IMG/VR virus record: IMGVR_UViG_3300049783_001127
Source of the DNA: a virus
Length of the DNA: 64,000 bases
Direction: 5' to 3' (one strand)
Shown: positions 1-64,000 of the stretch, piece by piece
How positions within the stretch are numbered: the first letter of the stretch is position 1
Layout of the letters: the number at the start of each line of letters is the position of its first letter
Translations under genes and position numbers: made by a program
The notes under the pieces: model-generated
What the model was told of the DNA's origin: nothing
Database searches by the model: none
Seen by the model: only the letters and a program-made list of their open reading frames with translations

Positions 1-11
1 CCTATAAGGAG

Positions 12-3000
12 ATGCAGGACAACATGAAGTCCTTTACAGAAAAAGGTAATCTTCAAAAAGCGTATAGTGATAGAATTGAAGCTCTTGATGATTTTGAAGG
101 AAGAGTTAAAGCTTTATATTGGAATGCAGCTGTACTTGATGGTTCTGTTGATAGAATTAATGAGTACTTAAAAGATATGGTTGATCAACCGGATCAAGCT
201 AAAGCACTACACCAGATATCATTCTTTACACAAAGTATGGAGCAATGGAAAACTTATTTGCTTAATTTTCTAGAGTCTATGGAGAAAGTAGACATTGCTG
301 AAAATTCACCCATAGTTGCGGATATCAATGCTATTAAAGAGAAAATTGAAAGAACAGAAACTAGCATTAATAAAATATACAGGAAAGCTACAACAGATGT
401 ACTTATTGATTATGTGCAAGGGATCAATGCAGACATAATGAAAGCATCTGCAGATAGAATTAAGCGTTGGACTGATAGTGAAGGTAAACCTAATAGCAGA
501 CTATCAGCAGAATATATTGCTAAAGAGATTAAAGAAAGGGATGAAGCATACATCAGTAAAGATGATATGTTAGACTATATAATGGGTAAAAAAGGTGATA
601 TAGGTTTTATGAGTGCTTGGTTTGAAAACTATGCTTCAAGTCAAGATCCATCTATTGCTTCATTTGCTATGTATATAAAAAAGCATTTATCTGATGTAAG
701 TAATAAGGTTCACACTAAGCATAATGAATTTTTAACTAAGTTAGAACCTCTTATTGAAAGATTGGGTGTTAATCCTTCTCAGATTGATAAGTTTTCAGAT
801 AACTTTATTTTTGTAGATAAGACAGTAAGAAAAAATCCTGAGACGAATGAACTTGAAGAGTATGAAGTATACACATACTTGAATGAATTTAAGAACTATA
901 AATATGATAAAGCTATACTTACCGATAGGGTTGCAAAAGCTGAAGCATTAATGTTTGAAGATCCTTCAAATGAAGAAGTAAAAAAAGAATATATTGAAGC
1001 AGTAGGTGCCAAAATGGAGCATGAAAAGTATTTCTTTCATAAGGAATATATAGATGACTATTACTATGCTGATGATGTACTAGACACTACTGAAATTGGC
1101 CGTAAAGCCAAATCACTAAGAGCTGAAAAACTTGAACCTATTAGTGATTATGCTAAGCTACATAATGACAACTCAGAATTATATGAAAATTATGAAGCAC
1201 TAGATATATTCTGGAGAGAATATAGACAACTGTATTCTTTATATGATGAGTATGGAAAAGCTAAAATTGGTGAAGAACTTCAAATAGCCGAAGTACTCAG
1301 AGATCAAAGAGAAGCTAAGAAGCATTTTTATGAATACAATGAGATATCAGGTAAGTTTCAAATCACATACCAACACTTTAGAACTAAAGAAGGTATTAAA
1401 CTGGAACGTGAAGGTATGACCAAAGGTACGGATAAGTACAATGAAGAACTTGACCGTAGAACCAAGCTATGGACTGATAGAAATACACGCACTAAGATCA
1501 AAGATTCTTTCTATGAAGAAAAAGCTAAAATAGTAGATAGAATTAAATCTATTATGGAAGGTGCTAATAATGAAAAGGGTAACTATGATGTTGAGTATGA
1601 AACCATTATGGAAACTCTTAAAGGTAAAAAAGATGACAACGGCCAACCTGTTGCTACTGAAATGACTCCTGAATTACTTAAGAGTATTAAAGATCTTGAG
1701 CAAAAAATTCAAGATGGTAAAGATCAATTGATTGAAGCTAGTGGTTTGACTCCTAATGATTGGGCTATCCTTAAAGGTTTTTATAAAAGAATACAAGATA
1801 AAGATAAGCTTAACCAAAATGAGAGAGCCTTATTTAAAGAACTTACTGATAAGAAAAACAAAATGGGGCTTAGTAAAACAGCTAAAGCTCAGTTACTTAT
1901 ACAGTTTGAAAAACTAAATAACTTACAGTCTAAGATTGCTACTGATTATTACATTACCATAGTTAATGATTTTTATGGGGTTATTCAACAAGACAGTAAC
2001 ACAGAAAATCCTATAGACATTACAAATGAAAATGTTAACAAGTTTAATGATTATGAATTTGTACAAAGCTTGTTTAAAGAAAGTCCTGAATTTAAGATTT
2101 GGTTTGAAGACAATCATATTGAGAAAGAGGTATTTAATTGGCAAAAGAAAGATCTTGAAAAGGTATATGTTAGAACTGCAGCATGGTCTGTAACTAAACC
2201 TAAAAAAGATAAATACTATGAAACTACTGAAATTCTAGATGCTGATGGTAACACTATTAGTATAGACGGTATTCCTAGTATGAAATACTTTGACCGTACT
2301 GTAAAAAATCAATACAAAACAGGATATAACGCGTCAACAGGAACTATAAATCTTAAAGTGGGTGAACATATCAGCAGAGAAGGTTTATCCTTTCCAGATT
2401 TACCTTATGGGCTTAAGAAGATGGAAGAGCTCAAAGATAAGTATCCTAACAAGTATGCTGAACAAAACTTTGCATGGGATCATTATATTAATAGAGACTT
2501 TGAAAAGATTAAAAATGAGAATGGTGCTCAATATGAAGCTTTAGAACTCATTAAAGATTTCCATTTAGAAGCTCAAAAAAATCTTGAAAGAAATGGTATA
2601 CTAGGATTAGAGTTACCAAGATTTAGAAAAGATAGATATGAATACTTAAAATCAGGTACACTTAAAGAAGATGGTGCCGGTAAAATCCATGAATTCAAAC
2701 AGGGATTCTTACAATTTTGGGGTAAAAAGAGAGATGATTTAGAAGAAGGTCTTAACTATGACGCTCAGACAGCTATGGGTGAGATTGATTTGTATGCAGG
2801 TACAGAAGGTAAAGTTCCAGTAAGAGGTAAATATAATCTTGATTTAGGTCAAGTATCTAGAGATATCATTACGCGTGAGATGCAATACTATCTTTCTACT
2901 GAGCAAAACAGAAAACTTAGAGAAATACAACCAATTGCTAGAGCTTTACAGAAATTGGCTGTAGATAACAACCCTGCAGATGTTGAATCACTAGGAAAAC

Positions 3001-4517
3001 TTACTGCCACTCAAAGAAACATTGGACGTTTCAAATCTAAAGATAGTAATAACAGAGGAAAGGTTATAACTTCCATGGTTGAAACATTTTTTGAAGGAAA
3101 AAGATTATTTGAAGGAGGTAACAATAATGCTACTACTATTAAAGTAATGAACAATGCTTTGGGTATGGCATCACATGCTTTCTTTGCTTTTGATGTTACT
3201 TCAGCTATGAAGAACTTTATTGGTGCACAATTTCAAATTGCTTTAGAAGGCGCAGGAAGCAAGCATTTTAGATATAGTGATTGGCATGCAGGTAGACCAT
3301 GGGCTTCTAAAGCTATGTGGACAATATCAATGGATGTATATAGTACTAAAGCTAAAAGTTTGGATGTGCAAATTGTTGATGTGTTTGATGCTATTCAAGG
3401 TAGATTTGAAGAAAAGTTTGGTGAATCACCAGGTAGATCCATAGGTAGAGATATTGCCAGCTTAACTTGGATGACTTCTCATAGAAAATGGTTAGAAACT
3501 GAAGCATCACTTCAATTGTTTTCTGCAATAATGCAAGCAACTAAAGTAGATCAAGTACAAGAAGATGGTACTATAAAAAAAATAAAGTATATAAATGCTT
3601 GGGAGCTCAATGAAGAGACTAAAAGTATTCAGCTTAAGCCTGGTATAGATAAAGAATGGGATCTTAATGGTAGTAAGTTTGATGAAGTTAAATTTAAAAA
3701 TCATGAAGTATCAAACTTCTTACAAGGGGCTTATGCAAATTTTGATCAACCCATGATTAACAGAGCTTTAGCTTGGAGAATGGTGTCTTCAATGAGAAAG
3801 TTCTTTACTAAGATGTTACTTAACAGATATGGTTTTAGAGGTAGTTGGAGAGATCCAAAAGAAAGATACAATCTTCCTACTAACTCTATGCATATGGGAT
3901 TTTATGTACGTAACATGAAAACTATGATGAAGATCATAAGAAGTAAAGGTCAGTACATGATGATGATGACTAAAGATGAACAGAATGCTTTTAAGAAAGG
4001 TATCCTTGAGCTACTTAAATTATGGTTATTGCAAGCATCTTATATGTGGATATGGGGCTTCAATCCAGATGATGAAGACAGATGGAATAAACTTAAAGGT
4101 AAATCAGGTGCATTACCAACATTTTTTACAGATGAAGAATGGTCAGAAAATTGGAACTTAAGTGGATGGTTATCTAATCATACACTGCTTCTGGCCATGC
4201 ACGTAGAAGCAGAGAACGAACACTTTATTCCATTTCCTGGTTATGGTATGTCTGATATGATTAACATTACAAGTCAAACTTCAATTGCATCAGGTCCATC
4301 TATTGGGGCACTTAGCAAAATACTTACTAACGTAATATTTGCAATAGGTGGTGATGACTCAGTATACTACAAACAAGATACAGGAGCATTAAACGTTCAA
4401 CAAGAAGAAGAGTGGAAAGGGTGGAGAGAGATCTATAAAATGTTTGGTATGAAAGGTAAAATGATTGATCCTACTACTTCTATTAAAAACTTTCAAGGAA
4501 TGAGAAACAAAAACTAG
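12..4517 (+). CDS. Very large hypothetical protein, 5'-truncated at the window edge (1501 aa visible)
   Basis: Single uninterrupted ORF. The reading frame is open upstream of the listed ATG back to the window start. K/E-rich. No catalytic motif recognised. Ends at a hairpin terminator. Confidence 0.75.
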   Translation: MQDNMKSFTEKGNLQKAYSDRIEALDDFEGRVKALYWNAAVLDGSVDRINEYLKDMVDQPDQAKALHQISFFTQSMEQWKTYLLNFLESMEKVDIAENSPIVADINAIKEKIERTETSINKIYRKATTDVLIDYVQGINADIMKASADRIKRWTDSEGKPNSRLSAEYIAKEIKERDEAYISKDDMLDYIMGKKGDIGFMSAWFENYASSQDPSIASFAMYIKKHLSDVSNKVHTKHNEFLTKLEPLIERLGVNPSQIDKFSDNFIFVDKTVRKNPETNELEEYEVYTYLNEFKNYKYDKAILTDRVAKAEALMFEDPSNEEVKKEYIEAVGAKMEHEKYFFHKEYIDDYYYADDVLDTTEIGRKAKSLRAEKLEPISDYAKLHNDNSELYENYEALDIFWREYRQLYSLYDEYGKAKIGEELQIAEVLRDQREAKKHFYEYNEISGKFQITYQHFRTKEGIKLEREGMTKGTDKYNEELDRRTKLWTDRNTRTKIKDSFYEEKAKIVDRIKSIMEGANNEKGNYDVEYETIMETLKGKKDDNGQPVATEMTPELLKSIKDLEQKIQDGKDQLIEASGLTPNDWAILKGFYKRIQDKDKLNQNERALFKELTDKKNKMGLSKTAKAQLLIQFEKLNNLQSKIATDYYITIVNDFYGVIQQDSNTENPIDITNENVNKFNDYEFVQSLFKESPEFKIWFEDNHIEKEVFNWQKKDLEKVYVRTAAWSVTKPKKDKYYETTEILDADGNTISIDGIPSMKYFDRTVKNQYKTGYNASTGTINLKVGEHISREGLSFPDLPYGLKKMEELKDKYPNKYAEQNFAWDHYINRDFEKIKNENGAQYEALELIKDFHLEAQKNLERNGILGLELPRFRKDRYEYLKSGTLKEDGAGKIHEFKQGFLQFWGKKRDDLEEGLNYDAQTAMGEIDLYAGTEGKVPVRGKYNLDLGQVSRDIITREMQYYLSTEQNRKLREIQPIARALQKLAVDNNPADVESLGKLTATQRNIGRFKSKDSNNRGKVITSMVETFFEGKRLFEGGNNNATTIKVMNNALGMASHAFFAFDVTSAMKNFIGAQFQIALEGAGSKHFRYSDWHAGRPWASKAMWTISMDVYSTKAKSLDVQIVDVFDAIQGRFEEKFGESPGRSIGRDIASLTWMTSHRKWLETEASLQLFSAIMQATKVDQVQEDGTIKKIKYINAWELNEETKSIQLKPGIDKEWDLNGSKFDEVKFKNHEVSNFLQGAYANFDQPMINRALAWRMVSSMRKFFTKMLLNRYGFRGSWRDPKERYNLPTNSMHMGFYVRNMKTMMKIIRSKGQYMMMMTKDEQNAFKKGILELLKLWLLQASYMWIWGFNPDDEDRWNKLKGKSGALPTFFTDEEWSENWNLSGWLSNHTLLLAMHVEAENEHFIPFPGYGMSDMINITSQTSIASGPSIGALSKILTNVIFAIGGDDSVYYKQDTGALNVQQEEEWKGWREIYKMFGMKGKMIDPTTSIKNFQGMRNKN

Positions 4518-4540
4518 AACTCTGAGTGCTACCTTAGGGC

Positions 4541-4582
4541 AAAAAAAAAGGGGAACTCCAAATTAATGAAGTTCCCCTTTTG
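4541..4582. terminator. Bidirectional rho-independent terminator between convergent genes
   Basis: A-run, then GGGGAACT(c)CA...TG(a)AGTTCCCC hairpin, then TTTTG. Lies between the + ORF ending at 4517 and the - ORF ending at 4761. Confidence 0.7.
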
Positions 4583-4760
4583 TCTTATTACTTAAAATTC
4601 TGAGTTGATTTTTGAGATGTACGAACTTTGTTTTTTATCAAACTTCAAGTCAGTCATGGCAATCTTAAAGACCCCGGACAACTTCTTCTTATCAAAAGTT
4701 ACTAATGCCCATGTTACGTCCATACTTATGTATGTGATGAACAGGTCTTTCTTATTGTGC

Positions 4761-5045
4761 TTAACTATCAGTTTCATATTCTTTAGTTTTATTTTCAAAT
4801 GTGTTACAGTCCTTCTGTATTACAAACGCTGTGAATTCTTTACCCCAATCCTTTTCAGGTTGGTTATGAATGGCTTTAACAAGAGAACTATTAGCAAACC
4901 CCAAAGGGATTGCAGATTTTCCTGAGTACCATGCATACAGATCATCTGTGTATTGTCCTTTACATTTGCCACATTCACAAGATCTCTCTTCTGCTTGTAT
5001 TAAACGGACCACATCTTGGCAGGCTTTACATAGAATCAGTTTCAT
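4761..5045 (-). CDS. Small Cys-rich hypothetical protein
   Basis: 94-aa ORF with CKAC...CECGKC motifs (zinc-binding-like). Overlaps the start of the macrodomain gene by 20 nt. Confidence 0.5.
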   Translation of the reverse strand: MKLILCKACQDVVRLIQAEERSCECGKCKGQYTDDLYAWYSGKSAIPLGFANSSLVKAIHNQPEKDWGKEFTAFVIQKDCNTFENKTKEYETDS

Positions 5046-5511
5046 CTCTTAATACAGTTGATGGATCAAAGATTACTACAGTCACATCCATATCAACTAA
5101 TTCTGTATGGATTAACTTAGAGACAATAGACCAGCTTCCGCCACCTAGACCACAACCAATTTGTGGGAGGCCTATTGTTTTACCTCTATAACGCTTATTG
5201 AGTTTTCTAAAGCAAAGTGTTAGTGCTTCATAATCAAGAGGCTGAGGGCCTCCTGTATCATATTGAGTATAACAGTTAGCTACAAGTGTACCTTGTATAT
5301 TTCTAACATCAATCATACCCAATTTATTAACAGCTCCCTTATAGCGAGCTTCTTCAAGTGGAAATTTGTCTGCACCGAAGTGCCTAGCAAATAAAGGAGC
5401 TATGCCAGCTCCCATCACACAATGACAATTGCAGCCATGGGCAATCATATCAAACTCATTCTTTAGAGCAAGTTTGATAAGATCCCCTTTTACTTCCTTA
5501 TAACTACCCAA
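5026..5511 (-). CDS. Macrodomain protein, TARG1/OARD1/DarG-like (ADP-ribose hydrolase family)
   Basis: IAHGCNCHCVMGAGIAPLF and LPQIGCGLGGGSW blocks match the two glycine-rich signature loops of TARG1-type macrodomains (human TARG1: HCISEDCRMGAGIA / PRIGCGLDRLQW). Confidence 0.7.
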   Translation of the reverse strand: MGSYKEVKGDLIKLALKNEFDMIAHGCNCHCVMGAGIAPLFARHFGADKFPLEEARYKGAVNKLGMIDVRNIQGTLVANCYTQYDTGGPQPLDYEALTLCFRKLNKRYRGKTIGLPQIGCGLGGGSWSIVSKLIHTELVDMDVTVVIFDPSTVLRDETDSM

Positions 5512-5749
5512 CAGTAATTAATTTTTCAATGTTGCTGATTACTTTACCGTTGCTACTAGTAAGCGTATCAAGAGTACTCGTTTCAGCTTGGAGAGCCTTG
5601 ATCTTTTCTTCATTTTGCTCTTTGATAACTTCTGCTTCATTGTTAGCTTCTTTTAATTGAACAATTGCTTTATGGAACATCCCTAAAGCATCATTTGTTT
5701 TTTCAGCTGGAGTCTGTATAACCCCAATCATTCCTGTTTTTCCAAACAT
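5504..5749 (-). CDS. Hypothetical coiled-coil protein
   Basis: 81-aa ORF, E/K-rich heptad-like sequence. Confidence 0.45.
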   Translation of the reverse strand: MFGKTGMIGVIQTPAEKTNDALGMFHKAIVQLKEANNEAEVIKEQNEEKIKALQAETSTLDTLTSSNGKVISNIEKLITVG

Positions 5750-5772
5750 ACCCTGTTAGTTTTTAAGTGTGA

Positions 5773-7683
<1,911 letters not shown>

Positions 7684-7687
<4 letters not shown>

Positions 7688-7989
7688 TCTAATAATAGTT
7701 TAGTGTCTCCTGCACAGATATACAACTGTATGAGTTCCTGATCACAATCTAAACAAGTTTGTTTACTTTGCTTCAATGGTGCATCAAGTAAACTGTTATG
7801 TTCAAATCTTACATTTATCCCTGTAACATTTTCTGTCATAAACATAGGCAAGTAAATATTTTTATCACAACAAGTGCAAGCACCTTCTATAACAAACATT
7901 TCTCCCACTTGATCTATAACAGGGCAGAATAAAGGCGCCGGAAATGAGTTACTCATTGGTTTGATTTTTCCTACTGGTCTTCTAATCAT
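7684..7989 (-). CDS. Small zinc-ribbon-like protein (paralog of 7385..7687)
   Basis: CTCCDKNIY...CLDCDQ. 4-nt ATGA overlap with the neighbouring genes. Confidence 0.55.
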
Positions 7990-8201
7990 TACTCTACAAA
8001 TTTAGCATTTACTTTTAACATAAGCATCCTAAGTGCTGTATCTTTACAAGGAATACATGTACCATCAATAGGTCCACCTTTAATTGCAGTCTGACCACAT
8101 ATGGAACATTTATTAAATCTGCCTCCCCACATGAGTTGTTTTTCATGTTCAGTTGCTATTATTGCCATGGCTTTCCTTTGACTATCCTGCATAAAACTCA
8201 T
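7989..8201 (-). CDS. Small zinc-ribbon-like protein
   Basis: CSICGQ...CIPCKD. Ends KFVE* with a stop/start overlap. Confidence 0.55.
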   Translation of the reverse strand: MSFMQDSQRKAMAIIATEHEKQLMWGGRFNKCSICGQTAIKGGPIDGTCIPCKDTALRMLMLKVNAKFVE

Positions 8202-8395
8202 TCTACAAGTTTTGCTTTCTTCTGTGCTTTACAGAATTTTTTAAAGTTTTCATTACAATCATTACAGAATGGTCTTACATCATGACTCCGCACAGGCCAA
8301 TAATTATTATCACATCCTTCACAAGTAGGTAGTTGAGTATTATAAATTTTTAGGTTTGCACTAGCTAACTGTTTCCACAGACCATCCTTACTCAT
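8198..8395 (-). CDS. Small Cys-rich zinc-binding-like protein
   Basis: CEGCDNNYW...CNDCNENFKKFC. Ends KLVE* with an ATGA overlap. Confidence 0.55.
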   Translation of the reverse strand: MSKDGLWKQLASANLKIYNTQLPTCEGCDNNYWPVRSHDVRPFCNDCNENFKKFCKAQKKAKLVE

Positions 8396-8781
8396 GGTTT
8401 ATATGCTTTAGACATAACCTCATACATTAACATATATGATAACTGTAACACTAAGAACATTATGACACAGACCCACCATGCAAATCCAAACTCCATATCT
8501 AATAACATCACAATTCCTAATGTAAAACAACCGTGTGACAGAAAGTCAAACATGTTCCAAGCATCAGTTATAAATTTAAAAATTGATGTGGATCCTATAA
8601 AACTTGCTCCATTAGATTTTTTACCATTTTTATACATATTTCTCCAACTTTTTGAAGGGTTCCACCAATCTTCTTTTCTATTCTTGAAGATAGACTTTTT
8701 AAATCTAAAAGCTAGTGTATCACAAACAGATTTAAAAGCTGCAGCCACCAGCCATAATCCTACTATTAATACTATAATCAT
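8392..8781 (-). CDS. Integral membrane protein
   Basis: 129 aa. Hydrophobic N-terminal helix (IIVLIVGLWLVAAAF) and a C-terminal helical hairpin (FGFAWWVCVIMFLVLQL). Confidence 0.55.
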   Translation of the reverse strand: MIIVLIVGLWLVAAAFKSVCDTLAFRFKKSIFKNRKEDWWNPSKSWRNMYKNGKKSNGASFIGSTSIFKFITDAWNMFDFLSHGCFTLGIVMLLDMEFGFAWWVCVIMFLVLQLSYMLMYEVMSKAYKP

Positions 8782-8807
8782 TTTTTTATTTTAAGTGTTT
8801 ACATAAA

Positions 8808-8832
8808 GCAGGGGAGTATGACACTCCCCTTA
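8808..8832 (-). terminator. Hairpin, putative terminator downstream of 8838..10352
   Basis: GGGGAGT-atgacAC-TCCCC stem-loop. Confidence 0.4.
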
Positions 8833-8837
8833 CTCTA

Positions 8838-10352
8838 CTAAAATTCAAAGTTAGGCGACTCCAGTGTTGCTTTGTTTGAATCATTATCAAATTCTCCGTT
8901 TGGCTGTAATGTACCTTCAATAACTAAAGGTTCATCAACAACGGGTTCTTTACTTACTTCTTTCTCTGCTTCACTCACAGGTTGAACTTCAGACAATGCA
9001 ACTTGATCTTCTAAAGGAATAGCTTCTACTATGGGTGTTCCCAAAAGTTCCTCTGAATTCTGCTCTGCTGGGATGCCATCTGTTCCATTCTGTGATGGTC
9101 TCTTCTCATCTGATTCCTTCTCATCTGCTCCACTTGTGATTGAGCTCTCTTGTCTGTTCTCAAGGGTTGGATTGGCCGAGAGAAGATGTTCTTCCACGGT
9201 GCTAGTAACACTAAGAGGAGCTGGTTCAACAACCACTTCAGGTTCTTGGATGGCTTTGGTATCTTCAACTTCTTCTTGCTGACCTTCTGCTCCATCTTGC
9301 TTAGTTCCACTATATTCATCTTTTGCTGGATTAGTTGACATTGGTAAATCTTCAGGTGGAAGCGGAAACTCAGAAGGCTCATAGTTCTCTAATGAGAATA
9401 TAGGAGTCTCATCTACAGGTTCCGGAACTGAAACCTCTTCTGGCTCAGCTGCTTCTACTAAACTTTCAGCTTGAATGTTAACATTCTCTTTAACAGCATG
9501 TTTATAATCTGTTAAACTTAATATTTCAGGTTTTTCATTTAATTCAACAGTTTCAATAATCTCAGGCTCAGATTTTAATCCGTCATGATCATTAAGAGTT
9601 GAAATTGATGATTCAATCTGACTGATTATATTTGTTTGAGCTGGATCAGATAGAGGAGCTACTTGCACGTATTGATCTATCAAAAGCTTAGACACAGAGG
9701 TTTGTTGTTTAAACCATGCTTTAGGATGAGATGACTTAAATGTTTCAGCTACTGCTAACCACATATTCCAGACAGTGCTTGTTAGCATTATCTTATCAGC
9801 ATTCTTAATTATAATAAGCTGTGAGCTAGTAATAGCATCCTTGAAAAAGAATGTTCCCATCATCTTCTCATAGTCATCTCCACTTATGATAGATCTTTTC
9901 AATTTGTCACGTATAATAATAAAATCCTTATAGTTATTGAGGCCTTCATCAATTCTTTCATCTAAGTACTCAATAGTATGGTTTAACAAATCTGTACTAT
10001 TTCTTCTGAATGCTTTAGATTCAGTTTCAATAAATAGATCTGTACCACTAGCCATGTTGTAACCACCCATTTCACAACGGAAACCTGTTGTCTTATCATA
10101 CGAATTAATCCATGTAAGCATCATCCCATCCGCAATATCTGCAGTAGGATGATTCAGGTGCAATACACCTTGTACAATTTCTTTATTTACACTAATACGG
10201 TATTCTTCTACTCCTATTCCAAATCCTTTAGCAAGAAGTTGTGTAATAATAAGATCAGCTACCGTTTTATGTTCCAATATTCCTGAATTACCTGGCACAG
10301 GAATCATTTGCAACTGATTTCTATCAGCTGTAATATCAATATTCTTTGGCAT
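8838..10352 (-). CDS. Hypothetical protein with a long acidic, P/E/S-rich disordered C-terminal region
   Basis: 504 aa. A globular N-terminal ~300 aa is followed by a low-complexity acidic tail (PEPVDETP..., EE/PE repeats). Confidence 0.6.
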   Translation of the reverse strand: MPKNIDITADRNQLQMIPVPGNSGILEHKTVADLIITQLLAKGFGIGVEEYRISVNKEIVQGVLHLNHPTADIADGMMLTWINSYDKTTGFRCEMGGYNMASGTDLFIETESKAFRRNSTDLLNHTIEYLDERIDEGLNNYKDFIIIRDKLKRSIISGDDYEKMMGTFFFKDAITSSQLIIIKNADKIMLTSTVWNMWLAVAETFKSSHPKAWFKQQTSVSKLLIDQYVQVAPLSDPAQTNIISQIESSISTLNDHDGLKSEPEIIETVELNEKPEILSLTDYKHAVKENVNIQAESLVEAAEPEEVSVPEPVDETPIFSLENYEPSEFPLPPEDLPMSTNPAKDEYSGTKQDGAEGQQEEVEDTKAIQEPEVVVEPAPLSVTSTVEEHLLSANPTLENRQESSITSGADEKESDEKRPSQNGTDGIPAEQNSEELLGTPIVEAIPLEDQVALSEVQPVSEAEKEVSKEPVVDEPLVIEGTLQPNGEFDNDSNKATLESPNFEF

Positions 10353-10363
10353 GTAATATGTTT

Positions 10364-12358
10364 TTAAAATAAACTTAGTTGTTGAACTCTAGATCCAGCA
10401 ATGTTTTCTATCTCTTTATAAATAGCTTGACTATAGTATTGTTCATTAACACCATAGTCTTTCCATTCCTTTTCTTCAAACTTATTCATGACTGTCATTA
10501 GCCATTTACCTGATTCTACTTGTATCTCTCTTCCATCTGTATTATGACACTTGATTATTTTAACTCCATCTTCTGTAATAAAGTATCTAACAGTAGGTTG
10601 TAATTTATTAGTTACAAACTCACCTTTAACTATAGTACGTTCTTCAAAGTTCCAAGCTCCTTTTATCTTCTTGCCAATACAGTAATCAAAAATATTTTGG
10701 TTACTAGCAAGATGTCTCTCAGGAGATATGTCATGTACAAAGAAATCATACAAGGCCTTAGGAATAACCAAGGCACTCTTATTCTTATGTAATGCTAGGT
10801 TATTAAATTCAAATCTTCCTTTACACTTTACATCAGCGTGATAATGTTTACCATCATCTATCTGTACTAAGGCGTGTGGACTGTCATCTAAGATCTTGTT
10901 GTACTTCTCTTTAGATACTTCTTGAAATTTATTAATAGCAATATAGTTGTTAACATCAGCAAGTATCAGTTTTTGATACTCATCATGTTCTAGGACTAGC
11001 TTAGTTAGTTTTTCCCATTCTGCGCATATCTTGAGATACTTCTCAACATATTCTGTGGGGATTATGGTCTCAAGACCATCAGTGTTTATTAACAAAGACA
11101 CAGCCCCTGGAATTTGTTCCATTATCATCTCATACAACATCATCAGACTAAGTTGTCCGTTGATAGTTATCTGCATAGTAAATTGCGGATCATATAGGAA
11201 AGAGTGTTTATCATTTGATAAGCCATATGTACTATTAAGTATAATTTTATACACATAGTTTCTTGGATCTGACTTTGGGATTTTAAGCCTTTCATCATAG
11301 AACCATTCATACAACTCACAAAAGATCTCTCTAGGTAAATGTGCTGGAGACCACCCATTGCGGATAGCAAGGTTAGGGTAATAACTCTTAACATCAGATG
11401 ACATAATAGTCATTCCATCTGTAGCCTCATAAACACCACTCCTCCTAGCACCATGTACTCCTCCTAGACCAAAGTCAATCTTCATACCTCTGTCTTTAAC
11501 AGTGTACTTCAGACTTCCTTTGGTATTGAGGGGATCTATAGTAGTAGTCCTAAATTTTTCAAGTAAGTTTTGTAATAGAGGAGTATCAAACTTAATATAG
11601 GGTAATAATATTTCCCTAGCTAAGATTAAGTTCCTCTTTGTTCTAGCATACTTGATATCATTTTTCTTCCAGCCAGTTTTCTGTACAAGGAAATGTAGAA
11701 ACAGTTCCTTAGAAATTTTTGGCTCAGAAGCACTATACAAGTTTATTCCATATTCTTGAGTTAAAGTTTTACGTAAACTTATTTGATCTTTACTCAAATA
11801 CAATATGGCTTCAGTAGATAACACATCATTAATACAATAACCAATGATATCATTTATCTCAGCCATTGTCTTAATGTATGTTGTGTGATGAATGGGCATG
11901 TCCTGCAGATTGTGCCAATCCATTGAGAACTGTATCCATTTAAGAGATGATCTCTTAGCTGGATTATCCCAATGGTTTAATTTGAATACATCTATCTGTG
12001 GAATGCACATATTACCCTCATAAAAATCTAGCCAATCTCTGTTCTGAGTTCTAGATATAGTGTCTTGGGCAATCTTATAAATCTCACTTGCCATTTGACA
12101 TCCTGATAAGTGATTCCAATAACCCTCTTTTTTGAGGACATGTTCAGTCACTTGGGCGTCAAACCCTAGACCATTGTAAGAGATGTGTCTCTCACCTAGA
12201 TCTATGTTCTCATGCAAGAACTTTATAAACTCCGTGTAGTCATTCCTCAGATCATGTATAACAAATACCTTAATTAAATCTTTTTTGTAGTGTTTAAAAA
12301 CAGCCACAAAAGTGTTAGATAAGGTCTCGTAATCCATTACCCAGTGATTCATACACAA
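10364..12358 (-). CDS. Family B DNA polymerase with 3'-5' exonuclease domain (compact, 664 aa)
   Basis: Exo I VMDYETL, Exo II YNGLGFD, pol motif A DVKSYYPNLAI (DxxSLYPS-like), motif B KIILNSTYGLSN (KxxxNSxYG), motif C-like NTDGL. Confidence 0.75.
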   Translation of the reverse strand: MCMNHWVMDYETLSNTFVAVFKHYKKDLIKVFVIHDLRNDYTEFIKFLHENIDLGERHISYNGLGFDAQVTEHVLKKEGYWNHLSGCQMASEIYKIAQDTISRTQNRDWLDFYEGNMCIPQIDVFKLNHWDNPAKRSSLKWIQFSMDWHNLQDMPIHHTTYIKTMAEINDIIGYCINDVLSTEAILYLSKDQISLRKTLTQEYGINLYSASEPKISKELFLHFLVQKTGWKKNDIKYARTKRNLILAREILLPYIKFDTPLLQNLLEKFRTTTIDPLNTKGSLKYTVKDRGMKIDFGLGGVHGARRSGVYEATDGMTIMSSDVKSYYPNLAIRNGWSPAHLPREIFCELYEWFYDERLKIPKSDPRNYVYKIILNSTYGLSNDKHSFLYDPQFTMQITINGQLSLMMLYEMIMEQIPGAVSLLINTDGLETIIPTEYVEKYLKICAEWEKLTKLVLEHDEYQKLILADVNNYIAINKFQEVSKEKYNKILDDSPHALVQIDDGKHYHADVKCKGRFEFNNLALHKNKSALVIPKALYDFFVHDISPERHLASNQNIFDYCIGKKIKGAWNFEERTIVKGEFVTNKLQPTVRYFITEDGVKIIKCHNTDGREIQVESGKWLMTVMNKFEEKEWKDYGVNEQYYSQAIYKEIENIAGSRVQQLSLF

Positions 12359-12375
12359 ATGTTTTTAGCCAAAAA

Positions 12376-12396
12376 AAGCAGGGATCAACCTGCTTC
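12376..12396 (-). terminator. Hairpin terminator downstream of 12414..12842
   Basis: GCAGG-gatcaa-CCTGC flanked by an A-run on the plus strand (a U-run in the minus-strand RNA). Confidence 0.5.
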
Positions 12397-12413
12397 TAAT
12401 GGGGAGATTAGTA

Positions 12414-12842
12414 TTATTTCTCTAGTATCAATTTAGGACCTGTTGCAACCTTAGTTGCATCTTCCATAGTAGCCATGTTCAATGATTTCTCATAATCAAA
12501 TTCTTCATGGTTTACTGCAAATTTTTGAATGAAGCTTTTAACCTCTTCTTTATCAGTAATGTAATACTCAGAATAACTTTCTTGTGTTACTCTTTGTTGT
12601 CTTGTTTCATTAGGTTGATTTTTGATTGTTGAAGGTTTTCCATTATCATCCAATCTTGGAATCATGTGGAAGGTATCCTTCTTAGTCTTTCCAATAATAG
12701 CTAATGTTTTAGCCATTGGATTGTACAAACACTCAATGAAAGGGCATTCATTACTGATTGGCATCATTGTAAATGATTTCATTTTAGCCCACTCTCCGGT
12801 AGCTAACATCATTGACGGCTCAGGCCAGTTTATTTTTGACAT
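12414..12842 (-). CDS. Hypothetical protein
   Basis: 142-aa ORF, no recognisable motif. Confidence 0.45.
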   Translation of the reverse strand: MSKINWPEPSMMLATGEWAKMKSFTMMPISNECPFIECLYNPMAKTLAIIGKTKKDTFHMIPRLDDNGKPSTIKNQPNETRQQRVTQESYSEYYITDKEEVKSFIQKFAVNHEEFDYEKSLNMATMEDATKVATGPKLILEK

Positions 12843-12877
12843 ATTGTTTTGTTGATTTGTTTTAACAAACGTACATA

Positions 12878-13462
12878 TTAATTCTGAAGATCCAAAATCT
12901 TAACCTCACTTTTTAGAGTTTCTAGCTCAAAATTTGGTTTAGAACACAATTCACCTACATCTTGTAGTAGATTTATCATTCCTAATTGATCTTCCTTAGA
13001 AGCTAGCATTTGAGCATAACTTTCATAGTACTTTTCCGGATATAAGTAACTTTCTATAAATGAATAGTTAGCTGAACTTTGTCCATAAAAGTCTTTAATA
13101 TTGTCTTTTAATCTTTGTGATATTTTAGAGTATCTACCATTAACAACATGACCAAAGTCAAGTGCAAAAGGCTCAAAGTCAAATATGTACACTGCTTTGT
13201 TATCTCCAATTTCCTTGAAGTCTTCAAACAACTTGTTATTAATGAGGTGTTCTTGTTCAAAAAACATAAACTCATCATCATTGCGTAGGTGGTATACACA
13301 CACTAACTTCATATCAGCTAGTTTAACCTGCCCCTTCCAGCTGAGATAAGTCTCGACTGGTGTAACGCTGCTTCCTCTCTTATGCCCTAAGGCTGGGTGG
13401 AGAAAGACTCTTGATTTTTGAAAATAACCCTTGTAAACTTCTTTAATCTTTCTTACTGCCAT
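12878..13462 (-). CDS. Hypothetical protein
   Basis: 194-aa ORF, no recognisable motif. Confidence 0.45.
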   Translation of the reverse strand: MAVRKIKEVYKGYFQKSRVFLHPALGHKRGSSVTPVETYLSWKGQVKLADMKLVCVYHLRNDDEFMFFEQEHLINNKLFEDFKEIGDNKAVYIFDFEPFALDFGHVVNGRYSKISQRLKDNIKDFYGQSSANYSFIESYLYPEKYYESYAQMLASKEDQLGMINLLQDVGELCSKPNFELETLKSEVKILDLQN

Positions 13463-13470
13463 GGTTGTAA

Positions 13471-14511
13471 CTATAAAGCTACTTGATCCATGGCAAACTC
13501 ATATGGTAATGTGTAATCCTTATTTGTGTAGTGATACTTAGCAATTTCTAAAACTTCTTCCAATTGAGATTGCCATTCAAGTAATGATTCTTTCTTGACT
13601 GGGATTGCATATACTTGATTATACTTGTCTATCACAACAAAGTGAAATACAAACTCATAGCCTTCTGTAGACTTATGGTTTGCTCTGACAAGCCTCTCGT
13701 ATATAGCCGCTTGCATCCAATATTTATAATATTCCACACTATCTTTAAACTCTCTGAGAGTCTTCCCAGTAGTTTTCAGGTCATTTACATGTACCTTCTT
13801 GTTAGCATGATCTATTACATAATTATCAACAATTCCTTTTAATCCGAACGGGTAACCCTGTGCTTGGCACGAGAGCATCTGTTCATTATAAACTTCTAGT
13901 AGTTCAAAGCCTGACTGACCTGTTCTTAACAAGTCAATTACTCTTTTGTTTTGTTTCACTGCTGAAACGGCTTCTTTACATCTATCAAGGACTTCCTGAT
14001 CTATAACATCTTTATTACCAGATGCTTTTAGATATTCAAAGTAGTCCAGGCTTTTAGCATCTAACATCTTACCAAGGCGCTTCAAATCCCCGGTTTTTGC
14101 ATCTACTTTTGTGAGATCTTTATCATCTCCCAATTTTTGATGTAAGTTATTATCTACTAACCACTGTAGTATTTGATCTTTGTATGCCCGCAGATCATTA
14201 GCGGGTTTGCCTCCATCTTTCCATTCCTTGTACATAGCATGAACAAGTTTTTTATTACTTACACCTGGTAAAGAACCAGGCATTACAATAAATTGCTTGT
14301 CAAACATACCTTCTTCAAGAATAAGACAATGGATAACCTTTCCTTCTACTAGGTAGGATTCAAGGCTATCCTTTCTCTCTTTCCGTACGTACCAGTTATA
14401 AAATAAGGGTGCCGAATGTAGTAACTTATTCAAACTTGAATAGCTAAACATAAAATAGTTAGAGTAAAATTTCTCTAAAGGATCTTGTGCTGTTAAGATT
14501 GTTCCTATCAT
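13471..14511 (-). CDS. PD-(D/E)XK nuclease, RecB/Cas4/lambda-exonuclease-like
   Basis: IVDNYVID ... VNDLKT (D..D/ExK core) followed by a QAAIY (QxxxY) motif typical of RecB-family nucleases. Confidence 0.5.
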   Translation of the reverse strand: MIGTILTAQDPLEKFYSNYFMFSYSSLNKLLHSAPLFYNWYVRKERKDSLESYLVEGKVIHCLILEEGMFDKQFIVMPGSLPGVSNKKLVHAMYKEWKDGGKPANDLRAYKDQILQWLVDNNLHQKLGDDKDLTKVDAKTGDLKRLGKMLDAKSLDYFEYLKASGNKDVIDQEVLDRCKEAVSAVKQNKRVIDLLRTGQSGFELLEVYNEQMLSCQAQGYPFGLKGIVDNYVIDHANKKVHVNDLKTTGKTLREFKDSVEYYKYWMQAAIYERLVRANHKSTEGYEFVFHFVVIDKYNQVYAIPVKKESLLEWQSQLEEVLEIAKYHYTNKDYTLPYEFAMDQVAL

Positions 14512-14525
14512 TCTTCTTTTCCTTT

Positions 14526-15671
14526 TTAATTGGGTTGTGTAATTTCTAGTCTCTTTAACATGTAATTTTTCACATCTTCAGATACTGTTATTGAGTTGAT
14601 TTTGAAATGTTTAGTGTTGAACTTGTCTTGCATTACATGCTTGACTCCTTCTGCTACTTCTTTCACAATTTCCATTGTAAGCTCTTCTTTGTCCATTAAA
14701 CACTGAATGATATCATCTACTGTTAAGTTGTCCCAATTTGGGAGAGCAAGATACTTAAGTAAACTTTTAAAGTTTACATGTTTATGTTCTTTCAAAGATA
14801 CAATAATTGGTGAAAATTCCTGTAACAAAAGCAATAAAAAGTGTAGTGAGGGCTTCACGTTACAATTACTCATAATTGATAATGCCATCATTTGATCCTC
14901 TCTATTGGTACTTTTGAACATTGTTTTGATTTGCTTATACATCTCTTGATCTATAATAGCAGAATCTTCATTGACACTCCCTATTAAGGACTTCTCAGAG
15001 TATATCTTACTTTTTGGATCAAAGATTTCATTAAGTTTAAGTAGATCTGCTTCTTCTACATACTTTACAGTCACCCAACTGTTAAACTGACTGCCTGGTA
15101 TTTGACCAGTTAAGCTTTTAAAGCCATAGTCTTCAGCTTTATGTAGCGGAGTCCCTATACCACGGTGTTTAGATATATTACCTAAACCATTATAATTGTA
15201 TCCTCCACGTATATTATTTTTATTAATGTATACAACTGAATTTCCTGTTGCTTTTATAGCATTCTTGAGTTCTACTAATTCTGTTGTGAACGGATAGTTT
15301 TGATCTAACCATGTGCAATATACATCAGCTTTTTCAGTCACACTATAAATTCCATATTTAACACATTCTCTAATTGTTTTTACACCAGCTATAATATGTG
15401 TTGCCTTGTCTGAATTATTAGTTATTGAGACATCTTTATCTTTACCCCATGATCTTACTTTGTACCTAGGTACGTCACATCCGGGATAGAAATACAGTTT
15501 GTCTTTAGCAGTTGGTATGTATTCTTTAAGGTCCAACTGTATAACACTAAAGTCCTTAATATCATCAGTCTCAAATACATTAATAGTCTTGTACTTGAAA
15601 GATGTATTGGGATCATTAGGTTTTTCAATCTGGTCAATCCAGATAGCCTTTTTGTAATTAGCTAGATTCAT
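14526..15671 (-). CDS. Hypothetical protein
   Basis: 381-aa ORF. Confidence 0.5.
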   Translation of the reverse strand: MNLANYKKAIWIDQIEKPNDPNTSFKYKTINVFETDDIKDFSVIQLDLKEYIPTAKDKLYFYPGCDVPRYKVRSWGKDKDVSITNNSDKATHIIAGVKTIRECVKYGIYSVTEKADVYCTWLDQNYPFTTELVELKNAIKATGNSVVYINKNNIRGGYNYNGLGNISKHRGIGTPLHKAEDYGFKSLTGQIPGSQFNSWVTVKYVEEADLLKLNEIFDPKSKIYSEKSLIGSVNEDSAIIDQEMYKQIKTMFKSTNREDQMMALSIMSNCNVKPSLHFLLLLLQEFSPIIVSLKEHKHVNFKSLLKYLALPNWDNLTVDDIIQCLMDKEELTMEIVKEVAEGVKHVMQDKFNTKHFKINSITVSEDVKNYMLKRLEITQPN

Positions 15672-16767
15672 CTTTTTCTGCTTTAAATTCTACTTCTTTC
15701 CATTTGTCTAACAGTCTTACCATGATATCTCCATTATCAAGCACTTCAGTGTAATAGAAATCCTCATTAGTACATTTAACAACATGACTAGAATGATCTT
15801 CTTGTAATACAGGTATCAAGTCATCAAGAATCTTTTGACTCATGTAACCATTCTTTTTTGCATCTATAAGAAGATCTTCTTTCCGCATGTTAGAAAACTC
15901 AATCCATCTTGTTCTCTCTAAGAAATGATCTTTACTCTTAGACTTATCAGCATACCTTACATAATTTGAGAAACCTTCTGCAAGTCTCCATATGGTATAT
16001 CTGATTTCACCCCTAAGATCACAATGGAACAATAAACTCAGTCCCAACTTTCTATTAGACGTATCATTACTGTTTAGCATACTATAGATACTATTGTAAG
16101 TATACTCATCAGTAAGCTTAGCTTCAGAGTTAGCCTCATCAGCAATAGTGCTAGCAGTAACTACCTTAAGTTTTCTAGACAGTACATTATAAATTACCTC
16201 AACAGAGGCTGGAGTTAAGAAACATAGTTCTTCTCCTAACAACTGTATGTTTGGGTCTCCTATGTATCTTGCTTCAGGTCCGGATATGTAAGTATTTAAA
16301 CTTTGGTCTACCTCTTTTGGTAACTTACTGTATGTCTTGTTCATTACTAATGGATCATTCTTTACAATACTATATCCGTCACTCCAATGCATCATTGTAT
16401 GTAGAAACTTAGCTTGATCATTCCACTGGATAAATTTATGAAATTCCTCAGTCCCTGCAATCACTGTTGCAATGTTTACATTATTAGTAATGTTTGCACC
16501 TACCTTCTTAAGGTAAGACTTAATTCTTTCTGCTGCCAGTGGATGGCCAGGTAATATAAATACTTTATCACCTTTTTGTATAGAGTGTGCATCATTGCCC
16601 TCTAATATCTTCACTATACCGTTGTACGTACCATCATCCACTTTATAGATAGTACCACAGTTTCTGTCCCCATTAGGAGAGCCATAGACATAATTACAAG
16701 GCTCAGCTTTGAAACCGAGCCTTGTAATTTTAGATTCATCTATAGCATTTAATGCACTATAGCTCAT
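15658..16767 (-). CDS. Hypothetical protein
   Basis: 369-aa ORF. Confidence 0.5.
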   Translation of the reverse strand: MSYSALNAIDESKITRLGFKAEPCNYVYGSPNGDRNCGTIYKVDDGTYNGIVKILEGNDAHSIQKGDKVFILPGHPLAAERIKSYLKKVGANITNNVNIATVIAGTEEFHKFIQWNDQAKFLHTMMHWSDGYSIVKNDPLVMNKTYSKLPKEVDQSLNTYISGPEARYIGDPNIQLLGEELCFLTPASVEVIYNVLSRKLKVVTASTIADEANSEAKLTDEYTYNSIYSMLNSNDTSNRKLGLSLLFHCDLRGEIRYTIWRLAEGFSNYVRYADKSKSKDHFLERTRWIEFSNMRKEDLLIDAKKNGYMSQKILDDLIPVLQEDHSSHVVKCTNEDFYYTEVLDNGDIMVRLLDKWKEVEFKAEKDESS

Positions 16768-17978
16768 TATTTTGTAACCATTTTAACCACTTCAGGGTTC
16801 ATCATCAACTTCTCAAATTTCTTCTTGTCTCCGTTGAGGATTTCTCTTACTGCATAATACTTAAGGTCATTACCAAACATTTCCTTAGTAGTAAGCATAG
16901 TGATTCTGTCAATAACCTTTTGATCAACTGCATTTTCTTTTGCATATACAAGAGCGTAGTTAGCAAAACGTGTACATAATACACTTGCTATATCAGCTCT
17001 ATAGTTGTGATCAATTCCGATTGCCTCTTTAAGAAGTCTTTCAACTTTCTCATCAGACTTTTCAGTAAGCATCACTTCTGGTGATACCAACTTATCCAGT
17101 TTATTGTTAATGAATTGTGTGAACATAAGCGCAAACTCAGGTCCAACAGATCCTTCTCCAATCATTTGGATCATAGGTAGGTTGTTTTCAAACACATCAA
17201 AACTAGAGATAGCATTGAAGAAAGTTGTAATACTTCTTGCATTAGTCTCCTGACCTACTAGCTCAGGGTGTAACATTAAGAAGTTAATACATCTACCGTC
17301 AATATTAGCAGACTCTGCCCATTTACCCCAAGCTTTAACATCAAACTTAAGATTCACCGAGATGAATCTAGTTTTCTGAGCTGAGTCAATAGACTGAACC
17401 ATGTAATCTCCATTGTCAGGATTGGCTGTTAACACAATGTGCCAGTTCTTAGGTAACTTCCAAGAGATGTACTCCTGTCTATCAACTAATTCCATTACAG
17501 CTTGGATGAATCTTACATCCGCTCTGTTCCAGTCATCCAACAATAAGATTCCACCTTCTCCTTTTCCTGCAATCCACTCTGGTGGACAATAGCCCATTTG
17601 AGATCTACCTGTAGGACTATAACCTTTTTCTTTGTATGAGTCAACAATCATCTCATCAGCCCATTTCATGGTCCACTTTCCTTTATCAGGTCCTTCTTCT
17701 GTGTTTTGTTTGACCATTTCAAACTGTCTAACAGGATAACCAACAAGGTCACCAAGCTCTTCAATCTGTGCTAAGTTCAACTTAACATAACCCATGTTGT
17801 TGTTTGCTGCTATTTGCAACATTGTACTTGTTTTACCAATACCAGACTCTCCTACAACTTCTACAGCAACAGAAGGTTTCCCTTCTGCCTGTAGCTTTTT
17901 GTTGGTGCTGATGATGTGGTCTAAGAACCCTGACATTTCAGGGATATTTAACTCTACTTGTTTAATTTTTGTAGCCAT
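16767..17978 (-). CDS. AAA+ ATPase, MoxR/CobS-like (AAA_5 family)
   Basis: Walker A GESGIGKTS, Walker B ILLLDDWNRAD. Directly followed by a VWA protein, the classic CobS/CobT-type pairing. Confidence 0.65.
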   Translation of the reverse strand: MATKIKQVELNIPEMSGFLDHIISTNKKLQAEGKPSVAVEVVGESGIGKTSTMLQIAANNNMGYVKLNLAQIEELGDLVGYPVRQFEMVKQNTEEGPDKGKWTMKWADEMIVDSYKEKGYSPTGRSQMGYCPPEWIAGKGEGGILLLDDWNRADVRFIQAVMELVDRQEYISWKLPKNWHIVLTANPDNGDYMVQSIDSAQKTRFISVNLKFDVKAWGKWAESANIDGRCINFLMLHPELVGQETNARSITTFFNAISSFDVFENNLPMIQMIGEGSVGPEFALMFTQFINNKLDKLVSPEVMLTEKSDEKVERLLKEAIGIDHNYRADIASVLCTRFANYALVYAKENAVDQKVIDRITMLTTKEMFGNDLKYYAVREILNGDKKKFEKLMMNPEVVKMVTK

Positions 17979-19474
17979 TATAATGTTAATTTTTCAATTG
18001 ATTCTTTACTATACATAGTAAGTTCTGCATTTTGTTCACCCACATGTTGACTACCTAAAACACATACATATTTACCATCATTTTTAATACACAAATTTTT
18101 TAGTTCATAATTATCTTGATACAAACATATTGCATTAGTTTTATAAGTAAACTCATTTACTCCAATACTATCTTGTCCATCATTAATAACTAGAATTTCT
18201 GGTTTTTCTTCACGTAAGTCAACATTTAGGTTCATTAGTCTACCTAATTCAATTTCATCATGAATTCTTTTAACCATTCTTCCTACATCAGTTCCACCGC
18301 CGCCAGGCATAGTAGAGAATGTTTGCCAAAACTTAATAGCAGATTCTCTGTCTTTAATATGAGTGAACAGCATTCGGTTCGGATCACCACAGAAATAACT
18401 AAAGAAAACTTCAGCTTCTTCCTTCATTGCATGCTTAAGTCTATCAAGTAAGATAGCCAATACCCATTCTTGTTTTTGTGGACTACTCATACTTCCTGAA
18501 AAATCTAAAATCATAATGATCTTTTGCTTATGTTCCGTTTTGTCAATTGGAACATTTACAGTTAAATTCTTAGTTGCAAGTTTAATTTTAAAATCAGGGA
18601 ATAATCTTTGGTAGAGATCAACATTGAACACTTGAGAATAATCTCTCATCATCTTCTTAGATATCAGTTTAGAGTTTTGTACAACTTTTTCTGTAACTTC
18701 TTTCTCTATTTTAAACTGAGATCCTAAATTTTGAATCAAAGATATTTTGTTCAATATATTCACCTTTTTGAAATCTTGTTTTTTAAAGAAATCCATGTCT
18801 AAGAGTTCATTGTAAATAGGATCCGTAAAGGTTTGATGATCAAAATGCATCTCTTCAAGATCAGCTCTCATGTCTTCAGTAACCCTGTTTTCAGAAGTTT
18901 GACCATCTGATTTACGCTTTTTATTTTTAACAGTAAGCTCATTAAATATGGTCATGGCTTTTTCCAATGGTGTATACCCAGGAACATATTTATCCCAGAG
19001 TGACTCATAAAAAGGAGTTTTGTTATCCCTTTCACTAAGTTGCTCTTCATTCATCTTTGTTTCATCTTGATAGTTAGAATCAATGTAATTCTTATTATCC
19101 ATCATTTTATAAAAAAAGAATCTAGACATTTCCTTTATAAGGTTAATGTTTTCTCTATTTCTCATATTTGATCCCCAAGGGATACGGGATTCTATTTCAT
19201 AAGTCTTAGGTGTGAAGTAAGAATCTGGATTAGTTACAAATAACTCATCATTGTCCTCTTCTAATTCACCAATTCCTCCATAACTACCCCAGTTCCATTT
19301 AGATCCATAGTTACTTCCATAACTACCTCCATAACTACTTCCATAGCCATCTTTTTTGTAAGTGCTTTTATAACCACTTCCTGCAGTGCCATAAGAGCGG
19401 CCATAGCCGGAGTTTCCTCCGGCATTGGCTTTCTTATCTGACTTCTTATTTTTTTTCTTATATCCAATTTTCAT
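17978..19474 (-). CDS. VWA-domain protein (CobT-like) with a G/S/Y-rich low-complexity N-terminus
   Basis: MIDAS motif MILDFSGSMSS (DxSxS). N-terminal 70 aa are KKK plus (GYGS/SYG) repeats. Confidence 0.6.
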   Translation of the reverse strand: MKIGYKKKNKKSDKKANAGGNSGYGRSYGTAGSGYKSTYKKDGYGSSYGGSYGSNYGSKWNWGSYGGIGELEEDNDELFVTNPDSYFTPKTYEIESRIPWGSNMRNRENINLIKEMSRFFFYKMMDNKNYIDSNYQDETKMNEEQLSERDNKTPFYESLWDKYVPGYTPLEKAMTIFNELTVKNKKRKSDGQTSENRVTEDMRADLEEMHFDHQTFTDPIYNELLDMDFFKKQDFKKVNILNKISLIQNLGSQFKIEKEVTEKVVQNSKLISKKMMRDYSQVFNVDLYQRLFPDFKIKLATKNLTVNVPIDKTEHKQKIIMILDFSGSMSSPQKQEWVLAILLDRLKHAMKEEAEVFFSYFCGDPNRMLFTHIKDRESAIKFWQTFSTMPGGGGTDVGRMVKRIHDEIELGRLMNLNVDLREEKPEILVINDGQDSIGVNEFTYKTNAICLYQDNYELKNLCIKNDGKYVCVLGSQHVGEQNAELTMYSKESIEKLTL

Positions 19475-19486
19475 ATCAAGGACTTT

Positions 19487-20671
19487 TTAATCTTCCATGA
19501 ATGCACCTACAGTAACAGAAGTTTTTATAAACTTACGATATCTAGCTACACTTTCTTTAAATCCATCCACTTTCTTAGCAGTTGAGACAGCAAGAGAGTC
19601 ATCAGCCTTAATTGAAGCAAGATTTTTAACTTCTCTACTCATTGTTGCAATCAATGTTTCTACTGGTTCTGCTTGAGATTGATTAGTAATACCGGCATTA
19701 ATTGCATTTTTAATTGCATTTTGTAGAGTGACAAGTTTATTAACTTTTTTAGCAATTTCATCAATAGCTTTAAACTTAACTAATGCATCTTTTAAAACTT
19801 TTTCATGCGCTTTGAAATCAGCAATAAATTCAAGACAGTTTGGGCCACATTCTCTAATTAATTCAGCAGCAACAATAGCAATTCTAGGAGATATTGTGTA
19901 TCCTTTTATACCAAATGCTTCTAGTACATAAGTTAACATAGGGTCTACATTTCCAGCTCCAAACTTAGCTTCTAACAGGTGCTCATAGTTCATTCTTGTG
20001 TGATCTGTCCAACCAACTTCAAGCTCTAATGGGAAACGCTCCATCAATGCTTTCAATGAATTGTTTTTAGAGAACTCTTCTCTTGTTCTGTTAGTACAAC
20101 AGATGATATTCTTAGTCTTAATTTCAAAGACTTGGCTACCATTTCTGAAGACTCCAGATGAAAGGATATCTTTAAGTTGTTCCAAGATGAAATCAGGAGC
20201 ATCAAATAACTCTTCAAAAATCACATATTCTTGGTTCATAAAAGAGTTTTCAATTAAATACTCAATTTTACCTGATGCATTAAACTGATTAAGATCTACA
20301 CCACCAAACAATCTATCAGTTGTCATTCCTGAACCCATTGTGATAATATAAGGTGTAATTCCTCTAGCTTTCAAGTAAGCTTCTGTAAACTCAGACTTAC
20401 CATAACCACCCTTCCCATGAAGGATTACGTTTTTGTTAGTACCAACACTGATATCTAATATATCACGAGTTTTATCCATATATACAAACGAGGAAAGGTT
20501 TGCTTCCATTTCTTCTTGAGTCCCAGCTACATTTAAGTTAGCTTCTTCAACAGCTACAGACGTAGCTTCTTTCTTTTTAGCAACAGGCTTTTTCTTAGTT
20601 GCTGTTTTCTTAGTTGTAGTTTTGTTTGCTACTGTCTTTTTTGCCTCTGGGGCTTTTTTTGCTACGCTCAT
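19487..20671 (-). CDS. Second AAA+ ATPase (MoxR-like) with a lysine-rich histone-H1-like N-terminal tail
   Basis: Walker A HGKGGYGKS. N-terminus AKKAPEAKKTVANKTTTKKTATKKKPVAKKK. Confidence 0.6.
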   Translation of the reverse strand: MSVAKKAPEAKKTVANKTTTKKTATKKKPVAKKKEATSVAVEEANLNVAGTQEEMEANLSSFVYMDKTRDILDISVGTNKNVILHGKGGYGKSEFTEAYLKARGITPYIITMGSGMTTDRLFGGVDLNQFNASGKIEYLIENSFMNQEYVIFEELFDAPDFILEQLKDILSSGVFRNGSQVFEIKTKNIICCTNRTREEFSKNNSLKALMERFPLELEVGWTDHTRMNYEHLLEAKFGAGNVDPMLTYVLEAFGIKGYTISPRIAIVAAELIRECGPNCLEFIADFKAHEKVLKDALVKFKAIDEIAKKVNKLVTLQNAIKNAINAGITNQSQAEPVETLIATMSREVKNLASIKADDSLAVSTAKKVDGFKESVARYRKFIKTSVTVGAFMED

Positions 20672-20672
20672 C

Positions 20673-21995
20673 TTAATTTAACTTTATTGTTGGTTCTGCA
20701 AATCTGTCTGTTTCATGAGATCTACTTGTTAATACCCATAACATTTTACCACGCGCTCTAGGGCTAGGAGCGGGTGCCTCACCATCTGTAAGATATACCA
20801 AACAGGAAAACTCTCTTTGATGTTCATTGTAATAATCAATGACTGGCTGGAAATCTGTTCCTCCTCTGCCGTGTACTTTGATTTTACCATCTTCTGGTTT
20901 TCTGTATGATGCTATATTACTGATAGCAGTATCACACTGTATTACAGTTACTTCAGCACCAGTTTTATACATATGGTGAATTTCATGGAAAATCTCCACT
21001 AATTCATCGTCTGATACTGAACCTGACGTATCTATTCCTACAAGTACATGCTTTCTTGTTTTTACTCTAAGTCCAGGAGCACCTGTAAACCTTTTACTAG
21101 GTTTTCTTCTAGTCTTCTTAGTATAGGTCTTAATTGATCCACCAGTGAATCTTCTTAAATATCCTTTCCAATCAAACTTTGGTGGTTCTTCTGAATTGAG
21201 TGAGTCAAGATATCCTTTCAGCTCTCCAGGAATAGTACCTCTATTCTTAGCAACCTGATCACCAATTTCTTTTAATTGATAATCAATTTGTTTTTGAACC
21301 ATCTTTTTCTCTGCCTCAGATAGTGAATCAAATTCATCCCAAGTAGTGTGTTCCCATGGAGCTTGTCCTGGATGAGGGTTGCTACCATTATTACCAAGAG
21401 CTGAGTTAAGTGCAGAACATGAGCTATTCCCATTCTGGTCTGTACTCTCTAACAGTTTCTTGTAATAGTAATCAGTTCCTTGTTTAGGTTCTAAGTTCAA
21501 CTCTTTAAAGTCTTCTAAGAATAATGCACGCATTGGTATCTTTAGAAGTTCTTCTCTAGCTGCCTCTTTAGTTAATTCTTCAGATTTTAATCTAGCTTTA
21601 ATGCTATCAATAAATATCCCAGTGTCTTTTTCATAGTCCTCTTTGCTTGGATAATTACCACCTGGAAGATATGCTCTATCTATGTACTGGTTTATTTCTA
21701 AATCAGCCGCGATATTGAATAACTTTTTGTTGGTATATCTGTCTCTCAAAGTAAGATGTTGCATTGCAATATGTAATAACTCATGCTTTAAAATTCCCAC
21801 TCTATACTCAGAAGATAAACCTTCCCAGAAGTTTGGATTAATTGCTAGCTGTGTATTAATACCTTGCTTACTTACGCCTGCTGTATCCAGGTCATTTCTC
21901 CAGACCTTATTCATCATAATGAGAAAGAGCCCATAAAAGGGCTCCTTCAACATTAATTCTTTTGTGGCTCTAGAGAGTGATTCATGATTTGTCAT
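20673..21995 (-). CDS. VWA-domain protein fused to an HExxH metallopeptidase-like domain (DUF2201-like architecture)
   Basis: HELLH motif in the N-terminal half. MIDAS VGIDTSGSVS in the C-terminal half. Partner of the preceding ATPase. Confidence 0.6.
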   Translation of the reverse strand: MTNHESLSRATKELMLKEPFYGLFLIMMNKVWRNDLDTAGVSKQGINTQLAINPNFWEGLSSEYRVGILKHELLHIAMQHLTLRDRYTNKKLFNIAADLEINQYIDRAYLPGGNYPSKEDYEKDTGIFIDSIKARLKSEELTKEAAREELLKIPMRALFLEDFKELNLEPKQGTDYYYKKLLESTDQNGNSSCSALNSALGNNGSNPHPGQAPWEHTTWDEFDSLSEAEKKMVQKQIDYQLKEIGDQVAKNRGTIPGELKGYLDSLNSEEPPKFDWKGYLRRFTGGSIKTYTKKTRRKPSKRFTGAPGLRVKTRKHVLVGIDTSGSVSDDELVEIFHEIHHMYKTGAEVTVIQCDTAISNIASYRKPEDGKIKVHGRGGTDFQPVIDYYNEHQREFSCLVYLTDGEAPAPSPRARGKMLWVLTSRSHETDRFAEPTIKLN

Positions 21996-22263
21996 TGATT
22001 ATTTTTTTAATCATTAATGCTACACTTTGCAAAGACTTATACTTTGCAGGATCATGCTCTTCCATTACTTCCAAGGCTCCTTTAGACATTGGCTTTATTT
22101 GTCCATCTTCAGTCCATCTTCCTATTGTAGCACAATAAGCACATACACTAAAGTCACCTTTTTTTGGGGCTTCCCCCTCTTTTTCAGACATTGCAGCGTC
22201 TAAAACATTATGACAAACTTTACATGTAGTTGCATCATGTGTTTGTTGATATTCATATGACAT
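21982..22263 (-). CDS. Small zinc-ribbon protein
   Basis: CKVCHN...CAYCAT motifs. 93 aa. Confidence 0.5.
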   Translation of the reverse strand: MSYEYQQTHDATTCKVCHNVLDAAMSEKEGEAPKKGDFSVCAYCATIGRWTEDGQIKPMSKGALEVMEEHDPAKYKSLQSVALMIKKIINDKS

Positions 22264-22703
22264 TATACTTTTTTTGGAGTGATTCTGATGTCTAGGTATT
22301 CCAAGAAAGAGAAGCCATAGTCTGTCAATAGATTAATAAGTTCATCTTTAAATATGTTTAGAAGAAATTCCATTTCTGCTTCCACTTTTCTACTAGCAGA
22401 TAGTTCATAGATTTTTCTAAATGATAAAGTACTAATTTCAGTATCACCATCCTTAAGTGCTGCAATCAGCCTTTTATGAAGTTCTGGATATTCATTTTCT
22501 AACCGAGATGTATCATTCTTGAATACATCACTGAAAGTCTCTTTAAATAAACATAGAATGTATACTTGAGATGTTTCAAAGTTAGACTGCTCTAAAATAG
22601 TTAGAGCCATTTTCTTTGATGCGTCATCATTTGACAACATCATGTTTTTAAGTTCTGCATAATTGTCCGGAGACACTATGCTTTGTGTTGTTACTGCTTC
22701 CAT
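22263..22703 (-). CDS. Hypothetical protein
   Basis: 146-aa ORF. Start overlaps the upstream stop. Confidence 0.5.
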   Translation of the reverse strand: MEAVTTQSIVSPDNYAELKNMMLSNDDASKKMALTILEQSNFETSQVYILCLFKETFSDVFKNDTSRLENEYPELHKRLIAALKDGDTEISTLSFRKIYELSASRKVEAEMEFLLNIFKDELINLLTDYGFSFLEYLDIRITPKKV

Positions 22704-22735
22704 TGTGGATTTTTTTTAGGGTTCTTATTGTAGAC

Positions 22736-23191
22736 TTAATTGTTTAATTCTGAGTTAAATAACCCAAGCATATGCATAGCATCTGCAATGTTATCATCCT
22801 CTCCTGTGTAACCGTACTTGGTTTTTGCTGCATCTATCATGGCTTGCTTTCCACAATTACCATTGTCAGTTGCAAACTTCTTGATCTCTTTAGCTGAGTA
22901 TGCTCTATAGTTAATACCAACTTCTTCACAAAACTTCTCTATAATAGCAATCATCTTAGATTGGTGCATAACAGAAGCAACGTGTTGACCGGCTGGTCTT
23001 TCATATATAATAACATCCAGCTTTTCAACTTTATGAATTTCTTGTAGTTTGGCCTTGAGTCTTATCAATTTCATTCCCATGGATTCATCCTTAAGGGTCT
23101 TTAGATCCCAAGTGCCATACAAGTTTTGAGTGTCAATGCACCATCCAGTTGTACTGGCTACATCTAAGCTTAATACTTTTAATACTTTCAT
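22736..23191 (-). CDS. RuvC-like Holliday junction resolvase
   Basis: N-terminal SLDVASTTGWCI (catalytic Asp block), IIYERP (Glu), C-terminal DNIADAMHM (Asp) - an RNase H-fold resolvase pattern. Confidence 0.6.
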   Translation of the reverse strand: MKVLKVLSLDVASTTGWCIDTQNLYGTWDLKTLKDESMGMKLIRLKAKLQEIHKVEKLDVIIYERPAGQHVASVMHQSKMIAIIEKFCEEVGINYRAYSAKEIKKFATDNGNCGKQAMIDAAKTKYGYTGEDDNIADAMHMLGLFNSELNN

Positions 23192-23445
23192 TCTACAAAT
23201 TTTAAGTTTCCTTTAACTTTACAATGCATATATTTTTTAAATAAATATGCTGAAATATACCTAACGTCATCTCTCTTAAGTGTAGATGATTTGTAGAATT
23301 GACACAAATCATATAAGACCCATGCAAAAGCTTCATTCTCTTCATGGATTTTTTCAATATTATTTATTAAAAGTATACTTTTAAATTGATCAATAGAAAG
23401 TTCATTGTTTACAGGATCAACACCTGCTATTATAAAATCATTCAT
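23188..23445 (-). CDS. Hypothetical protein
   Basis: 85 aa. Ends KFVE* with an ATGA overlap. Confidence 0.45.
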   Translation of the reverse strand: MNDFIIAGVDPVNNELSIDQFKSILLINNIEKIHEENEAFAWVLYDLCQFYKSSTLKRDDVRYISAYLFKKYMHCKVKGNLKFVE

Positions 23446-23450
23446 GCGCT

Positions 23451-24383
23451 TTAAATTAAAGGTTTAAGACATTGTTTTGTTTTGATGATCCCATGATCTC
23501 TTATGGAGTCAGACAGGTCCTTAGACAGATTTAAATAAATACCTGGGATGTTATACATCTCTTCATATCTTTTCATGGCCGTATGACCAGCTGCATCATT
23601 GTCAAATAGTGTGATAATCTTTTTATATTTAAGTGAACAAGCTGACAACAAAGGTTTAGCTAACATGCTATTCTCACTACTGGGAGCTATAGATTCTACA
23701 TTCATATCTAATCCAATTAGTGATAATAGATCTTTAAGAGATGAAGTAATAATAAGAGTGTCTGTTTTATAAGTGAGTTGTTCTAAACCTTGAACATAAG
23801 CACTCACATTTAAAAACCTAAACTCCTCTTTCATAGGTCTATAGATCTTATATAGTGTACCATCACTTCTAAAGTATCCATATACATACGGACTTTTTAC
23901 AGTAAACTCTAGAACACCCTTATCTGTTTTTTTGGATGATGTGTACGCACTAAGAGGTTTAACATTGTATTTTTCTAAGATCCTGGATCCAATTCCAAAT
24001 TGTGACCAAAATTTAGCATCTAATTCATTCCACTGTCTAGTTTCAAAAGCAGATATTTGATACTTAGCTTCTTCTTGTATTTGTACTGTTTTATCATTAA
24101 CACCTTCTCTGGCAAAATCAATTAATATTAAGTTGATTGCATCTTTCTGAGAAATATTATGCTTATACATTACAAATTCAACCGCACTTCCTTTATATCC
24201 GGATGAAAAGTCATTAAACCTGTATTTACCATTCTTATAAAAAAACTTAAGAGATGGTGTCTTTTCAATAGAGAATTGAGATAACACTGTTAGTGTTTGT
24301 CCGTGTAATTTCTCAGGTAGTTTTCCATAATATTCAAAAATCCAAGTGCTTGGAATCTTATCAAGTGATATAGTTCTTATCAT
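23451..24383 (-). CDS. Toprim-domain DNA primase (DnaG-like, no obvious zinc finger)
   Basis: ITLFDNDAAGHTA matches the Toprim DxD..AG motif. Confidence 0.55.
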   Translation of the reverse strand: MIRTISLDKIPSTWIFEYYGKLPEKLHGQTLTVLSQFSIEKTPSLKFFYKNGKYRFNDFSSGYKGSAVEFVMYKHNISQKDAINLILIDFAREGVNDKTVQIQEEAKYQISAFETRQWNELDAKFWSQFGIGSRILEKYNVKPLSAYTSSKKTDKGVLEFTVKSPYVYGYFRSDGTLYKIYRPMKEEFRFLNVSAYVQGLEQLTYKTDTLIITSSLKDLLSLIGLDMNVESIAPSSENSMLAKPLLSACSLKYKKIITLFDNDAAGHTAMKRYEEMYNIPGIYLNLSKDLSDSIRDHGIIKTKQCLKPLI

Positions 24384-24433
24384 GACACTTAGTATAAAAA
24401 TAAAGAGGATGCCTAAACACCCTCTTTATTTAT

Positions 24434-25129
24434 TTATAATTCAAAGTCAGTTCCTCCGACTCCTGTCATAATATCATCTGGGTTAGCAGCTGGAAATTCT
24501 ATAATTTCCATTGGTGCTTTCTTAGTAATAATATGACTTGCTTTATCAAAAGTTAAAACACGGCTTACATTTTCTTCAACTTCTTCATTCTCAAATGGAA
24601 CCCCATCTTTAAACTTAGGAAAGAACAAATCAAAGTTGGTATAACCTTGTTTGTTTTCATATTCTTTTCCACATAGACAAACCTTTAAAAATTTGTCTGC
24701 AAATGGTGCAGCTTCACTTAAAGCTTTAACAAGAGACTCTACAGTTTCATGTTTACCATCTTCTTTTTCTAACCAATCAGTGCAACCTACTGCATCACAA
24801 AATTTACCTAGAAACTTTACAATTTCTATGTCTCTATTGATTTTGATTTCACCAAGATCTTTATCTTGATAAGCCCATTGGCTTGCTCTAACACGACCAA
24901 CTTGACCTTTGTGGCGTCCAAGTGTTGTATTAGCCTTATCAATGAAGAATCCTTCAAACGTTTCACCCATATCTACACCTTCACAATCAAGCATAATATT
25001 ATATGCTCCTTCCGCAAAGCGGAACTCTTCTAAGTAAATTGCATTTACTTTGATAGTTGTATTACCTGGTTGCAAAGTCTTTGATACTTTACCTCCCCCA
25101 CCAGTTGGGATGTCTTTTGTACTAATCAT
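24434..25129 (-). CDS. Hypothetical protein (position suggests a ssDNA-binding or replication accessory role)
   Basis: 231 aa with an acidic C-terminus. No motif secure enough for a call. Confidence 0.45.
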   Translation of the reverse strand: MISTKDIPTGGGGKVSKTLQPGNTTIKVNAIYLEEFRFAEGAYNIMLDCEGVDMGETFEGFFIDKANTTLGRHKGQVGRVRASQWAYQDKDLGEIKINRDIEIVKFLGKFCDAVGCTDWLEKEDGKHETVESLVKALSEAAPFADKFLKVCLCGKEYENKQGYTNFDLFFPKFKDGVPFENEEVEENVSRVLTFDKASHIITKKAPMEIIEFPAANPDDIMTGVGGTDFEL

Positions 25130-25140
25130 TTTTTAGCTTG

Positions 25141-25830
25141 TTATTGTTCATACTCTATAATTGCTTCTCTTACTAACTGTAAGTCATTTGGAATGTCATC
25201 ATCACTGAACATTCCATCAGGAGTTTTACATGTGTTTTTACCATTGTTCTTGGTTTCAAACACATACTTCATTTCCTTAGTTTTCTCATCTTGTTTTACT
25301 TTTCCGTATAAAACAATAGAAAACAACCCTTCTAATGTTAATGCGTTATCCACCATTTTACCAACTGTCTTGGCTTTAACGGTCTTTTTCCCATTAACAT
25401 CCATACTTTCTTCAGAGTGTGTCAAGAAAAATACAATGAGATCATCTCTCATATCAATAGGTTTTCTAGCCATTGCAGCTATGTTCTGACCTATTACATT
25501 AAACTTTCCATACCCTGATTCTTGAGCTTTATCAAAAAACTCAAAAGCAGATGCATATTGCCAATCATCAACTATCACATTTTTGATATGAGGCATCTTC
25601 TTACTTATGATGTCTAGCATCATAATTATTGCTTGGGGGTTACTTGCCTTAGACATGTTCCCCGCTGTTGGATCTTCTTTAGTTATTTGAGTATACTTAC
25701 TCTTCCAACCTTTAAACGGTAATGGTTTGTTTGCTACATTTATCCAGAAAGTTTCTTTGGGATCCAAAGTTCTCCCTGATGTAGATTTTCCTGAACCAGA
25801 ATCCGCTATCACTAATACGCTTGCTGCCAT
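25141..25830 (-). CDS. P-loop ATPase (RecA-like/AAA_24-type phage nucleotide-binding protein)
   Basis: Walker A ADSGSGKST near the N-terminus. Walker B-like LIVFFLTHSEE. Confidence 0.5.
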   Translation of the reverse strand: MAASVLVIADSGSGKSTSGRTLDPKETFWINVANKPLPFKGWKSKYTQITKEDPTAGNMSKASNPQAIIMMLDIISKKMPHIKNVIVDDWQYASAFEFFDKAQESGYGKFNVIGQNIAAMARKPIDMRDDLIVFFLTHSEESMDVNGKKTVKAKTVGKMVDNALTLEGLFSIVLYGKVKQDEKTKEMKYVFETKNNGKNTCKTPDGMFSDDDIPNDLQLVREAIIEYEQ

Positions 25831-25832
25831 CT

Positions 25833-26381
25833 TTAAAAAGGTTTTGTGTTTGCTTCTTTAATTACATCATTTAACCAAGACTTAAGACTAACAGGTTCCT
25901 TCATATGAATGGCTGCATAATCTCTCATGGTCATTTGCTCCATAGGTAAATCCATGTTTGGATCATTTGGAATGTCTAACTTATCAATTTCCTCTCGTCT
26001 AGTAGAAAGTTTTGGTTTGTTAAGTTTAACTTCTTCAAATTCATCAAACGGTATAAAATACCTACAGTCACCATTCTGATTTGGTTCTGATGTGGCATAC
26101 TCTTCTCTAAAATGTGGGTTAGGTCTGATTCTGAACAATCTACGTTCATTATCTTCTGAATCCATGTTGATATCAACCATTTCAGTGTACACATTTACTA
26201 ACTCCTTTAATTCACTTTCAAAGAATCCCGCACATTTGCCTAATTCTTTATGTCCCTTTACATTATGGACCATTTTTGGAATGAACATAGCTTTGCTTTC
26301 ATCTAAAGCATCAAATGTTGCTTGATGCTTCTGCCGTAATTTAGCAGTCATTTCAGTTCTATCAATTTTTGTATATGCCAT
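25833..26381 (-). CDS. Hypothetical protein
   Basis: 182-aa ORF. Confidence 0.45.
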   Translation of the reverse strand: MAYTKIDRTEMTAKLRQKHQATFDALDESKAMFIPKMVHNVKGHKELGKCAGFFESELKELVNVYTEMVDINMDSEDNERRLFRIRPNPHFREEYATSEPNQNGDCRYFIPFDEFEEVKLNKPKLSTRREEIDKLDIPNDPNMDLPMEQMTMRDYAAIHMKEPVSLKSWLNDVIKEANTKPF

Positions 26382-26429
26382 TGATTTTCATTTTGTTTAA
26401 TTCATTGTGTTTTGAGTTGTTTGTTTGTT

Positions 26430-27416
26430 CTACATTCCCCTTGTCCTCATTTCTTGTTGAGCTGGTACAGGAGCTTCATCAATTGTCATTCTTTCAAATG
26501 CAGCATGAAAAAAGGCTAATCCATTTTCACCATTTCTACACTTTAAGAAGTGCATAACAAGCAATCTATCATTAGGGACAATGTATCTGTCCGGGCCATA
26601 AAAGCGGATTTTCTGTTTACCTGGGCGGTTCAGACCTATTACTGTATCTGCATGCTGCAGTAGTGCATCCGCACCAAAGATGTCTGATTCTAACACATAG
26701 TTTCCATACTTTCCGTCTTCATTTCTTTCTGGGTGGTCTATTGCTCTGTTTAGTTGTGATAATATGATAAAGATAATAGGGAACTTTCTCTTGAGGGAAG
26801 TGATAGTTTCTCCTAAGTCATATAACATATCATTTCTGTTTTGCTTAGCTATTGGTTTGAGTAGTAATGAGTGGTCTACAGTTACAACTGTATTTTGATA
26901 AGTCTTTTCCCCATTTTTCATTTGTGCATGTTGCTCCATATACAACGTAATGATGTCTTTAAATTCTTCAATTGTTGGAGCTTCTTCTACAATGTCAATT
27001 GGATAGACTACTGCTTTTTTGGCATACTCATGACAACGCTCTAAATCAGCATTTGAAAGTTTGCCATCAGCACTACAAAGATACTTGTATGTAACTCCGA
27101 GCTCACTTGAGTAAGCTCTAATTGCAGAGTTCTTTCCTAGCATTTCTAGTGAGAACTCTAAGACCCTGAAGTTGTCTGTTGTGTTAAGCTTAAAAGCTTG
27201 TTTAATAAGTTGATCTTTGGCCAATGTCTTACCTGATCCGGGTCTCCCTCCGATGACAGTCATTGAGTGCCATTCTAACCCGTTAGTAGTAGCATTGTTT
27301 ACCTGAGACCATGGAGTAATCAAACTAGTAATAGTCCCGTTCTGCCTACCTCTAAGGTAGTGAAGAGATTCTTGATAAGCTTCTTTTTGTTGTTTCCAAG
27401 GTGTCTTTTTTGCCAT
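26430..27416 (-). CDS. DnaB-like replicative helicase (RecA-fold C-terminal domain)
   Basis: Walker A IGGRPGSGKT, Walker B TVDHS, and the DnaB signature SQLNR (ILSQLNRAIDHPERN). Confidence 0.7.
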   Translation of the reverse strand: MAKKTPWKQQKEAYQESLHYLRGRQNGTITSLITPWSQVNNATTNGLEWHSMTVIGGRPGSGKTLAKDQLIKQAFKLNTTDNFRVLEFSLEMLGKNSAIRAYSSELGVTYKYLCSADGKLSNADLERCHEYAKKAVVYPIDIVEEAPTIEEFKDIITLYMEQHAQMKNGEKTYQNTVVTVDHSLLLKPIAKQNRNDMLYDLGETITSLKRKFPIIFIILSQLNRAIDHPERNEDGKYGNYVLESDIFGADALLQHADTVIGLNRPGKQKIRFYGPDRYIVPNDRLLVMHFLKCRNGENGLAFFHAAFERMTIDEAPVPAQQEMRTRGM

Positions 27417-27521
27417 ACTTTTTGAGGTGAGTATTCCCTTTACCCTGAATTAGGTATTGGTTTTACTCATATGTTTTACTGATGTTTTTGAGGACTACTA
27501 AATTACTAAAACTTTTCCAAT

Positions 27522-28112
27522 TTAGAAAACTTTTTCTGTAAAATGACCCTGATCTGGAGCATCACCTCCATCTTCTATTAGTTGACAAACATCAGCCAAT
27601 TCACTATGCCATGATTTATCACTACGTTGCTTTCTAACAAAATATTGACTTGTCATAGTATATTCCCAATTGACTTTCTCTCTATCATCTAAATAATAGT
27701 TTGTTGCTTTATAAATCTGTTCCCAAGTTATTTCATAATTTTCAAATAACCATCTAAAGCCAGATTCTAAGTTACGAATAGCTGATCTAGCAGCTTTACC
27801 ACTAGGAAGCCTTTTCTTAGGCCATAAATTATTATAGGTTTTCATCTTTTCTTCAAAATCATTACCCATTATGGCTTTGTTTGTTTTCTTTTTTCTAACT
27901 TTTAGAAATCCCTCAATTTCTGTAATAAGTTTAAGAGCCTTTGGACTAGGCTTTCCATTCTCTAAAATCCAACCACCTTTATTCTTAAGGTTACGTAATT
28001 CTAAAGATACATTCATGTGTGGTGTTCCCAAAGCTTCTTTCATTGACCATAGTAAATGAAATTGATTAGCTGTTAGTTTATGTCTGTTTAGTATATCCCA
28101 AATTTCTTCCAT
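27522..28112 (-). CDS. Hypothetical protein
   Basis: 196-aa ORF. Confidence 0.45.
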   Translation of the reverse strand: MEEIWDILNRHKLTANQFHLLWSMKEALGTPHMNVSLELRNLKNKGGWILENGKPSPKALKLITEIEGFLKVRKKKTNKAIMGNDFEEKMKTYNNLWPKKRLPSGKAARSAIRNLESGFRWLFENYEITWEQIYKATNYYLDDREKVNWEYTMTSQYFVRKQRSDKSWHSELADVCQLIEDGGDAPDQGHFTEKVF

Positions 28113-28113
28113 A

Positions 28114-28557
28114 TCAGTATAATCTAATCATTCTTTTAAGTGCTTCATCATTTTTAGTGTCATTATGATTCTTTCTAAAAGCAGTCAGCTTAGCATGCTC
28201 ATCATTAGTAAGGAAAACTGTCATTTTATGCTTGTTTAAAGATGTATCTTGCTTCTTGTCAGGTTTCTTTGGATTGTAAGGAAAAACTTTTCTTAACCTT
28301 TCTGTATGTAATGTGAAATCTTTTTGATCTTTCCAGAAGTATGCATGATATTTTGAGTGGTGTACAGCAGATCTTTTAATCTTTAATATATTTGATATTT
28401 CATATTCAGTCTTTTTAAACTTACAATACATAATATGCATCAGATAATTTCTTCTATCAAGTATATGTCTTTTTCTACTATTATTACCTTTAAGATCAGA
28501 ATTCTCTTCAAGATAATACAGTAATGATTCTAGTGTGTAGTCTTGTTTTAAACTCAT
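28114..28557 (-). CDS. Hypothetical protein
   Basis: 147-aa ORF, last gene before the strand switch. Confidence 0.45.
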   Translation of the reverse strand: MSLKQDYTLESLLYYLEENSDLKGNNSRKRHILDRRNYLMHIMYCKFKKTEYEISNILKIKRSAVHHSKYHAYFWKDQKDFTLHTERLRKVFPYNPKKPDKKQDTSLNKHKMTVFLTNDEHAKLTAFRKNHNDTKNDEALKRMIRLY

Positions 28558-28608
28558 TGATATTTTGTTATTAGGTTAATAATGTGTATATTAATATAAA
28601 CATACACT

Positions 28609-28854
28609 ATGAATTTTACATTTTTTAGAGACATCTCTATGGAAGATAAAGGTGGCAAATATTCCTCAAAGAAAATTTGGGGACATCTTATTATGCTCCT
28701 TGTTGGTACAGCATTTGTCTTAGATGGCCTACATTGGTTTGTAATTGATGAAGGTCTTTTTAACTCTATGCTTATTGCTGGTACAACTTTACTTGGTTTG
28801 AACACTATTAGTTCAATTATTACAAAGAAAAGCAATAAAGATGAAATTAAGTAA
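28609..28854 (+). CDS. Small two-TM membrane protein (holin-like topology)
   Basis: 81 aa with two hydrophobic helices (HLIMLLVGTAFVL / MLIAGTTLLGLNTISSII) and a charged C-terminus. Confidence 0.45.
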   Translation: MNFTFFRDISMEDKGGKYSSKKIWGHLIMLLVGTAFVLDGLHWFVIDEGLFNSMLIAGTTLLGLNTISSIITKKSNKDEIK

Positions 28855-29176
28855 ATCTAACATATCAATTTTTATACTATTAGGTATAATACTAGTGTTA
28901 GCATACATCCTAACCTTCAGAAAGCAAGATCCAATAGAGGTTCCTGCTTTTGATGATAATGAACTCCGTAAGGAAATTACTAAATCTGATAGTGTAGCTT
29001 CTCACTGGGAACAGAAAGCAAAAAGCTTCCGGGACGATGCTCTTTACTATGAAGCAAAGGCTGATGGACTTGAAGTACTTAAACCACAAATAAAAAACTA
29101 TTATGATAAGATCTACAAGTTTAATTCTACTGCTTCTAACAGGGAACGTGACTCAATCATACGCGCAAACTGGTGA
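28841..29176 (+). CDS. N-terminally anchored membrane protein (i-spanin-like topology)
   Basis: 111 aa. TM helix ISIFILLGIILVLAYILTF followed by a charged, helical periplasmic domain. Confidence 0.4.
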   Translation: MKLSKSNISIFILLGIILVLAYILTFRKQDPIEVPAFDDNELRKEITKSDSVASHWEQKAKSFRDDALYYEAKADGLEVLKPQIKNYYDKIYKFNSTASNRERDSIIRANW

Positions 29177-29525
29177 AGATAGTCTTCAGTGTTATACACC
29201 TACGGATCTTCAGCATATTGTAAACAGAGTTGTAAGAGCTAAAGAATGTGACACTTTATTAATAACATGTGAAAAGCAACTAGCACTTAAAGACAGTGCT
29301 AATGTTGCTCTTCATAATGCTATTGATGCCAAAGATCTTGTTATCATAGAGATGAACAAGATATCCGACCTTAAGGAACTCATCATAGATGGGCAATCTG
29401 TTGAAATAACAGGTCTAAGACAAGCCCTTAAGAAAGAAAAAAGTAAAAAGACCTGGTTAAAGGTTGGTTGGGTCAGTACTACGGTTGTTCTTACCGGCGT
29501 CCTCACTTACTTCATCATAAATTAG
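29103..29525 (+). CDS. Protein with N-terminal signal-like segment and C-terminal TM helix; starts in the +1 frame inside the preceding ORF
   Basis: MIRSTSLILLLLTG... at the N-terminus, coiled-coil middle, C-terminal WLKVGWVSTTVVLTGVLTYFII. Overlaps 28841..29176 by 74 nt. Confidence 0.35.
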   Translation: MIRSTSLILLLLTGNVTQSYAQTGEDSLQCYTPTDLQHIVNRVVRAKECDTLLITCEKQLALKDSANVALHNAIDAKDLVIIEMNKISDLKELIIDGQSVEITGLRQALKKEKSKKTWLKVGWVSTTVVLTGVLTYFIIN

Positions 29526-29762
29526 TCCTTTTAGTCTCATATCTACAGCCTTTTCAGCTATAAATACATCAGTTTCATTATCTGAGTTTGCCATATTCAT
29601 GAGTATCTCAGATTGATATCTACCTATTTTATTATCTAGAGAAAGGTTCTGTACTCCTTCACGTACTCTACACTTTTTACTAAACTTAGCAAAAGCTGAA
29701 GGCCCAGAAGGTACTTTACCATATCTTCCATTAATCATCATCTTGATTGCTTTGTGCTTCAT
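29457..29762 (-). CDS. Hypothetical protein (overlaps the end of the + cassette; true start may be an internal Met)
   Basis: 101-aa ORF. Confidence 0.3.
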   Translation of the reverse strand: MKHKAIKMMINGRYGKVPSGPSAFAKFSKKCRVREGVQNLSLDNKIGRYQSEILMNMANSDNETDVFIAEKAVDMRLKGLIYDEVSEDAGKNNRSTDPTNL

Positions 29763-30066
29763 TTTTAACTTTCAGATTATGTCTTGCAATAATGCAAATG
29801 AGATCTTGATTTTCAACCCTGAGTTTTTTGATCTTTTTATTCTTTTCAGCGTTGTTAATAGTACATCTATTAAGTTTTAAAATAACTGAACCTTTAGGAT
29901 CATTTTTCATAACATACTTGAGTTCATCAAGTTCTGATTGTAAAACACCTCTATTTAGCTCAGACTCTTCAAGCTGTTTGTTAAGAGTTTTATTTTTAAG
30001 CCTTTCCCACAACAACTTTTCAGTTGCTGTTCCTGGCCTTATAGTCATTAGAGTTTCTTTTTCCAT
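29731..30066 (-). CDS. Hypothetical coiled-coil protein
   Basis: 111-aa ORF. Confidence 0.45.
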   Translation of the reverse strand: MEKETLMTIRPGTATEKLLWERLKNKTLNKQLEESELNRGVLQSELDELKYVMKNDPKGSVILKLNRCTINNAEKNKKIKKLRVENQDLICIIARHNLKVKNEAQSNQDDD

Positions 30067-30458
30067 ATTTGAAGTTTTTCATTCTGAATAAATTCATACC
30101 CTTCATCAGAATCAGCAAATGCAACTGTCTTAATACCAAGTTCTTGAATTTTAGAGTTCAACTTTAATAGTTGCTCTCTTGCTTCATCTTGAGTAATATC
30201 ACGTTTTAATTGTAATACCAGTTGTCTGTCTGCATTGTGTTCCTCATACGGAAGATTACATCCTTTTACTGCACACGGATACTTTTGGCAAATATCTTCA
30301 GTCATTACCCCATCTACTTTATCAGACGCCTTAACGTGTTTGGGACTAATGGTAAATTGGTGTGGACTGAAGTTTTCCTCATGTATGCCCGCGGCTCTAA
30401 TGATGTCATCTTCCTTGAGGATCTCTGAGAATTCTATTAATATTTGTTCTTTAGTCAT
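30048..30458 (-). CDS. Hypothetical protein
   Basis: 136-aa ORF. Confidence 0.45.
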   Translation of the reverse strand: MTKEQILIEFSEILKEDDIIRAAGIHEENFSPHQFTISPKHVKASDKVDGVMTEDICQKYPCAVKGCNLPYEEHNADRQLVLQLKRDITQDEAREQLLKLNSKIQELGIKTVAFADSDEGYEFIQNEKLQIWKKKL

Positions 30459-30700
30459 AAATTGAGTTTTTGAGTTGAGAGTTCATCCTCCCATGCGGCA
30501 ATAGTGCCAAGTTTTTGAGCTATTTCTGCATGTTGATTAGACCAATTGTATTTAGTCTTCAAATCTGCAATTTCTTTTCTCTTAAGTACTATACCGTCCT
30601 TCAAGGTGCCATAACCAGTTTTAGCTATGTTTGATATCATCTGTACACCCAAGAAATATCCATTTTGATAATTTGGGTTATTAACTAACCTTAGATTCAT
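30455..30700 (-). CDS. Hypothetical protein
   Basis: 81-aa ORF, ATGA overlap. Confidence 0.4.
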   Translation of the reverse strand: MNLRLVNNPNYQNGYFLGVQMISNIAKTGYGTLKDGIVLKRKEIADLKTKYNWSNQHAEIAQKLGTIAAWEDELSTQKLNL

Positions 30701-30959
30701 TTAATTTACGTTCTAATTCATAGACTTTTTCTTCTGATGCTGCAATGTGAGCATCAATAACACTCTCCACCATATTCTTGTCTTCATCTTGACCATCATA
30801 ATATAGATTCAGGAGACCATCTCTAGCCTCCTGATCTATCATATCAAATTTCAATAAAGCATTAAGACTTCTAGTGACTCTTTTCTCTCTTAAACTAGAA
30901 AAGAAGTAGATAGGTTCACATTTAGCTGCCATTTCCAAACATTGCTTTATAATAGTCAC
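30681..30959 (-). CDS. Hypothetical protein
   Basis: 92-aa ORF. Confidence 0.4.
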   Translation of the reverse strand: MTIIKQCLEMAAKCEPIYFFSSLREKRVTRSLNALLKFDMIDQEARDGLLNLYYDGQDEDKNMVESVIDAHIAASEEKVYELERKLNESKVS

Positions 30960-31497
30960 CTTTTCTAGCTTCTATCATTATGGAGCATAAGACAGAGTCT
31001 TCTTTTCCACCTTCCAGCATCATTTGCATTCCTGCAGTCTCCTCTTTAGTGAATATATCATACTCGTCATAAGCATCTAACCAGAATCTGCAGTAACCTG
31101 CTTTCTGATCACCAACTGCTTGAAATCTTGTATGAGAACCACTTTGAACAAACTCAAAATTACCTATAAGCTTTCCGTTTAACATAGTTCCAGTAGAAAA
31201 GATGTCTGTGATTTCAGCTGCCTGGATTTGTATGAATGCTAGTCCTTTTCCTGTTTCTATTCCTATATAGAAGTAGAAACTAGAACCTTCTCTAGCATCA
31301 AGTATTTTAATGGAGCTGAACTGATTCTTAGTTTCAATAACCTGCCCTCCATTTTCTATAAACTTGATATTAACAGGAGTTGCTTTCTTTAAAGCATCTC
31401 TAACTACAGCCTCATACTTTACACCATAACTTTGATGATAAGGATGAGGTTTCTTACAGTAGAACTTTACGTTCTCTATTTTTTTATCACTTGTCAT
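30922..31497 (-). CDS. Hypothetical protein
   Basis: 191-aa ORF. Confidence 0.45.
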   Translation of the reverse strand: MTSDKKIENVKFYCKKPHPYHQSYGVKYEAVVRDALKKATPVNIKFIENGGQVIETKNQFSSIKILDAREGSSFYFYIGIETGKGLAFIQIQAAEITDIFSTGTMLNGKLIGNFEFVQSGSHTRFQAVGDQKAGYCRFWLDAYDEYDIFTKEETAGMQMMLEGGKEDSVLCSIMIEARKGDYYKAMFGNGS

Positions 31498-32591
31498 TAC
31501 TTGTCAAGTCTAAATCCAACACATACCGGAAACCTTGGAATGCCGTCATCACTAAATTCAAAGAACCTTGTTTCAGACATCTGTTTACCAATGTAGTCTT
31601 CCTTGTTTTCTAAGATCTCTTCACGCTCTTTGTGTGAGAACTTCATTCCACATCCAAAAGTTCTACCATCTGGTAGTTTACAGTGTACTACACCTTGTTT
31701 TGGATTCTTGTCTGAAGGTACAACATCTACTACATCATACACCTCATCAATGAAGTCCTTGTATTTAAGTAGTTGGTTAGCTCTTTTATTGAGTTTATAA
31801 CCATCATCTCCATGTCTAATGATAGAACCTTCATATCCGGCAGCTAAATTAGCTGAGTGGAATTCAGCAATTTGTGCTTCGGATCCTATTCTATCACATG
31901 ATACTAATAGCAATATAGGATTATTAGCTATCTTAACAACTAAGTTAAGAGATCTGTATCTTTCCACATAAGGCGTATCTTCAACTGTATCATACATGTG
32001 TAAACATACATCTTCAGTCTCACCCTCTCTGTACTTCTTGATCAATTTCATATTCTCTTGAAATGTTTGACCATGAGCATAAAGTTCACCATCTAATACA
32101 GTAGATTGGATTCCAGGAATAGCTTCAATAGCGTCAATAATATGCTGACATGTATCAATAACCTTTCCTTTTCTAGAGTATAACTCACATTTACCATCAG
32201 TTACAATAGCAAAGCATCTCATACCATCTAGTTTAGGCTGAATAAATACATTCTTAGCCCAATCAATTCTTTTAATGTCCCATGGTTTAGCAAGCATAGG
32301 TAGCATAACTATATTAGCTTTAGCTTCTTCAATAGTATCAAAATATCCTGTAGACATCTTGTTTACTACTAAGCTCTCAGCTTCAGATTGCGCTTGTTCT
32401 TGTGGAGTGGTTTCATTAGAACGGCCAACATTCTTTGCAGTGGCTGTACTTCTGTGTTCTACTTTCTTTCCATCTAATAAACCAGACTCTTGTATAAGTT
32501 CTGGTCCTTCTGTGTATACATGTAGAATTCTTACCTTACCAGCAGAGTCCAACTTATATACCTTTCTTGAATACTCTTCAGTTTCAGTCAT
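31497..32591 (-). CDS. ATP-dependent DNA ligase
   Basis: Motif I KLDGMR (KxDGxR), motif III DGELY, motif IV EGSIIR, motif V LLKYK. Confidence 0.8.
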   Translation of the reverse strand: MTETEEYSRKVYKLDSAGKVRILHVYTEGPELIQESGLLDGKKVEHRSTATAKNVGRSNETTPQEQAQSEAESLVVNKMSTGYFDTIEEAKANIVMLPMLAKPWDIKRIDWAKNVFIQPKLDGMRCFAIVTDGKCELYSRKGKVIDTCQHIIDAIEAIPGIQSTVLDGELYAHGQTFQENMKLIKKYREGETEDVCLHMYDTVEDTPYVERYRSLNLVVKIANNPILLLVSCDRIGSEAQIAEFHSANLAAGYEGSIIRHGDDGYKLNKRANQLLKYKDFIDEVYDVVDVVPSDKNPKQGVVHCKLPDGRTFGCGMKFSHKEREEILENKEDYIGKQMSETRFFEFSDDGIPRFPVCVGFRLDK

Positions 32592-32593
32592 AA

Positions 32594-32884
32594 TTATTTG
32601 AATTTAGGTAATCCTACTATTTTAAGTAAGAATAATACCTCATGTTTATATTTAAGTGAATTGCTTATTGTTGTATCATCCCTATCCCAACCCTTTGCTC
32701 CTGATTCGTTTTTTGTTACATAGGATTTTTCATATAAAAATGCATACCAGTGATGAGTACCATCTATATGCAACCCATTATAGGCAATAATTAAATCTTT
32801 TTTATATTCAGCATCATCACATATTATGAATGTACGTCCTAATATTTCTTTCAACCACTCATCAGTAATTATCTCCTTTAGCAT
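32594..32884 (-). CDS. Small hypothetical protein (tandem paralog A)
   Basis: N-terminus ITDEWLKEILG resembles ITNEWLLKHCD of the next ORF. Confidence 0.45.
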   Translation of the reverse strand: MLKEIITDEWLKEILGRTFIICDDAEYKKDLIIAYNGLHIDGTHHWYAFLYEKSYVTKNESGAKGWDRDDTTISNSLKYKHEVLFLLKIVGLPKFK

Positions 32885-33188
32885 CTTTAAATTTATTTGG
32901 ATCTCCGCCTAATATACACCAGAGTGTAATTAAATCTTCTCTGTATTTAAAATAATTTAATAATACAGTATCATGTTCTTCTTCAGTTTTTGGATTGTAC
33001 TCACTAGCCCATACTGTGTGTGACTGTTCATGATTGGAACCATAGCTTTCTGTAATGTCTAAACAATGTAGGATACTATCAGAATTAACACCTCTATAAA
33101 AAAATCTTTTATAATGCTTAGTATCTAAAGTATCACAATGCTTTAACAACCATTCATTAGTAATTGGTGTTTTAATCATAGTAGTCAA
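32862..33188 (-). CDS. Small hypothetical protein (tandem paralog B)
   Basis: See previous entry. Confidence 0.45.
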   Translation of the reverse strand: MTTMIKTPITNEWLLKHCDTLDTKHYKRFFYRGVNSDSILHCLDITESYGSNHEQSHTVWASEYNPKTEEEHDTVLLNYFKYREDLITLWCILGGDPNKFKDAKGDNY

Positions 33189-33216
33189 ATAAAAGGGAGC
33201 CCACTAAGAGCCCCCT
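33187..33216 (-). terminator. Rho-independent terminator (minus-strand RNA) downstream of the flotillin-like gene
   Basis: In the minus-strand RNA, GGGGGCUC-uuagu-GGGCUCCC pairs using G-U wobbles, followed by UUUUAUUU. Confidence 0.5.
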
Positions 33217-33223
33217 TTATTAA

Positions 33224-34723
33224 TTAATCTTCTGGATCCAATTTTGGTGTATTTGACAATGCATTTTCAGCACTTCCCAGATTTCTCAATAAAGACATAA
33301 GACCTTGACCTTCTTCAGTCTGTCCTAATGACTCCATCAATCCATTTAACTGAGCTCCTCCTTTTGAAGAGAATATATCAGAGATTTTGCTCATTCCTGA
33401 TTCAACATCTCCACTGTTAACTAACAGTTTAAGATCTGCACCATTCATAGCTTTAGCAAGTTCAGAATATTGAACTTTACCTACTTCTCCAGCTACTTCA
33501 ACTCCTTTTAAACGGATCAAGTAGTTTTGATACTCAATGTTTTCACCTACTTTATCTGCTAATTCTACTTGAGCTACAACTGATGCAAGACCAGATGCTT
33601 TCTCACCTTCAGCACTTGCAAGACCTTTAGCCTCGATTACCTTAGCTTGAGCAGTACCTTCAGCATCAATAACAGATGCATTAGCAATACCTACTTCTTT
33701 AATACCTTCAGCTACTCTCTTTTGTTTAGAAAGTTGAGCCTCTGCATCAATTTCAATACGGTACTTTTCAGCATCAGCAGCAATTATAGTTTGCTCTTTT
33801 CTTTGATTCTGAGCTACAATAGCAGCATCTTTATCAATTTCTGCTTGCTGAATTGTACCAACACGAATCACTTTCATTTCTTCTGCTTTAGAAGATTGTG
33901 CAGATACAGCAATAGCTCCTAAAGATTCTTGTTCAGCAATTCCAGATTCCTTCAAAGCTCCAGCATCTGCGATACCTACAGCCTTACGAGATTCTGCTAG
34001 TGCTTGACCTGATTCTCTTTCAGTATCAGCTGTCTTCACAGCTACTTTCTTACGAGACTCAAGCTCAGCTTCTTCAGCTTCCTGGTGGTTTCTGGCTACT
34101 TCTACACGAGATTCTTTCTCAATCTCAGATTTTCTCTTAGCCATGATTTGATAGATAACTTTTTCACCTTCTTCATCACGAACATCCATAAGCTCAATGC
34201 TCTTAACAGCAGTAACTCCCCAATGTGTAAGGTCAGCTGCAACAGCATTAGTAAATTCTTTACCAAACTTAGATCTTTCTTCCATGATTTGTTCTAAATC
34301 AGAATTAGCTAAAATTGATCTTACAGCACCTCTTACAATGTCTAGTAATTGCTCTTGTAGATCTTCAAAAGATGCAATCTTATTGGCAGCAGTATTAGTA
34401 TCTTCAATATGGAAGAATGCTTTAATATCTACAACAAAAGGAACACGCTTAATATCATAAGCTGAGTAACTTTTAAGTTCTATATCAAAGTTAGATACTG
34501 GTAATTCTCTTACTATAATACCTAAACTTGGTATCCATGCCGGAAACTTATAATAGACATTTGATCTCTTGCCTACCCCATAAGAAACAGTCTTGTTTCC
34601 TCTTTGAACAATGTGCACCATGTTTGGCGGTACAATACGTCTTAATGTTAAAACCCACAAAAAAGACAATAGCAAAACCAGTGAAGGAACTGCAATAATT
34701 AGGTTGTTAATTAACCACTCCAT
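33224..34723 (-). CDS. SPFH/Band-7 family protein, flotillin-like
   Basis: N-terminal TM helix, then an SPFH domain, then a long A/E-rich (EA-repeat) coiled coil as in flotillins (FloT/YuaG-like). Confidence 0.7.
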   Translation of the reverse strand: MEWLINNLIIAVPSLVLLLSFLWVLTLRRIVPPNMVHIVQRGNKTVSYGVGKRSNVYYKFPAWIPSLGIIVRELPVSNFDIELKSYSAYDIKRVPFVVDIKAFFHIEDTNTAANKIASFEDLQEQLLDIVRGAVRSILANSDLEQIMEERSKFGKEFTNAVAADLTHWGVTAVKSIELMDVRDEEGEKVIYQIMAKRKSEIEKESRVEVARNHQEAEEAELESRKKVAVKTADTERESGQALAESRKAVGIADAGALKESGIAEQESLGAIAVSAQSSKAEEMKVIRVGTIQQAEIDKDAAIVAQNQRKEQTIIAADAEKYRIEIDAEAQLSKQKRVAEGIKEVGIANASVIDAEGTAQAKVIEAKGLASAEGEKASGLASVVAQVELADKVGENIEYQNYLIRLKGVEVAGEVGKVQYSELAKAMNGADLKLLVNSGDVESGMSKISDIFSSKGGAQLNGLMESLGQTEEGQGLMSLLRNLGSAENALSNTPKLDPED

Positions 34724-34758
34724 AATAATAAAAAATTAAATTAGTAAATACATGAGCT

Positions 34759-35007
34759 TTATTGCTCAGCTTCTTTTGGCCATTCATCACTCCTGCCATT
34801 TCTTCTGTCTTCCTCTCCTTTGGAGTCATCTGAGTCTGTTGTTATATTAAATAAAGCCATCATCCCCATAATACCCACAAACCACATTATAAACAATATT
34901 GGAGGAGTATACCATTCAAATGTTTCTTTTAACAGTTCATTAGTAGAGTAAAATAACCCAAAGAATATTAATAAACTTACTAGAATTAATAGAAATTTTC
35001 TTTTCAT
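34759..35007 (-). CDS. Small two-TM membrane protein upstream of the flotillin-like gene (NfeD/YuaF-like position)
   Basis: 82 aa with two hydrophobic helices and an acidic tail. Same transcription unit as the flotillin-like gene. Confidence 0.5.
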   Translation of the reverse strand: MKRKFLLILVSLLIFFGLFYSTNELLKETFEWYTPPILFIMWFVGIMGMMALFNITTDSDDSKGEEDRRNGRSDEWPKEAEQ

Positions 35008-35025
35008 ATTTTCAATGTTAATTCA

Positions 35026-35050
35026 TAAAAAAGGAGCCCACTAGGGGCTC
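35026..35050 (-). terminator. Rho-independent terminator (minus-strand RNA)
   Basis: GGAGCCC-actag-GGGCTCC hairpin preceded by an A-run on the plus strand (a U-run after the hairpin in the minus RNA). Confidence 0.6.
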
Positions 35051-35058
35051 CCATAATT

Positions 35059-35196
35059 CTACTTTGCTTGTTTGAAGTAAACTTCAGCAGAGATAATACC
35101 TCTTACAAACTTTGAGAGTGGCGTCACACGAGCCTCTCTTTTCTTCTTAGAACGGCCTGCAGTTCTGCACCCGCCTCCTTTAGCTTTTGTAGCCAT
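35059..35196 (-). CDS. Unannotated small basic protein (45 aa): MATKAKGGGCRTAGRSKKKREARVTPLSKFVRGIISAEVYFKQAK
   Basis: Manual translation of the minus strand. Not in the ORF track (under 60 aa). Sits directly upstream of its own intrinsic terminator. Confidence 0.4.
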   Translation of the reverse strand: MATKAKGGGCRTAGRSKKKREARVTPLSKFVRGIISAEVYFKQAK

Positions 35197-35288
35197 GATT
35201 CTGTATTTTTAGTTACATCCTCATAGCTACCTCCTTTCTTTTTTTCATAGTCTTACAAATATAGTGAATAATTGTATATCTTTACATC

Positions 35289-35609
35289 ATGAGCAATCCA
35301 ACAACAGAAACACAACATGTCATTCCTTTAGAAGAAAAAGTTAACATAGAAGTATCCGGTTATTTTTACAGACAGGTTATGACAAGTTATTTTAATGTTA
35401 CTAGCCTTATTGGGTCAGTTAAGACTGAAGAATTATGCAAGGCTTTAGCGGATAACACTGTTAAATCTCTTCCAGAGGAAGATCAGACACTTGCTGTTAC
35501 TATTCATACATTTTTAGCTTTATTAAAAACTATAGAAGATGAGTTTAAAACTTCTAAATCTATAATTAAGGAAGATATTGAGCTACCTACCGAAGATTCA
35601 GAGTCATAG
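35289..35609 (+). CDS. Hypothetical protein (single plus-strand gene in the minus block)
   Basis: 106-aa ORF, acidic. Confidence 0.4.
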   Translation: MSNPTTETQHVIPLEEKVNIEVSGYFYRQVMTSYFNVTSLIGSVKTEELCKALADNTVKSLPEEDQTLAVTIHTFLALLKTIEDEFKTSKSIIKEDIELPTEDSES

Positions 35610-35982
35610 TATCTCCAAGTTCTATACAGGCCTGAATGGCCAAGTTTAGGTCATCTCTGGAACAATCTCCAAAAGACTTCCAATCCATATACTCTTTATC
35701 TAGTACATTTCTTCTTACTACTAAACCAGCACGATCTTTAATAACCATTTTGATATCATCAAAAGTGTTACCTGATTGGTTTGCTATCACTCTAATGCAT
35801 TTATGCACTTTAGCTAGCTGTGATAAAGTACCATCTCCAGAATTAATTTCCATAAAGAAATCTAACACTATACCTTGATCCAGTATTTTTACAAATTCTT
35901 TATAACGTACTTCATCTCCACTCTTTACATGTATAAGTCTATCACCACTCTTCTTAAGTGATGAGCTGAACATTCCATCCAT
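35587..35982 (-). CDS. Hypothetical protein
   Basis: 131-aa ORF. Start overlaps the upstream stop (GAATAATGG). Confidence 0.45.
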   Translation of the reverse strand: MDGMFSSSLKKSGDRLIHVKSGDEVRYKEFVKILDQGIVLDFFMEINSGDGTLSQLAKVHKCIRVIANQSGNTFDDIKMVIKDRAGLVVRRNVLDKEYMDWKSFGDCSRDDLNLAIQACIELGDTMTLNLR

Positions 35983-36212
35983 TATTCTAAAAATTTAAAA
36001 GAGCCTGTTAATACCTTGGTTATATGTTTATGAGCTGATTTACATTCTGATTCAGTATAAAACATCCAAAACCAAATTGAGCCTTTATCATCTTTATACT
36101 CAATTTGCCATTGACCTGGTGTATTAGGCATCTGTATAAAGGTAGGATCTTTAATACCATCAACTTTATCAGAATTATACAGAGTATCATTTACTTTAAA
36201 CCATTTGGCCAT
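35982..36212 (-). CDS. Hypothetical protein
   Basis: 76 aa, ends KFLE*. Confidence 0.4.
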   Translation of the reverse strand: MAKWFKVNDTLYNSDKVDGIKDPTFIQMPNTPGQWQIEYKDDKGSIWFWMFYTESECKSAHKHITKVLTGSFKFLE

Positions 36213-36262
36213 AATTCATATTTTAAGTAGCCCGTACCTCAATAGAAGTACGGGCATAATAC

Positions 36263-36820
36263 TTATTTAATTGAATAAGCAACTCCACCAATCTTTAAAC
36301 CTCTAAGAGTCTGAATATTGATGTTACGCACTGCTTTTGTAGGATCAATGCGCATCAATGATGCTTCTTTAACCTTAACATAGCCTAATTTTGGATCTTG
36401 GTCCTTAAGACATTGACAATTCATAACACGAACCTCACCATCTTTTTTAACAAACTCAGCTGTGAAGAAATAACCTTTGTTACCAAGCATAAGATCCATA
36501 GCTTTAGTTCTGGAAATTCTAGTAGCTTTCACTTTACCTAGTTTCTTCCCTTTAGCATCTTTCTTAATAGACTTAGTCTTTTTCACTTCACCATGATAGA
36601 TACGGTAAGTACCATTATCATCATAAGTGAGATCACCTGCAAGGTGCATATCATTCATGAAGTTACTGATATCTTTCTGTAACCATGAGAATTCAGGATG
36701 AGATGTTCTCAATTGATTCTTCACTTCTAAAGTAGTAATAGAGTTGTTAGCTTCTAACAATCCTAAAATTGCCACACTCATGTGACCTAGCATTACATTT
36801 TTAATAATTGTACTTGACAT
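36263..36820 (-). CDS. Hypothetical protein
   Basis: 185-aa ORF. Confidence 0.45.
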   Translation of the reverse strand: MSSTIIKNVMLGHMSVAILGLLEANNSITTLEVKNQLRTSHPEFSWLQKDISNFMNDMHLAGDLTYDDNGTYRIYHGEVKKTKSIKKDAKGKKLGKVKATRISRTKAMDLMLGNKGYFFTAEFVKKDGEVRVMNCQCLKDQDPKLGYVKVKEASLMRIDPTKAVRNINIQTLRGLKIGGVAYSIK

Positions 36821-36831
36821 AGTTTTAATTT

Positions 36832-37152
36832 TTAGATTAACTTTTTTTGTTTTTTAAGTTTTCTCCAAGGAGCACACATTCTTTGTTGTCTGGATAACTT
36901 AATCATTCTTAAGTCATATCCAAGATCTCCAAGAACATCTTTTCCATGTTGATTTATACTAGGGATAGCAACAATATATCCGCCCCCTGTACTTTGCCAA
37001 TAAATAGGTATTGCCTTATTTCCACGCATACCTTTGGCCAGTTCATCTAAAGCTCGCATACTTGTTCTAGCTTCTTCTTGAGAGTGATCTCTGATGTAAA
37101 TTCTAACTTCACCAAATACACCATCAAACTTTCTACTGTCATCATATCCCAT
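36832..37152 (-). CDS. Hypothetical protein
   Basis: 106-aa ORF. Confidence 0.4.
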   Translation of the reverse strand: MGYDDSRKFDGVFGEVRIYIRDHSQEEARTSMRALDELAKGMRGNKAIPIYWQSTGGGYIVAIPSINQHGKDVLGDLGYDLRMIKLSRQQRMCAPWRKLKKQKKLI

Positions 37153-37412
37153 TATTCTTCAATTAACTTAATAACATTCTCAGTACTTACAGCTGGTATT
37201 TTAACCGACTCCAATACTTCTTGGCTTTCTTCTTTACTTACCCAGTGTACTTGAATATATAGTACACCTAAATCTTTTCTTAATTGCGTTTTGGCTTCTA
37301 CTATACGTTTTTGGTTATCCTTACCCTTAAGAGGGTATAACATAATAGTTATACCACCTTTTCCTTCAAGTCCCCATTCATATTTGATGCCGTTTGTACT
37401 TAGTTCAATCAT
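37152..37412 (-). CDS. Hypothetical protein
   Basis: 86-aa ORF. Confidence 0.4.
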   Translation of the reverse strand: MIELSTNGIKYEWGLEGKGGITIMLYPLKGKDNQKRIVEAKTQLRKDLGVLYIQVHWVSKEESQEVLESVKIPAVSTENVIKLIEE

Positions 37413-37418
37413 AACTTG

Positions 37419-37730
37419 CTATTTTAGTTGTCTGTAGTGCATTCTTCTTACTTTTCTAGACATATTGTCCATTTGTTCAAGGTTATATCCTAAATCTTTA
37501 TAAATCTCTATTACTCTATGGTTTACATTGTATAAAAGTACAATATAATCTTGAGAGGATATTTTATTGTCCCAGTCCTTACGTGTTTGAAACATATACC
37601 AAATAGAATGATTGCGGTTAGTCTTCTTATTTGTCATAAGAGCTTTAACAACACTGTTTGCATCATCAACTCTTTGTCTTAATGTAAGAGGATCTATACT
37701 ACCTAACTCTATTGTAAGTTTAGTCCACAT
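37419..37730 (-). CDS. Hypothetical protein
   Basis: 103-aa ORF. Confidence 0.4.
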   Translation of the reverse strand: MWTKLTIELGSIDPLTLRQRVDDANSVVKALMTNKKTNRNHSIWYMFQTRKDWDNKISSQDYIVLLYNVNHRVIEIYKDLGYNLEQMDNMSRKVRRMHYRQLK

Positions 37731-38070
37731 CTAATTCACTATTTACTAATTCTAACCACTTAGGATCTATATGTGCGCGGATAGCTGAAGTATGAATCGT
37801 TCTCATTTCATCTTCTGTTTTGTGATATTTAAGACCTAACATCTTCTCATGCTCTAAAGCAGCTTCAGACTTGTCAGTAGCTTTAACTATAATACCAACA
37901 TCTCCTGTTTCAAGCCATGAATACAGTTCTACATGTGTACCAGGGTTAGTGATAGCATAAGGAGAACCTTCTTTCATAGTATATATACCAGGTGGAAACT
38001 TTTTAGCTAGTGCTTGCACTACTTCTGGTCTTTCCGCTAACCATGCTTCAAATGTTTCTTTGTAGCTCAT
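37720..38070 (-). CDS. Hypothetical protein
   Basis: 116-aa ORF. Confidence 0.4.
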   Translation of the reverse strand: MSYKETFEAWLAERPEVVQALAKKFPPGIYTMKEGSPYAITNPGTHVELYSWLETGDVGIIVKATDKSEAALEHEKMLGLKYHKTEDEMRTIHTSAIRAHIDPKWLELVNSELDVD

Positions 38071-38303
38071 TTTAATAAATGTTTAAAAATTAAGTCAATT
38101 AATGACACTATTTCTCTAATTTCAGCATGTTTCATTTCCATAAGATGTGCTGCATACCGCATTTGATTTTCTTGGTCCTGCAAATGTAACTCATATTCAT
38201 AAGTTTCCCTCCGCTGTTCCATTTCATAACGGCGTTCATCTTCATGGTAATTATTGCTGTAGCTCATCGTGAACCTCCCAGTTAATAGTACCGTCTTCTT
38301 CAA
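38067..38303 (-). CDS. Hypothetical protein
   Basis: 78-aa ORF. Confidence 0.35.
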   Translation of the reverse strand: MKKTVLLTGRFTMSYSNNYHEDERRYEMEQRRETYEYELHLQDQENQMRYAAHLMEMKHAEIREIVSLIDLIFKHLLK

Positions 38304-38490
38304 TCAACCCCATTTCCATGAGATTGACTGCTTCAGCGCGCATGTGCCTTTTCATAGACCACACTTTTGCGGTCTTAATTAAAAAAGCCCATGCTTCTAA
38401 CTTCTGCTCTTGGGTGGCTGATTCCCCTTCTGCTTCTTCAGAAACATAGGCTAAGGCTAATTGTTCATCAAATTCTGTGGTTAGGTTCAT
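38251..38490 (-). CDS. Hypothetical acidic protein
   Basis: 79-aa ORF. Confidence 0.35.
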   Translation of the reverse strand: MNLTTEFDEQLALAYVSEEAEGESATQEQKLEAWAFLIKTAKVWSMKRHMRAEAVNLMEMGLIEEDGTINWEVHDELQQ

Positions 38491-38493
38491 AGG

Positions 38494-38964
38494 TTATGAT
38501 TTTTTCTTAGATATAGGATTACCTCCTGGTAGCTTCTCCGGATTGTTCAAAGCTACCTTAGCTTCTACATCTTTAGTATATGCATCAATACCTGAAAAGT
38601 AAGCTTTACTCTTTGCATGGTGAAGAAGTTCTTCTTTTTGCTTTGCATCCATATGCTCATGGAACTTTTTAGCTAATTCGTCAATAATTTCTCTAGTTTC
38701 TTGTTTTTCCTCATCTGTTATAGCTTTAGGATCACTATCCTCTTCACCTGACACTTTACCTAAAGCATCTTCTTGTTCATCAATGAACTTAGACACTTTA
38801 TTTATAATCTTGTACAGATCACCGTACGTCTTAGCACCTTTGGCTTTGTTAGCCAACATCTCAACTGCTGTTACAACCTTCAGGATTGTATCTTTTTCAA
38901 GAATACCTAGTTTGGTATCCTTATTAATTTCTTCTTCTGGGTTAAAATCATCAAAATACTGCAT
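38494..38964 (-). CDS. Hypothetical protein
   Basis: 156-aa ORF. Confidence 0.45.
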   Translation of the reverse strand: MQYFDDFNPEEEINKDTKLGILEKDTILKVVTAVEMLANKAKGAKTYGDLYKIINKVSKFIDEQEDALGKVSGEEDSDPKAITDEEKQETREIIDELAKKFHEHMDAKQKEELLHHAKSKAYFSGIDAYTKDVEAKVALNNPEKLPGGNPISKKKS

Positions 38965-39061
38965 TCTTTTCCATTTATTCTATTAATACTCGGCCCAACA
39001 TCTAAAATTTTCAAATACTTATTTTCATCATGTAATGGACTTCTTCTTACAAACCACTTCA

Positions 39062-40216
39062 TTAAAAAACAGTTGTATCATACCATTCAATCTTGTCTGG
39101 GTTAAATTCAGCTAAGCCTTCTCTTACCCATACTTCATCAATAGTATCTTTAAAACATAATACATGCGCTGTCATCAGTTCATCCGGATTCAGCCTTAAG
39201 CCTCTTCCTAACCTCTGGGCACCTCTTCTATTGTTACCATACAAATGCATGATTATAAGCTCCTTTAGACCAGGCATATTAGCACCTTGAGATAATTGAT
39301 CAACACAAGCTAACTTGTCTATTGTATCATCCTCAAACATCTGCATGTTATGCTCTGAGTCTTTGTTATCAGAATGATAACTGTACTTACACATTCTATC
39401 AGCTTGAACTTTGAGATTGGCAAATAGTAATGACTTTTGTGTTGCTTGTTCTAAAAGTTTTCTTCCATAATATTCTTTACTAGGATACTTTTTCATGGAT
39501 GTCATCCTTAGAACACTCAGTTTACGTTTCTCTGTAAAGCTTTCTGCATCATTGACTCTTGAAGTCCAATATGCATAGTTCTCAGTTTCTGATGTATACC
39601 AAGACTTAATCACTTTTCTTTTTTTAGGATCTTTGTGGTTGTTTTTAATTTCAACTTTAAAGTTTTGATCTTGACTCAAAGGAATCATATGAACAATTAT
39701 CTTATAATCATTAAGGATCTTATCATCAACAGCTTCATCAATTAAGTACGTATACCTTATTGGACAGTATTTTGCAACCATCCGTGATTTCTCTGAACCT
39801 TTCCTCTTAGGAGGTGTTCCGGTAAGACCGATGATGTAGCCCCCAAAGTGTGATAACCAATAATCATGTTTTTGTTTAAGACTATGACATTCATCTAGAT
39901 AGATTACATCATAATCATTTACATTCTTTTTGGTTAGTGATCTATAAGTTACAAATTCTATATCCTCACTTAAGTGTGTCATATTCCACTTTTCAGCTTC
40001 ATCAACCCACCCTTTATGAATAATAGTAATAGGAGCTACAACTAATGCTTTAGCTCTACGTCCCTTATCCACCAACACTTTGTTCATGACCAGTTGAAAA
40101 TGCTCAAGACCTAATCTAGTCTTTCCAACACCCATGCTGACCCCGGCACCACCGCGCTGAAACTTGCGCAAGATAGTCAAAGCTTCTTCTCTAACTTGAT
40201 CTTTGGTCTTTGCCAT
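39062..40216 (-). CDS. Superfamily 2 helicase (DEAD/DEAH-like, compact)
   Basis: Motif I GVGKT, motif II YLDECHS, motif III LTGTP, motif VI QRLGRGLR. Confidence 0.65.
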   Translation of the reverse strand: MAKTKDQVREEALTILRKFQRGGAGVSMGVGKTRLGLEHFQLVMNKVLVDKGRRAKALVVAPITIIHKGWVDEAEKWNMTHLSEDIEFVTYRSLTKKNVNDYDVIYLDECHSLKQKHDYWLSHFGGYIIGLTGTPPKRKGSEKSRMVAKYCPIRYTYLIDEAVDDKILNDYKIIVHMIPLSQDQNFKVEIKNNHKDPKKRKVIKSWYTSETENYAYWTSRVNDAESFTEKRKLSVLRMTSMKKYPSKEYYGRKLLEQATQKSLLFANLKVQADRMCKYSYHSDNKDSEHNMQMFEDDTIDKLACVDQLSQGANMPGLKELIIMHLYGNNRRGAQRLGRGLRLNPDELMTAHVLCFKDTIDEVWVREGLAEFNPDKIEWYDTTVF

Positions 40217-40237
40217 AACTCTTTAAAGTTTAATTAT

Positions 40238-40573
40238 TTAATACTCAGATTCACCATCACTTGGTATTCTGAGGGACTTTTCAAATTTATCTGAACAACC
40301 ATGACAAGTCCTATATGTAGGCCAATCACCGTCTTCTCCATAAAATTTGTGAGTTGCATGAGATGTTCCTAGAGGTAATGATTCACCACATTGTTCACAA
40401 TCATAGGTACTCCTACCTCTACTGACGCTACCACTTTCATAGTACATATCAGCCATTAGGTGCTCATGTGGTATTCTATTAAGATCAGGGCCTTGTTCCC
40501 ACACGTCTTTAATTTCATTGTTAACAACGTCCATGTTAACTAAGTTTCTGCCTATTCTTGCTTCTGCACTCAT
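40238..40573 (-). CDS. Small Cys-containing hypothetical protein
   Basis: 111 aa. CEQCGE...CHGC motifs. Confidence 0.45.
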   Translation of the reverse strand: MSAEARIGRNLVNMDVVNNEIKDVWEQGPDLNRIPHEHLMADMYYESGSVSRGRSTYDCEQCGESLPLGTSHATHKFYGEDGDWPTYRTCHGCSDKFEKSLRIPSDGESEY

Positions 40574-40787
40574 AATATCTTACTTATTTGTTATTTTAGT
40601 TCATAAAAATGGGGATGTTATGCAAACAACACCCCCTACCTAACCACTTTTTAGAAAAGCTCATCCCACTTGTTATTTACACAGAACCACCTATGATTAA
40701 TAATTGAACAAGTGGAGAGATTACAGTTACACGCCAGAGGCGCCCTGTTATCTGCAATGTTATTTTACTCTTCTTAAGTAATGTCTA

Positions 40788-41198
40788 TTATTCTAGTAGA
40801 TTCATCTCACGGGCTTCTTTAGGGTGCTCGTGAATATAAGTGTGACAAGCTCTACATACAGCTAACCATGTAGCTACTACTAGGTAGTTAGAACCTCTTT
40901 GGGATACGTGATGCACATCACTTGATGCTCCTTGGCAACAAGGTAAGTGTGCTTCACACATAGGATGGGACTCCATAAATGGTTTCCTTAAGATACCATA
41001 TGCTGCGTCTAATCCTTGTTGTTTCTTTGATTTGGGGTTGATTGGTTTTTGTGCTTTAGGTTTGAATCCTTCTTTCTTGAACTTAATAGCTTGCCAGCAA
41101 TACTGGCAATACTTGTTACCTTCATGATTTTTCCAGATTACTTTTTCCTCTGAACATCCATTACATGTCTTCAGCTTCTTCTCCATCTTCTGTTCCAA
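40788..41198 (-). CDS. HNH endonuclease
   Basis: CNGC...CQYC zinc knuckle plus HHV..R...N...CRACHTYIH (HNH core). Confidence 0.6.
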   Translation of the reverse strand: MEQKMEKKLKTCNGCSEEKVIWKNHEGNKYCQYCWQAIKFKKEGFKPKAQKPINPKSKKQQGLDAAYGILRKPFMESHPMCEAHLPCCQGASSDVHHVSQRGSNYLVVATWLAVCRACHTYIHEHPKEAREMNLLE

Positions 41199-41490
41199 AT
41201 ATGATTTCTTCTAATTCATTTTCCATTGCTGGTTCACTGTCAAGTATTAGTTCCACAATAGGATCTAATTTGTCAATGATAGAACGTAAAATTCTTAACT
41301 TATCACTTGTTTGTAATTGATCTTTCTCTTCAGAAGTAAGTTCTTTAAAGATGTGAACTTTACCAAGAGGTGAGTCCATAACGTGTTCTAATCCACCTGC
41401 TTCAAGCACATCATAATATGCTGAAGTCATATCTTTCAATAATATTGATGTGAACACAATCTCTTCATTAGACAATTCATTAAATTTCAT
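41161..41490 (-). CDS. Hypothetical acidic protein
   Basis: 109-aa ORF. Confidence 0.4.
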   Translation of the reverse strand: MKFNELSNEEIVFTSILLKDMTSAYYDVLEAGGLEHVMDSPLGKVHIFKELTSEEKDQLQTSDKLRILRSIIDKLDPIVELILDSEPAMENELEEIIFGTEDGEEAEDM

Positions 41491-41981
41491 GCAACTTCTT
41501 TTAGATGATAGAAGTTATTAGGTAATATACCTTCTTTGATAAACTTGCCAATGACATGTTTTCTGGTTATCCCTAAGCTTCTAAGATCTAAGGTATTAAT
41601 AAATTCTGGATCTAACCCAATTACAGAGCTAGAAAGTAATGATCCCATTGCTATGTTATTAGGAAAATACTGTTGTTGTATACTCATACACAGTTCATTA
41701 ACTCTTTCTTGTTTAAAAAGATTGATTGAGATTTGAGCTCTTTTGGATACTTTTTCAATTCTTTTTCTTTTTTCCCAATGCATCTTCTTCTTTTCATCTC
41801 TGCTGTATAGCTTGAGACCAAGTAATGCTCTTTTATAAAGCATGTTTTGATAATCTGTAAGTCTATAGTTTTGGTATTTTATACCGTTTTGATCAGAACC
41901 TATTATTTGGTACTTTTCCAGTACACCTTGATAAACAACAGAATTGTTTGCAAGTGCACTTAATGTATTTAGTGTTTTCAT
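41487..41981 (-). CDS. Hypothetical protein
   Basis: 164-aa ORF. Confidence 0.45.
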   Translation of the reverse strand: MKTLNTLSALANNSVVYQGVLEKYQIIGSDQNGIKYQNYRLTDYQNMLYKRALLGLKLYSRDEKKKMHWEKRKRIEKVSKRAQISINLFKQERVNELCMSIQQQYFPNNIAMGSLLSSSVIGLDPEFINTLDLRSLGITRKHVIGKFIKEGILPNNFYHLKEVA

Positions 41982-42005
41982 AGAGTGTAATGTTATTTAA
42001 TAATG

Positions 42006-42034
42006 ACAAAAAAAGGGGGCCTGAGCCCCCTTTA
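42006..42034. terminator. Bidirectional hairpin terminator
   Basis: AAAAAAA-GGGGGC-ctga-GCCCCC-TTT. Confidence 0.6.
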
Positions 42035-42050
42035 GTATATTTAGCTTTGA

Positions 42051-42512
42051 TTAAAGCTTAGCATCTTCTTCTACATCAGAAGCTGATTCTTGAGATTCTG
42101 CATAAGCAGTTTGGATAGCCTCACGGTTATCATGCTCAATCAATGTATCTGTTGCTTCAATAGCATCAGTATACATAGTTTTACGACAGATTGGAGTTCC
42201 TTCAAAAGAGCAAATAATACCAGTATCACCGGCAACTTTGTAATCTTTTTCTGGATCTGATTCATTGAATGGAGTTAATGACTCACATACAACAATCTTA
42301 CCTGGCAACGCTGCACCATTTGTAAGACCAAGAGCTTTTAACTCTGATACCTTACCTGCAATCAAAGCACTGATGTTTCTATTGCGAACCCATCCACCTT
42401 CCATAGTAGTACGGGATTGAGATACACGAATGTATCCATACTCAGGATTGTTTTTTGAAATGTTAACTACTTGTCCTGCGTCATTTGCTGTAACTGTTAC
42501 TGATTTGTTCAT
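42051..42512 (-). CDS. Hypothetical protein
   Basis: 153-aa ORF. Confidence 0.45.
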   Translation of the reverse strand: MNKSVTVTANDAGQVVNISKNNPEYGYIRVSQSRTTMEGGWVRNRNISALIAGKVSELKALGLTNGAALPGKIVVCESLTPFNESDPEKDYKVAGDTGIICSFEGTPICRKTMYTDAIEATDTLIEHDNREAIQTAYAESQESASDVEEDAKL

Positions 42513-42618
42513 CTTAATTGTGTTTTTTTAAAGCACACCATCTTAGGGTCATGCTTTTTGTTTGAATAAATAAAAAATTGATTGTTTGAGTGAGTTACAA
42601 TAATACTACAGAAAGATC

Positions 42619-42867
42619 TCACTCTTCATCTGCAGTATAATCTTGGTCTTTAAGCTTCTCAGCACTTGATACTTTATCAACATCAGGTGTTTTGTCTTCT
42701 TCAGGTTCAGATTTCACTTGTTTTTTCATAGCAGACGCATAGAATGGGTTATTCACCATTGCTCCAGCATCATACGCCATTAAACCTCTGATCTCTTCAT
42801 CTGAAAAGTCTAGATAGTCATTGATAGATAATTCAATTGTCCTTCCGTCTGGTAATTGATACAACAT
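42619..42867 (-). CDS. Hypothetical protein
   Basis: 82-aa ORF. Confidence 0.4.
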   Translation of the reverse strand: MLYQLPDGRTIELSINDYLDFSDEEIRGLMAYDAGAMVNNPFYASAMKKQVKSEPEEDKTPDVDKVSSAEKLKDQDYTADEE

Positions 42868-43080
42868 AAATTGTTATGTACAAGTTTCAGATGTAAAGAT
42901 AACTAAGATATCTAGTCTAAACTACTAGGTATACGTGAGTTACTTAAATATATATGAATATATAGCTATAATTGATGTTATTGACACACAGTTCTATTTA
43001 TAGGCCTAACTTGGCAAAAGTCTGTGTTCTCAATCTCATAGAGCTTGATTAGATTCTAATTAAAAATAGGGGAGCTATGA

Positions 43081-43135
43081 CACAAGTGCCAAATTAACCC
43101 CTTAATTGCTCCCCTATTAAGTCAACAGTTCCAAA
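43081..43135. repeat. 11-bp perfect inverted repeat with a 31-nt spacer (long hairpin)
   Basis: AATAGGGGAGC ... GCTCCCCTATT. The left arm shares GGGGAG-TATGACAC with the hairpin at 8811. Confidence 0.6.
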
Positions 43136-43141
43136 CTGCAA

Positions 43142-43666
43142 CTATTTTTTGATGATTATCTTAATATCTTTAGCAACGCCTAATCTAGGGGTGGCGCCAA
43201 CTGCAGTTAAGAAATCAATTGAATTGGTATAACGTGATGACATACAGTCATGCACAATCCACTCACCATTAATAAACGGATGAGCTTTTGACTCCACACT
43301 GATAGTATCTCCAAACTTGAAGTATCCTTTCCAATGTGCTTCATTACTGTATAAATTATCTCTGTATTGATCTAGAATTAAGTCTCTAGATAAAGCTACC
43401 CATCTCTGTTTTCCATTCTTTACTTTAGAAGGAACTATTAAAGATCCATCTGCTGTTTTAAATGGAGATTCATCACACTGAGCTACTGTGGCGTTATACC
43501 TAGTTCCTCTTTTTAAGTGTAATGTATCATGCTTTACTATGACTTTCTTAGTGACTTTTTTAGTTTTTACTATGACAACTTCTTGCTGAGGTACTGAATA
43601 GACTTGTTGTAAGCCATACCCTCCTGTTATACAAATAGAGAAGCCAATAATCATTACTTTGATCAT
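43142..43666 (-). CDS. Secreted/anchored protein, possible DPBB/3D-like fold (candidate cell-wall-active protein)
   Basis: N-terminal hydrophobic segment. Weak resemblance to 3D/RlpA-type barrels (TADGS...VALSRDL...GDTISV). Tentative. Confidence 0.35.
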   Translation of the reverse strand: MIKVMIIGFSICITGGYGLQQVYSVPQQEVVIVKTKKVTKKVIVKHDTLHLKRGTRYNATVAQCDESPFKTADGSLIVPSKVKNGKQRWVALSRDLILDQYRDNLYSNEAHWKGYFKFGDTISVESKAHPFINGEWIVHDCMSSRYTNSIDFLTAVGATPRLGVAKDIKIIIKK

Positions 43667-43688
43667 AATTTAATTTTAGTGAATAATT

Positions 43689-44642
43689 TTAGAATGGTAA
43701 GTCATCATCCAATGATCCCACACTAACTGAACGAGTGTTTCTGCTTAGCATGGGACCTCCTCCCCACAAATGTACGATATCCTTGATCCCTTTCTCCTTC
43801 CTGGAGATTCTCTTCAGAAACAACTCAGGATTAAATCCTATACCCGTCCAGTCAATCTTAGTGCTAATCAATTGTGCTTTTTCTTGAAGTTTCCTTCCAT
43901 AAGCGTCATAATCAACAACAAGTCTATTCTTCAGTGTGGTGTCTCCCGAAATAGGGTGAAACAAACTAACAACAGCTCTGGGGTCTAGGCTATTATATAA
44001 AAGTGTCTCAGCTTCTAATCTAATTCTAAAATGTTTGTAGAATAGATATAATGCTGAAGCATCTTCTTTTTGTAATCCACAAGTTCTCTTTAACAAATAG
44101 GTGACCCTATATGCCATAGCTTCTTCTGTAGATGTAACTTTTCCTGCTAATATAGAACCAATAAGTCCTTTAGTAGCAATCTTTTGGATTACTTTGTCAT
44201 TAAGTAATTCCTTAGCAGATGGATTAACTGTATCTATCAAATGATTAAACACTTTGGTAACTAATATACTATTGATATTATGTCTTCCCCAAACTGTTAG
44301 TCTTGATGCAGCTCTACCCTTCTTGTGGTATGTAACACCTTCAGTTGGATTACCACCTTTAATGAACAATACACCTTTAGAACCTTTCATTACTCTGTTT
44401 CTTCTTTCCACTACATGTACTTTCTCATCACCATCTGTTATGGCAATAGATGAATACGCAAGTTGTCCAGAATAATGCATTCCTCTACCACCAGAGTTAA
44501 ATACATAGGCTTGAAACTTCTTAGGTTTAGTCATTAATTCTTCAATATTCTTACGTCTTGCTTGTGCATAGTGATCTAACACGTACCTTGTATTGCTTAC
44601 TTTCTTTTCCATAGTTGTAAGTATAAAAGGGTCTGCTATCAC
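43689..44642 (-). CDS. Hypothetical protein ending in the SSB-tail motif DDDLPF
   Basis: 317 aa. The C-terminal hexapeptide DDDLPF matches the bacterial SSB C-terminal tip (DDDIPF). Confidence 0.5.
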   Translation of the reverse strand: MIADPFILTTMEKKVSNTRYVLDHYAQARRKNIEELMTKPKKFQAYVFNSGGRGMHYSGQLAYSSIAITDGDEKVHVVERRNRVMKGSKGVLFIKGGNPTEGVTYHKKGRAASRLTVWGRHNINSILVTKVFNHLIDTVNPSAKELLNDKVIQKIATKGLIGSILAGKVTSTEEAMAYRVTYLLKRTCGLQKEDASALYLFYKHFRIRLEAETLLYNSLDPRAVVSLFHPISGDTTLKNRLVVDYDAYGRKLQEKAQLISTKIDWTGIGFNPELFLKRISRKEKGIKDIVHLWGGGPMLSRNTRSVSVGSLDDDLPF

Positions 44643-44674
44643 ACAAACCCTTTTTAGTATTTCTTGATTGGTTT

Positions 44675-45112
44675 TTAATCTTTGTTTGGACCTAACCCAG
44701 CTAATAATGCAGCTAATAAACCTCCAGGCCCTCCATTCCCACCTTGCATTCTTTGTACTTCTACATACAACATAATGGAAACTAAATAGAATTCATTTGC
44801 ATGTTTAATATGAGGTGCTAATAATGCCATAGCATCAATTGTGTTCTTAGATTCGAGAATTGACATCTTTACTTTTTTAGAATAAAAACTTACTTTCTCT
44901 TCAGATATACCAAGTCCTTCATGCATGTTTTCATTGTCAGGCTCAACATGAAACACTTTAAATTTATTAGTACCATCTGGTAAATTACTGGTGTCCAATT
45001 GGTTAACATTAATTATCTTTTCTTCTGTTATGTTCACAGTAAAAAATTTAGGGAACATTTTAAATAATAGTTTTTTCATAGGAACTGTTTTAAAGTTTTG
45101 TTTCCATCCCAA
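44675..45112 (-). CDS. Hypothetical protein
   Basis: 145-aa ORF with a Gly-rich C-terminus. Confidence 0.4.
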   Translation of the reverse strand: MGWKQNFKTVPMKKLLFKMFPKFFTVNITEEKIINVNQLDTSNLPDGTNKFKVFHVEPDNENMHEGLGISEEKVSFYSKKVKMSILESKNTIDAMALLAPHIKHANEFYLVSIMLYVEVQRMQGGNGGPGGLLAALLAGLGPNKD

Positions 45113-45302
45113 TAAGCTTATGCTCTTTGGAATAGGTTAAATTATCTATTACACACTCTATGTGTGCAGGTACTGCCTCTACATTATTACCATCTTGAGT
45201 CCCGTGAATGGGAATTAAGATTGTTGGTCCATCATGTCTTTCACTACATACAGGACACACTGACCCAGCTGTTTCTGGGAAGTGTTCAAATACTCTATTC
45301 AT
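45090..45302 (-). CDS. Small zinc-ribbon protein
   Basis: CPVCSE...HIEC. 70 aa. Confidence 0.4.
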   Translation of the reverse strand: MNRVFEHFPETAGSVCPVCSERHDGPTILIPIHGTQDGNNVEAVPAHIECVIDNLTYSKEHKLIGMETKL

Positions 45303-45419
45303 TTTTTTAGTTTTTAAAAAGGGCCTGTATTTCTACAAGCCCTTGATAGATTTGGAAAAGAAGCGTAGGGTATGAACCCTAACAATACATACCACCTTAT
45401 GTGATACTAGCATTGTACG

Positions 45420-45617
45420 TTAAATATTATTTGCTGTACGATCTTGAGCACTTCTTTCCCAGTTGCTCAGCCGTTTGTAAAATCCTCTTAGTGTAGACAC
45501 CACGTGTCCATCAAGTATTACCTTTTCATAATCTGTAATTATTGCTTTTGGTAATCTTGGATAGTTAGGAAATCTTTTTTTCATAGCCTTGTGGCCATTT
45601 ACTTCTTCAAGCGTCAT
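45420..45617 (-). CDS. Hypothetical protein
   Basis: 65-aa ORF. Confidence 0.35.
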   Translation of the reverse strand: MTLEEVNGHKAMKKRFPNYPRLPKAIITDYEKVILDGHVVSTLRGFYKRLSNWERSAQDRTANNI

Positions 45618-45891
45618 TAGTTTGTTTTTGAGAGTGATACTTATCCCACAATTTCTTGTAAGAATATTTAATTGTAGGAATCTTTCTTGCTCCTAACATT
45701 CCGATAATAATAATAAAAATTCCAATCCATGAAAGAGCACTGAAAACATATCCAAGCATATCATGGTGTGCAGTTTCATATAATGGTTTATCAGGACCTA
45801 TGTCATCAATTTCTAGTTTATACATGGCACCAATATAAAAGCCATATGCTAGTACTGTACCTAAGAGGTACATTATTACGTAATAATTCAT
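45607..45891 (-). CDS. Small membrane protein
   Basis: 94 aa, two hydrophobic helices. Confidence 0.4.
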   Translation of the reverse strand: MNYYVIMYLLGTVLAYGFYIGAMYKLEIDDIGPDKPLYETAHHDMLGYVFSALSWIGIFIIIIGMLGARKIPTIKYSYKKLWDKYHSQKQTNDA

Positions 45892-46095
45892 TTGATTTGG
45901 TATTTAAGGGGTTTATAAACTATCTACGGGTTGTACGTCCATAAATATCATAATTGTAATCATATAACCAGGTATAGCGGAATGCTCTCCATGTATATAG
46001 TCCAATTATAGGAAGAGTGGTATCTCCTTTAGCTACCAACCGACCTTCACTATTTATGAATAAGTTTGAGTTGTTCATTGAGTTGAGTTAAGGGG

Positions 46096-46473
46096 TTATT
46101 TTAAAAATCTTTCACAGTGTCCACGCCATTTGCCGTCTGCCACGTACTGTATACATTTAATTCTATTGTTAGACCCTTTAGCCAAAAGCTCAAGGTCCAT
46201 TGGATCATCATCAAGATGAAATATAAAGTTCTTATCAGAGATATGCTCAAATTTAAACTTGAAACTACAAAATGTTATTCTTTCTTCCGGAATACTCAAC
46301 TTTCTGGCTATTCTGTATAATTCCTGGTTGTGCTTCTCACGACCTGGTTTATTTGGAAATCTTCTAGTTGTTATCCATACTGTTACATCATGTCTATCTA
46401 CAAGAGTTTGTACATAATCCTGTACTTCTTTATACTCTAGAGTTCCGTCAAAGTCTATGCTTACATGTTTCAT
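46096..46473 (-). CDS. HAD-superfamily phosphatase (small)
   Basis: Motif I SIDFDGTL (DxDGT) and a C-terminal HLDDDP acidic motif. Confidence 0.55.
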   Translation of the reverse strand: MKHVSIDFDGTLEYKEVQDYVQTLVDRHDVTVWITTRRFPNKPGREKHNQELYRIARKLSIPEERITFCSFKFKFEHISDKNFIFHLDDDPMDLELLAKGSNNRIKCIQYVADGKWRGHCERFLK

Positions 46474-46557
46474 GCTTCTAAAGTATTGTACTATTGCAAA
46501 GAGAGGAAATCAATCTGCCATGGCTGTGGTAAAAGAACCTCTCTTTGCTTTAGTGGA

Positions 46558-47289
46558 TTAAATAAATATGTTCTTTTGCAAATACATAAGTGTATTATGC
46601 TCAGAACCCATCATTATTAAAGTATTCTTGTGAACACCTATGTTCTTGATTGCTTTAGAATGATTGTAAAGATTACCAACAGCTATTCTAGCTCTCATGA
46701 TCTTTCTTTTAAGATTATGATCAATTCCCGGTATTAAATCAAACAATTCATTTAATTCTTTACACCATTTGTCAGCTGAAGGGTTGATCATTTCAAACTC
46801 ACCTCTTTTTAAGTAGTTTGTACCTCCTCCTGAATCATAGCTTGGGTTTAAACCACAAACAGCAGACAACATAGCCAATTCAATGTTATGCGTATTATGT
46901 AGTTTTAATAATTGTACATAATCAGGCATATAATAGGTGTATGCTTCAACATAATTCTTAAGATTCCAGCTTTTAGCTGTACTGTTGAACTGTCCCATTT
47001 TCTTGACCATATCAATTTCATCTTTTACTTTGATAATTTGATAATTAATAGGCATACCCAAACGTTCTAAAGCCTTAGCTAAGTGTTGTCCATCAATGAT
47101 ATACAATTTAGGAGCTCCTCCTAATACACTAAGCATACAACAAACTACATCTCTAGTAACTGCACCCATGGATTTAATGGAATCAACTAATACTCCTACT
47201 TGTTTTTCATTAATATTCCTGTTCATAGGAAGTAATTCAAACATCTTATAATTCTTACTTTTCATAACTTTAAATAATGTGAAACTCAC
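46558..47289 (-). CDS. ParB/Srx-superfamily protein with a DGQHR-like motif
   Basis: YIIDGQHLAKAL matches the DGQHR-type motif of ParB-like nuclease domains. Confidence 0.45.
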   Translation of the reverse strand: MSFTLFKVMKSKNYKMFELLPMNRNINEKQVGVLVDSIKSMGAVTRDVVCCMLSVLGGAPKLYIIDGQHLAKALERLGMPINYQIIKVKDEIDMVKKMGQFNSTAKSWNLKNYVEAYTYYMPDYVQLLKLHNTHNIELAMLSAVCGLNPSYDSGGGTNYLKRGEFEMINPSADKWCKELNELFDLIPGIDHNLKRKIMRARIAVGNLYNHSKAIKNIGVHKNTLIMMGSEHNTLMYLQKNIFI

Positions 47290-47308
47290 TTACCCGGCTT
47301 CAATAGGT

Positions 47309-47968
47309 TTATTTTCTCATCTTTCTACGGACAAGGAGCATACTTCTCCTTGGTTTTTCTGCTTGTTCTACTACATTTAAGACTTCAGCAACTGTTCTTT
47401 CAGATACTTTCTTAAAGTAACTTTCATTCTCCTTTTGATCTGCTAGTTCAACTTGTACTTCAATGTCAGTTTCATTACTTAACATATCTAGTTGTTTTAA
47501 CATAGCTACAAATGTCTCATTGTTGTTTAAGAATGTAGAAGGTGCGTTATTTCCAGCTGCACAATACATTGAAATAAATGCATGTCCTAACTTCCAGTTA
47601 TTCTCGTCTACCGTATGTACATCTTTATTTCCTATCCTATGTATATATAATCCACGTGGATTATTATTTACTTTATAACTTTCCATAGACATAGCAAATA
47701 CTGGGATACGCTGTGCATTAGCAGATTCTATCTCACTCTTACAGCCTTTAGCTATATTATGACTGGTAGAGTTTATATCATTTGTACCTACAATTACAAG
47801 ATCAGCATCAAGTACTTTCTGAGGATCATAACTTGATAAATTTCTATTATGCTTTGTAATTATAATTTTCTCACAACTAGCCTTACCTAAGGCTTTTATA
47901 AAAGCAAGGAGATGAGGTTTAAACTTTGCGTCATCCACCTCATTACTCCTAGAATAATAAATCCTCAT
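47309..47968 (-). CDS. Hypothetical protein (possibly nucleoside 2-deoxyribosyltransferase-like Rossmann protein)
   Basis: 219 aa. MRIYYS... N-terminus and ...DLVIVGTND... weakly reminiscent of that family. Tentative. Confidence 0.4.
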   Translation of the reverse strand: MRIYYSRSNEVDDAKFKPHLLAFIKALGKASCEKIIITKHNRNLSSYDPQKVLDADLVIVGTNDINSTSHNIAKGCKSEIESANAQRIPVFAMSMESYKVNNNPRGLYIHRIGNKDVHTVDENNWKLGHAFISMYCAAGNNAPSTFLNNNETFVAMLKQLDMLSNETDIEVQVELADQKENESYFKKVSERTVAEVLNVVEQAEKPRRSMLLVRRKMRK

Positions 47969-48309
47969 TATTCAGTGATATTAAACCACTCATTAGAAGT
48001 TTCCTCAGCTACTTCTAACTCTACTTCAAGATTTGCAATATCTACTTTAAGATTATTAATCTCTAATACAAAGGCATCAGCATCAAAATTCTTGCTGATC
48101 AAGTTAGTAGTAGTTGATTGGTTATCTGCTGATAAATCAGTCATTTCATCCAATCTGTTTTGCTTACTCCGGATTTTGGATTTAACATCCATAACCAATT
48201 TCATTTGAGCATCTGAACAGGCTTCTCCTATTCTACGTGCTCTGTCAATCTTAATTTGTTTGTTCTCTCTACTTAATTGAGCAACAAATTTGCTGTCTTT
48301 CTTAGCCAT
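47968..48309 (-). CDS. Hypothetical coiled-coil protein
   Basis: 113-aa ORF. Confidence 0.4.
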   Translation of the reverse strand: MAKKDSKFVAQLSRENKQIKIDRARRIGEACSDAQMKLVMDVKSKIRSKQNRLDEMTDLSADNQSTTTNLISKNFDADAFVLEINNLKVDIANLEVELEVAEETSNEWFNITE

Positions 48310-48379
48310 AACTTAGTTATTTTACTTATTTGGAACTGTTTGATTGATATCTTTGCCTCAATCAGGGCTATATGTATTG

Positions 48380-48643
48380 CTATTCTAATAGCTTGTTACC
48401 ATCTTTAGTAATTATTTTCCATACATCATCTGTAAGCGTCATTGCTGCTCTATCTGATTTTTGTGCAATATGAGCACAAGGTAGATCTTGATCTTTGAAA
48501 TTGATATAATGAAACAATATGCTATGTAAATGATCATAAAGTTCTTGTTTCTTATTTACTTTTTTCATTCTAATATATTTGAATAAAGTCTCATTACAGA
48601 GCCTACACACTGGATTATTACTTCTGTCATTGATAGTGCCCAT
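48380..48643 (-). CDS. Hypothetical protein (CRLC motif)
   Basis: 87-aa ORF, ends KLLE*. Confidence 0.35.
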   Translation of the reverse strand: MGTINDRSNNPVCRLCNETLFKYIRMKKVNKKQELYDHLHSILFHYINFKDQDLPCAHIAQKSDRAAMTLTDDVWKIITKDGNKLLE

Positions 48644-48924
48644 ATTGCAGCATCATCTCTATTAACAGCTGTTATACCACCTGGGTTTCTATAATGATAG
48701 TCCATGATGAGACCTGTTCTTATTCTCTCTCTTAAGTCATTTCTGTGGAGATAATTCCATTCCATAAAGTCTGAGAATTTCTCAAGATTATCAATGGTGT
48801 CTCTTCCAATCTGGTTGCCCCAATGTGCCATACCTTTAATAGGATTTGGATAAGGTTGAGGTCCTGTGCACATCTTATATTGTATTAAATGTACGAGCAT
48901 ATTACAATGAGTCTTATCTATCAT
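48565..48924 (-). CDS. Hypothetical protein (overlaps the next ORF by 79 nt)
   Basis: 119-aa ORF. Confidence 0.4.
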   Translation of the reverse strand: MIDKTHCNMLVHLIQYKMCTGPQPYPNPIKGMAHWGNQIGRDTIDNLEKFSDFMEWNYLHRNDLRERIRTGLIMDYHYRNPGGITAVNRDDAAIWALSMTEVIIQCVGSVMRLYSNILE

Positions 48925-49144
48925 AAATTAGTTGTTATAAAAAGGCTGTGCACTCTACCACACAGCCTTTTTCATTTGTCATCACTTCTAAAACTCTAAT
49001 AAACTACAGTTCTTTATGCTAAGTGCTTTGATATGATTGATGTTCAGTACAAGACCAAACTCCCTCTTGATATCTTTCTTAGCTTGTGCTTCAGCCTTTT
49101 TATGCTCAAACATATTCTTAGGCGTTGGCTTTTGCCAACTTTTA

Positions 49145-49660
49145 CTAGTCATTACAAACTAGTTTTTCTTCCAATTCCTCCATGTGATACTTTACATGTA
49201 TTGCTTCTTCCAGATCTATACCTTCTATTTTATAATAGCTTGTATAGAAACTTTCACTGGGATTAAATTGATAAGCGTATGCATATAGATCTTCTAGTGC
49301 ATCATAGTTAATTATAAGATTCATCTGCCATATGCCGGATTCTCCTCCTTCAATAAACAATTGCTTAGTATATCCATTTTCACCTTGATACCATACTTGG
49401 TAATGTGTTTTTGAATTAAGCATTAATGAATACTTCTTTTTAGTTTTACTTGTCTCATATAAAACCCAATTTCCATCCTCTTTGTCTAAATAGAACACTG
49501 AAATAGTAGTTTCTACATTGTTGAGAATTTCTCCTTTTACAACTAAGATGTTATCTTTCTCAGGTGCCGGGATTGTTGGTTCATTCATTGAATAAGAACC
49601 AAAAGATGTCAATACTAATGCAATGACTAAAAATAAATTGATGTTGGATAAATTTTTCAT
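49145..49660 (-). CDS. Secreted protein with N-terminal signal peptide
   Basis: MKNLSNINLFLVIALVLTSFGSYS followed by a hydrophilic domain. Confidence 0.5.
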   Translation of the reverse strand: MKNLSNINLFLVIALVLTSFGSYSMNEPTIPAPEKDNILVVKGEILNNVETTISVFYLDKEDGNWVLYETSKTKKKYSLMLNSKTHYQVWYQGENGYTKQLFIEGGESGIWQMNLIINYDALEDLYAYAYQFNPSESFYTSYYKIEGIDLEEAIHVKYHMEELEEKLVCND

Positions 49661-49741
49661 AACTTGAAATTTAAATAAAAAATAGTTGCTGAATTTCTCT
49701 GTTAATAACTGGCAACCTTACAGTTATTGAGGCTTCATTAA

Positions 49742-49924
49742 TTACTTTAAATGATTCATTATATATGCCTGAAATGCAATGGCTAACACAGCTAATATAT
49801 ATGCATACCATAATATTCTAAAAGCTTTAAAGCTTTTTCTATTCTTCTTTAGTTCTATTGACCTGAATGCCATCGCTGAGGATATACATACAATACTAAC
49901 TATGACTAAATAAATTGAGTTCAT
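49742..49924 (-). CDS. Small membrane protein
   Basis: 60 aa, two hydrophobic segments. Confidence 0.35.
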   Translation of the reverse strand: MNSIYLVIVSIVCISSAMAFRSIELKKNRKSFKAFRILWYAYILAVLAIAFQAYIMNHLK

Positions 49925-49956
49925 AATAATAGTTTAAGGGGTTAATTACTTGATAA

Positions 49957-50178
49957 TCAATCTAATAGATCATCATCTTTTTTAGGTATTTCTCTTACTT
50001 GACCTCCTACAATTAGAACTGAGCAAATAATTATCATTATTGAATCTAATATCAACATAGGAGCATGCCACCATTGTCTAATGGATATACTCATTGATGC
50101 TAAAAAATTAAGTAATGCAATGATTACTAGGAATGATATTAACTTAAGTGCTATTGTTCTTGGTTTGTTTACTTTCAT
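49957..50178 (-). CDS. Small membrane protein
   Basis: 73 aa, two TM helices. Confidence 0.4.
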   Translation of the reverse strand: MKVNKPRTIALKLISFLVIIALLNFLASMSISIRQWWHAPMLILDSIMIIICSVLIVGGQVREIPKKDDDLLD

Positions 50179-50181
50179 AAT

Positions 50182-50892
50182 CTATAAGTTTTCTTTAATC
50201 CAATCACTAATATAAGTTGTCCATAACACTTTACCTTTAGTATTACCTCGGTAAAGTAATCCATCAGCAAGAGCTTTTTTGCACTTAACCTCAACTTCCT
50301 CTCTACTATACATCTTCTCAACAATCCTGTGAGTAGTAATAGTGTTGTGTATTGGGTCTACTTTGAGTTTAAATTTTCCATTATCAAGTACTACTTGTGC
50401 AGAATGTGGGAAATGGTAACTCGTTGCTTCTTCATACTCAACATCAACTTCATCAAATCCACCTTGCTCACAATAAGCTTTGATTAGTGCTTGAGATGGT
50501 TGAGGTAACAATGCCGTCTTAAGTTCTCCCCCAATATATTGAGGTTTGGGGTTTGGAACATTACGTAATGTAAATATTGTAGTAGTAAGCTTAGGATCAG
50601 TAGTTGCTATGATTTTTAAACCTGATTTAGCTTCTCTTTCATGTTGAACTATAATAGTTTGTTCATTACCATTTTCATCAGATATATATATTAAATTCCA
50701 ATCCCCTACCTTAATCTCTTCATCTGTTGTGAAGTAGAGGTGTTGAGGTGTCCCGCCTATTTCTTCAATAGCCATAAGTACAGACTGAGGGTTATTGTGG
50801 AAATGGTCTAATCCACTTCCATGTAATACTATGCCTGTATAATCTTCTGTAGGTAATCTATGTACCTGTGTTCTTTTTCTATTTGCTTCCAT
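50182..50892 (-). CDS. Hypothetical protein
   Basis: 236-aa ORF. Confidence 0.5.
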   Translation of the reverse strand: MEANRKRTQVHRLPTEDYTGIVLHGSGLDHFHNNPQSVLMAIEEIGGTPQHLYFTTDEEIKVGDWNLIYISDENGNEQTIIVQHEREAKSGLKIIATTDPKLTTTIFTLRNVPNPKPQYIGGELKTALLPQPSQALIKAYCEQGGFDEVDVEYEEATSYHFPHSAQVVLDNGKFKLKVDPIHNTITTHRIVEKMYSREEVEVKCKKALADGLLYRGNTKGKVLWTTYISDWIKENL

Positions 50893-50907
50893 TTGTTTAG
50901 CTTTAGA

Positions 50908-51156
50908 TTAATAGTTAAATAGTCTTCTCCAAAAAGATAATTTAGATTTTTTCCAATCTTCCATCTTCTCTACTTTTTCTATACGTTTTTGGGATAAATA
51001 TATTACATCCCTTATACGTTTTCTCATAGTGTCAGGGTCAGAAGTATTTTGTGGGTCTATATTATAATAAGATTGATGACATCTTCTGAAATCTTTCAAT
51101 GCTTCTGCCTTTGAAGAGTATACATCCTCAATACCTTCAATAGATAACTCTTCCAT
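50908..51156 (-). CDS. Hypothetical protein
   Basis: 82-aa ORF. Shares the upstream motif TTAAAGCTAAACAAATGGAAG with 50182..50892. Confidence 0.45.
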   Translation of the reverse strand: MEELSIEGIEDVYSSKAEALKDFRRCHQSYYNIDPQNTSDPDTMRKRIRDVIYLSQKRIEKVEKMEDWKKSKLSFWRRLFNY

Positions 51157-51870
51157 TTGTTTAGCTTTAAATTGTTAATAAGTATCTCATCTGATTGTTC
51201 ACAGGCTCCTTAGTCAAGGTCCTGATATGTTTATTTACACCGTTACCTCCATAGCAAGTATAGTCAGTTACTGGTTTTTGAGAGTCTTTACTGACTCATT
51301 CAATCAGATGAGAATAAAATACCTGTCCATTTCTAAGTAATGGATTACTATAACCCCTTGGACTCTAACCAAGAACCTCCCGAAAGTGTACTAATTGTAC
51401 CAGAGTTTGATAAGTATCTTACAATAAACAACGTCATCTTAGCATGACTGTGAAGTACTCAATCCCAGACATTCCCCGATTACTCAGTATGTTTCTGACT
51501 TCGTATCAATCACTGTTTATCTTCAGCAGGTAGTATTTTAATAAGTATGAATATGACTTAGATAGCGTAATCACCAGTCCCAATAGAGCTTGTTTCCTTC
51601 TCTGTCAGTTACACCAATTATCCACCATATCATATTCAATATCCTCCCTACAAGGTTGCACCTTGATTATCCACTAATGAAAGTGTTTCGTGCCTTACGC
51701 ACTTTGCCTGCAGTTGGATAGGGAAACCTTTGTCACAAGGTTTTAGTATTGTTAAATGCTATCTTAGTCTTTGGTTTTGTGTTTCTTCTTCCTAGTATAC
51801 TTAGTCTTATCCTTGTACACATTAGGCCTAGTAGCTTGGTTAATCTCTTCTTGAGTTACTACAATCTTCT

Positions 51871-52059
51871 TCATGATAATTTTCTAATTCTAGCTTGCAG
51901 CTCAATGAGTTCAATAATATGTTTAAATGACTCATTTTGATCCTCTAAATTCTGGATATATGCATCTGAATATCTCTCAGATTTACTGAGACATTCAAAA
52001 TTGTGTTTAAGAACATCTAATACAGCTACATGAGCTTTAAGGTTTTCAAGTTCAGTCAT
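51871..52059 (-). CDS. Hypothetical protein
   Basis: 62-aa ORF. Start lies in a TTGTAGAATGA overlap. Confidence 0.4.
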   Translation of the reverse strand: MTELENLKAHVAVLDVLKHNFECLSKSERYSDAYIQNLEDQNESFKHIIELIELQARIRKLS

Positions 52060-52307
52060 TCTACAAATTTTATATTTCTGTTAATAGGTACTGTCTTAAC
52101 CATCTGATAACCAAATGTTCTTGAGTAATTATCCTTTTCAGCCTGATCTTCAGTATAACTAATGAAGGCTGAGAATGCTTTGTGAGCCAGCTTAATTGTC
52201 TTAAACACTGTAGCATCACGTGGATCCTCAACAATTTGTTCCCTTGTTGCATTATAGAATAGTTCATGAGTCTTATTTATTACAATATAGCTCTTAAATG
52301 CTTTCAT
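52056..52307 (-). CDS. Hypothetical protein
   Basis: 83 aa, ends KFVE*. Confidence 0.45.
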   Translation of the reverse strand: MKAFKSYIVINKTHELFYNATREQIVEDPRDATVFKTIKLAHKAFSAFISYTEDQAEKDNYSRTFGYQMVKTVPINRNIKFVE

Positions 52308-52534
52308 TTGTCCTCCATATTCTTATCCACATAATGCCGGATAATACGAAGTAACACTGTGAAGTGTATAATAAGCACTAAGGTAAGAACCCATGTACTA
52401 ATAGTATCATGCATAACTTCATTATCACTCATAGGCTTCATGTTGAAACCATACCATAAGTTGTATAATAAATAGTGTATCACCCATAGGTAAAATACTC
52501 TATCTGCTAGCTTTAATATCTTCTTTGTCCTCAT
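52304..52534 (-). CDS. Small membrane protein
   Basis: 76 aa, two hydrophobic helices. Confidence 0.4.
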   Translation of the reverse strand: MRTKKILKLADRVFYLWVIHYLLYNLWYGFNMKPMSDNEVMHDTISTWVLTLVLIIHFTVLLRIIRHYVDKNMEDK

Positions 52535-52543
52535 AACATATAG

Positions 52544-52840
52544 TTATAACTGTTCACGCCACCCTTTTTCATACTTCTGATTAATTGCCTGCCGAGCGTC
52601 ATTGACAGCAATATTCTTTTCCTTATCAGTTGTACAAGTCTTCTGTGTATCCTTGATTAGGATAGCTAGTTCTCTACGAATAGCTTTAGTTGACTTTGAA
52701 TACTTAGCAGGATTACGAGGTTCCTCAGTATTATAGTTACCTGGCTCCATTGTCCGCGGATAACCTACTGCTGGTCCAATGTATTCTCCTGTTTGTTCAT
52801 CACATATACCATCAAGTAACATGTCTGCTGCATCTCCCAT
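52544..52840 (-). CDS. Hypothetical protein
   Basis: 98 aa. Upstream CTATAAATCTAAC motif. Confidence 0.45.
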   Translation of the reverse strand: MGDAADMLLDGICDEQTGEYIGPAVGYPRTMEPGNYNTEEPRNPAKYSKSTKAIRRELAILIKDTQKTCTTDKEKNIAVNDARQAINQKYEKGWREQL

Positions 52841-52913
52841 AATTAGTTAGATTTATAGTTAATTTCAGTTGTTCCGGATACATTTATACTCTTCCTCATC
52901 TATAGAGAGAAGA

Positions 52914-53165
52914 CTAATAATCTGTGTTACCTAATATCTGTCTTTTAGCAAGAGCAGTATCCTCTTCTTCTCTTGATTTAATACCAAGGCTAATAGACTC
53001 ACCATAACATTGTATAGTTGGTTCATACTTTGCTGTAGCTCCTATACTTAAGAAGCCAGCTGATATTGGATTATGACCTCTAAAGTCACTATGTTCTAAT
53101 AGGTCACTAAATACAATCATTACATCGTCTTTAGTTACTATGTACTTCTGTTTGTGTTGGAACAT
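52914..53165 (-). CDS. Hypothetical protein
   Basis: 83 aa. Upstream CTATAAATCTAAC motif. Confidence 0.45.
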   Translation of the reverse strand: MFQHKQKYIVTKDDVMIVFSDLLEHSDFRGHNPISAGFLSIGATAKYEPTIQCYGESISLGIKSREEEDTALAKRQILGNTDY

Positions 53166-53187
53166 GTTGGTTAGATTTATAGTTATT

Positions 53188-53436
53188 TTACTTACACTCT
53201 CCTACTACTGGTAAGGGTGTGTTTGAACTCGATTGCCATGTACCATTTTCTTGAACGCCTGTGCATTCGTTAATTGTTACCCACGGAGCAAATGAATAAC
53301 CTATACTGTTAAATAGATTCACTTCAACGTACTTATCGCAATTGCAATTTGGAGCAGGTGGTACTGGTTCAATTGGTTCATCTTTACAGCTTGATAAAGC
53401 CAGTGTTAAAAGTAATATTGTTGTTAATGTTTTCAT
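53188..53436 (-). CDS. Small lipoprotein
   Basis: MKTLTTILLLTLALSSC lipobox. Upstream CTATAAATA. Confidence 0.5.
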   Translation of the reverse strand: MKTLTTILLLTLALSSCKDEPIEPVPPAPNCNCDKYVEVNLFNSIGYSFAPWVTINECTGVQENGTWQSSSNTPLPVVGECK

Positions 53437-53835
53437 GTTGTTTTATTTATAGGTTTCTAATAGTAAGTGTTAGTGAATAAAATAATAGTGTTCTCATAAG
53501 GTTGCACCTTTTAGATATGTCTTCTTTTAAGAGATTGCATAGTAAGTTACAAGTTTACAAGCATCTGATTCCCACCACGCCATTGGATAAGAACACTATT
53601 AGATGTCAGTTGGGACTTCCTGCTCAGCTGCAGCGTAAGATTATTCTACCCTGTTTGGAATTCTCTGACTTCCTGATTGTTTAGCTCCTTGTATTACAAC
53701 TAGGTAATATAATCAACAATGAAATTATAGCTGCAGATATTATAGGTACTAAAGGTGTGGCAACTAGATAACATATGTAATCTATTATTCCTAGTATAAC
53801 TATTATAGTTAAACACATTGTGAATGCTGTTTTTT

Positions 53836-54228
53836 TCATATCTCAATAAGTTTTTTGATAGGTTTCTTTTTAAACCATTTTTTATAAAAAGGTAACTCGT
53901 ACCAATCTATAATCTCCCAAAAGTTTTGCAAAGCGTAGTCTTTTAGATCCTCTCTCTTAATTGTAATAGATGTTATTTCTTTCATAGTTTCCTTAGTGTT
54001 TGGTTTGATGTGGTTTGCTAGGCTTGCCTCCCATCTTTGATCGGATTCAGAACCCTCTTTGTATATTGATCTTGACACCATTAGTAAGTCGTTAAGCCTT
54101 ATCAGTTCTTCTTCGTGCTTGGCTTGGAGTTGTATTAAATACTGATTTAGTAAATATTCAGACATTTCACCGTCATTGTAAGTATTTAAAATCTCTATTT
54201 CTAATTCCTCTATCGCTGTGTTTTTCAT
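53836..54228 (-). CDS. Hypothetical protein (contains an internal copy of its own upstream leader repeat)
   Basis: 130-aa ORF. A roughly 36-nt direct repeat lies upstream of both the start codon and an internal Met. Confidence 0.4.
   Translation of the reverse strand: MKNTAIEELEIEILNTYNDGEMSEYLLNQYLIQLQAKHEEELIRLNDLLMVSRSIYKEGSESDQRWEASLANHIKPNTKETMKEITSITIKREDLKDYALQNFWEIIDWYELPFYKKWFKKKPIKKLIEI
53984..54020 (-). repeat. Direct repeat copy 1 (about 36 nt) of a leader-like element; copy 2 is at 54227..54262
   Basis: AGCAAACCACATCA[A/C]ACCAAACACTAAGGAA(A)CTATG occurs twice, each time immediately 5' of an ATG (minus-strand sense). Confidence 0.6.
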
Positions 54229-54262
54229 AGTTCCTTAGTGTTTGGTGTGATGTGGTTTGCTC
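54227..54262 (-). repeat. Direct repeat copy 2
   Basis: See copy 1. One indel and one substitution between the copies. Confidence 0.6.
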
Positions 54263-54417
54263 ATTAACTTTTCTATGGACGTTTTTACTAATACTTCCCT
54301 ATCATAGAAATAGATAGTGAAAGCAATCCATCCAAGGCATAGCCTAAAGCAGTTTTTAATCCTGATATTAAAGCCTCCAAATTTACCAATGCACAATGTA
54401 AATGTTATTCCTTTCAT
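54235..54417 (-). CDS. Small hypothetical protein
   Basis: 60-aa ORF. Confidence 0.3.
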   Translation of the reverse strand: MKGITFTLCIGKFGGFNIRIKNCFRLCLGWIAFTIYFYDREVLVKTSIEKLMSKPHHTKH

Positions 54418-54421
54418 GTCT

Positions 54422-54691
54422 CTATTGTTTTAGGGTTATTAATACTCTTTTTAAACTTGATTCATCTCTGAGTGTGGTGTAAACCCAAAGCTCATCTTTG
54501 ATAGTATCATTAACTGTATAACTATAAACCCCATGTAGGTTTACTTCTGTAATTTCTGAATAAGGGTGTTTATCTCTTAGATAGTTTCTGAAATCTTTTT
54601 CATCTGACCACTCCCCGCAAGAGGTAAGGATAATTAATGATATTCCAAATAGTATATTCTTCATAATTCTAAATTTAACTTCTATACTCAT
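54422..54691 (-). CDS. Small lipoprotein
   Basis: MKNILFGISLIILTSCG lipobox (the internal Met is the probable start). Confidence 0.45.
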   Translation of the reverse strand: MSIEVKFRIMKNILFGISLIILTSCGEWSDEKDFRNYLRDKHPYSEITEVNLHGVYSYTVNDTIKDELWVYTTLRDESSLKRVLITLKQ

Positions 54692-54719
54692 ATTTAATTT
54701 TTAGTTATTCCGGATATCA

Positions 54720-55004
54720 TCATTCTACAATAGGACTAGACTCAACTAATCTTACTGATACCTTGTGTACCTTGAAATCAAATGGTGAGTAGTTACTGTC
54801 TGTAGCTAACCATGATTTAGGAAGGAAATGAAAGCATATTGTTGAAGGTGTTCTTTGATCATTAAATACTGTTGCATTGTGCAAGTGTGAAATGATACTA
54901 AACTTACCTTCTATCTTTCTATCAGCTTTATAGTAAATGTTTCTAGTCTTGTGTTTAATGACCCACATAAGGTTCAGGTTTTGATAGTTATGATTAGGAT
55001 ACAT
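54720..55004 (-). CDS. Hypothetical protein
   Basis: 94 aa, ends IVE* in an ATTGTAGAATGA overlap. Confidence 0.45.
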   Translation of the reverse strand: MYPNHNYQNLNLMWVIKHKTRNIYYKADRKIEGKFSIISHLHNATVFNDQRTPSTICFHFLPKSWLATDSNYSPFDFKVHKVSVRLVESSPIVE

Positions 55005-55076
55005 AGTTAAATTTAGTTATTCCGGATATATTTATACTAATCTTCATATAGAAGAAGAGACAAATAACATAGAGGT

Positions 55077-55322
55077 TTAATGCTTCTTCTTTGTACTTAT
55101 AACAGGACCTACTAGAAACTTTTTCATTGCCCTAATTCTATTCAGTGCTGCTTTGATTGTCTGCAACTTATGGTCAAGCTCTTCAACTACATGATCCATT
55201 GATCCATTTCTTTTAGCTGCATTTCTTCTAGCTGCATTTAAACGAGTATATGTTTCAGAGTGGTGATGAGATAGAGCAACAATAGTTGCATATATAATAT
55301 CACGGTCAGTAATAGGTCTCAT
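55077..55322 (-). CDS. Small basic hypothetical protein
   Basis: 81-aa ORF. Confidence 0.4.
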   Translation of the reverse strand: MRPITDRDIIYATIVALSHHHSETYTRLNAARRNAAKRNGSMDHVVEELDHKLQTIKAALNRIRAMKKFLVGPVISTKKKH

Positions 55323-55379
55323 AGTAAGTGAATTTTAGGTTTGCGGATGCCCATGTATTGATAAGAATACTATATAGGG

Positions 55380-55598
55380 TTAAGACAAGTAATGAAATAG
55401 GCCCCAAAGCATACATGTTATTATTGCGCTAATTAGAGTAGCCGTAAACCAAAATGGCTCTACGTTAGGTAGTAGTAAACCAATGAAGCCTTTAATGGTT
55501 ACATAGGTGCCAAATAAGCTCAGTGTTAATATTATACTTGTAATCATAATGTTAGTTTTTGAGTTTGCGGATACAAACATATTAGTAAAGAATACCAT
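55380..55598 (-). CDS. Small membrane protein
   Basis: 72 aa, two TM helices. Confidence 0.4.
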   Translation of the reverse strand: MVFFTNMFVSANSKTNIMITSIILTLSLFGTYVTIKGFIGLLLPNVEPFWFTATLISAIITCMLWGLFHYLS

Positions 55599-55603
55599 AG
55601 GGC

Positions 55604-55792
55604 TTATAACCCTTGATCTAGTATATTATTCTTTGAGCGCAATGTCTCTTTATAGAGGGCTAATGTCATGTGTATTGTCTTGTAGAGTGAGTACGTAAGT
55701 GTAGTGACTCCAAGAGCAATAGTTATATAGCCTATCATCATGAATGTAGTAATCATAGCTATATATTTATTAAGAGAGCATATATTAGTCAA
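55604..55792 (-). CDS. Small membrane protein
   Basis: 62 aa, hydrophobic. Confidence 0.35.
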   Translation of the reverse strand: MTNICSLNKYIAMITTFMMIGYITIALGVTTLTYSLYKTIHMTLALYKETLRSKNNILDQGL

Positions 55793-55983
55793 TGCTCAAA
55801 GGTTAAGGATTAGTAGGTATGTTGTCTCCCACTCAGTCACTTAAGCACACACAACTCAACAAAAACTTTAAGTTTTGCAGTGAATATTCAATTATTCTAC
55901 GGATAATGGGTGAGGTGAATGGTGAGGAGCATCTAAAAGAGCTACCACACCCCTATTACAGGATATGGTAGCATCATGACCTA

Positions 55984-56499
55984 CTATAAGCTTGCCTCAT
56001 CTTCAGAAACAGCATCCTCCACAATGTCTTCTACAGGAGCAGAAGCAGGAGCAGCACTGTTAAGAGATCCTCCACGCATAGCGTTGGCAATCTTGTGTTC
56101 AGCAATCTTCATTGCAATAACACCAAGCACTGCTGGATTAGTTTCTGTTTCCAACAAAGCTTCAAGACCAAGCATAGTTTCATCAGCCGTTTTAGGGATG
56201 ATAATACCGTCAACAATCTCAAGAGTGATCTTGTTAAGCTTGTGTTTGCTAGTAAACAATACTTTACCGTCTGCGTCTTCACGGTAATATTCATCTTTGA
56301 TGCGCTTGTATTCAGCAAGAGCTTCAGGGCTACCTGTTACAGTATATCTAAACCTTGGGCTTTTAGCACCAGTTTCAAGGTTAGTAGATTTGTAAGCTTC
56401 ACCAGTTCTGTAAGTTGCAACTAATTTCATAACATAAGGGGTATTAAGTAATGGGAATGCCACAATGACATTCTCTCCATTATAATAATGGGTAGTCAA
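55984..56499 (-). CDS. Hypothetical protein with an acidic C-terminus (the track start is a TTG codon)
   Basis: 171-aa ORF. First gene of the minus block next to the divergent region. Confidence 0.4.
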   Translation of the reverse strand: MTTHYYNGENVIVAFPLLNTPYVMKLVATYRTGEAYKSTNLETGAKSPRFRYTVTGSPEALAEYKRIKDEYYREDADGKVLFTSKHKLNKITLEIVDGIIIPKTADETMLGLEALLETETNPAVLGVIAMKIAEHKIANAMRGGSLNSAAPASAPVEDIVEDAVSEDEASL

Positions 56500-56506
56500 A
56501 GAGGGA
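56489..56506. repeat. Iteron-like 18-mer TGGGTAGTCAAAGAGGGA, copy 1
   Basis: Exact 18-mer repeated at 56631..56648. Shorter TGGGTAGTC(AA) copies at 57057 and 57307. Confidence 0.6.
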
Positions 56507-56630
56507 GCAGAACGGAAGGAGCAGTAACCAAGGATAGTAAAGCTAGTGCTTGCGGTAGCAACAGGCTGATTAAGCCTGAACGCTGAACTTGTTCAAGCTT
56601 TAATAGCATTGGTGAATGCGAGTGAAGTGA

Positions 56631-56648
56631 TGGGTAGTCAAAGAGGGA
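56631..56648. repeat. Iteron-like 18-mer TGGGTAGTCAAAGAGGGA, copy 2
   Basis: See copy 1. Confidence 0.6.
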
Positions 56649-56842
56649 AAAGATAACTATCTAATAACCAGTACTTGAGTCTACTTGTTACACACGCTGG
56701 ATACAATATATTAGCCTCCACCCACCAAAGGTACGAGATATATATTTAACAAGTGTCACATGATTGTCATAACACCTTGCATCAAGCTAATTTAGAATGA
56801 TTCTAAATAAGAAGGAGAGAGCCTAAGCCCTCCCCTCTTAGC

Positions 56843-57133
56843 TTAGTTACGAGACCTTGAAGCCTTGTAACATTCCCTGTCGGGTTGTACGTGTGAGAAT
56901 CTACTGAATGTCTTTTCAATAGCTTCCCATTTAGTTTCTGCTAATGTGCTCAATATTAATGGCACTCTTCTATTAGGTCTTCTAACAGTAACTACAAACT
57001 TGTATTTGTCATTATGCATATATCTTGGGTTTAAGGGGTTAATATTCCAATAAAGTAATGGGTAGTCAATCCAACCAATGAACTCCCTAGAATGGGAGCT
57101 CATCTTCATCAGTGGCAATACATACATGATCAT
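56843..57133 (-). CDS. Hypothetical protein (sits in a repeat-rich control region; may be spurious)
   Basis: 96-aa ORF. Confidence 0.3.
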   Translation of the reverse strand: MIMYVLPLMKMSSHSREFIGWIDYPLLYWNINPLNPRYMHNDKYKFVVTVRRPNRRVPLILSTLAETKWEAIEKTFSRFSHVQPDRECYKASRSRN

Positions 57134-57449
57134 TCAATCTAATAGTTACTAGTGTTCTTAGAGCAAGCTTGTAACCTCCATTACATTCAATGAACTCACA
57201 CGAGTCAAAGCTTCCGTTGTTTAGCAACTTGATACAGTCTCTTACAGTCTTCATAAACTTATTCATAACAATTGTTTTTATATTCCAGCACTGTATTGGG
57301 TAGTCTCTCTCACAATTAAGGGGGGTGGGACCAAAACTTTTTTTTCTTCAAGTTTTATTAGGGGGTGTCCACTACAGGTCCTAATACATCCCTAAAATCA
57401 AAGACTTAAATTTTTGGGTAGGAATTTTGGATGAAAAACCGTATATTAT

Positions 57450-59009
57450 ATGTATATAGAAATTAATATTTATAATATGAGAAATGATAGCATTAACTGG
57501 ACATGGCTTATAGAAACAGGCCGTATTCAGGAAGCAACAGCAGATGAAGATTATATATTAGTAGGATCTTTTGATACTACTAAGAAGACATCTAGTACTG
57601 CAAATAGAACAAGAGAGTACATGATTAAGGTTTCAGATTTCTTGGCAAACGTAGCCCCCGGAGCAGAAGCTTGGACATCTTTAACAGATACTCCTGGAAC
57701 TATTACAGCAGACCAAATGGTTGTTGGAAATGCTTTAGGTACTGGTTTAGAGTTTGCGCCAGTTCCTGTTACTGAAAACACTTGGGAAGTCCCTACAGTA
57801 GCATTTGTAAACCCTGATCCTGCGATTGGAAATGATGGTACAGCTGTAATTGGAGATGGAAATAAGCCGTATCGAACTATTGCAGCAGCACATGCAGCTT
57901 CTAATATAATATTCTTTCAGCCCTACAATAATTACACCGAAGCTTTTGCACCAGGTACAGGGAAAACGTACTTCTCTTATCCAGGCGTTATTTTCACTTC
58001 TGGAGGAATAAATAGTACAGGTGCCACTTTGGTAGGTACTAAATTCTTGGGCTATGCTAAATTCTTAGGGAATCAAAGATTAATATATTTAGACAATGCA
58101 ACTCTTACAGATGTTGTTATAGAATTTGACAGTGCTGAAACTACAGCTGGAGCAGGAAACGGATGTGTGAGAATTGACTGTGATAACCCTAGCACATTAA
58201 CTTTTAAATGTAATAGTCTTAAAGATATTTATAATGGAAATGCATTCGGAGCCTTATTTAAAGGTCCAATATCAGGAACATTAGATGTAGCGGATAGTAT
58301 TATAGGTTCTTATGGTGTTTTGGAATTAGGTTTCTCGGGAGAATACTTGAGGAATTTCACTGTTAATTGTCCTAGAATAGTTTGTCTTGATGGAGGGGCA
58401 GCAGGAAACAATGCATCGTTTAAACAGGCTATTAAATACGGAGGAACCGAAGCCGGATATAAAACCACAATAAATGGAAACATTTACCATGAAACAGTAG
58501 GGACTTTAGCTTCTGTATCAGGATGTGTTGTAGCTCAATATGCAGGAGGAGGTACATTAGAGATTAACGGAAGTATTGAAGGAGGGGACCAAAGAGGTAT
58601 TGTTAATTTTTCCACTGATAAAATTATCCTAAACGGTGGGGGCATTGAAACTGTCGCTGCTTCTTTCTTTGTTACTAATGGGGAGCTTGTAATTAAGGAT
58701 TCCACAATAGTCCAGGGAATAGCAAACAGTATAACTGGATCTCCGAAAGTATGGATTTATGGGTCTACTATCAACTCCACTACAACGGCAAACATAATTG
58801 ATCACTTGAGTGGGACATCTCAATTAGTAATTAGAGACACTGACGCTCAAGGAAGCACAGGAGAGTTTGTAAATACAGGTGGTGCTGCAAACAAAGTAGG
58901 GATGACAAATGTTGTATCTAACTTAGCAAATGACGTAAGTATGGGAAGTTTATACTCTGCGCTTGGGTTCACTCAAGACGATGCATTGGTAACACCTGAC
59001 TCAATTTAA
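57450..59009 (+). CDS. Beta-helix-type tail fibre/tailspike-like protein
   Basis: 519 aa, rich in G/N/T/S. Repetitive short beta-strand segments (NGGGIETVAASFFVTNGELVIKDSTIVQGIANSITGS...) typical of right-handed beta-helix receptor-binding proteins. Confidence 0.45.
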   Translation: MYIEINIYNMRNDSINWTWLIETGRIQEATADEDYILVGSFDTTKKTSSTANRTREYMIKVSDFLANVAPGAEAWTSLTDTPGTITADQMVVGNALGTGLEFAPVPVTENTWEVPTVAFVNPDPAIGNDGTAVIGDGNKPYRTIAAAHAASNIIFFQPYNNYTEAFAPGTGKTYFSYPGVIFTSGGINSTGATLVGTKFLGYAKFLGNQRLIYLDNATLTDVVIEFDSAETTAGAGNGCVRIDCDNPSTLTFKCNSLKDIYNGNAFGALFKGPISGTLDVADSIIGSYGVLELGFSGEYLRNFTVNCPRIVCLDGGAAGNNASFKQAIKYGGTEAGYKTTINGNIYHETVGTLASVSGCVVAQYAGGGTLEINGSIEGGDQRGIVNFSTDKIILNGGGIETVAASFFVTNGELVIKDSTIVQGIANSITGSPKVWIYGSTINSTTTANIIDHLSGTSQLVIRDTDAQGSTGEFVNTGGAANKVGMTNVVSNLANDVSMGSLYSALGFTQDDALVTPDSI

Positions 59010-59024
59010 ATTATTAATAACAAT

Positions 59025-59717
59025 ATGATGAAACTAAAAATTATGAGTAAAGCACTTTTAGTAATGTCTCTAGCAATGACATCATGCCAACAACAAAATA
59101 TTGAATCGCCTAACAAGAAAATTGTTATGTTAGGTGATTCAGGCATAAAACAAATAGACGGTCAGCTCTCAGGAGTTAATCAATCTTCTTGGAACGCTTT
59201 GATGGGTCATAACAATATGATCAACTTAGGTTTTAATGGATACGCAACAGCAAATATCATAAGCTATGGCAATCCTGCACCTTTGGCCTTGGCTATTGCA
59301 GAAGCCCCTGATCTATTATACTTAAGTATAGGTGGAAATGATGGTGCTGCAGGACAAGGTAGTGGTGTATCTTTAGCTACAACTATGGCTAATCTTGAAA
59401 ATATATGTAATCAAATAAAAGCTGCAAACATTCCATTTGTAATTGTTTCTGTTCTCCCTTTCACTAAGATAAGAAATGAAACCGCTGGTGGGGGTGTAGG
59501 GATATTCAATGACAACTTTCAAAACATGAATGATGCTATTATCCAGTTTTGCGCAGACAATGAATATGAATGCATGGATATACGCCCTTATGTTTGTTAT
59601 AGAGAAAATGGCTTATGGCACTTAAGAGACAGTCTCACTTTTGACGGAGTCCACTTAACTTTTGAAGGATATGAACAGTGGGCAATACCTCTAAGTTACA
59701 GTATTAACCAACATTAA
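59025..59717 (+). CDS. SGNH/GDSL-family hydrolase lipoprotein
   Basis: Signal plus lipobox (LAMTSC). Block I GDSGI, block III GGNDG, block V DGVHLT. Confidence 0.7.
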   Translation: MMKLKIMSKALLVMSLAMTSCQQQNIESPNKKIVMLGDSGIKQIDGQLSGVNQSSWNALMGHNNMINLGFNGYATANIISYGNPAPLALAIAEAPDLLYLSIGGNDGAAGQGSGVSLATTMANLENICNQIKAANIPFVIVSVLPFTKIRNETAGGGVGIFNDNFQNMNDAIIQFCADNEYECMDIRPYVCYRENGLWHLRDSLTFDGVHLTFEGYEQWAIPLSYSINQH

Positions 59718-59723
59718 ATAAAA

Positions 59724-59755
59724 AAGCCTTGGATCAGTTCTAAGGCTTTTTTTTA
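59724..59755 (+). terminator. Rho-independent terminator
   Basis: AGCCTT-ggatcagttct-AAGGCT followed by a T-run. Confidence 0.6.
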
Positions 59756-59776
59756 CTTTTACATAAAAACCAACAG

Positions 59777-60184
59777 ATGAAACATAAAGAAATTAAGTTG
59801 CTCCCGTCCCAATGGACAATGGATGTAGTAGAGTGTGCTAATGAAGACTATGAGAAGTTAGATGTCTGGATGTCTAAGAGGTATGGTATACCAATGTGTG
59901 AATTAGATGACGGCCATAATATTAACGCAGTCCATAGTATAGAGTCCTCACCTAAATCTCCACTTAAAGGTAGGAGGCTTATCTTGCTAGCACTCAATGA
60001 CTTAAATGATGATGGTGTATTAGTACATGAGTTGTTACACGTTCTGTGGCACCATGCTAAACATGTGGGTTACAATATGGACTATGAGTCACAAGAATGG
60101 CAGGCCATAATGATTGAGTACATATTCAATGAAGTTAAGGACAAAAAGGGTTGGAAGAGAGTTCCTGCAAAAGATATGAAGTAG
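59777..60184 (+). CDS. Small HExxH-motif protein (putative zinc metallopeptidase-like)
   Basis: LVHELLHVLWHH. Confidence 0.4.
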   Translation: MKHKEIKLLPSQWTMDVVECANEDYEKLDVWMSKRYGIPMCELDDGHNINAVHSIESSPKSPLKGRRLILLALNDLNDDGVLVHELLHVLWHHAKHVGYNMDYESQEWQAIMIEYIFNEVKDKKGWKRVPAKDMK

Positions 60185-60295
60185 TATCCGGCAATATTCT
60201 TTAAGGTATACATCTACCCTCTAGTTAAGTTATAAAGATTATCAGAACTTTGGAAGATTCATATTAAGTAACTAATTTAGCAAAAACTAATAGAT

Positions 60296-60571
60296 ATGAG
60301 CGTAAGATTTAAACCAATGGGAGATGGAGTTCTAATTGCTCCAGTTATCCCACCAAAAGAAACAATATCCCCAGCAGGGATTGTAACAACAGTAAATACA
60401 CCTGAGCTTCCTACAAGAGGTGATATAGTAATTACAGGAGAAGAAGTAAAATACACTACAAAAGGTGATACTGTCCTCTTCGGTATACATGCAGGTAAAG
60501 ATGTAGAAGTAGATGGAGTAGTTTACAAATTAATCAAAGAAGGAAATTTAGATGGATTTTTTCTAGATTAA
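60296..60571 (+). CDS. groS: GroES-like co-chaperonin (Cpn10/gp31-like)
   Basis: F-K-P-M-G-D-G-V-L-I start and the size (91 aa) match Cpn10; the mobile-loop region is proline-rich. Beta-barrel-type sequence. Confidence 0.55.
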   Translation: MSVRFKPMGDGVLIAPVIPPKETISPAGIVTTVNTPELPTRGDIVITGEEVKYTTKGDTVLFGIHAGKDVEVDGVVYKLIKEGNLDGFFLD

Positions 60572-60713
60572 ACTTGTTTATTAACAAATTAGTATTAATT
60601 TAGCAGCATGAATAACACACTATATAGCAGATGTCTCTCGTTATGGTTCCGCCCGGATCCTGAGATGACCATGCTATAACCTGTTTTTCACATTGTTTTT
60701 AAATTAGGTATTA

Positions 60714-60746
60714 AGCTCCAGGTCATTTGATCTGGGGCTTTTTTTA
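60714..60746 (+). terminator. Strong rho-independent terminator
   Basis: 11-bp stem AGCTCCAGGTC-attt-GATCTGGGGCT followed by TTTTTTT. Confidence 0.7.
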
Positions 60747-60747
60747 T

Positions 60748-60820
60748 GGAGGTATAGCAAAGATGGACTATGCGGGGGTTTGAAGAACCTTAGATCCAAG
60801 ATCGTTACTTGGTGCCTCCA
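60748..60820 (+). tRNA. tRNA-like element / probable pseudo-tRNA (73 nt, aberrant anticodon arm)
   Basis: Acceptor GGAGGTA/TGCCTCC and T-arm CCAAG-ATCGTTA-CTTGG are present, but the anticodon stem is poor. Confidence 0.3.
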
Positions 60821-60825
60821 CACAT

Positions 60826-60896
60826 GGGATGGATTATGGTGATAGCCGGGACTGTAAATCCCTAGCAGGTTGGTTCGAGTCCAGCGCATCCCACCA
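60826..60896 (+). tRNA. tRNA (anticodon read as GTA, Tyr?; atypical short form)
   Basis: T-arm GTTGG-TTCGAGT-CCAGC. Acceptor GGGATGG/GCATCCC, discriminator A plus an encoded CCA. D-arm irregular. Confidence 0.4.
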
Positions 60897-60901
60897 ATTA
60901 T

Positions 60902-60985
60902 AGAGGGCATCCGGCTGGATGAGGAGCTGATCTTGAAAATCAGTAGCACTGAAAGGTGTTTAGAGTTCGAGTCTCTAGCCCTCTA
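60902..60985 (+). tRNA. tRNA-Ser(TGA), class II
   Basis: Acceptor AGAGGGC/GCCCTCT, anticodon stem CTGAT/ATCAG with loop CTTGAAA, long variable arm, T-arm TAGAG-TTCGAGT-CTCTA. Confidence 0.65.
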
Positions 60986-60990
60986 CATAC

Positions 60991-61059
60991 GCGTCTCAGG
61001 CCGGGGTGGCCAAACGGATTCCAAACCCGTAGGGCAGAGTTCAACTCTTTGGGGGCGCG
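60991..61059 (+). tRNA. tRNA (anticodon read as CCA, Trp?)
   Basis: Acceptor GCGTCTC/GGGGCGC (two G-U pairs), anticodon loop TTCCAAA, T-arm CAGAG-TTCAACT-CTTTG. Confidence 0.4.
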
Positions 61060-61064
61060 CAAAT

Positions 61065-61135
61065 GGTACCATGAGTGAGTGGCTAACTGCCGGTCTGCAA
61101 AACCGGTTACGCTGGTTCAAATCCAGCTGGTACCT
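61065..61135 (+). tRNA. tRNA-Cys(GCA)
   Basis: Acceptor GGTACCA/TGGTACC, anticodon stem CCGGT/ACCGG with loop CTGCAAA, T-arm GCTGG-TTCAAAT-CCAGC. Confidence 0.7.
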
Positions 61136-61227
61136 CAAACAGAGAGAGAACCTACCTGGGTAGGCTGCCCCTGCTAAGGGCATGGGTGTGAAAGCACTGG
61201 GGATCAAGGCCTCCTCTCTCTACAAAT

Positions 61228-61309
61228 GCCTTTGTGGTGGAATTGGGAGACACAGCGGTCTTAGAAGCCGTGGCTGAAATGCATGAGAGTTCGAGTCTCT
61301 CCAGAGGTA
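61228..61309 (+). tRNA. tRNA-Leu(TAG), class II
   Basis: Acceptor GCCTTTG/CAGAGGT (G-U pairs), anticodon loop CTTAGAA, long variable arm, T-arm GAGAG-TTCGAGT-CTCTC. Confidence 0.5.
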
Positions 61310-61320
61310 CAATAACAAAT

Positions 61321-61393
61321 GCCCCCGTAGCTCAACTGCTAGAGCAACGCTCTTCTACAGCGTGGGTTAGAGGTTGGAATCCTCTCGGGGGTA
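61321..61393 (+). tRNA. tRNA-Arg(TCT)
   Basis: Acceptor GCCCCCG/CGGGGGT, D-stem GCTC/GAGC, anticodon stem ACGCT/AGCGT with loop CTTCTAC. Confidence 0.7.
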
Positions 61394-61401
61394 CTATACA
61401 A

Positions 61402-61474
61402 GGGGAAGTAGCTCAACAGCTAGAGCACTTGGCTACGAACTAAGAGGTTATGAGTTGGACTCTCATCTTTCCCT
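61402..61474 (+). tRNA. tRNA-Arg(ACG)
   Basis: Acceptor GGGGAAG/CTTTCCC, D-stem GCTC/GAGC, anticodon loop CTACGAA. Confidence 0.65.
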
Positions 61475-61479
61475 CTACT

Positions 61480-61563
61480 GCTCCAGTGGTGGAAATGGCT
61501 ATACACGACAGGCTTAAGACCTGTTGCCTTTAAGGATTGGGGGTTCGAATCCCTCCTGGAGTA
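61480..61563 (+). tRNA. tRNA-Leu(TAA), class II
   Basis: Acceptor GCTCCAG/CTGGAGT, anticodon stem ACAGG/CCTGT with loop CTTAAGA, long variable arm, T-arm GGGGG-TTCGAAT-CCCTC. Followed by a T-run. Confidence 0.65.
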
Positions 61564-61764
61564 CTTTTTTTAAAAATAATTGCTAATTAATTTGGTAGTT
61601 AAGAAACTATGCCTATATTTGCTTTAATAAACACTTAGAAACAGCATGTACAAGATACAACATATGGCGCCCGCAACGGCAATTACTAATCAGGTAGAAG
61701 GGAAAGATCCCAGCTGCCCGGAGAAGTCATATATGTAACTTAGTAACTACTAACTATACATTAA

Positions 61765-61793
61765 GCTCTCCGGGAAACCAGAGGGCTTTTTTT
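61765..61793 (+). terminator. Intrinsic terminator with a GNRA (GAAA) tetraloop inside the tRNA cluster
   Basis: GCTCTCCGG-gaaa-CCAGAGGGC followed by TTTTTTT. Confidence 0.6.
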
Positions 61794-61806
61794 ATGCCCG
61801 ATATAT

Positions 61807-61879
61807 CTAGATGTATATCAGTTGGTAGATGGCCTGCTTTGGGAGCAGGAGGCCGGGGGTTCGAGTCCCTCCATCTAGA
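61807..61879 (+). tRNA. tRNA-Pro(TGG)
   Basis: Acceptor CTAGATG/CATCTAG, anticodon stem CCTGC/GCAGG with loop TTTGGGA, T-loop TTCGAGT. Confidence 0.65.
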
Positions 61880-61893
61880 CTAAAAAATAACTA

Positions 61894-62054
61894 TGGATGA
61901 ATTAAGAGCAGAAATTGCAGAATTAGAAAGTACGTTAACAGGAGACATGTTTCAAGATATGGAGATAAAAGATAAAATCCATAATCTAAACATGAAACTA
62001 ACTGGGACAAAACCAACAGATAGTCACTTTGACTGTGTAGGATGTGGTAGTTAA
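61894..62054 (+). CDS. Small ORF (53 aa, MDELRAEIAELESTLTGDMFQDM...CVGCGS) inside the tRNA array
   Basis: ATG-started ORF filling the gap between tRNA-Pro and tRNA-Ala. Not in the track (under 60 aa). Confidence 0.3.
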
Positions 62055-62061
62055 AACAAAT

Positions 62062-62134
62062 GGGGAAGTAGCTCAAATGGATGAGCATCTGCCTTGCACG
62101 CAGAAGGATGAGGGTTCAACTCCCTTCTTCTCCA
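62062..62134 (+). tRNA. tRNA-Ala(TGC)
   Basis: Acceptor GGGGAAG/CTTCTCC, D-stem GCTC/GAGC, anticodon stem TCTGC/GCAGA with loop CTTGCAC, T-loop TTCAACT. Confidence 0.7.
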
Positions 62135-62167
62135 CAAATACAGACTTGGAAATCTGTATTATGCACA

Positions 62168-62240
62168 AGCGCGCTGTAGCTTAATGCTAAAGCATCTGCC
62201 TTCCAAGCAGAGGACGGAGTTGGATTCTCACGGTGCGCTC
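62168..62240 (+). tRNA. tRNA-Gly(TCC)-like (irregular T-stem; possibly degenerate)
   Basis: Anticodon stem TCTGC/GCAGA with loop CTTCCAA. The T-stem needs a bulged nucleotide. Confidence 0.4.
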
Positions 62241-62249
62241 AATTAATAT

Positions 62250-62325
62250 GGTCTATGGGGCTGCTTGGTGTGGCCACTCCCCTGTCACGGGAGATATCAG
62301 ATGGGTTCAAATCCCATATGGACCG
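62250..62325 (+). tRNA. tRNA-Asp(GTC)
   Basis: Acceptor GGTCTAT/ATGGACC, anticodon stem CTCCC/GGGAG with loop CTGTCAC, T-arm ATGGG-TTCAAAT-CCCAT. Confidence 0.65.
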
Positions 62326-62392
62326 CAGAGAGAGAGATGCAGGTAATCCTGCCCGACAGGTGGTGTAATTAACATACTCTCTATTAAATTAT

Positions 62393-62463
62393 GCCTCATA
62401 AGCTTTAAGGTGAAGCTCTTGACTGTTAATCAAAGGAAGGTGGCTCAATCCCATCATGAGGCG
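62393..62463 (+). tRNA. tRNA-Asn(GTT)
   Basis: Acceptor GCCTCAT/ATGAGGC, D-stem GCTT/AAGC, anticodon loop CTGTTAA. Confidence 0.55.
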
Positions 62464-62469
62464 CAAAAC

Positions 62470-62543
62470 AGGTGTATAGCTCAATTGGTTAGAGCACTTC
62501 GCTGATACCGAAGAGGTTATAGGTTCAATTCCTATTATACCTA
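62470..62543 (+). tRNA. tRNA-Ile(GAT)
   Basis: D-arm GCTC-AATTGGTT-AGAGC, anticodon stem CTTCG/CGAAG with loop CTGATAC, T-arm ATAGG-TTCAATT-CCTAT. Confidence 0.7.
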
Positions 62544-62554
62544 CAATATAAAAT

Positions 62555-62628
62555 AGGAGTATAGCTCAGGGGTTTAGAGCACTTCCCTTACAAGGAATAG
62601 GTCCGGGGTTCAAATCCCTGTACTCCTA
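62555..62628 (+). tRNA. tRNA-Val(TAC)
   Basis: Acceptor AGGAGTA/TACTCCT, D-stem GCTC/GAGC, anticodon loop CTTACAA, T-arm CGGGG-TTCAAAT-CCCTG. Confidence 0.6.
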
Positions 62629-62677
62629 CAGAAGAAAAAAGTATTATGAAAAAGAAGATAAAGATATTGAAACACTT

Positions 62678-62750
62678 AGTCCCCTAGCTCAACGGTTAGA
62701 GCATCACTCTTATAAGGTGAAGGTTATCAGTTCAATTCTGATGGGGGCTA
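62678..62750 (+). tRNA. tRNA with anticodon TAT (Ile-UAU type, AUA decoder)
   Basis: Acceptor AGTCCCC/GGGGGCT, D-stem GCTC/GAGC, anticodon stem TCACT/GGTGA with loop CTTATAA. Confidence 0.55.
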
Positions 62751-62759
62751 CAACAACAA

Positions 62760-62831
62760 GCCCCCTTAGCTCAATGGCGGAGCCACCGGCTTTTAACCGG
62801 TAGGACATTGGATCAGTACCAATAGGGGGTA
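62760..62831 (+). tRNA. tRNA-Lys(TTT)
   Basis: Acceptor GCCCCCT/AGGGGGT, anticodon stem ACCGG/CCGGT with loop CTTTTAA, T-stem ATTGG/CCAAT. Confidence 0.65.
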
Positions 62832-62842
62832 CAAAAATATAT

Positions 62843-62916
62843 AGCGGGATGGGAAGTAATTGGTAACTCCTTGGTCTCATAAGCCAACGTTCCGGGTTCA
62901 AGTCCCGGTTCCGCTA
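62843..62916 (+). tRNA. tRNA-Met(CAT) (Met/fMet/Ile2 type undetermined)
   Basis: Acceptor AGCGGGA/TTCCGCT, anticodon stem TTGGT/GCCAA with loop CTCATAA, T-arm CCGGG-TTCAAGT-CCCGG. Confidence 0.6.
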
Positions 62917-62990
62917 CCAACTAGTAAAGTTAAACACAATGAGAGTAGATTCAGACATATCAGAAGTAGAAGAAGGAGAAGAGACAATAT

Positions 62991-63063
62991 GCTCCGTTCT
63001 TCTAACTGGTCAGGAAACCACACTTTCAATGTGGCAACACGGGTTCGAGCCCCGTACGGAGTA
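62991..63063 (+). tRNA. tRNA-Glu(TTC)
   Basis: Acceptor GCTCCGT/ACGGAGT, anticodon stem CCACA/TGTGG with loop CTTTCAA, T-arm ACGGG-TTCGAGC-CCCGT. Confidence 0.65.
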
Positions 63064-63110
63064 CCATCAGAGTACGCTACATCTGTTCTAGGTGTAGCAC
63101 CACAATTCAA

Positions 63111-63183
63111 GCTTCTAAAACATTTAATGGATGATGTCTGCTCTTGTAAAGCAGGGAACTAGGTTCGATTCCTAGTGGGAGCT
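63111..63183 (+). tRNA. tRNA-Thr(TGT)
   Basis: Acceptor GCTTCTA/TGGGAGC (G-U pairs), anticodon stem CTGCT/AGCAG with loop CTTGTAA, T-arm CTAGG-TTCGATT-CCTAG. Confidence 0.55.
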
Positions 63184-63191
63184 CTATATCT

Positions 63192-63266
63192 TGCCCGGTA
63201 GACAAAGTAGGCAAAGTCACCACACTTTGAATGTGGAATTTGTAGGTTCGAGGCCTGCCCGGGCAA
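63192..63266 (+). tRNA. tRNA-Gln(TTG)
   Basis: Acceptor TGCCCGG/CCGGGCA, anticodon stem CCACA/TGTGG with loop CTTTGAA, T-loop TTCGAGG. Confidence 0.6.
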
Positions 63267-63268
63267 CT

Positions 63269-63338
63269 GTGTTATTAGCTTATTGGTAAAGTGCTAGACT
63301 GTGAATCTAGAGAAGAGGGTTCGATTCCCCATAACACC
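63269..63338 (+). tRNA. tRNA-His(GTG)
   Basis: Acceptor GTGTTAT/ATAACAC, anticodon stem CTAGA/TCTAG with loop CTGTGAA, T-loop TTCGATT. Confidence 0.55.
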
Positions 63339-63472
63339 CCATTTAATTTGTTAGTCTTAAAGTTTTTCGCTATATTATAGTATGATAGTATTTGTAGGAG
63401 TAGGTATTGTATTAATTGCTTGCTACCACATAAAAAACTATTTTACAAAAGACTAGATTAAAACATAAATAT

Positions 63473-64000
63473 ATGGGATTAGGGAACCAAGGTGGTGGAG
63501 GTAACTCCGGAAACAAAAGAAGCAATCACAATTTTGAACATAGAGAACTGTTGATATTAGGTGAGCAATTGGCAAGATTGCAACTTCTAGCTACTGAGAC
63601 AACACTGATATCTGTTCTTAATGCCGTTATTGCATCTGATCAAGATATTGAAGTTTTACTTGTACGTGATACAGGTAATGCTGATCAAGTAGTATCACAG
63701 GTTACAAATTGGCAAACTGGAGTTCCCGTAGTGACATATACAGATGTCAATGGTGCTGCATATACACCAACAGGTCCTTTAGAGTATTTAGATCCTTCAG
63801 GAGTACTAAATCTCATTTTAACAGAAACATTAGCTCAAGGTTTAACTTTAGATAGTATTGATACTAGTCTTAGAACCCAAACAAGAACTGCAGGTTTAAT
63901 AAGACCAACAGGTGCAGGAACTATTTCTGCAGGAACCTATTCAGTAGCAATAGCAAATGTTGGTGCAGTAGATGGATTCTTCTTAGGAGTAACTTTAAAA
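63473..64000 (+). CDS. Hypothetical protein, 3'-truncated at the window end (Gly-rich N-terminus; possibly structural)
   Basis: ATG at 63473, then 176 codons with no stop to the window edge (MGLGNQGGGGNSGNKRSNHNFEH...). Absent from the ORF track because no stop codon is reached. Confidence 0.5.
   Translation, partial: MGLGNQGGGGNSGNKRSNHNFEHRELLILGEQLARLQLLATETTLISVLNAVIASDQDIEVLLVRDTGNADQVVSQVTNWQTGVPVVTYTDVNGAAYTPTGPLEYLDPSGVLNLILTETLAQGLTLDSIDTSLRTQTRTAGLIRPTGAGTISAGTYSVAIANVGAVDGFFLGVTLK

What the first reader, a model, noticed from the sequence alone, without database searches (positions are those of the whole stretch)
5026..5511. Phage-encoded TARG1/DarG-type macrodomain next to GroEL - candidate counter-defence ADP-ribose hydrolase
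The two signature loops (HGCNCHCVMGAGIA and IGCGLGGGSW) match the TARG1/OARD1/DarG macrodomain subfamily. Those enzymes remove ADP-ribose from protein glutamates or, in DarG, from thymidine in ssDNA. In a lytic phage, such an enzyme is a plausible antagonist of host ADP-ribosyltransferase-based immunity (DarTG-like toxins, or NAD-derived signalling and damage). It could also regulate phage-directed ADP-ribosylation. The gene overlaps a small Cys-rich ORF (4761..5045) that may be a partner.
Basis: partly seen in the sequence, partly recalled or inferred. Interest (0 to 1): 0.75.

Follow-up and report, generated by a model that had tools for sequence, protein, structure and literature searches.

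The report
Phage stand-alone ADP-ribose-removing macrodomain
This phage gene encodes a small ADP-ribose-handling enzyme from a very common phage family, two members of which were recently shown to disarm bacterial NAD/ADP-ribose-based defences, so it is a new member of a known kind and not a new system.

Summary
The ORF at 5026..5511 (-) is real. It encodes a 161-aa stand-alone macrodomain: Pfam Macro above threshold, PHROG_335 E 8e-51, AlphaFold pLDDT 93.5. The best structural matches are TARG1, BT1257, DarG, Poa1p and SCO6735.

The family occurs in more than 2000 phage genomes. Two homologues, each about 33-37% identical to the query, have reported counter-defence roles. T4 Tk.4 ("AdfM") is needed to resist DarTG2. 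Vibrio phage Gary Adpp is an ADPR-1''-phosphate phosphatase that sits inside the NARP1 NAD+-rebuilding operon and counters aRES.

The window has no NARP1, NADAR or ART gene in 64 kb, and the protein lacks the Arg32/Arg35 pair found in operon-embedded Adpp proteins. I therefore favour an AdfM-like role, removing ADP-ribose from phage DNA (about 0.45). Adpp-like phosphatase activity (about 0.2) and other ADP-ribose conjugates (about 0.25) remain open.

The Cys-rich ORF is not a conserved partner, and the GroEL adjacency is incidental. Verdict: new member of a known kind, modest interest.

The parts
5026..5511 (-). Stand-alone macrodomain gene (161 aa, TTG start). Loop 1 is H25-G-C-N28-C-H-C-V32-M-G-A35-G-I-A. 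The catalytic-position residue is Gln83, in N79-C-Y-T-Q83-Y. Loop 2 is I118-G-C-G-L-G123-G-G-S-W127.
5504..5749 (-). 81-aa acidic, coiled-coil-like ORF directly upstream. Its stop overlaps the macrodomain start by 8 nt, which suggests translational coupling. No known domain.
   Evidence: Searches found no significant family. A homologue sits directly upstream of the macrodomain gene in L095, L096, L097, L012 and L013, but those loci belong to the same syntenic phage lineage, so this shows synteny and not a functional link.
4761..5045 (-). Cys-rich 94-aa ORF (CxxC ... CxCxxC) downstream, overlapping the macrodomain gene by 20 nt. It is a variable accessory gene in the same operon and not a conserved partner.
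   Evidence: 89% identical with the same overlap in L097; absent in L095, L096, L012 and L013; no homologue beside the macrodomain gene in T4, the Cellulophaga phage or L008-L010. No Pfam, PADLOC or NCBIfam hit.
4592..4798 (-). Small basic ORF (61-68 aa), the last gene of the leftward operon. It is conserved in the lineage.
   Evidence: 74-93% identical in L005, L095, L096 and L097, and 31% in L012.
4546..4581 (-). Strong hairpin (15-bp stem, 6 G-C pairs) followed by a T-run. It is the likely terminator of the leftward operon, and it lies between that operon and the convergent giant gene.
5773..7401 (-). GroEL-type chaperonin (542 aa), upstream in the same leftward gene string. Its position here is specific to this phage.
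   Evidence: 58-60% identity to phage GroEL/Cpn60. Absent at this position in L012, L013 and L095. Present near the macrodomain gene in L030 and L033.

Best explanation
The gene encodes a catalytically competent, stand-alone ('orphan antitoxin-like') macrodomain of the phage Tk.4/PHROG_335 family. Two glycine-rich loops hold the ADP-ribose. Asn28, His25 and Gln83 surround the distal ribose, and the enzyme hydrolyses whatever is attached at C1'' of that ribose. Gln83 takes the place of the Lys used by TARG1 and DarG, as in SCO6735. The gene lies in a leftward string of same-strand genes that also holds the replication genes. Its most likely job is the one assigned to T4 Tk.4 (AdfM): removing ADP-ribose that a host DarT2-type toxin attaches to thymidines in single-stranded phage DNA, so that replication can continue. 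Shown here: the fold, the class, the conserved active-site residues, and homology to the characterised proteins. Inferred: the substrate (ADP-ribosyl-thymidine in DNA) and the counter-defence role in this particular phage.
For: Fold and class: Pfam Macro above threshold; AlphaFold2 pLDDT 93.5; top Foldseek hits TARG1, BT1257, DarG, Poa1p and SCO6735; phage Tk.4 proteins among the top viral hits. Active site: H25, N28, G36, Q83, G119 and G125 are invariant in 120 relatives. N28 aligns with PhiKZ AdfM N23, whose mutation reduces activity. Q83 aligns with SCO6735 Gln85, which is essential for removing ADP-ribose from thymidine in DNA. Homology to T4 Tk.4: BLASTP E 9e-23 against the AR1 orthologue; hhalign 99.7% probability against T4 Tk.4. 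A T4 tk.4 knockout becomes sensitive to DarTG2. The DarG HMMs match the macrodomain half, 52 bits in PADLOC against 36 bits for T4 Tk.4. Context: Pfam and PHROG scans of all ORFs in the 64-kb window found no Adps, Namat, NMNAT or NADAR, so a phosphatase that feeds NARP1 would have no visible partner. The nearest long relative, L012, has none within 10 kb either. The protein has V32/A35, whereas Gary and Thalassa Adpp and all three strict Adps-macro-Namat loci have R32/R35. NADAR, the anti-DarT1 enzyme family, lies within 4 kb of the macrodomain gene in 8 of 71 non-redundant related loci, including the 59%-identical L008. About 2000 phage records carry the family, against roughly 15% of 859 NARP1 operons carrying a macrodomain, so most members are not NARP1-linked.
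Against: No assay exists for this protein. The T4 evidence is genetic and comes from a preprint, and enzymatic removal of ADP-ribose from DNA by Tk.4 was inferred there, not shown. The query's family is slightly closer to the Adpp lineage than to T4 Tk.4: hhalign score 195 against 160, and it falls in the same half of an unbootstrapped NJ tree. About a quarter of related loci, and about 40% of those at least 50% identical by my hand count of the table, have NARP1 genes within 4 kb. Lys34 and Lys89 of SCO6735, which help DNA-substrate activity, have no equivalents here. The rest of this phage genome is not available, so NARP1 could lie outside the window. The host and its defence systems are unknown.
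Confidence: 0.45

Rival explanations
1. Adpp-like ADPR-1''-phosphate phosphatase. The enzyme removes the 1''-phosphate that RES-type (aRES) NADases leave on ADP-ribose, so that a NARP1 pathway (Adps plus Namat) can rebuild NAD+.
For: Gary Adpp (KNV71_gp137), shown biochemically to convert ADPR-1P to ADPR, is a homologue: 37% identity; Thalassa orthologue BLASTP E 4e-25; hhalign 99.9%. In 71 non-redundant related viral loci, Adps-like genes lie within 4 kb of the macrodomain gene in 18, NAMPT-like genes in 17, and both in 12. The 57%-identical relatives L010 and L014 sit inside NARP1 clusters. His25 equals Poa1p His23, a residue the depositors mutated. The query falls in the NARP1-rich half of the NJ tree.
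Against: No Adps or Namat lies in the 64-kb window or within 10 kb in L012. In the Gary system all three genes were needed, so a lone phosphatase should not restore NAD+. The query has V32/A35, whereas Gary, Thalassa and every strict Adps-macro-Namat locus have R32/R35. Fisher p=0.03, but the loci are not phylogenetically independent. Position 32 equals Poa1p Ser30 and is a non-polar Val here.
Confidence: 0.2
2. A hydrolase for another ADP-ribose conjugate, or a generalist. Candidates are protein Glu/Asp-ADP-ribose, ADP-ribosylated RNA (CmdTAC-type defence), O-acetyl-ADP-ribose, and ADPR-based immune signals such as His-ADPR. It could also act as an eraser that limits ADP-ribosylation made by the phage's own injected transferase.
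For: Relatives in this class act on several substrates. SCO6735 and TARG1 act on both DNA and proteins. TARG1 is deposited in the PDB as O-acetyl-ADP-ribose deacetylase 1. The convergent neighbour gene (12..4517) is the C-terminal three quarters of a ~2000-aa protein. Its 51%-identical orthologue in L012 carries an N-terminal match to ART-PolyVal, E 1.2e-6. Macrodomain genes of this family also sit next to NARP2 genes (NMNAT-Nudix plus NAMPT), where a 1''-phosphatase is not needed. That pattern fits a general 'anti-defence island' enzyme.
Against: The ART-PolyVal match is below Pfam's gathering score (29.7 against 31.2 bits), covers only 62 of 140 profile positions, and the corresponding N-terminus lies outside the window. 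The two genes are convergent, not co-transcribed, and their adjacency is lineage synteny. No member of the family has been shown to act on these substrates.
Confidence: 0.25
3. A non-catalytic ADP-ribose binder, or a degenerate enzyme retained for another reason.
For: It lacks the Lys/Asp dyad of TARG1 and the Lys of DarG. Position 123 is Gly here, whereas more than 90% of relatives have Ala.
Against: Every residue that is invariant across 120 relatives is present (H25, N28, Q83 and the loop glycines). Two Gln-type relatives are active enzymes: SCO6735 and Gary Adpp.
Confidence: 0.05

Closest known systems
T4 Tk.4 = AdfM (anti-DarT factor macrodomain), PHROG_335; bioRxiv 10.1101/2025.11.20.689424
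   Same: Stand-alone macrodomain of about 155-160 aa in a lytic phage. 33-35% identity, hhalign 99.7%. Shared AHGCNC..MGxG loop, N-x-Y-T-Q motif with Gln at the catalytic position, and IGxG..G.W loop. Best PDB sequence hit is BT1257 for both. Neither has a DarT-binding C-terminal domain.
   Different: It lies in the other half of the family tree. Loop residues differ: T32/S35 and IGAGIGKG in T4 against V32/A35 and IGCGLGGG here. The genome neighbourhood is different (vs/tk region in T4). The anti-DarTG2 phenotype has been shown only for T4.
Adpp, the ADPR-1''-phosphate phosphatase of NARP1-AP (Vibrio phage Gary KNV71_gp137); bioRxiv 10.64898/2026.01.28.702374
   Same: Same family and size. 37% identity. 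Gln at the catalytic position and an identical IGCGL.GG.W loop. The query's family profile scores slightly higher against this lineage than against Tk.4.
   Different: Adpp is embedded between Adps and Namat, and the window has neither gene. Adpp has R32 and R35 in loop 1 (CRMGRG), whereas the query has V32/A35.
SCO6735 (Streptomyces coelicolor) and BT1257 (Bacteroides thetaiotaomicron): bacterial ALC1-like macrodomains with Gln in place of the catalytic Lys; PMC9411070
   Same: Best PDB sequence hits (E 1e-10 and 1e-9). Gln83 aligns with the essential Gln85. Loop 2 is GCGL(A/G)GG.W. TARG1 Asp125 is absent. SCO6735 removes ADP-ribose from thymidine in DNA and rescues DarT toxicity.
   Different: Only about 23-28% identity. 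The query lacks Lys34 (it has Ala) and the longer mobile loop with Lys89 and Lys93; its loop is 3 residues shorter. Its loop 1 is MGAGIA, as in TARG1, and not GWGKGF.
Human TARG1/OARD1 and bacterial DarG2 macrodomains; PhiKZ gp104, also called AdfM (PMC13309987)
   Same: Same macrodomain class by structure (Foldseek E 5e-11 to 5e-8, TM about 0.7-0.8). The MGAGIA loop is identical to TARG1. N28 equals the PhiKZ AdfM N23 catalytic-site Asn.
   Different: TARG1, DarG and PhiKZ AdfM all carry the catalytic Lys (ITK / PTK), and the query has Gln. PhiKZ AdfM scores 133 bits on the DarG model against 52 for the query, and is only marginally similar to the query (E 0.007). DarG has a second, DarT-binding domain and a neighbouring darT gene.

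Membership tests
Macrodomain (Pfam PF01661) | Profile match above the curated gathering score | tested here: met
   26.7 bits against a cut-off of 22, covering profile positions 2-117 of 118
Macrodomain (Pfam PF01661) | Three-layer alpha/beta/alpha macro fold | tested here: met
   AlphaFold2 pLDDT 93.5, pTM 0.88. 213 PDB chains at E<=1e-3; all but two of the 50 listed are macrodomains, the exceptions being designed serine hydrolases.
ALC1-like / TARG1-DarG class of macrodomains | Closest structures and sequences are TARG1, DarG, SCO6735, BT1257 and Poa1p, not MacroD/Af1521 or viral nsP3 types | tested here: met
   Foldseek ranks 1-18, 20 and 21 are these proteins; alphavirus and coronavirus macrodomains follow. 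The phmmer PDB hits are the same set.
TARG1/OARD1 | Catalytic Lys84-Asp125 dyad | tested here: not met
   Lys84 aligns with Gln83 and Asp125 with Gly123 (HMMER alignment; MAFFT alignment)
DarG antitoxin (NCBIfam NF048014, PADLOC DarG) | Equivalog-level score; the two-domain protein of about 330 aa with a C-terminal DarT-binding domain | tested here: not met
   48.6 bits against a cut-off of 250. Only profile positions 5-153 of 338 are matched. The protein is 161 aa.
DarG antitoxin (NCBIfam NF048014, PADLOC DarG) | Catalytic Lys (Lys80 in Thermus DarG) | tested here: not met
   DarG has PTK; the query has YTQ
DarG antitoxin (NCBIfam NF048014, PADLOC DarG) | Adjacent darT toxin gene | tested here: not met
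   The neighbours are an 81-aa ORF and a Cys-rich ORF with no PADLOC, NCBIfam or Pfam hit. Pfam scans of the remaining window ORFs list no DarT or other ART family.
SCO6735/BT1257 subclass | Gln at the position of the TARG1/DarG catalytic Lys (Gln85, essential in SCO6735) | tested here: met
   Gln83 aligns with Gln85 and is invariant in 120 relatives
SCO6735/BT1257 subclass | Lys34 in loop 1, and an extended mobile loop with Lys89 and Lys93 | tested here: not met
   Lys34 aligns with Ala35. The loop is 3 residues shorter and has no Lys.
Phage Tk.4/AdfM-Adpp family (PHROG_335) | Profile match and stand-alone architecture of about 150-170 aa | tested here: met
   PHROG_335 E 8.1e-51 over residues 1-151. 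hhalign 99.7% to T4 Tk.4 and 99.9% to Thalassa Adpp.
AdfM function (T4 Tk.4 type) | Protects the phage from DarTG2; removes ADP-ribose from DarT2-modified DNA | not testable with these tools
   Needs plaque assays or biochemistry. Only homology is available.
Adpp / NARP1-AP | Gene embedded in, or adjacent to, an Adps-Namat (NARP1) operon | tested here: not met
   No Pribosyltran or NAPRTase family among any ORF of the 64-kb window. The genome outside the window could not be retrieved.
Adpp / NARP1-AP | Basic pair R32/R35 in loop 1. This is my own inferred signature, from Gary, Thalassa and three strict Adps-macro-Namat loci. | tested here: not met
   The query has V32/A35. The signature is an inference and not an established criterion.
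Adpp / NARP1-AP | ADPR-1''-phosphate phosphatase activity | not testable with these tools
   Needs LC-MS with ADPR-1P, as in the experiments described

The most novel reading that the evidence does not exclude
This is a stand-alone, Gln-type macrodomain with no NARP1 partner, no DarG-type Lys and no Adpp-type Arg pair. It could be specialised for a third ADP-ribose-1'' conjugate. One possibility is destroying ADPR-based immune signals such as His-ADPR of type II Thoeris. Another is erasing ADP-ribosylation written by the phage's own injected polyvalent-protein transferase. Either would make the Tk.4/Adpp family a three-way (or wider) radiation of substrate specificities, set by loop-1 positions 32 and 35.
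Probability: 0.12. Interest if true: 0.65.

Novelty: new member of a known kind. Interest (0 to 1): 0.3.

Why it matters
For this window, very little: it adds one more member, from an uncultured low-GC phage, to a family present in thousands of phage genomes. Its counter-defence roles were published in 2025-2026. The family-level picture is more useful. T4 Tk.4 (named AdfM, anti-DarTG2) and Vibrio phage Gary Adpp (ADPR-1''-phosphate phosphatase, anti-aRES) are homologues in one PHROG, about 33% identical. Both carry the SCO6735-type Gln. No paper in the searched library mentions both names. The name AdfM is also used for a different, Lys-type, DarG2-like lineage (PhiKZ gp104). Annotation transfer within this family ('phosphatase', 'AdfM', 'DarG-like') is therefore unsafe without context. 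Loop-1 positions 32 and 35, together with NARP1 adjacency, are a testable handle on specificity.

Tried and rejected
- **Near-identical DNA in cultured phages:** none found. The phage is uncultured. Its GroEL is closest to Bacteroides phage GroEL at about 60% identity, and its DNA polymerase is about 33% identical to various phages.
- **Cys-rich ORF as partner:** rejected. There is no homologue next to the macrodomain gene outside one close relative.
- **81-aa upstream ORF as a split DarG C-terminal domain:** it has no DarG, PADLOC or NCBIfam match. Its conservation reflects lineage synteny.
- **GroEL linkage:** not conserved in the syntenic relatives.
- **DarG equivalog membership:** rejected on score, length and the catalytic Lys.
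- **Recovering the rest of the genome to look for NARP1:** an exact 44-mer search found nothing in IMG/VR or the JGI metagenomes. The exact protein occurs only on 6.4-kb and 1.5-kb Logan contigs.
- **Literature:** the Poa1p structure paper is not in the library, so the roles of Poa1p H23, S30 and F152 rest only on the titles of the PDB mutant entries.
- **Failed or uninformative steps:** a regex count of the catalytic Gln was badly designed and is ignored; the alignment is used instead. TNTC motif frequency in the window is as expected from base composition (2342 observed, 2418 expected), which is uninformative.
- **ART-PolyVal lead in the neighbouring giant protein:** sub-threshold and outside the window, with no PDB sequence match.
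Full report
**Observation.** The minus-strand ORF 5026..5511 exists as described. It is 161 aa with a TTG start, and it contains both quoted motifs: HGCNCHCVMGAGIA at residues 25-38 and IGCGLGGGSW at residues 118-127. TTG at 5511 is the first start codon after an in-frame stop. It overlaps the stop of an upstream 81-aa ORF by 8 nt, and close homologues start with the same residues. It is a real, conserved gene: Pfam Macro at 26.7 bits against a gathering score of 22, PHROG_335 at E 8e-51, 527 homologues in the large protein collection, and tblastn matches in 2008 of 50,697 phage records.

**Fold and class.** An AlphaFold2 model built on a 120-sequence alignment is confident, with pLDDT 93.5 and pTM 0.88. 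Against the PDB, Foldseek ranks TARG1, BT1257, Thermus and Mycobacterium DarG, yeast Poa1p and SCO6735 first (E 5e-11 to 8e-8). Alphavirus and coronavirus MacroD-type domains come after them. Sequence searches of the PDB return the same set. The DarG models of PADLOC (52 bits) and NCBIfam (48.6 bits against a cut-off of 250) match, but only over their N-terminal macrodomain half. The protein is not a DarG, because it lacks the second, DarT-binding domain and falls far below the equivalog score.

**Active site.** In the HMMER and MAFFT alignments, TARG1 Lys84 and DarG Lys80 align with Gln83 of this protein, and TARG1 Asp125 aligns with Gly123. This is the arrangement described for SCO6735, where Gln85 replaces the Lys and is essential. 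SCO6735 removes ADP-ribose from thymidine in DNA and rescues cells from DarT (PMC9411070). Gln83, His25, Asn28 and the loop glycines are invariant in 120 relatives. Asn28 aligns with Asn23 of PhiKZ AdfM, whose mutation lowers activity. SCO6735 Lys34 and its longer Lys-bearing mobile loop have no equivalents here. The enzyme looks active, but it is mechanistically of the Gln type and not the TARG1/DarG Lys type.

**What the family is known to do.** The literature holds two relevant results.
- T4 tk.4 was the single hit in a transposon screen on a DarTG2 host. A clean knockout sensitised T4, and the gene was named adfM. Enzymatic removal of ADP-ribose from DNA was inferred, not shown (bioRxiv 10.1101/2025.11.20.689424). 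The query is 33-35% identical to Tk.4 (BLASTP E 9e-23 against the AR1 orthologue; hhalign 99.7% against T4 Tk.4), and Tk.4 also carries the Gln.
- About 15% of NARP1 operons carry a macrodomain gene. The one from Vibrio phage Gary (KNV71_gp137, 'Adpp') converts ADPR-1''-phosphate to ADPR. Together with Adps and Namat it overcomes the aRES NADase, and all three genes are required (bioRxiv 10.64898/2026.01.28.702374).

I retrieved Gary Adpp and its Thalassa orthologue. They are 37-38% identical to the query (E 4e-25; hhalign 99.9%) and 33% identical to Tk.4. The query, AdfM(T4) and Adpp are thus roughly equidistant members of one family, PHROG_335.

A third protein also called AdfM, PhiKZ gp104, removes DarT2-made ADP-ribose from DNA (PMC13309987). 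It belongs to a different lineage, Lys-type and DarG2-like. It scores 133 bits on the DarG model and E 1e-24 to M. tuberculosis DarG, and it is only marginally similar to the query.

**Choosing between the two roles.**
- *Context in the window.* Pfam and PHROG scans of every ORF in the 64 kb found replication genes, GroEL, GroES, MoxR/VWA, ligase and others. They found no Adps (Prs-like), Namat or NAMPT, NMNAT, NADAR or ADP-ribosyltransferase. The nearest long relative (L012, 67-70% identical macrodomain, syntenic) has none within 10 kb.
- *Context in the wider family.* Among 71 non-redundant IMG/VR loci, an Adps-like gene lies within 4 kb of the macrodomain gene in 18, a NAMPT-like gene in 17, both in 12, NMNAT-Nudix in 7 and NADAR in 8. 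The family therefore lives in NAD/ADP-ribose counter-defence neighbourhoods of several kinds.
- *Sequence signature.* Gary Adpp, Thalassa Adpp and all three loci with a strict Adps-macro-Namat arrangement carry Arg at loop-1 positions 32 and 35 (CRMGRG or CRMKRG). The query has Val32 and Ala35, T4 Tk.4 has Thr and Ser, and most of the family has Thr and Ala. Position 35 corresponds to SCO6735 Lys34, which contacts the distal ribose and phosphate. Position 32 corresponds to Poa1p Ser30. The association with NARP1 context is modest (Fisher p=0.03), and the loci are not phylogenetically independent.
- *Phylogeny.* An unbootstrapped NJ tree places the query with the Adpp lineage and most NARP1-linked loci, and places Tk.4 in the other half. 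The family profile scores 195 against Adpp and 160 against Tk.4. These two results pull towards Adpp.

The rest of this genome could not be retrieved. Taking all this together, a lone phosphatase without NARP1 has no demonstrated use, and most members of the family are not NARP1-linked. I therefore favour the AdfM-like DNA de-ADP-ribosylation role at about 0.45, the Adpp-like role at about 0.2, other substrates or a generalist enzyme at about 0.25, and a non-catalytic protein at about 0.05.

**Operon and neighbours.** The gene lies near the end of a long run of same-strand (leftward) genes: GroEL (5773..7401), the 81-aa ORF (5504..5749), the macrodomain gene, the Cys-rich ORF (4761..5045), and a 61-68-aa basic ORF (4592..4798). 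These are followed by a strong hairpin terminator at 4546..4581. The terminator faces the 3' end of a giant rightward gene.

The Cys-rich ORF is a real gene: it is 89% identical, with the same 20-nt overlap, in L097. It is missing between the macrodomain gene and the small basic ORF in L095 and L096, and it is absent in L012 and L013. Nothing homologous follows the macrodomain gene in T4, the Cellulophaga phage or the other loci. It is a variable accessory gene and not a partner.

The 81-aa ORF always precedes the macrodomain gene in this lineage. However, those loci are syntenic relatives, with DNA polymerase 64-75% identical, so this is not independent evidence of a functional pair. GroEL is absent from this position in L012, L013 and L095.

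**A side lead.** The giant ORF 12..4517 runs off the window's left edge. It is the C-terminal part of a roughly 2000-aa protein. Its 51%-identical orthologue in L012 has an N-terminal match to ART-PolyVal, the ADP-ribosyltransferase domain of polyvalent proteins. That match is just below threshold at 29.7 bits against 31.2. The match is weak, however, and the domain lies outside the window. The two genes are also convergent, and their adjacency is lineage synteny.

**Verdict.** The gene is a new member of a known and very common phage family whose counter-defence roles are already published. Interest is modest. The remaining question is which of the family's two documented activities, or a third, this stand-alone V32/A35 form performs.

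Noticed in passing
window 12..4517 (+); L012:11530-17604 (-): The giant ORF runs off the left edge of the window. It is the C-terminal ~1500 aa of a ~2000-aa protein. Its 51%-identical orthologue in L012 has an N-terminal, sub-threshold match to ART-PolyVal (29.7 bits against a gathering score of 31.2; residues 80-141, containing a YRGD...GIYLA motif). In L012 a second giant gene (product 3736 aa) lies next to it.
   Followed up: partly
window 5504..5749 (-): An 81-aa acidic, coiled-coil-like ORF with no known domain overlaps the macrodomain start by 8 nt. It is found directly upstream of the macrodomain gene in L095, L096, L097, L012 and L013, all of which are syntenic relatives.
   Followed up: partly
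window 7385..8395 (-): Four consecutive small ORFs (65-101 aa) rich in CxxC pairs lie upstream of GroEL and have no family match. Together with the Cys-rich ORF 4761..5045, this phage carries many small zinc-ribbon-like genes.
   Followed up: no
window 5773..7401 (-) and probably 60296..60571 (+): The phage encodes GroEL and, about 53 kb away, a GroES/Cpn10-like protein. One window ORF matches Cpn10 at E 4e-8, and a weak tblastn hit to E. coli GroES falls at 60302..60439. GroEL also lies 0.4 kb and 4.3 kb from the macrodomain gene in the unrelated loci L030 and L033.
   Followed up: partly
L013-L092 (IMG/VR relatives); L008, L009, L010: Macrodomain genes of this family sit within 4 kb of Adps-like (18 of 71 non-redundant loci), NAMPT-like (17), NMNAT-Nudix (7), NADAR (8), nucleoside 2-deoxyribosyltransferase-like (7) and YAcAr/SLOG (5) genes. 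These look like NAD/ADP-ribose counter-defence islands.
   Followed up: yes
L015, L022, L028, L055; L093:3001-3474; L094:2501-2977: Macrodomains embedded in Adps-macro-Namat operons carry Arg at loop-1 positions 32 and 35. The IMG/VR clade also has Ser-His in loop 2 (IGSHLAGG). This is a candidate specificity signature for the ADPR-1''-phosphate phosphatase activity.
   Followed up: partly
literature: The name AdfM is used for two non-orthologous phage macrodomains: PhiKZ gp104 (Lys-type, DarG2-like) and T4 Tk.4 (Gln-type). T4 Tk.4 and Gary Adpp are homologues (33% identical) with different reported functions. No paper in the searched library mentions both AdfM and Adpp.
   Followed up: partly
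window 4546..4581: A 15-bp-stem hairpin flanked by an A-run and a T-run lies between the convergent giant gene and the macrodomain operon. It could terminate transcription in both directions.
   Followed up: no

Follow-up and report, generated by a model that had tools for sequence, protein, structure and literature searches.

A recurrent oligomer at gene junctions of an uncultivated phage is most likely a shared protein tail lying on the ribosome-loading signal of the next gene

Introduction

Translational coupling has been described for neighboring genes whose stop and start codons overlap by 4 nt or 1 nt (ATGA or TAATG), with the ribosome-loading signal of the downstream gene lying in the last codons of the upstream gene and constraining its C-terminal residues (Huber et al. 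2019, PMC6728339). Bacteroidetes do not use a Shine-Dalgarno (SD) sequence for reinitiation (PMC6728339), and the initiation determinants reported for Flavobacterium johnsoniae are A-3, A-6, A-12, and A-13 (Baez et al. 2019, PMC6847099). Translational coupling in Bacteroidota and their phages, which ignore SD sequences, is poorly understood.

Other described systems also place short sequences at gene starts, module boundaries, or protein ends. The Bacteroidota σA promoter consists of a -33 element (TTTG) and a -7 element (TAnnTTTG). In phage T4, RegA operators are AU-rich sites that overlap the AUG of early genes, and the SELEX consensus for RegA is AAAAUUGUUAUGUAA. Lambdoid phages carry "linker" sequences at module boundaries, and T4-type phages carry PeSL cassettes. 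At the protein level, examples of docking tails include the …DDDIPF tail of SSB and the clamp-binding C-termini of T4 gp43, gp33, and gp55.

Here, we analyzed a 64,000-nt stretch of DNA (hereafter, "the window") from an uncultivated large phage (IMG/VR record IMGVR_UViG_3300049783_001127), for which an earlier note had proposed that an 11-mer recurring on stop/start overlaps is a functional nucleotide element, possibly a promoter, that also constrains the C-terminal peptide. This locus represents a compact natural test set, with approximately ten junctions that share one spelling and about a dozen overlaps without the motif.

Materials and Methods

The window was compared with five closer phage relatives (L289, which is contig Ga0452209_003392, L286, L287, L374, and L372), which do not span its 35-55 kb sites, as well as with a distant set of 80 IMG/VR relatives collected via GroEL (60-69% identity). 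Contigs with the exact RuvC protein were 99.98-100% identical to the window and thus provided no additional variation. The codon-aware null used the genome's own codon frequencies, with NTT-GTA-GAA as the final three codons, and the position profile of start codons was built from 59 free-standing and 30 overlapping starts.

Results and Discussion

The closest cellular relatives of the phage GroEL are from Flavobacteriales MAGs (71-74% identity) and SD sequences are absent from the gene starts of the window, consistent with the Bacteroidota-like setting assumed in the earlier note; the host is most likely a member of the Bacteroidota, of Flavobacteriales type. Searches for further relatives gave zero matches among INPHARED phages (megablast with 20 kb of the window) and zero in a metagenome scan with a 381-aa protein, while a metagenome scan with the phage GroEL mainly returned bacterial GroELs. 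An Rfam scan identified tRNAs only.

The motif copies and associated features in the window, all on the minus strand, are as follows.

7385-8395, minus strand: array of four zinc-ribbon ORFan genes, g8395, g8201 (family A), g7989 and g7687 (both family B)
7684-7694, minus strand: TATTAGAATGA at the end of family B g7989 (…KLLLE-TGA), overlapping the ATG of its paralogue g7687
7989-8003, minus strand: variant TTTGTAGAGTAATGA at the end of family A g8201 (…NAKFVE-TAA), with a TAATG overlap onto family B g7989
8198-8208, minus strand: exact 11-mer that ends g8395 (…KAKLVE-TGA) and overlaps the start codon of g8201
23188-23204, minus strand: exact 17-mer TAAAATTTGTAGAATGA that ends ORFan g23445 (…NLKFVE-TGA) and overlaps the start codon of a RuvC-like gene (22736-23191)
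23289-23299, minus strand: ATTCTACAAAT, complementary over all 11 nt to the motif copy at 23192-23202
35982-35996, minus strand: loose copy TTTTTAGAATAATG that ends g36212 (…FKFLE-TAA); a 131-aa gene follows through a TAATG overlap
37152-37166, minus strand: looser copy TTGAAGAATAATG, not part of the strict NTA-GAA family, that ends g37412 (…KLIEE-TAA); TAATG overlap
40788-40799, minus strand: CTACTAGAATAA at the end of HNH-endonuclease-like g41186 (…MNLLE-TAA), with no start for 214 nt
48380-48391, minus strand: CTATTAGAATAG at the end (…NKLLE-TAG) of the 62-aa ORF opened at 48568, with no overlapping start
48565-48575, minus strand: TATTAGAATGA at the end of g48924 (…SNILE-TGA), overlapping the ATG at 48568 that opens this 62-aa ORF
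52056-52072, minus strand: 17-mer TAAAATTTGTAGAATGA that ends g52307 (…NIKFVE-TGA) and overlaps the start codon of the 62-aa gene at 51871-52059
54720-54730, minus strand: exact 11-mer at the end of g55004 (…SSPIVE-TGA), where no real gene starts

The exact 11-mer, TTGTAGAATGA, occurs in four copies, all on the minus strand (8198-8208, 23188-23198, 52056-52066, and 54720-54730), as compared to 0.11 copies expected from shuffled controls, of which 0/100 reached four; under the codon-aware null, 0.014 genes were expected among 89 (P(≥4) = 1.4e-9). These counts confirm that the recurrence at stop/start junctions is real. The five sites cited in the earlier note, i.e., the four exact copies and the variant at 7989-8003, as well as the looser sites near 35982 and 37152, are present as claimed. 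Four more sites, at 7684, 48565, 40788, and 48380, were identified beyond those of the earlier note. Copies of the 11-mer with two or fewer mismatches are not generally enriched (46 observed versus 43.7 expected), and the signal is therefore confined to gene ends. An IMG/VR scan for AAANTTGTAGAATGA yielded at least 120 matches, which were unrelated and single each.

A same-strand stop/start overlap (ATGA or TAATG) is present at 8198, 23188, 52056, 7684, 48565, 7989, and 35982, and the motif is found at all three internal junctions of the zinc-ribbon array; an overlap with a real gene is absent at 54720, 40788, and 48380. The proposed placement on overlaps behind proteins ending in K-…-E hence holds at the other cited sites but not at 54720, where the protein ends in P-I-V-E without Lys, the ORF that begins at the overlapping ATG has just 9 codons, the following gene begins 28 nt further on, and the right half of the motif is part of a repeated intergenic element (54700-54727, matching 55012-55039). 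Similarly, a TTTG shortly before the ATG, as described in the earlier note, is found at 23188, 52056, and 7989 only, whereas 8198 has CTTG and 54720 has ATTG; the part that is invariant over all sites is TAGAAT(G/A)A, not TTTG, and beyond the A that follows the ATG no downstream conservation was detected at the motif sites. Several alternative coding explanations were discarded: an overlapping ORF ending at the out-of-frame TAG would have only 2-23 open codons upstream, the downstream frame extends upstream for only 2-28 open codons, without a fusion, and the -1 frameshift heptamer AAATTTG reads in the wrong register.

The 11-mer represents the core of a wider family, as 10/94 genes end in Φ-[V/L]-E (Φ, hydrophobic residue) spelled NTA-GAA-stop. 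Nine genes end in Φ-Φ-E, as compared to 0.62 expected, and seven end in [KN]-Φ-Φ-E (0.085 expected), with p values for tail enrichment ranging from 1.4e-8 to 4.6e-12. Exact overlap with the next start was found for 7/10 tail-bearing genes versus 12/84 others (Fisher p = 4e-4), and the association persists among genes of ≤135 aa (p = 1e-3). The Val/Leu codon is NTA in 18/18 tails, as compared to 54% of internal [VL]-E pairs, and all KFVE tails are spelled AAA-TTT-GTA.

The proteins that carry this tail are ORFans, with the exception of one HNH-like protein. Among 5.8 billion proteins g23445 matched only itself, with no homologue; homology searches identified two matches for family A in 1.84 billion representatives and just the five known members for family B, and Pfam and PHROGs annotation of the carriers yielded nothing besides the HNH-like g41186. 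The zinc-ribbon array is hypervariable among the relatives, with flanks that show ~80% nucleotide identity. Despite only ~25-40% identity within families A and B (~30% for family A), the tails are kept at the extreme C-terminus: 4/5 family A proteins (window, L289, L286, L374, and L372) end in KFVE and one in WLLE, and 5/6 family B members (window, L289, L286, L287, and L374) end in L[LV]E or WLE. The family B gene is followed by a paralogue, by GroEL 12 nt away, by nothing for 40 nt, or by a PRA-PH gene, and orthologous downstream genes start without the motif (RuvC in L287; family A in L289 and L286). Judging from these alignments, the tail is a conserved feature of the upstream protein family, regardless of the gene that comes next. 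As the tail stays with the upstream family and downstream orthologues start without the motif, the direction of constraint suggested in the earlier note, from nucleotide element to peptide, looks reversed.

Look-alike tails of 7-11 residues are found on g23445 (CKVKGNLKFVE), on L289 family A (AVKKRNLKFVE), and on g52307 (NRNIKFVE). We infer that the tail has a role at the protein level, e.g., in docking to a common partner or in protection of the C-terminus. The likeness to shared docking tails lies in unrelated proteins of one phage bearing the same extreme C-terminal motif, which in this phage is hydrophobic-[V/L]-Glu-COOH, with a partner that is only hypothetical; we know of no tail motif that it matches. 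If the tail is a protein motif, the anonymous early ORFans that carry it are likely to share a partner or fate, which would provide a handle on phage "dark matter".

Before the start codons of the window, A is most enriched at -14 to -10 and at -3, with frequencies of 0.73-0.80 at -12 and 0.53-0.60 at -3 in overlapping and non-overlapping starts alike. TAAA begins at -15 to -13 in 35/89 genes and lies within -20 to -9 in 51/89 genes, as compared to 11% of random positions. This enrichment of A without an SD sequence matches the SD-less pattern of Bacteroidia (A at -3, -6, -12, and -13; PMC6847099), from which the phage element differs in its sharper TAAA word at a fixed distance. The TAAA(A) of the motif and the A of NTA fall on these initiation-determinant positions, with AAA(A) spanning -12 to -9 and A at -3. 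The motif is, however, not simply the optimum of such a region: it has T at -6, where A is favored, and it carries G at -5 and -2, needed to encode Val and Glu, although in free-standing starts G accounts for ≤7% at most of the positions between -14 and -4, which supports a constraint from the peptide. The start contexts of the window show no general enrichment of TAGA.

Taken together, we consider the junction motif to be most likely a shared protein tail on top of the ribosome-loading signal of the next gene, and no promoter. Specifically, we assign a probability of roughly 45% to the explanation that a conserved C-terminal tail, an SD-less initiation region, and a stop/start overlap jointly fix the junction nucleotides. 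The 11-mer would thus not be a free-standing signal, and would represent the residue of three constraints that overlap at tight junctions. First, small early proteins, many of them zinc-ribbon ORFans along with a few unrelated ORFans with seemingly the same ~7-11 residue tail, would keep the tail [K/N]-hydrophobic-[V/L]-Glu-COOH. Second, the next gene would need an A-rich region (TAAA near -15 to -13, A at -3 or -6), and this region, lying inside the last codons, would set Lys as AAA and Val/Leu as NTA. Third, the ATGA (or TAATG) overlap would set Glu as GAA and the stop as TGA. Given these constraints, the peptide K-F-V-E would have essentially one spelling, AAA TTT GTA GAA TGA. Ribosomes that finish the upstream small gene would then terminate on the next start codon and reinitiate, and we infer such coupling at the motif junctions; translational coupling was the fallback idea in the earlier note and fits the overlaps and the embedded initiation region.

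Of this picture, the motif statistics, the genome-wide upstream element, the conservation of the tail with the upstream protein, and the association between tail and overlap were observed directly. The arrangement resembles known ATGA/TAATG coupling (PMC6728339) in its 4-nt and 1-nt overlaps and in that, in the motif copies, the initiation signal of the downstream gene (TAAA and A-3) is found inside the upstream gene. It differs from known coupling in that there is no SD sequence, the embedded signal being an A-rich region of the Bacteroidia type, and in its conserved, specific tail peptide, which would not follow from coupling by itself; coupling at this locus is a prediction. For annotation, stacked coding and initiation constraints may give rise to exact recurrent oligomers at gene ends, which should not be taken as promoters by default. 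Some observations run counter to the stacked constraints, including the T in place of the favored A at -6, the NTA codon in 6/6 tails without an overlapping start (p ~0.025), which lies beyond the reach of the initiation-region argument, and a tail without an assigned function on carriers that are ORFans save one HNH-like protein. The 80 distant relatives (1.1 Mb of related phages) contain zero copies of TTGTAGAATGA, and the motif is therefore not required for coupling on such ribosomes. In addition, the g8395 homologue of L286 carries CTTGATAGAGATGG at the corresponding position, with a different upstream frame and with an ATG still following, and this junction reads like nucleotide-level conservation.

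The L286 junction, which retains nucleotides in a different frame, would be expected if a cis-acting RNA element at the junction were the selected object and the peptide its passenger, either as a termination-reinitiation enhancer for the SD-less ribosome or as an operator for a T4 RegA-like phage regulator. This reading is also consistent with the strong association with exact stop/start overlaps, with the fixed synonymous positions (NTA throughout the 18 tails, even those free of an overlap, and AAA-TTT-GTA in all KFVE tails), and with reinitiation in Bacteroidetes without SD (PMC6728339), which leaves room for another signal. Predicted pairing of the motif with upstream complements (11 bp at 23188, where ATTCTACAAAT would pair with the motif copy and mask the RuvC start, and 9 bp at 8198) is reminiscent of structure-gated coupling; a search of the window for a complementary small RNA identified only local inverted repeats inside g23445 and g8395. 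The RegA SELEX consensus is similar in style, and RegA operators likewise are a recurrent AU-rich sequence over the start codons of some early or replication genes. The motif follows the upstream protein family rather than the downstream gene, however, so that it is not tied to the start of the downstream gene as a RegA-type operator requires, and it is kept where no start follows (L289 family B, L286 family B, 40788, and 48380). The other 12 exact overlaps in the window lack it, as do more than 300 ATGA/TAATG stop-start motifs at the gene ends of relatives, nothing is conserved past the A after the ATG, and TAGA shows no general enrichment before starts. Among 20 proteins scanned against Pfam or PHROGs, none was RegA-like and no candidate regulator was found. 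We thus regard a selected RNA element as unlikely, and the more specific proposal that TTGTAGAATGA or its core NUAGAAUGA is a sequence-specific signal for reinitiation or regulator binding, with the tail merely its translation, as quite unlikely. If the nucleotides were the signal, they would provide the first example, for an SD-less ribosome, of a specific reinitiation or operator element.

Convergence would hardly yield identical 7-11 residue tails on unrelated proteins, which is a further point against the stacked constraints and suggests copying. The motif might be a recombination linker, or portable junction, where related phages insert, duplicate, or exchange small accessory genes; the linker would consist of ATGA together with the final 20-35 nt of a gene of the zinc-ribbon type, and unrelated gene bodies would inherit the same 3' end. 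In agreement with this reading, g23445, without a homologue as noted above, is an insertion relative to L287 placed exactly on the RuvC start, which brings …TTTGTAGA up to the ATG, with a 9-nt tandem duplication. Likewise, compared with L289 the window has g8395 and g7687 as additional cassettes with motif copies as bounds, the zinc-ribbon array does not align with that of L289 despite ~80% identity in the flanks, g23445, g8395, and L289 family A have similar 3' ends over ~35 nt or 11 aa, and the phage encodes a PDDEXK/DUF3799-type exonuclease. The coincidence of breakpoint and motif fits g23445, g8395, and g7687; these are three events only, the 35-55 kb sites have no relatives for comparison, and the analysis covers no more than two or three insertion events. 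Lambdoid linkers and T4 PeSL cassettes resemble this situation in that short conserved boundary sequences flank variable small ORFans in a hyperplastic region; by contrast, the conserved piece in this phage is a coding C-terminal tail that lacks a promoter or stem-loop and persists despite deep divergence. In families with only ~30% identity, a neutral linker would have decayed, so that other selection would still be needed. In addition, the left part of the motif is shifted by 1 nt from copy to copy (TAAA-TTTG versus TAAAA-TTTG), which is inconsistent with simple copying, and cassette 5' ends share no motif. A recombination linker as the source of the motif is hence about as unlikely as the RNA element.

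The earlier note had favored a Bacteroidota-type -7 promoter (TAnnTTTG) with transcripts starting at or next to the ATG, yielding leaderless mRNAs. An exact TAAATTTG is indeed present at 7989, where family A adjoins family B, and in the orthologous junctions of L289, L286, and L374, preceded in L289 by TTG-N19, and the spacing in F. johnsoniae, where transcription starts 4-5 nt from the -7 element (PMC6847099), would put the start on or next to the ATG. Nevertheless, 7989 is the only one of the five cited sites to match TAnnTTTG (23188 and 52056 carry an extra base, TA-N3-TTTG, and 8198 and 54720 lack both TA and TTTG), and there is no consistent -33 element. Genome-wide, TAnnTTTG occurs 35 times on the gene (minus) strand and 33 times on the plus strand, mostly inside genes and just once within 20 nt of a start, i.e., without strand or intergenic enrichment. 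The invariant TAGAAT(G/A)A would fall in the start-site region, three promoters in 520 nt for consecutive small genes are unlikely, and a leaderless transcript would miss the TAAA element that precedes most genes. Leaderless mRNAs are also rare in the model Flavobacterium, as 87% of F. johnsoniae transcripts have leaders of >10 nt (PMC6847099). A promoter is thus very unlikely, and the first interpretation is, overall, partly supported.

Finally, chance or the codon and composition bias of an AT-rich genome, in which each motif codon is the commonest for its amino acid, is effectively refuted by the motif count, the codon-aware null and tail enrichment given above, the absence of the 11-mer from the distant relatives, and its retention in orthologues that are only ~30% identical. 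Paralogy of the carrier proteins accounts for some pairs only, linking g7989 with g7687 and, weakly, g8395 with g41186 and g52307 with g55004.

Occurrence of the 11-mer and of the associated C-terminal tail

The 11-mer TTGTAGAATGA is present in the window in four copies, all on the minus strand, versus 0.11 copies expected from dinucleotide shuffles (0/100 shuffles with four), a count that bears out the view of the earlier note that the sequence is non-random; copies with ≤2 mismatches show no overall enrichment (46 found versus 43.7 expected). All four exact copies and a variant at 7989 cover the last codons and the stop codon of a gene, and under a null model built from the genome's own codon frequencies only 0.014 genes ending NTT-GTA-GAA are expected (P(≥4) = 1.4e-9). 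The 11-mer is real and selected.

Ends of the tail-bearing genes
8198, minus, exact copy of TTGTAGAATGA
23188, minus, exact copy of TTGTAGAATGA
52056, minus, exact copy of TTGTAGAATGA
54720, minus, exact copy of TTGTAGAATGA
7989, minus, variant copy TTTGTAGAGTAATGA
7684, minus, tail
35982, minus, tail
40788, minus, tail
48380, minus, tail
48565, minus, tail

Ten of the 94 window genes, all ≤132 aa, have a C-terminus of the type hydrophobic-hydrophobic-Glu, spelled NTA-GAA-stop in 10/10. In the 89-gene set, nine such endings were observed versus 0.62 expected from the internal tripeptide frequency (p = 1.4e-8), and seven with a preceding Lys or Asn versus 0.085 expected (p = 4.6e-12). Exact ATGA or TAATG overlap with the next start was found for 7 of the 10 tail genes versus 12 of the 84 others (Fisher p = 4e-4), an association also seen among small genes (Fisher p = 1e-3). 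When tails from the relatives are counted together with those of the window, NTA encodes the Val/Leu in 18/18, versus 54% of internal [VL]-Glu pairs. A K-[FLI]-[VL]-E ending overlapped by an ATG had been described for each site; this does not extend to 54720, where the protein ends P-I-V-E and the ATG opens nine codons only.

Translation initiation and the proposed stacked constraints

The window derives from a large uncultivated phage (source contig ~65 kb, related contigs up to 90-290 kb) with a GC content of ~34%, which encodes GroEL, a DNA polymerase, a helicase, and a RuvC-like resolvase, besides a DnaB-type helicase and a MoxR/DUF2201 pair. The cellular GroELs nearest to that of the phage are all from Bacteroidota, the best (71-74% identity) being from Flavobacteriales MAGs, e.g., Fluviicola, Cryomorphaceae, Crocinitomicaceae, and Taishania. 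Minus-strand genes occupy 4.6-55.8 kb, nearly gapless.

No Shine-Dalgarno (SD) sequence was found at window gene starts. Upstream of free-standing and overlapping starts alike, A peaks at -14 to -10 (0.73-0.80 at -12) and again at -3 (0.53-0.60), G is scarce between -14 and -4 (≤7% at most positions), and TAAA starts at -15 to -13 in 35/89 genes and lies inside -20 to -9 in 51/89, versus 11% of random positions. The A-rich positions match the initiation determinants of Flavobacterium johnsoniae, in which adenines at -3, -6, -12, and -13 stimulate initiation (PMC6847099), and the TAAA word is likely the ribosome-loading signal of this SD-less phage. TAAA (often CTTAAA, CTAAA or CCCCTTAAA) is sharply placed at -15 to -13 for most minus-strand genes of 4.6-55.8 kb, overlapping ones included; in the related contigs L001-L008, TATAAAA occurs at a comparable distance from starts. 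Within (C)TTAAA(A)TTTGTAGAATGA, the extended form of the motif, the TAAA(A) block, from which the Lys codon AAA derives, occupies -13 to -9, and the A of GTA/TTA falls at -3 in ATGA overlaps and at -6 in TAATG overlaps.

Our preferred reading, to which we assign a probability of roughly 0.45, is that the recurrent 11-mer reflects three stacked constraints. The first would be a conserved C-terminal tail carried by the small early proteins, the second the SD-less initiation region required by the following gene, and the third the overlap of stop and start codons, which forces GAA and TGA. The same 11 to 17 nt would recur because the K-F-V-E tail combined with the start and overlap constraints leaves almost no synonymous freedom, with which the uniform NTA of the tails agrees. 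The sites would thus be putative translational-coupling junctions, in part spread with gene cassettes. This is a known arrangement in a new variant form, of modest interest unless an RNA-level signal is involved.

Conservation with the upstream protein

Conservation left over after the start signal appears, from comparison with relatives, to belong to the upstream protein. The G residues of the motif at -5 and -2 are contrary to the G-poor start context, yet the Val and Glu codons require them. Among closer relatives found via DNA polymerase, L288 and L289 show ~80% nucleotide identity to the window in conserved genes, and amino-acid identity is 81% for L286, 75% for L287, and 72% for L372, L373, and L374. 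Members of family A, a small zinc-ribbon family (g8201 in the window; L289, L286, L374, and L372), share only ~30% identity, yet four of them end ...KFVE, always with the spelling AAATTTGTAGA(A/G)T(G/A)A, and the fifth ends ...WLLE. The second such family, B (g7989, L289, L286, L287, and L374), ends L-[L/V]-E or W-L-E. The gene behind family B is not constant: it may be a paralogue joined through an ATGA overlap, a PRA-PH gene, or GroEL at a distance of 12 nt, and there may also be none within 40 nt. Conversely, the motif is absent from the starts of orthologous downstream genes: in L287, RuvC directly overlaps the primase-like gene, and in L289 and L286 other sequences precede the family A starts. 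Eighty IMG/VR relatives (GroEL 60-69% identical; 1.1 Mb) contain no copy of the 11-mer and bear tails on 1.2% of genes only and at 2/162 ATGA junctions, versus 6/14 in the window. The tail-carrier proteins are ORFans.

Alternative explanations

A genuine RNA-level signal at the junctions is unlikely, but we leave it some room because several observations count against the preferred reading: the six tails that no start overlaps have NTA as well, the motif has T at -6 although A is favoured there, and the L286 homologue of window gene g8395 has CTTGATAGAGATGG at the equivalent place in a different upstream frame with the ATG still next. A signal of this kind would be of considerable interest, since reinitiation in Bacteroidetes does not rely on SD sequences and no substitute is known (PMC6728339). 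The pairing predicted in g23445 and g8395 resembles that of structure-gated coupling. The former contains a perfect 11-nt inverted repeat (23289-23299 with 23192-23202, minus; segments ~86 nt apart), by which the motif, and hence the start region of the RuvC gene, is predicted to pair with an upstream segment; the analogue in g8395 has 9 bp (about 8260-8270 with 8200-8209, two G-U pairs). For the junction complements, pairing is predicted with a probability of ~0.9.

A recombination linker is kept alive as a component of the explanation. The last ~11 residues of g23445 (CKVKGNLKFVE), g8395 (CKAQKKAKLVE), and family A of L289 (AVKKRNLKFVE) are alike on otherwise unlike proteins, so some tails were probably copied rather than invented.

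The earlier note had favoured a Bacteroidota -7 promoter (TAnnTTTG) yielding leaderless mRNAs. We regard this as very improbable: exact TAnnTTTG coincides with the motif only at 7989 and its orthologues and is about evenly distributed between strands (35 on the gene strand versus 33 on the other), mainly inside genes; the invariant part of the motif family is TAGAAT(G/A)A rather than TTTG; most transcripts of model Flavobacterium have leaders >10 nt (PMC6847099); and a leaderless transcript would lose the TAAA element found before most genes. A fusion or frameshift product was rejected since the reading frame of the downstream gene is closed upstream of its start, as was an ORF ending at the out-of-frame TAG of the motif (none found); no RNA trans-complementary to the motif was visible in the window, and TAGA does not characterize starts in general.

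An intergenic element, AGTATAAAT(A/G)TATCCGGAA(T/C)AACT(A/G)AA in minus sense, is repeated in the early region and is a candidate promoter or operator because of its TATAAAT box and TCCGGA palindrome. At 54720, the right half of the 11-mer is a degenerate version of the left end of this element, which is present before two other early genes too.

Copies of the intergenic element, 8-20 nt before the ATG of the gene named
55012-55039, minus, g55004
54700-54727, minus, g54691
about 52865-52895, minus, g52840

Gene turnover and other features of the phage

Between conserved replication genes lies a hypervariable array of small CxxC...CxxC zinc-ribbon ORFans. Each relative has its own copy number and set of members, and the tails vary by lineage (KFVE, LVE, WLE, WWFKE, NWKLK); the window array is unalignable with that of L289, the flanks being ~80% identical.

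Zinc-ribbon array and counterparts
Window, 7385-8395, minus
L289, 9771-10300
L286, 4048-5346
L374, 14017-14465
L373, 13804-14506

Compared with L289, g8395 and g7687 are extra cassettes. In the 7385-7460 portion of g7687 (minus), alignment to family B reaches ...KLFE and 13 more codons follow (GAA GGA ATG ACA ...), by which the gene overlaps GroEL by 17 nt; an ancestral GAA-TGA stop has apparently been lost. Relative to L287, g23445 is an insertion exactly on the RuvC start. Adjoining its edge, a 9-nt tandem duplication, AAAGTATTA AAAGTATTA (23165-23191, minus), opens the RuvC-like gene (MKVLKVL versus MKVL in L287); the insertion event may have left it as a footprint.

A very large ORF on the opposite strand (12-4517, plus; 1501 aa) runs beyond the window edge; its counterparts in L286, L287, L289, L372, and L373 measure 2013-2028 aa and are followed by an ORF of 2691-3631 aa, with a weak ART-PolyVal match; the very large ORF has no PHROGs match. 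The longest stretches without minus-strand genes, 51157-51870 (714 nt) and 28558-29456 (899 nt), gave no match in an Rfam search; the latter contains plus-strand ORFs of 81-140 aa. A 307-aa protein (43689-44612, minus) ends ...LDDDLPF, an SSB-like acidic tail, and relatives encode proteins ending ...NIPF or ...SIPF in the matching neighbourhood. Finally, a tRNA array (60748-63341, plus), across which GC rises to 38-42%, holds 20 tRNA genes (ARAGORN) and one further at 62393-62463 (Rfam), including readers of A-ending codons (Leu-UAA, Leu-UAG, Val-UAC, Glu-UUC, Lys-UUU, and Ile-UAU).

Follow-up and report, generated by a model that had tools for sequence, protein, structure and literature searches.

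Four adjoining genes of an uncultured phage probably encode two independent, nested MoxR-type AAA+/VWA remodelling modules, which lie inside an apparently co-transcribed phage replication-gene block. The genes were found in a 64-kb window, namely, the whole stretch of 64,000 nucleotides analysed from IMG/VR virus record IMGVR_UViG_3300049783_001127. The outer module comprises a peptidase-VWA protein (PepVWA) and an ATPase (ATP1), and the inner module, comprising a second ATPase (ATP2) and a VWA protein (VWA1), is located between the two outer genes. The most likely function is that of two independent remodellers used in the replication phase, with the outer one coupled to proteolysis.

Positions 16767-21995 are filled exactly by four tightly packed open reading frames on the minus strand (Table 1), which are transcribed in the order PepVWA, ATP2, VWA1 and ATP1. 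Their junctions are a 1-nt gap, a 12-nt spacer and a TAATG overlap, and no minus-strand terminator-like site was found inside the block; this gene packing suggests that the four genes are part of one co-transcribed replication-gene block. All four genes and every motif quoted in a preliminary description of the locus were confirmed at their open reading frames, and the profile searches that it proposed upheld its AAA+, VWA and HExxH peptidase-VWA calls, with differing strength. The two genes downstream, g369 and g381, encode distant paralogues (BLASTP E 3e-7) with zero matches in Pfam, PHROG, NCBIfam and PADLOC. A g381-like gene comes after ATP1 in most syntenic loci, and the two may be accessory components of the outer module.

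Table 1. Genes and in-frame repeats of the nested locus
Feature	Coordinates	Strand	Description
PepVWA	20673..21995	-	440 aa; outer-module adaptor/protease; first transcribed
ATP2	19487..20671	-	394 aa; inner-module MoxR-type AAA+ ATPase
VWA1	17978..19474	-	498 aa; inner-module adaptor
ATP1	16767..17978	-	403 aa; divergent AAA_5 / midasin-like ATPase; cognate partner of PepVWA
g369	15658-16767	-	directly downstream of ATP1
g381	14526-15671	-	in the g369 + g381 block (14526..16767) downstream of ATP1
12-nt tandem repeat, 3.5 copies	19304..19345	-	in-frame, low-complexity N-terminus of VWA1; Tandem Repeats Finder score 63
15-nt tandem repeat, 2.3 copies	20590..20623	-	in-frame, lysine-rich extension of ATP2; Tandem Repeats Finder score 54

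Pairing, nesting and independence of the two modules

In all 80 syntenic viral contigs of IMG/VR, PepVWA and ATP1 are immediate neighbours, as they also are in four further loci (L161 to L164), and about 60 of 62 loci, with several differing genomic contexts, have ATP2 directly upstream of VWA1. In both pairs, the ATPase gene is thus conserved beside a VWA-domain gene, as defines a MoxR-VWA pair. The cognate pairs are PepVWA with ATP1 and ATP2 with VWA1, the latter nested between the genes of the former. The preliminary description had read the locus as two consecutive modules, ATP1 with VWA1 and ATP2 with PepVWA; the ATPase and VWA genes are real, but the adjacency in relatives reveals nested rather than consecutive pairs and different partners. 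The comparison of synteny that it suggested contradicts the proposed pairing.

The same description regarded the genes as a duplicated, diverged pair. Tandem duplication of one ATPase-VWA module followed by divergence (ATP1 and VWA1, then ATP2 and PepVWA) agrees with the alternating order of VWA and ATPase genes and the membership of all four in the same two superfamilies; this reading is highly improbable and is already contradicted by the adjacency described above. ATP1 homologues adjoin PepVWA homologues in PBS1, Moorella and Alteromonas phages, and the neighbours of PepVWA in the distant phages examined are homologues of ATP1, not of ATP2. In L007, the closest un-nested relative, PepVWA and ATP1 are about 30 bp apart. 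Paralogue similarity does not extend past the P-loop, which alone is common to the two ATPases, and the start of the VWA domain, which is the only common part of PepVWA and VWA1. BLASTP between the paralogue candidates yielded E values of 0.85 and 2.0, and hhalign returned a probability of 1.8% for the two ATPases and of 47% for the two VWA proteins over 54 columns at the VWA-domain start, including the DxSxS motif. Judged by these comparisons, the outer and inner modules are evolutionarily independent and not diverged duplicates.

The nested order was seen again in L088, L089 and L090/L091. The contigs 3300012956_000016, 3300034021_000736 and L161 each carry the two pairs at positions apart from one another, and both modules are present in part in 3300042894_002234, where the stored locus stops within PepVWA and ATP1 lies beyond its end. 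At least eight related phage contigs carry both modules, so the possession of two pairs is less unusual than previously supposed. The ATP2-VWA1 cassette is found in four or more different genomic contexts, and its presence at the outer-pair junction is patchy among close relatives. The nesting is present in two separated PepVWA lineages and absent from closer relatives, which may reflect recombination, repeated insertion or loss. Adjacency of the two modules need not mean functional coupling.

Domains and conserved motifs of the four proteins

PepVWA consists of an N-terminal zincin-like metallopeptidase domain (HELLH at residues 71-75) and a C-terminal VWA domain (IDTSGSVS at 321-328). It matched the Pfam families DUF2201_N (2e-21, 77.2 bits; cut-off 23.2) and DUF2201 (4e-16, 59.8 bits; cut-off 26.4), and belongs with the predicted metal-dependent peptidase-VWA proteins of COG3864. 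Among 23 sequences, H71, E72 and H75, together with H80 and D98, are invariant, as are the MIDAS residues (DxSxS...T...D) D322, S324, S326, T380 and D404. This invariance suggests that PepVWA is an active protease; the peptidase domain gave no significant match to solved structures (best E 0.014-0.02). Phrog_1314 and RefSeq homologues bear the label HNH endonuclease, which was considered and rejected: Pfam and NCBIfam scans detected no HNH family, and the label appears to be a propagated misannotation.

The Walker A motif of ATP1 is GESGIGKTS (residues 43-51). As a single sequence, ATP1 scored 17.6 bits (E 0.0039) against Pfam AAA_5, which is below the cut-off of 22; a 25-sequence family profile matched Midasin AAA domains in the PDB at 4.8e-19, and ATP1 matches phrog_1297 'ATPase' at 1.6e-34. 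The invariant residues are G43, G46 and K49 in Walker A, R152, N186, P187 and R204. The Walker B motif reads LDDWNRA in the present clade, with Asp replacing Glu, and LDELNR or LEELNR in distant homologues (PBS1, Alteromonas, Moorella); the replacement might weaken hydrolysis.

In Pfam, ATP2 scores highest against bpMoxR (3.3e-13, 49.6 bits; cut-off 27), followed by AAA_5 (5.6e-10, 39.8 bits; cut-off 22), and its best PDB match is RavA (2.3e-5). Across 61 relatives, conservation is 93% or higher at G86, G88, G89, G91, K92 and S93 of Walker A (GKGGYGKS, residues 86-93), F152, E153 and E154 at the Walker B position (EE, not DE), T193 and N194, E211, R212 and F213, and S261, P262 and R263, thereby covering the Walker A, Walker B, sensor 1 and arginine finger positions of the MoxR / AAA_5 clade. 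The C-terminal region is helical. A histone-H1-like KAKK tail with nucleic-acid binding had been suggested for this protein; the lysine-rich extension is instead at the N-terminus (residues 1 to about 45) and occurs only in the closest relatives, being longer in L088 and absent or acidic in the rest of the family.

VWA1 begins with a disordered Tyr/Gly/Ser/Trp-rich N-terminus that ends in an acidic patch (about residues 1-79), followed by a helical domain (about 90-290), a domain with the VWA fold (about 310-475; DFSGSMSS at 324-331) and a short, beta-stranded C-terminal end of about 25 residues. The MIDAS residues (DxSxS...T...D) D324, S326, S328, T395 and D432 are invariant in 18 sequences. 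Tyr, Gly and Ser make up 49% of residues 1-79, against a family median of 15% for the remaining protein, and this richness is kept in 59 of 59 relatives, among which the sequence and length of the N-terminus are hypervariable. The prion-like N-terminus noticed at the outset is thus a real feature of composition.

The cores of ATP2 and VWA1 are strongly conserved. VWA1 matched nothing above cut-off in PHROG and Pfam, neither protein was matched in deposited phage genomes, and a pattern scan for VWA1 across 185,579 species genomes of bacteria and archaea returned zero relatives. The family comprises at least 600 VWA1 and at least 866 ATP2 sequence clusters (90% identity), and the best 150 VWA1 profile matches are all 72-671 aa long. 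As far as sequence searches can tell, the inner pair is an undescribed family whose occurrences come from metagenomic phages alone.

Genomic context and proposed function

Here and in about 90 relatives, the genes are located between primase/RuvC and exonuclease/DNA polymerase genes, not among structural genes. The outer pair adjoins replication genes in six phage lineages, the same neighbourhood is found in Litunavirus Ab09, Vibrio K479, Moorella MTATph1 and PBS1, and the inner cassette is usually near replication genes. This setting bears on virion assembly or maturation, in which MoxR-VWA pairs would act as chaperones while structural proteins assemble, with the fused metallopeptidase processing these proteins. 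Iyer et al. (PMC7824862, section 3.4.5) proposed such a role in jumbo phages, drawing an analogy to p618/p892 of Acidianus two-tailed virus (ATV). ATV ORF892 was among the BFVD structural matches to the VWA1 model (E 3e-6), although the match is limited to the VWA domain (TM 0.23). Four virion-protein genes lie near the gp24/gp25 homologues of roseophage RPP1 (PMC4193335), the S-TIM5 pair is flanked by Hsp20 and close to a structural/packaging gene, and a GroEL-like chaperonin is encoded in the window. However, N4 gp24/gp25 are middle genes, not late ones (PMC4193335). Because the outer pair is repeatedly found beside replication genes, its placement argues against virion assembly, the sole published functional proposal, which does not obviously fit the replication-module context here; we regard it as possible and still unlikely.

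Two independent remodellers remain the preferred reading. By analogy with solved MoxR-VWA systems, ATP1 would form a hexameric ring, the MIDAS of the PepVWA VWA domain would capture an acidic residue on a target protein, and the VWA protein would transmit the force generated by ATP hydrolysis. Since a zincin domain with a strictly conserved HExxH motif is fused to this VWA domain, we infer that the captured protein is cleaved in step with its remodelling, probably in the replication (middle) phase. The inner module belongs to a phage-restricted family that travels as a two-gene cassette, placed in this sub-lineage exactly in the outer-pair junction; the aromatic-rich tail and private helical domain of VWA1 presumably bind their own target or engage the ATPase pore. 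A remodelling machine in general terms had been envisaged in the preliminary description and is consistent with the family assignments and with published MoxR-VWA biology.

It is improbable, as a bolder extension, that the two modules form one coupled machine, namely, a two-ring AAA+ relay with a built-in protease. In that case, ATP2/VWA1 might, for example, employ the FUS-like disordered tail of VWA1 to concentrate clients or hand them over for cleavage by PepVWA/ATP1, perhaps in a condensate at the replication site, and the nesting in two separated lineages and the co-occurrence of the modules in this phage group would reflect selection for co-expression and co-assembly. If true, such a relay would be without a described parallel among phages.

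Genes of MoxR-VWA pairs rank with the most widespread of those phage genes that lack a known function, and the peptidase-VWA/ATPase pair belongs to the N4-like core set and is found again in jumbo phages, in cyanophages and in this abundant uncultured group. The right pairing has implications for biochemistry, as co-expression of the wrong partners would lead to failure. A second, phage-only MoxR-VWA family is now delimited, and its conserved prion-like adaptor tail provides a concrete experimental target.

Comparison with known systems

The bacterial chaperone pairs NorQ-NorD, CbbQ-CbbO and RavA-ViaA, whose mechanism is solved, illustrate the general MoxR-vWA logic (PMC7159879); in NorQD, a finger that projects from the VWA domain is inserted into the MoxR pore, and a linker is remodelled by the ATPase (PMC13036017). 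These systems resemble the present proteins only in the superfamily cores. They lack a peptidase domain and a Tyr/Gly/Ser-rich tail, and their clients are respiratory or carbon-fixation enzymes, which are absent from this phage context. A CobS/CobT-like identity, as initially suggested, would make the genes metal-chelatase or metal-insertion auxiliary metabolic genes, and this is exceedingly improbable. Partial regions matched phrog_249 'porphyrin biosynthesis' weakly (1.9e-5 and 4.4e-6), the ATP1 profile picked up CobS in the PDB at E 0.01, BFVD matches included CobT-like phage proteins, and cobaltochelatase TIGR02442 scored 16.7 bits, against a cut-off of 779. Every score is far under the family cut-offs, and the matches reflect common AAA_5/VWA superfamily membership. 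The setting is one of replication genes, the neighbouring genes scanned included no other cobalamin or porphyrin gene, and PepVWA has a peptidase domain, which chelatase subunits do not.

The bpMoxR family is based on MoxR-vWA-beta-propeller conflict systems, which occur in Bacteroidetes and other groups (Kaur et al. 2020, PMC7159879). VWA1 shares with about 62% of these systems a long alpha-helical stretch that precedes the VWA domain; unlike them, it has no beta-propeller, none being found among the best 150 profile matches, and ATP2 has a canonical P-loop, not GxxxTAKS. Assignment to the ternary system was considered and rejected: there is no propeller, and the varying neighbours of ATP2-VWA1 include no TPR/beta-propeller component and no conserved third gene. 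A looser relationship, in which the genes, and especially a cassette derived from bacterial conflict systems, serve counter-defence or inter-phage competition by remodelling or sequestering a host immune protein, appears quite unlikely. The bpMoxR match, the multiple contexts and patchiness of the cassette, the hypervariable VWA1 N-terminus and a ClpS adaptor gene directly upstream of the cassette in L092 agree with it. Against it stand the missing propeller and GxxxTAKS P-loop, the absence of a recognisable effector domain, the empty scan of cellular genomes, the conserved cores and the usual replication-gene neighbourhood; the PADLOC scan of the region's proteins gave only a marginal BrxF match to ATP1 (E 0.005).

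Among viral systems, ATV p618 (MoxR) and p892 (VWA) likewise form a virus-encoded MoxR-VWA pair; that virus is archaeal, and the gene context here suggests no counterpart to the role of its pair in extracellular tail development. Homologues of the outer pair comprise N4-like gp25 and the PBS1, Moorella, Alteromonas, S-TIM5 and Vibrio phage pairs. A MoxR-metallopeptidase-vWA pair was already noted in group 2.2 jumbo phages (Iyer et al. 2021, PMC7824862), where, as here, a MoxR-like ATPase stands beside a VWA protein with an N-terminal zincin-like peptidase. In the gp213-gp214 pair of PBS1/AR9, PBS1 gp214 matches PepVWA (29%, 6e-24) and the adjoining gp213 matches ATP1 (22.7%, 1e-9); PBS1 differs in that the ATPase gene comes first and the phage is a 250-kb myovirus. 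In N4-like phages, gp24 (AAA ATPase) and gp25 (vWFA) belong to the core gene set as middle genes, and their function is unknown (PMC4193335, PMC2784036). Over 97% of its length, PepVWA aligns with 'N4 gp25-like' proteins from N4-like phages of Pseudomonas (24.5% identity, E 2e-13), and in N4-like phages (Schitoviridae), as here, an ATPase gene is near the gp25-like gene and the pair lies beside replication genes. The order in Litunavirus Ab09 differs (ATPase, small ORF, VWA protein), and in none of the N4-like phages examined was a second MoxR-VWA pair present between the gp24/gp25-type genes. The outer module is thus of the already known N4 gp25/gp24 type, and its placement among replication genes indicates N4 gp24/gp25 as a tractable model.

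Organisation of the four-gene block and its surroundings

The interval 16767-21995 was exactly occupied by four ORFs, namely, PepVWA (a fusion of a zincin HExxH peptidase and a VWA domain), ATP2 (a bpMoxR-type ATPase), VWA1 (a VWA protein) and ATP1 (a midasin-like AAA_5 ATPase). All of the motifs quoted in the preliminary description were present, including HELLH (residues 71-75) and IDTSGSVS (321-328) in PepVWA, GKGGYGKS (86-93) in ATP2, DFSGSMSS (324-331) in VWA1 and GESGIGKTS (43-51) in ATP1. The junctions of the four genes, in order, were 1 nt, 12 nt and a TAATG overlap; no minus-strand terminator-like sites were found inside the block, and promoter-like sites were not enriched in it. Because of these features, the four genes and their neighbours can be read as one operon, and co-transcription would follow from the gene packing. 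The upstream neighbours encode a DnaB-like helicase, an AAA_24 protein, a DnaG-like primase and a RuvC-like resolvase, and the downstream neighbours encode a PD-(D/E)XK exonuclease and a family B DNA polymerase. No Rfam families were detected in 14000-25000.

The window comes from an uncultured phage, and a protein on a 65-kb JGI contig is 100% identical to ATP2. No match was returned when the 5.2-kb region was searched at the nucleotide level against GenBank phages, and nothing meaningful came from the PADLOC defence models. The minus-strand genes g369 and g381, located just downstream of ATP1, are adjacent distant paralogues (E 3e-7) without a library match. A g381-like gene comes after ATP1 in most relatives, and it could be a third member of the module formed by PepVWA and ATP1. 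Elsewhere in the window, the tRNA array covers 17 amino acids (two genes each for Leu, Arg and Ile) and includes a tRNA-Ile with anticodon TAT; GC content rises to about 0.41-0.42 around it. The sign of the GC skew flips near 4-5 kb and again near 54-57 kb, marking divergent transcription blocks. A GroEL-like chaperonin gene lies approximately 9 kb downstream of the four genes, and no GroES-like gene was seen in the scans run on the window.

Coordinates of features in the window and in related phage loci (L090, L092 and L162)
Feature	Sequence	Position	Strand	Remarks
PepVWA	window	20673-21995	-	440 aa; first in transcription order
ATP2	window	19487-20671	-	394 aa; second in transcription order
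VWA1	window	17978-19474	-	498 aa; third in transcription order
ATP1	window	16767-17978	-	403 aa; fourth in transcription order
g369 and g381	window	14526-16767	-	369 and 381 aa
GroEL-like chaperonin	window	5773-7401	-	Cpn60_TCP1, 1.2e-75
1501-aa ORF	window	12-4517	+	no Pfam match; strand opposite to the four genes
SPFH/Band 7 domain protein	window	33224-34723	-	1.4e-16
GDSL-like lipase/acylhydrolase	window	59025-59717	+	7.6e-14
tRNA array	window	60748-63341	+	20 tRNA genes
Split ATP1 gene	L090	11500-13757		insert with GIY-YIG homing endonuclease
Group I intron RNA	L090	12698-12960		Rfam RF00028, 69.9 bits, E 2e-17
Split ATP1 gene	L162	4720-6987		insert with GIY-YIG homing endonuclease
ClpS-like adaptor gene	L092	7980-8219		

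Cognate pairs and distribution of the nested order

Relatives of the outer pair were fetched via ATP1, and those of the inner pair were obtained by an alignment-based scan of IMG/VR with VWA1. In all 80 of the IMG/VR loci sharing this replication-module synteny, ATP1 came directly after PepVWA, and the site lacked ATP2 and VWA1; the related loci L161 to L164 have the same arrangement. ATP2 lay directly upstream of VWA1 in about 60 of 62 loci, thereby representing a free-standing two-gene cassette, usually placed 7-9 kb upstream of DnaB, or up- or downstream of a DNA polymerase gene. In PBS1, Moorella MTATph1, Alteromonas AD45-P1 and cyanophage S-TIM5, the ATPase adjoining the PepVWA homologue matches ATP1 (tblastn); in Litunavirus Ab09 and Vibrio K479, the neighbour is an ATPase by annotation alone. 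Neither ATP2 nor VWA1 had a tblastn match in 50,697 deposited phage genomes. On the basis of adjacency in relatives, the ATP1-type neighbours elsewhere and the absence of an ATP2 match in deposited phages, the cognate pairs are PepVWA with ATP1 (outer module) and ATP2 with VWA1 (inner module), giving the order A[bB]a in the window.

The four genes had previously been described as two consecutive modules that arose by duplication and divergence. This observation was real but mis-parsed, given that the gene order is nested. ATP1 and ATP2 have only the P-loop in common (BLASTP E 0.85; hhalign probability 1.8%), and the similarity of VWA1 and PepVWA is limited to the first part of the VWA domain with its DxSxS motif (E 2.0; probability 47%, 54 columns); the modules are not a duplication that diverged.

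The nested order was also found in the related loci L088, L089 and L090/L091, where VWA1 identity was 77%, 65% and 58%, respectively (tblastn), and nesting was absent from L007, L162, L163 and L164, with PepVWA identity of 70-75%. Neighbour-joining analysis of PepVWA placed the nested loci in two separated lineages, and their inner genes were each other's closest relatives as measured by percent identity rather than by a tree. These two results together suggest that recombination between the conserved genes on either side spread the cassette together with its position; the scattered nesting could also be explained by repeated insertion or by loss. Both modules occur at separate sites of the same genome in the contigs 3300012956_000016 and 3300034021_000736 and in the abundant 134-kb L161 type. 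Contig 3300042894_002234 carries the cassette and PepVWA, and its stored locus stops inside PepVWA, leaving ATP1 out of view; stored flanks of at most 10 kb limit the counting of cassette phages that also carry the outer pair. Because the modules co-occur at separate sites too, two MoxR-VWA modules are common in this phage group, and only their interleaving is particular, although the possession of two had been considered unusual. The interleaved arrangement is a recurrent curiosity, and adjacency need not imply that the two modules are functionally coupled.

Families of the ATPases and of VWA1

ATP2 is clearly a MoxR-type ATPase by sequence, matching bpMoxR (3e-13) and AAA_5 (6e-10) in Pfam and RavA in the PDB (2e-5), and its catalytic motifs are conserved among relatives. 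A histone-H1-like tail had been proposed for ATP2, and its conservation was rejected after family comparison: the lysine-rich stretch, partly encoded by a 15-nt repeat, is N-terminal and restricted to the nested clade, and most of the remaining members lack it or are acidic there. The homologues in four related loci (L113, L128, L131 and L151) have an apparent extra N-terminus of ~107 aa (MSKYRFKTEEEFK...) that is not in the window protein and may reflect either an additional domain or an ORF called too long. ATP1 is divergent, and its single sequence scores under the AAA_5 cut-off; the family profile matches Midasin AAA domains at 5e-19. The family is invariant at the Walker A, sensor 1 and arginine-finger positions, and an aspartate replaces the Walker B glutamate in this clade. 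In L090 and L162, the ATP1 gene is split by an insert of ~1 kb just past the Walker B motif, at about residue 155-165, and the insert of L090 holds a group I intron RNA; the AAA_24 and DNA polymerase genes of L090 are interrupted similarly.

At least 602 relatives of VWA1 and 866 of ATP2 were counted as 90%-identity clusters. An exhaustive VWA1 profile search of 1.84 billion representatives gave only 498 matches; the best 150 of these were 72-671 aa long, with near-full-length ones of about 360-580 aa, and the more distant matches were plain VWA_2 or CoxE-like VWA proteins. No VWA1 relative was found among 185,579 prokaryotic species genomes scanned by pattern, a pattern-dependent result that distant relatives may escape, and the profile search against the PDB yielded nothing meaningful. 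In BFVD, only the VWA domain found partners (TM at most 0.27), including ATV ORF892 and CobT-like proteins. The helical mid-domain of VWA1 was considered as a degenerate DUF2201_N peptidase and rejected, as hhalign aligned the VWA-domain start only. The N-terminus is disordered in the structure model (pLDDT below 50, residues 1-74) and Tyr/Gly/Ser-rich in 59 of 59 relatives (median 44% versus 15% for the remaining sequence). This region typically closes with an aromatic stretch that contains tryptophan, plus an acidic patch, is variable in sequence and length, and in the window is partly encoded by an in-frame 12-nt tandem repeat.

Proposed mechanism and relation to known systems

From family knowledge, each ATPase would form a hexameric ring acting via its own VWA adaptor, the MIDAS site of the adaptor would bind an acidic residue of the client, and ATP hydrolysis would remodel the adaptor-client complex. 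In NorQ-NorD, cryo-EM showed that a finger of the VWA domain enters the MoxR pore and that the ATPase remodels the linker of the VWA protein (PMC13036017). Speculatively, the conserved aromatic-rich tail of VWA1 might engage the ATP2 pore, or might be a multivalent client-binding or condensate-forming region. The zincin domain of PepVWA, which is fused to the adaptor, has catalytic residues that are invariant across very distant phages, from which we infer that the outer module would perform ATP-regulated cleavage of a client that it has captured.

In six lineages, this one included, the genes next to the outer pair serve replication or nucleotide metabolism; the other five are Litunavirus Ab09 (DNA polymerase), Vibrio K479 (Dda-like helicase and DNA polymerase), Moorella MTATph1 (DNA helicase), PBS1 (topoisomerase II and a DNA-binding protein) and S-TIM5 (thymidylate synthase). 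N4 gp24 (AAA ATPase) and gp25 (vWFA) are middle-transcribed core genes of N4-like phages with no known function (PMC4193335, PMC2784036). For the MoxR-metallopeptidase-vWA pair of jumbo phages, a role in virion assembly and proteolytic processing has been proposed by analogy with Acidianus two-tailed virus (PMC7824862). The replication-gene neighbourhood and the middle expression in N4 favour, only moderately, a replication or host-takeover phase over such late virion maturation. DUF2201 peptidase-VWA proteins are widely called "HNH endonuclease" in PHROGs and RefSeq (e.g. NC_043027 gp214 and NC_021532 gp051). No domain match supports this label in phrog_1314 and the RefSeq records, and it looks like a propagated misannotation.

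The Pfam bpMoxR model was derived from MoxR-vWA-beta-propeller conflict systems, in whose vWA components ClpS/L12 domain insertions have been reported (PMC7159879). The ClpS-like adaptor gene of L092 lies ~0.7 kb upstream of a free-standing ATP2-VWA1 cassette, which may be a coincidence. ATP2 resembles these systems in matching their ATPase model; however, VWA1 is without the defining beta-propeller, a third component is not conserved, and the P-loop of ATP2 is canonical. Of the two modules, the outer one belongs to a phage system that is already recognised but functionally uncharacterised, and the inner one to an undescribed family of broadly the same MoxR-VWA kind, with an unusual adaptor.
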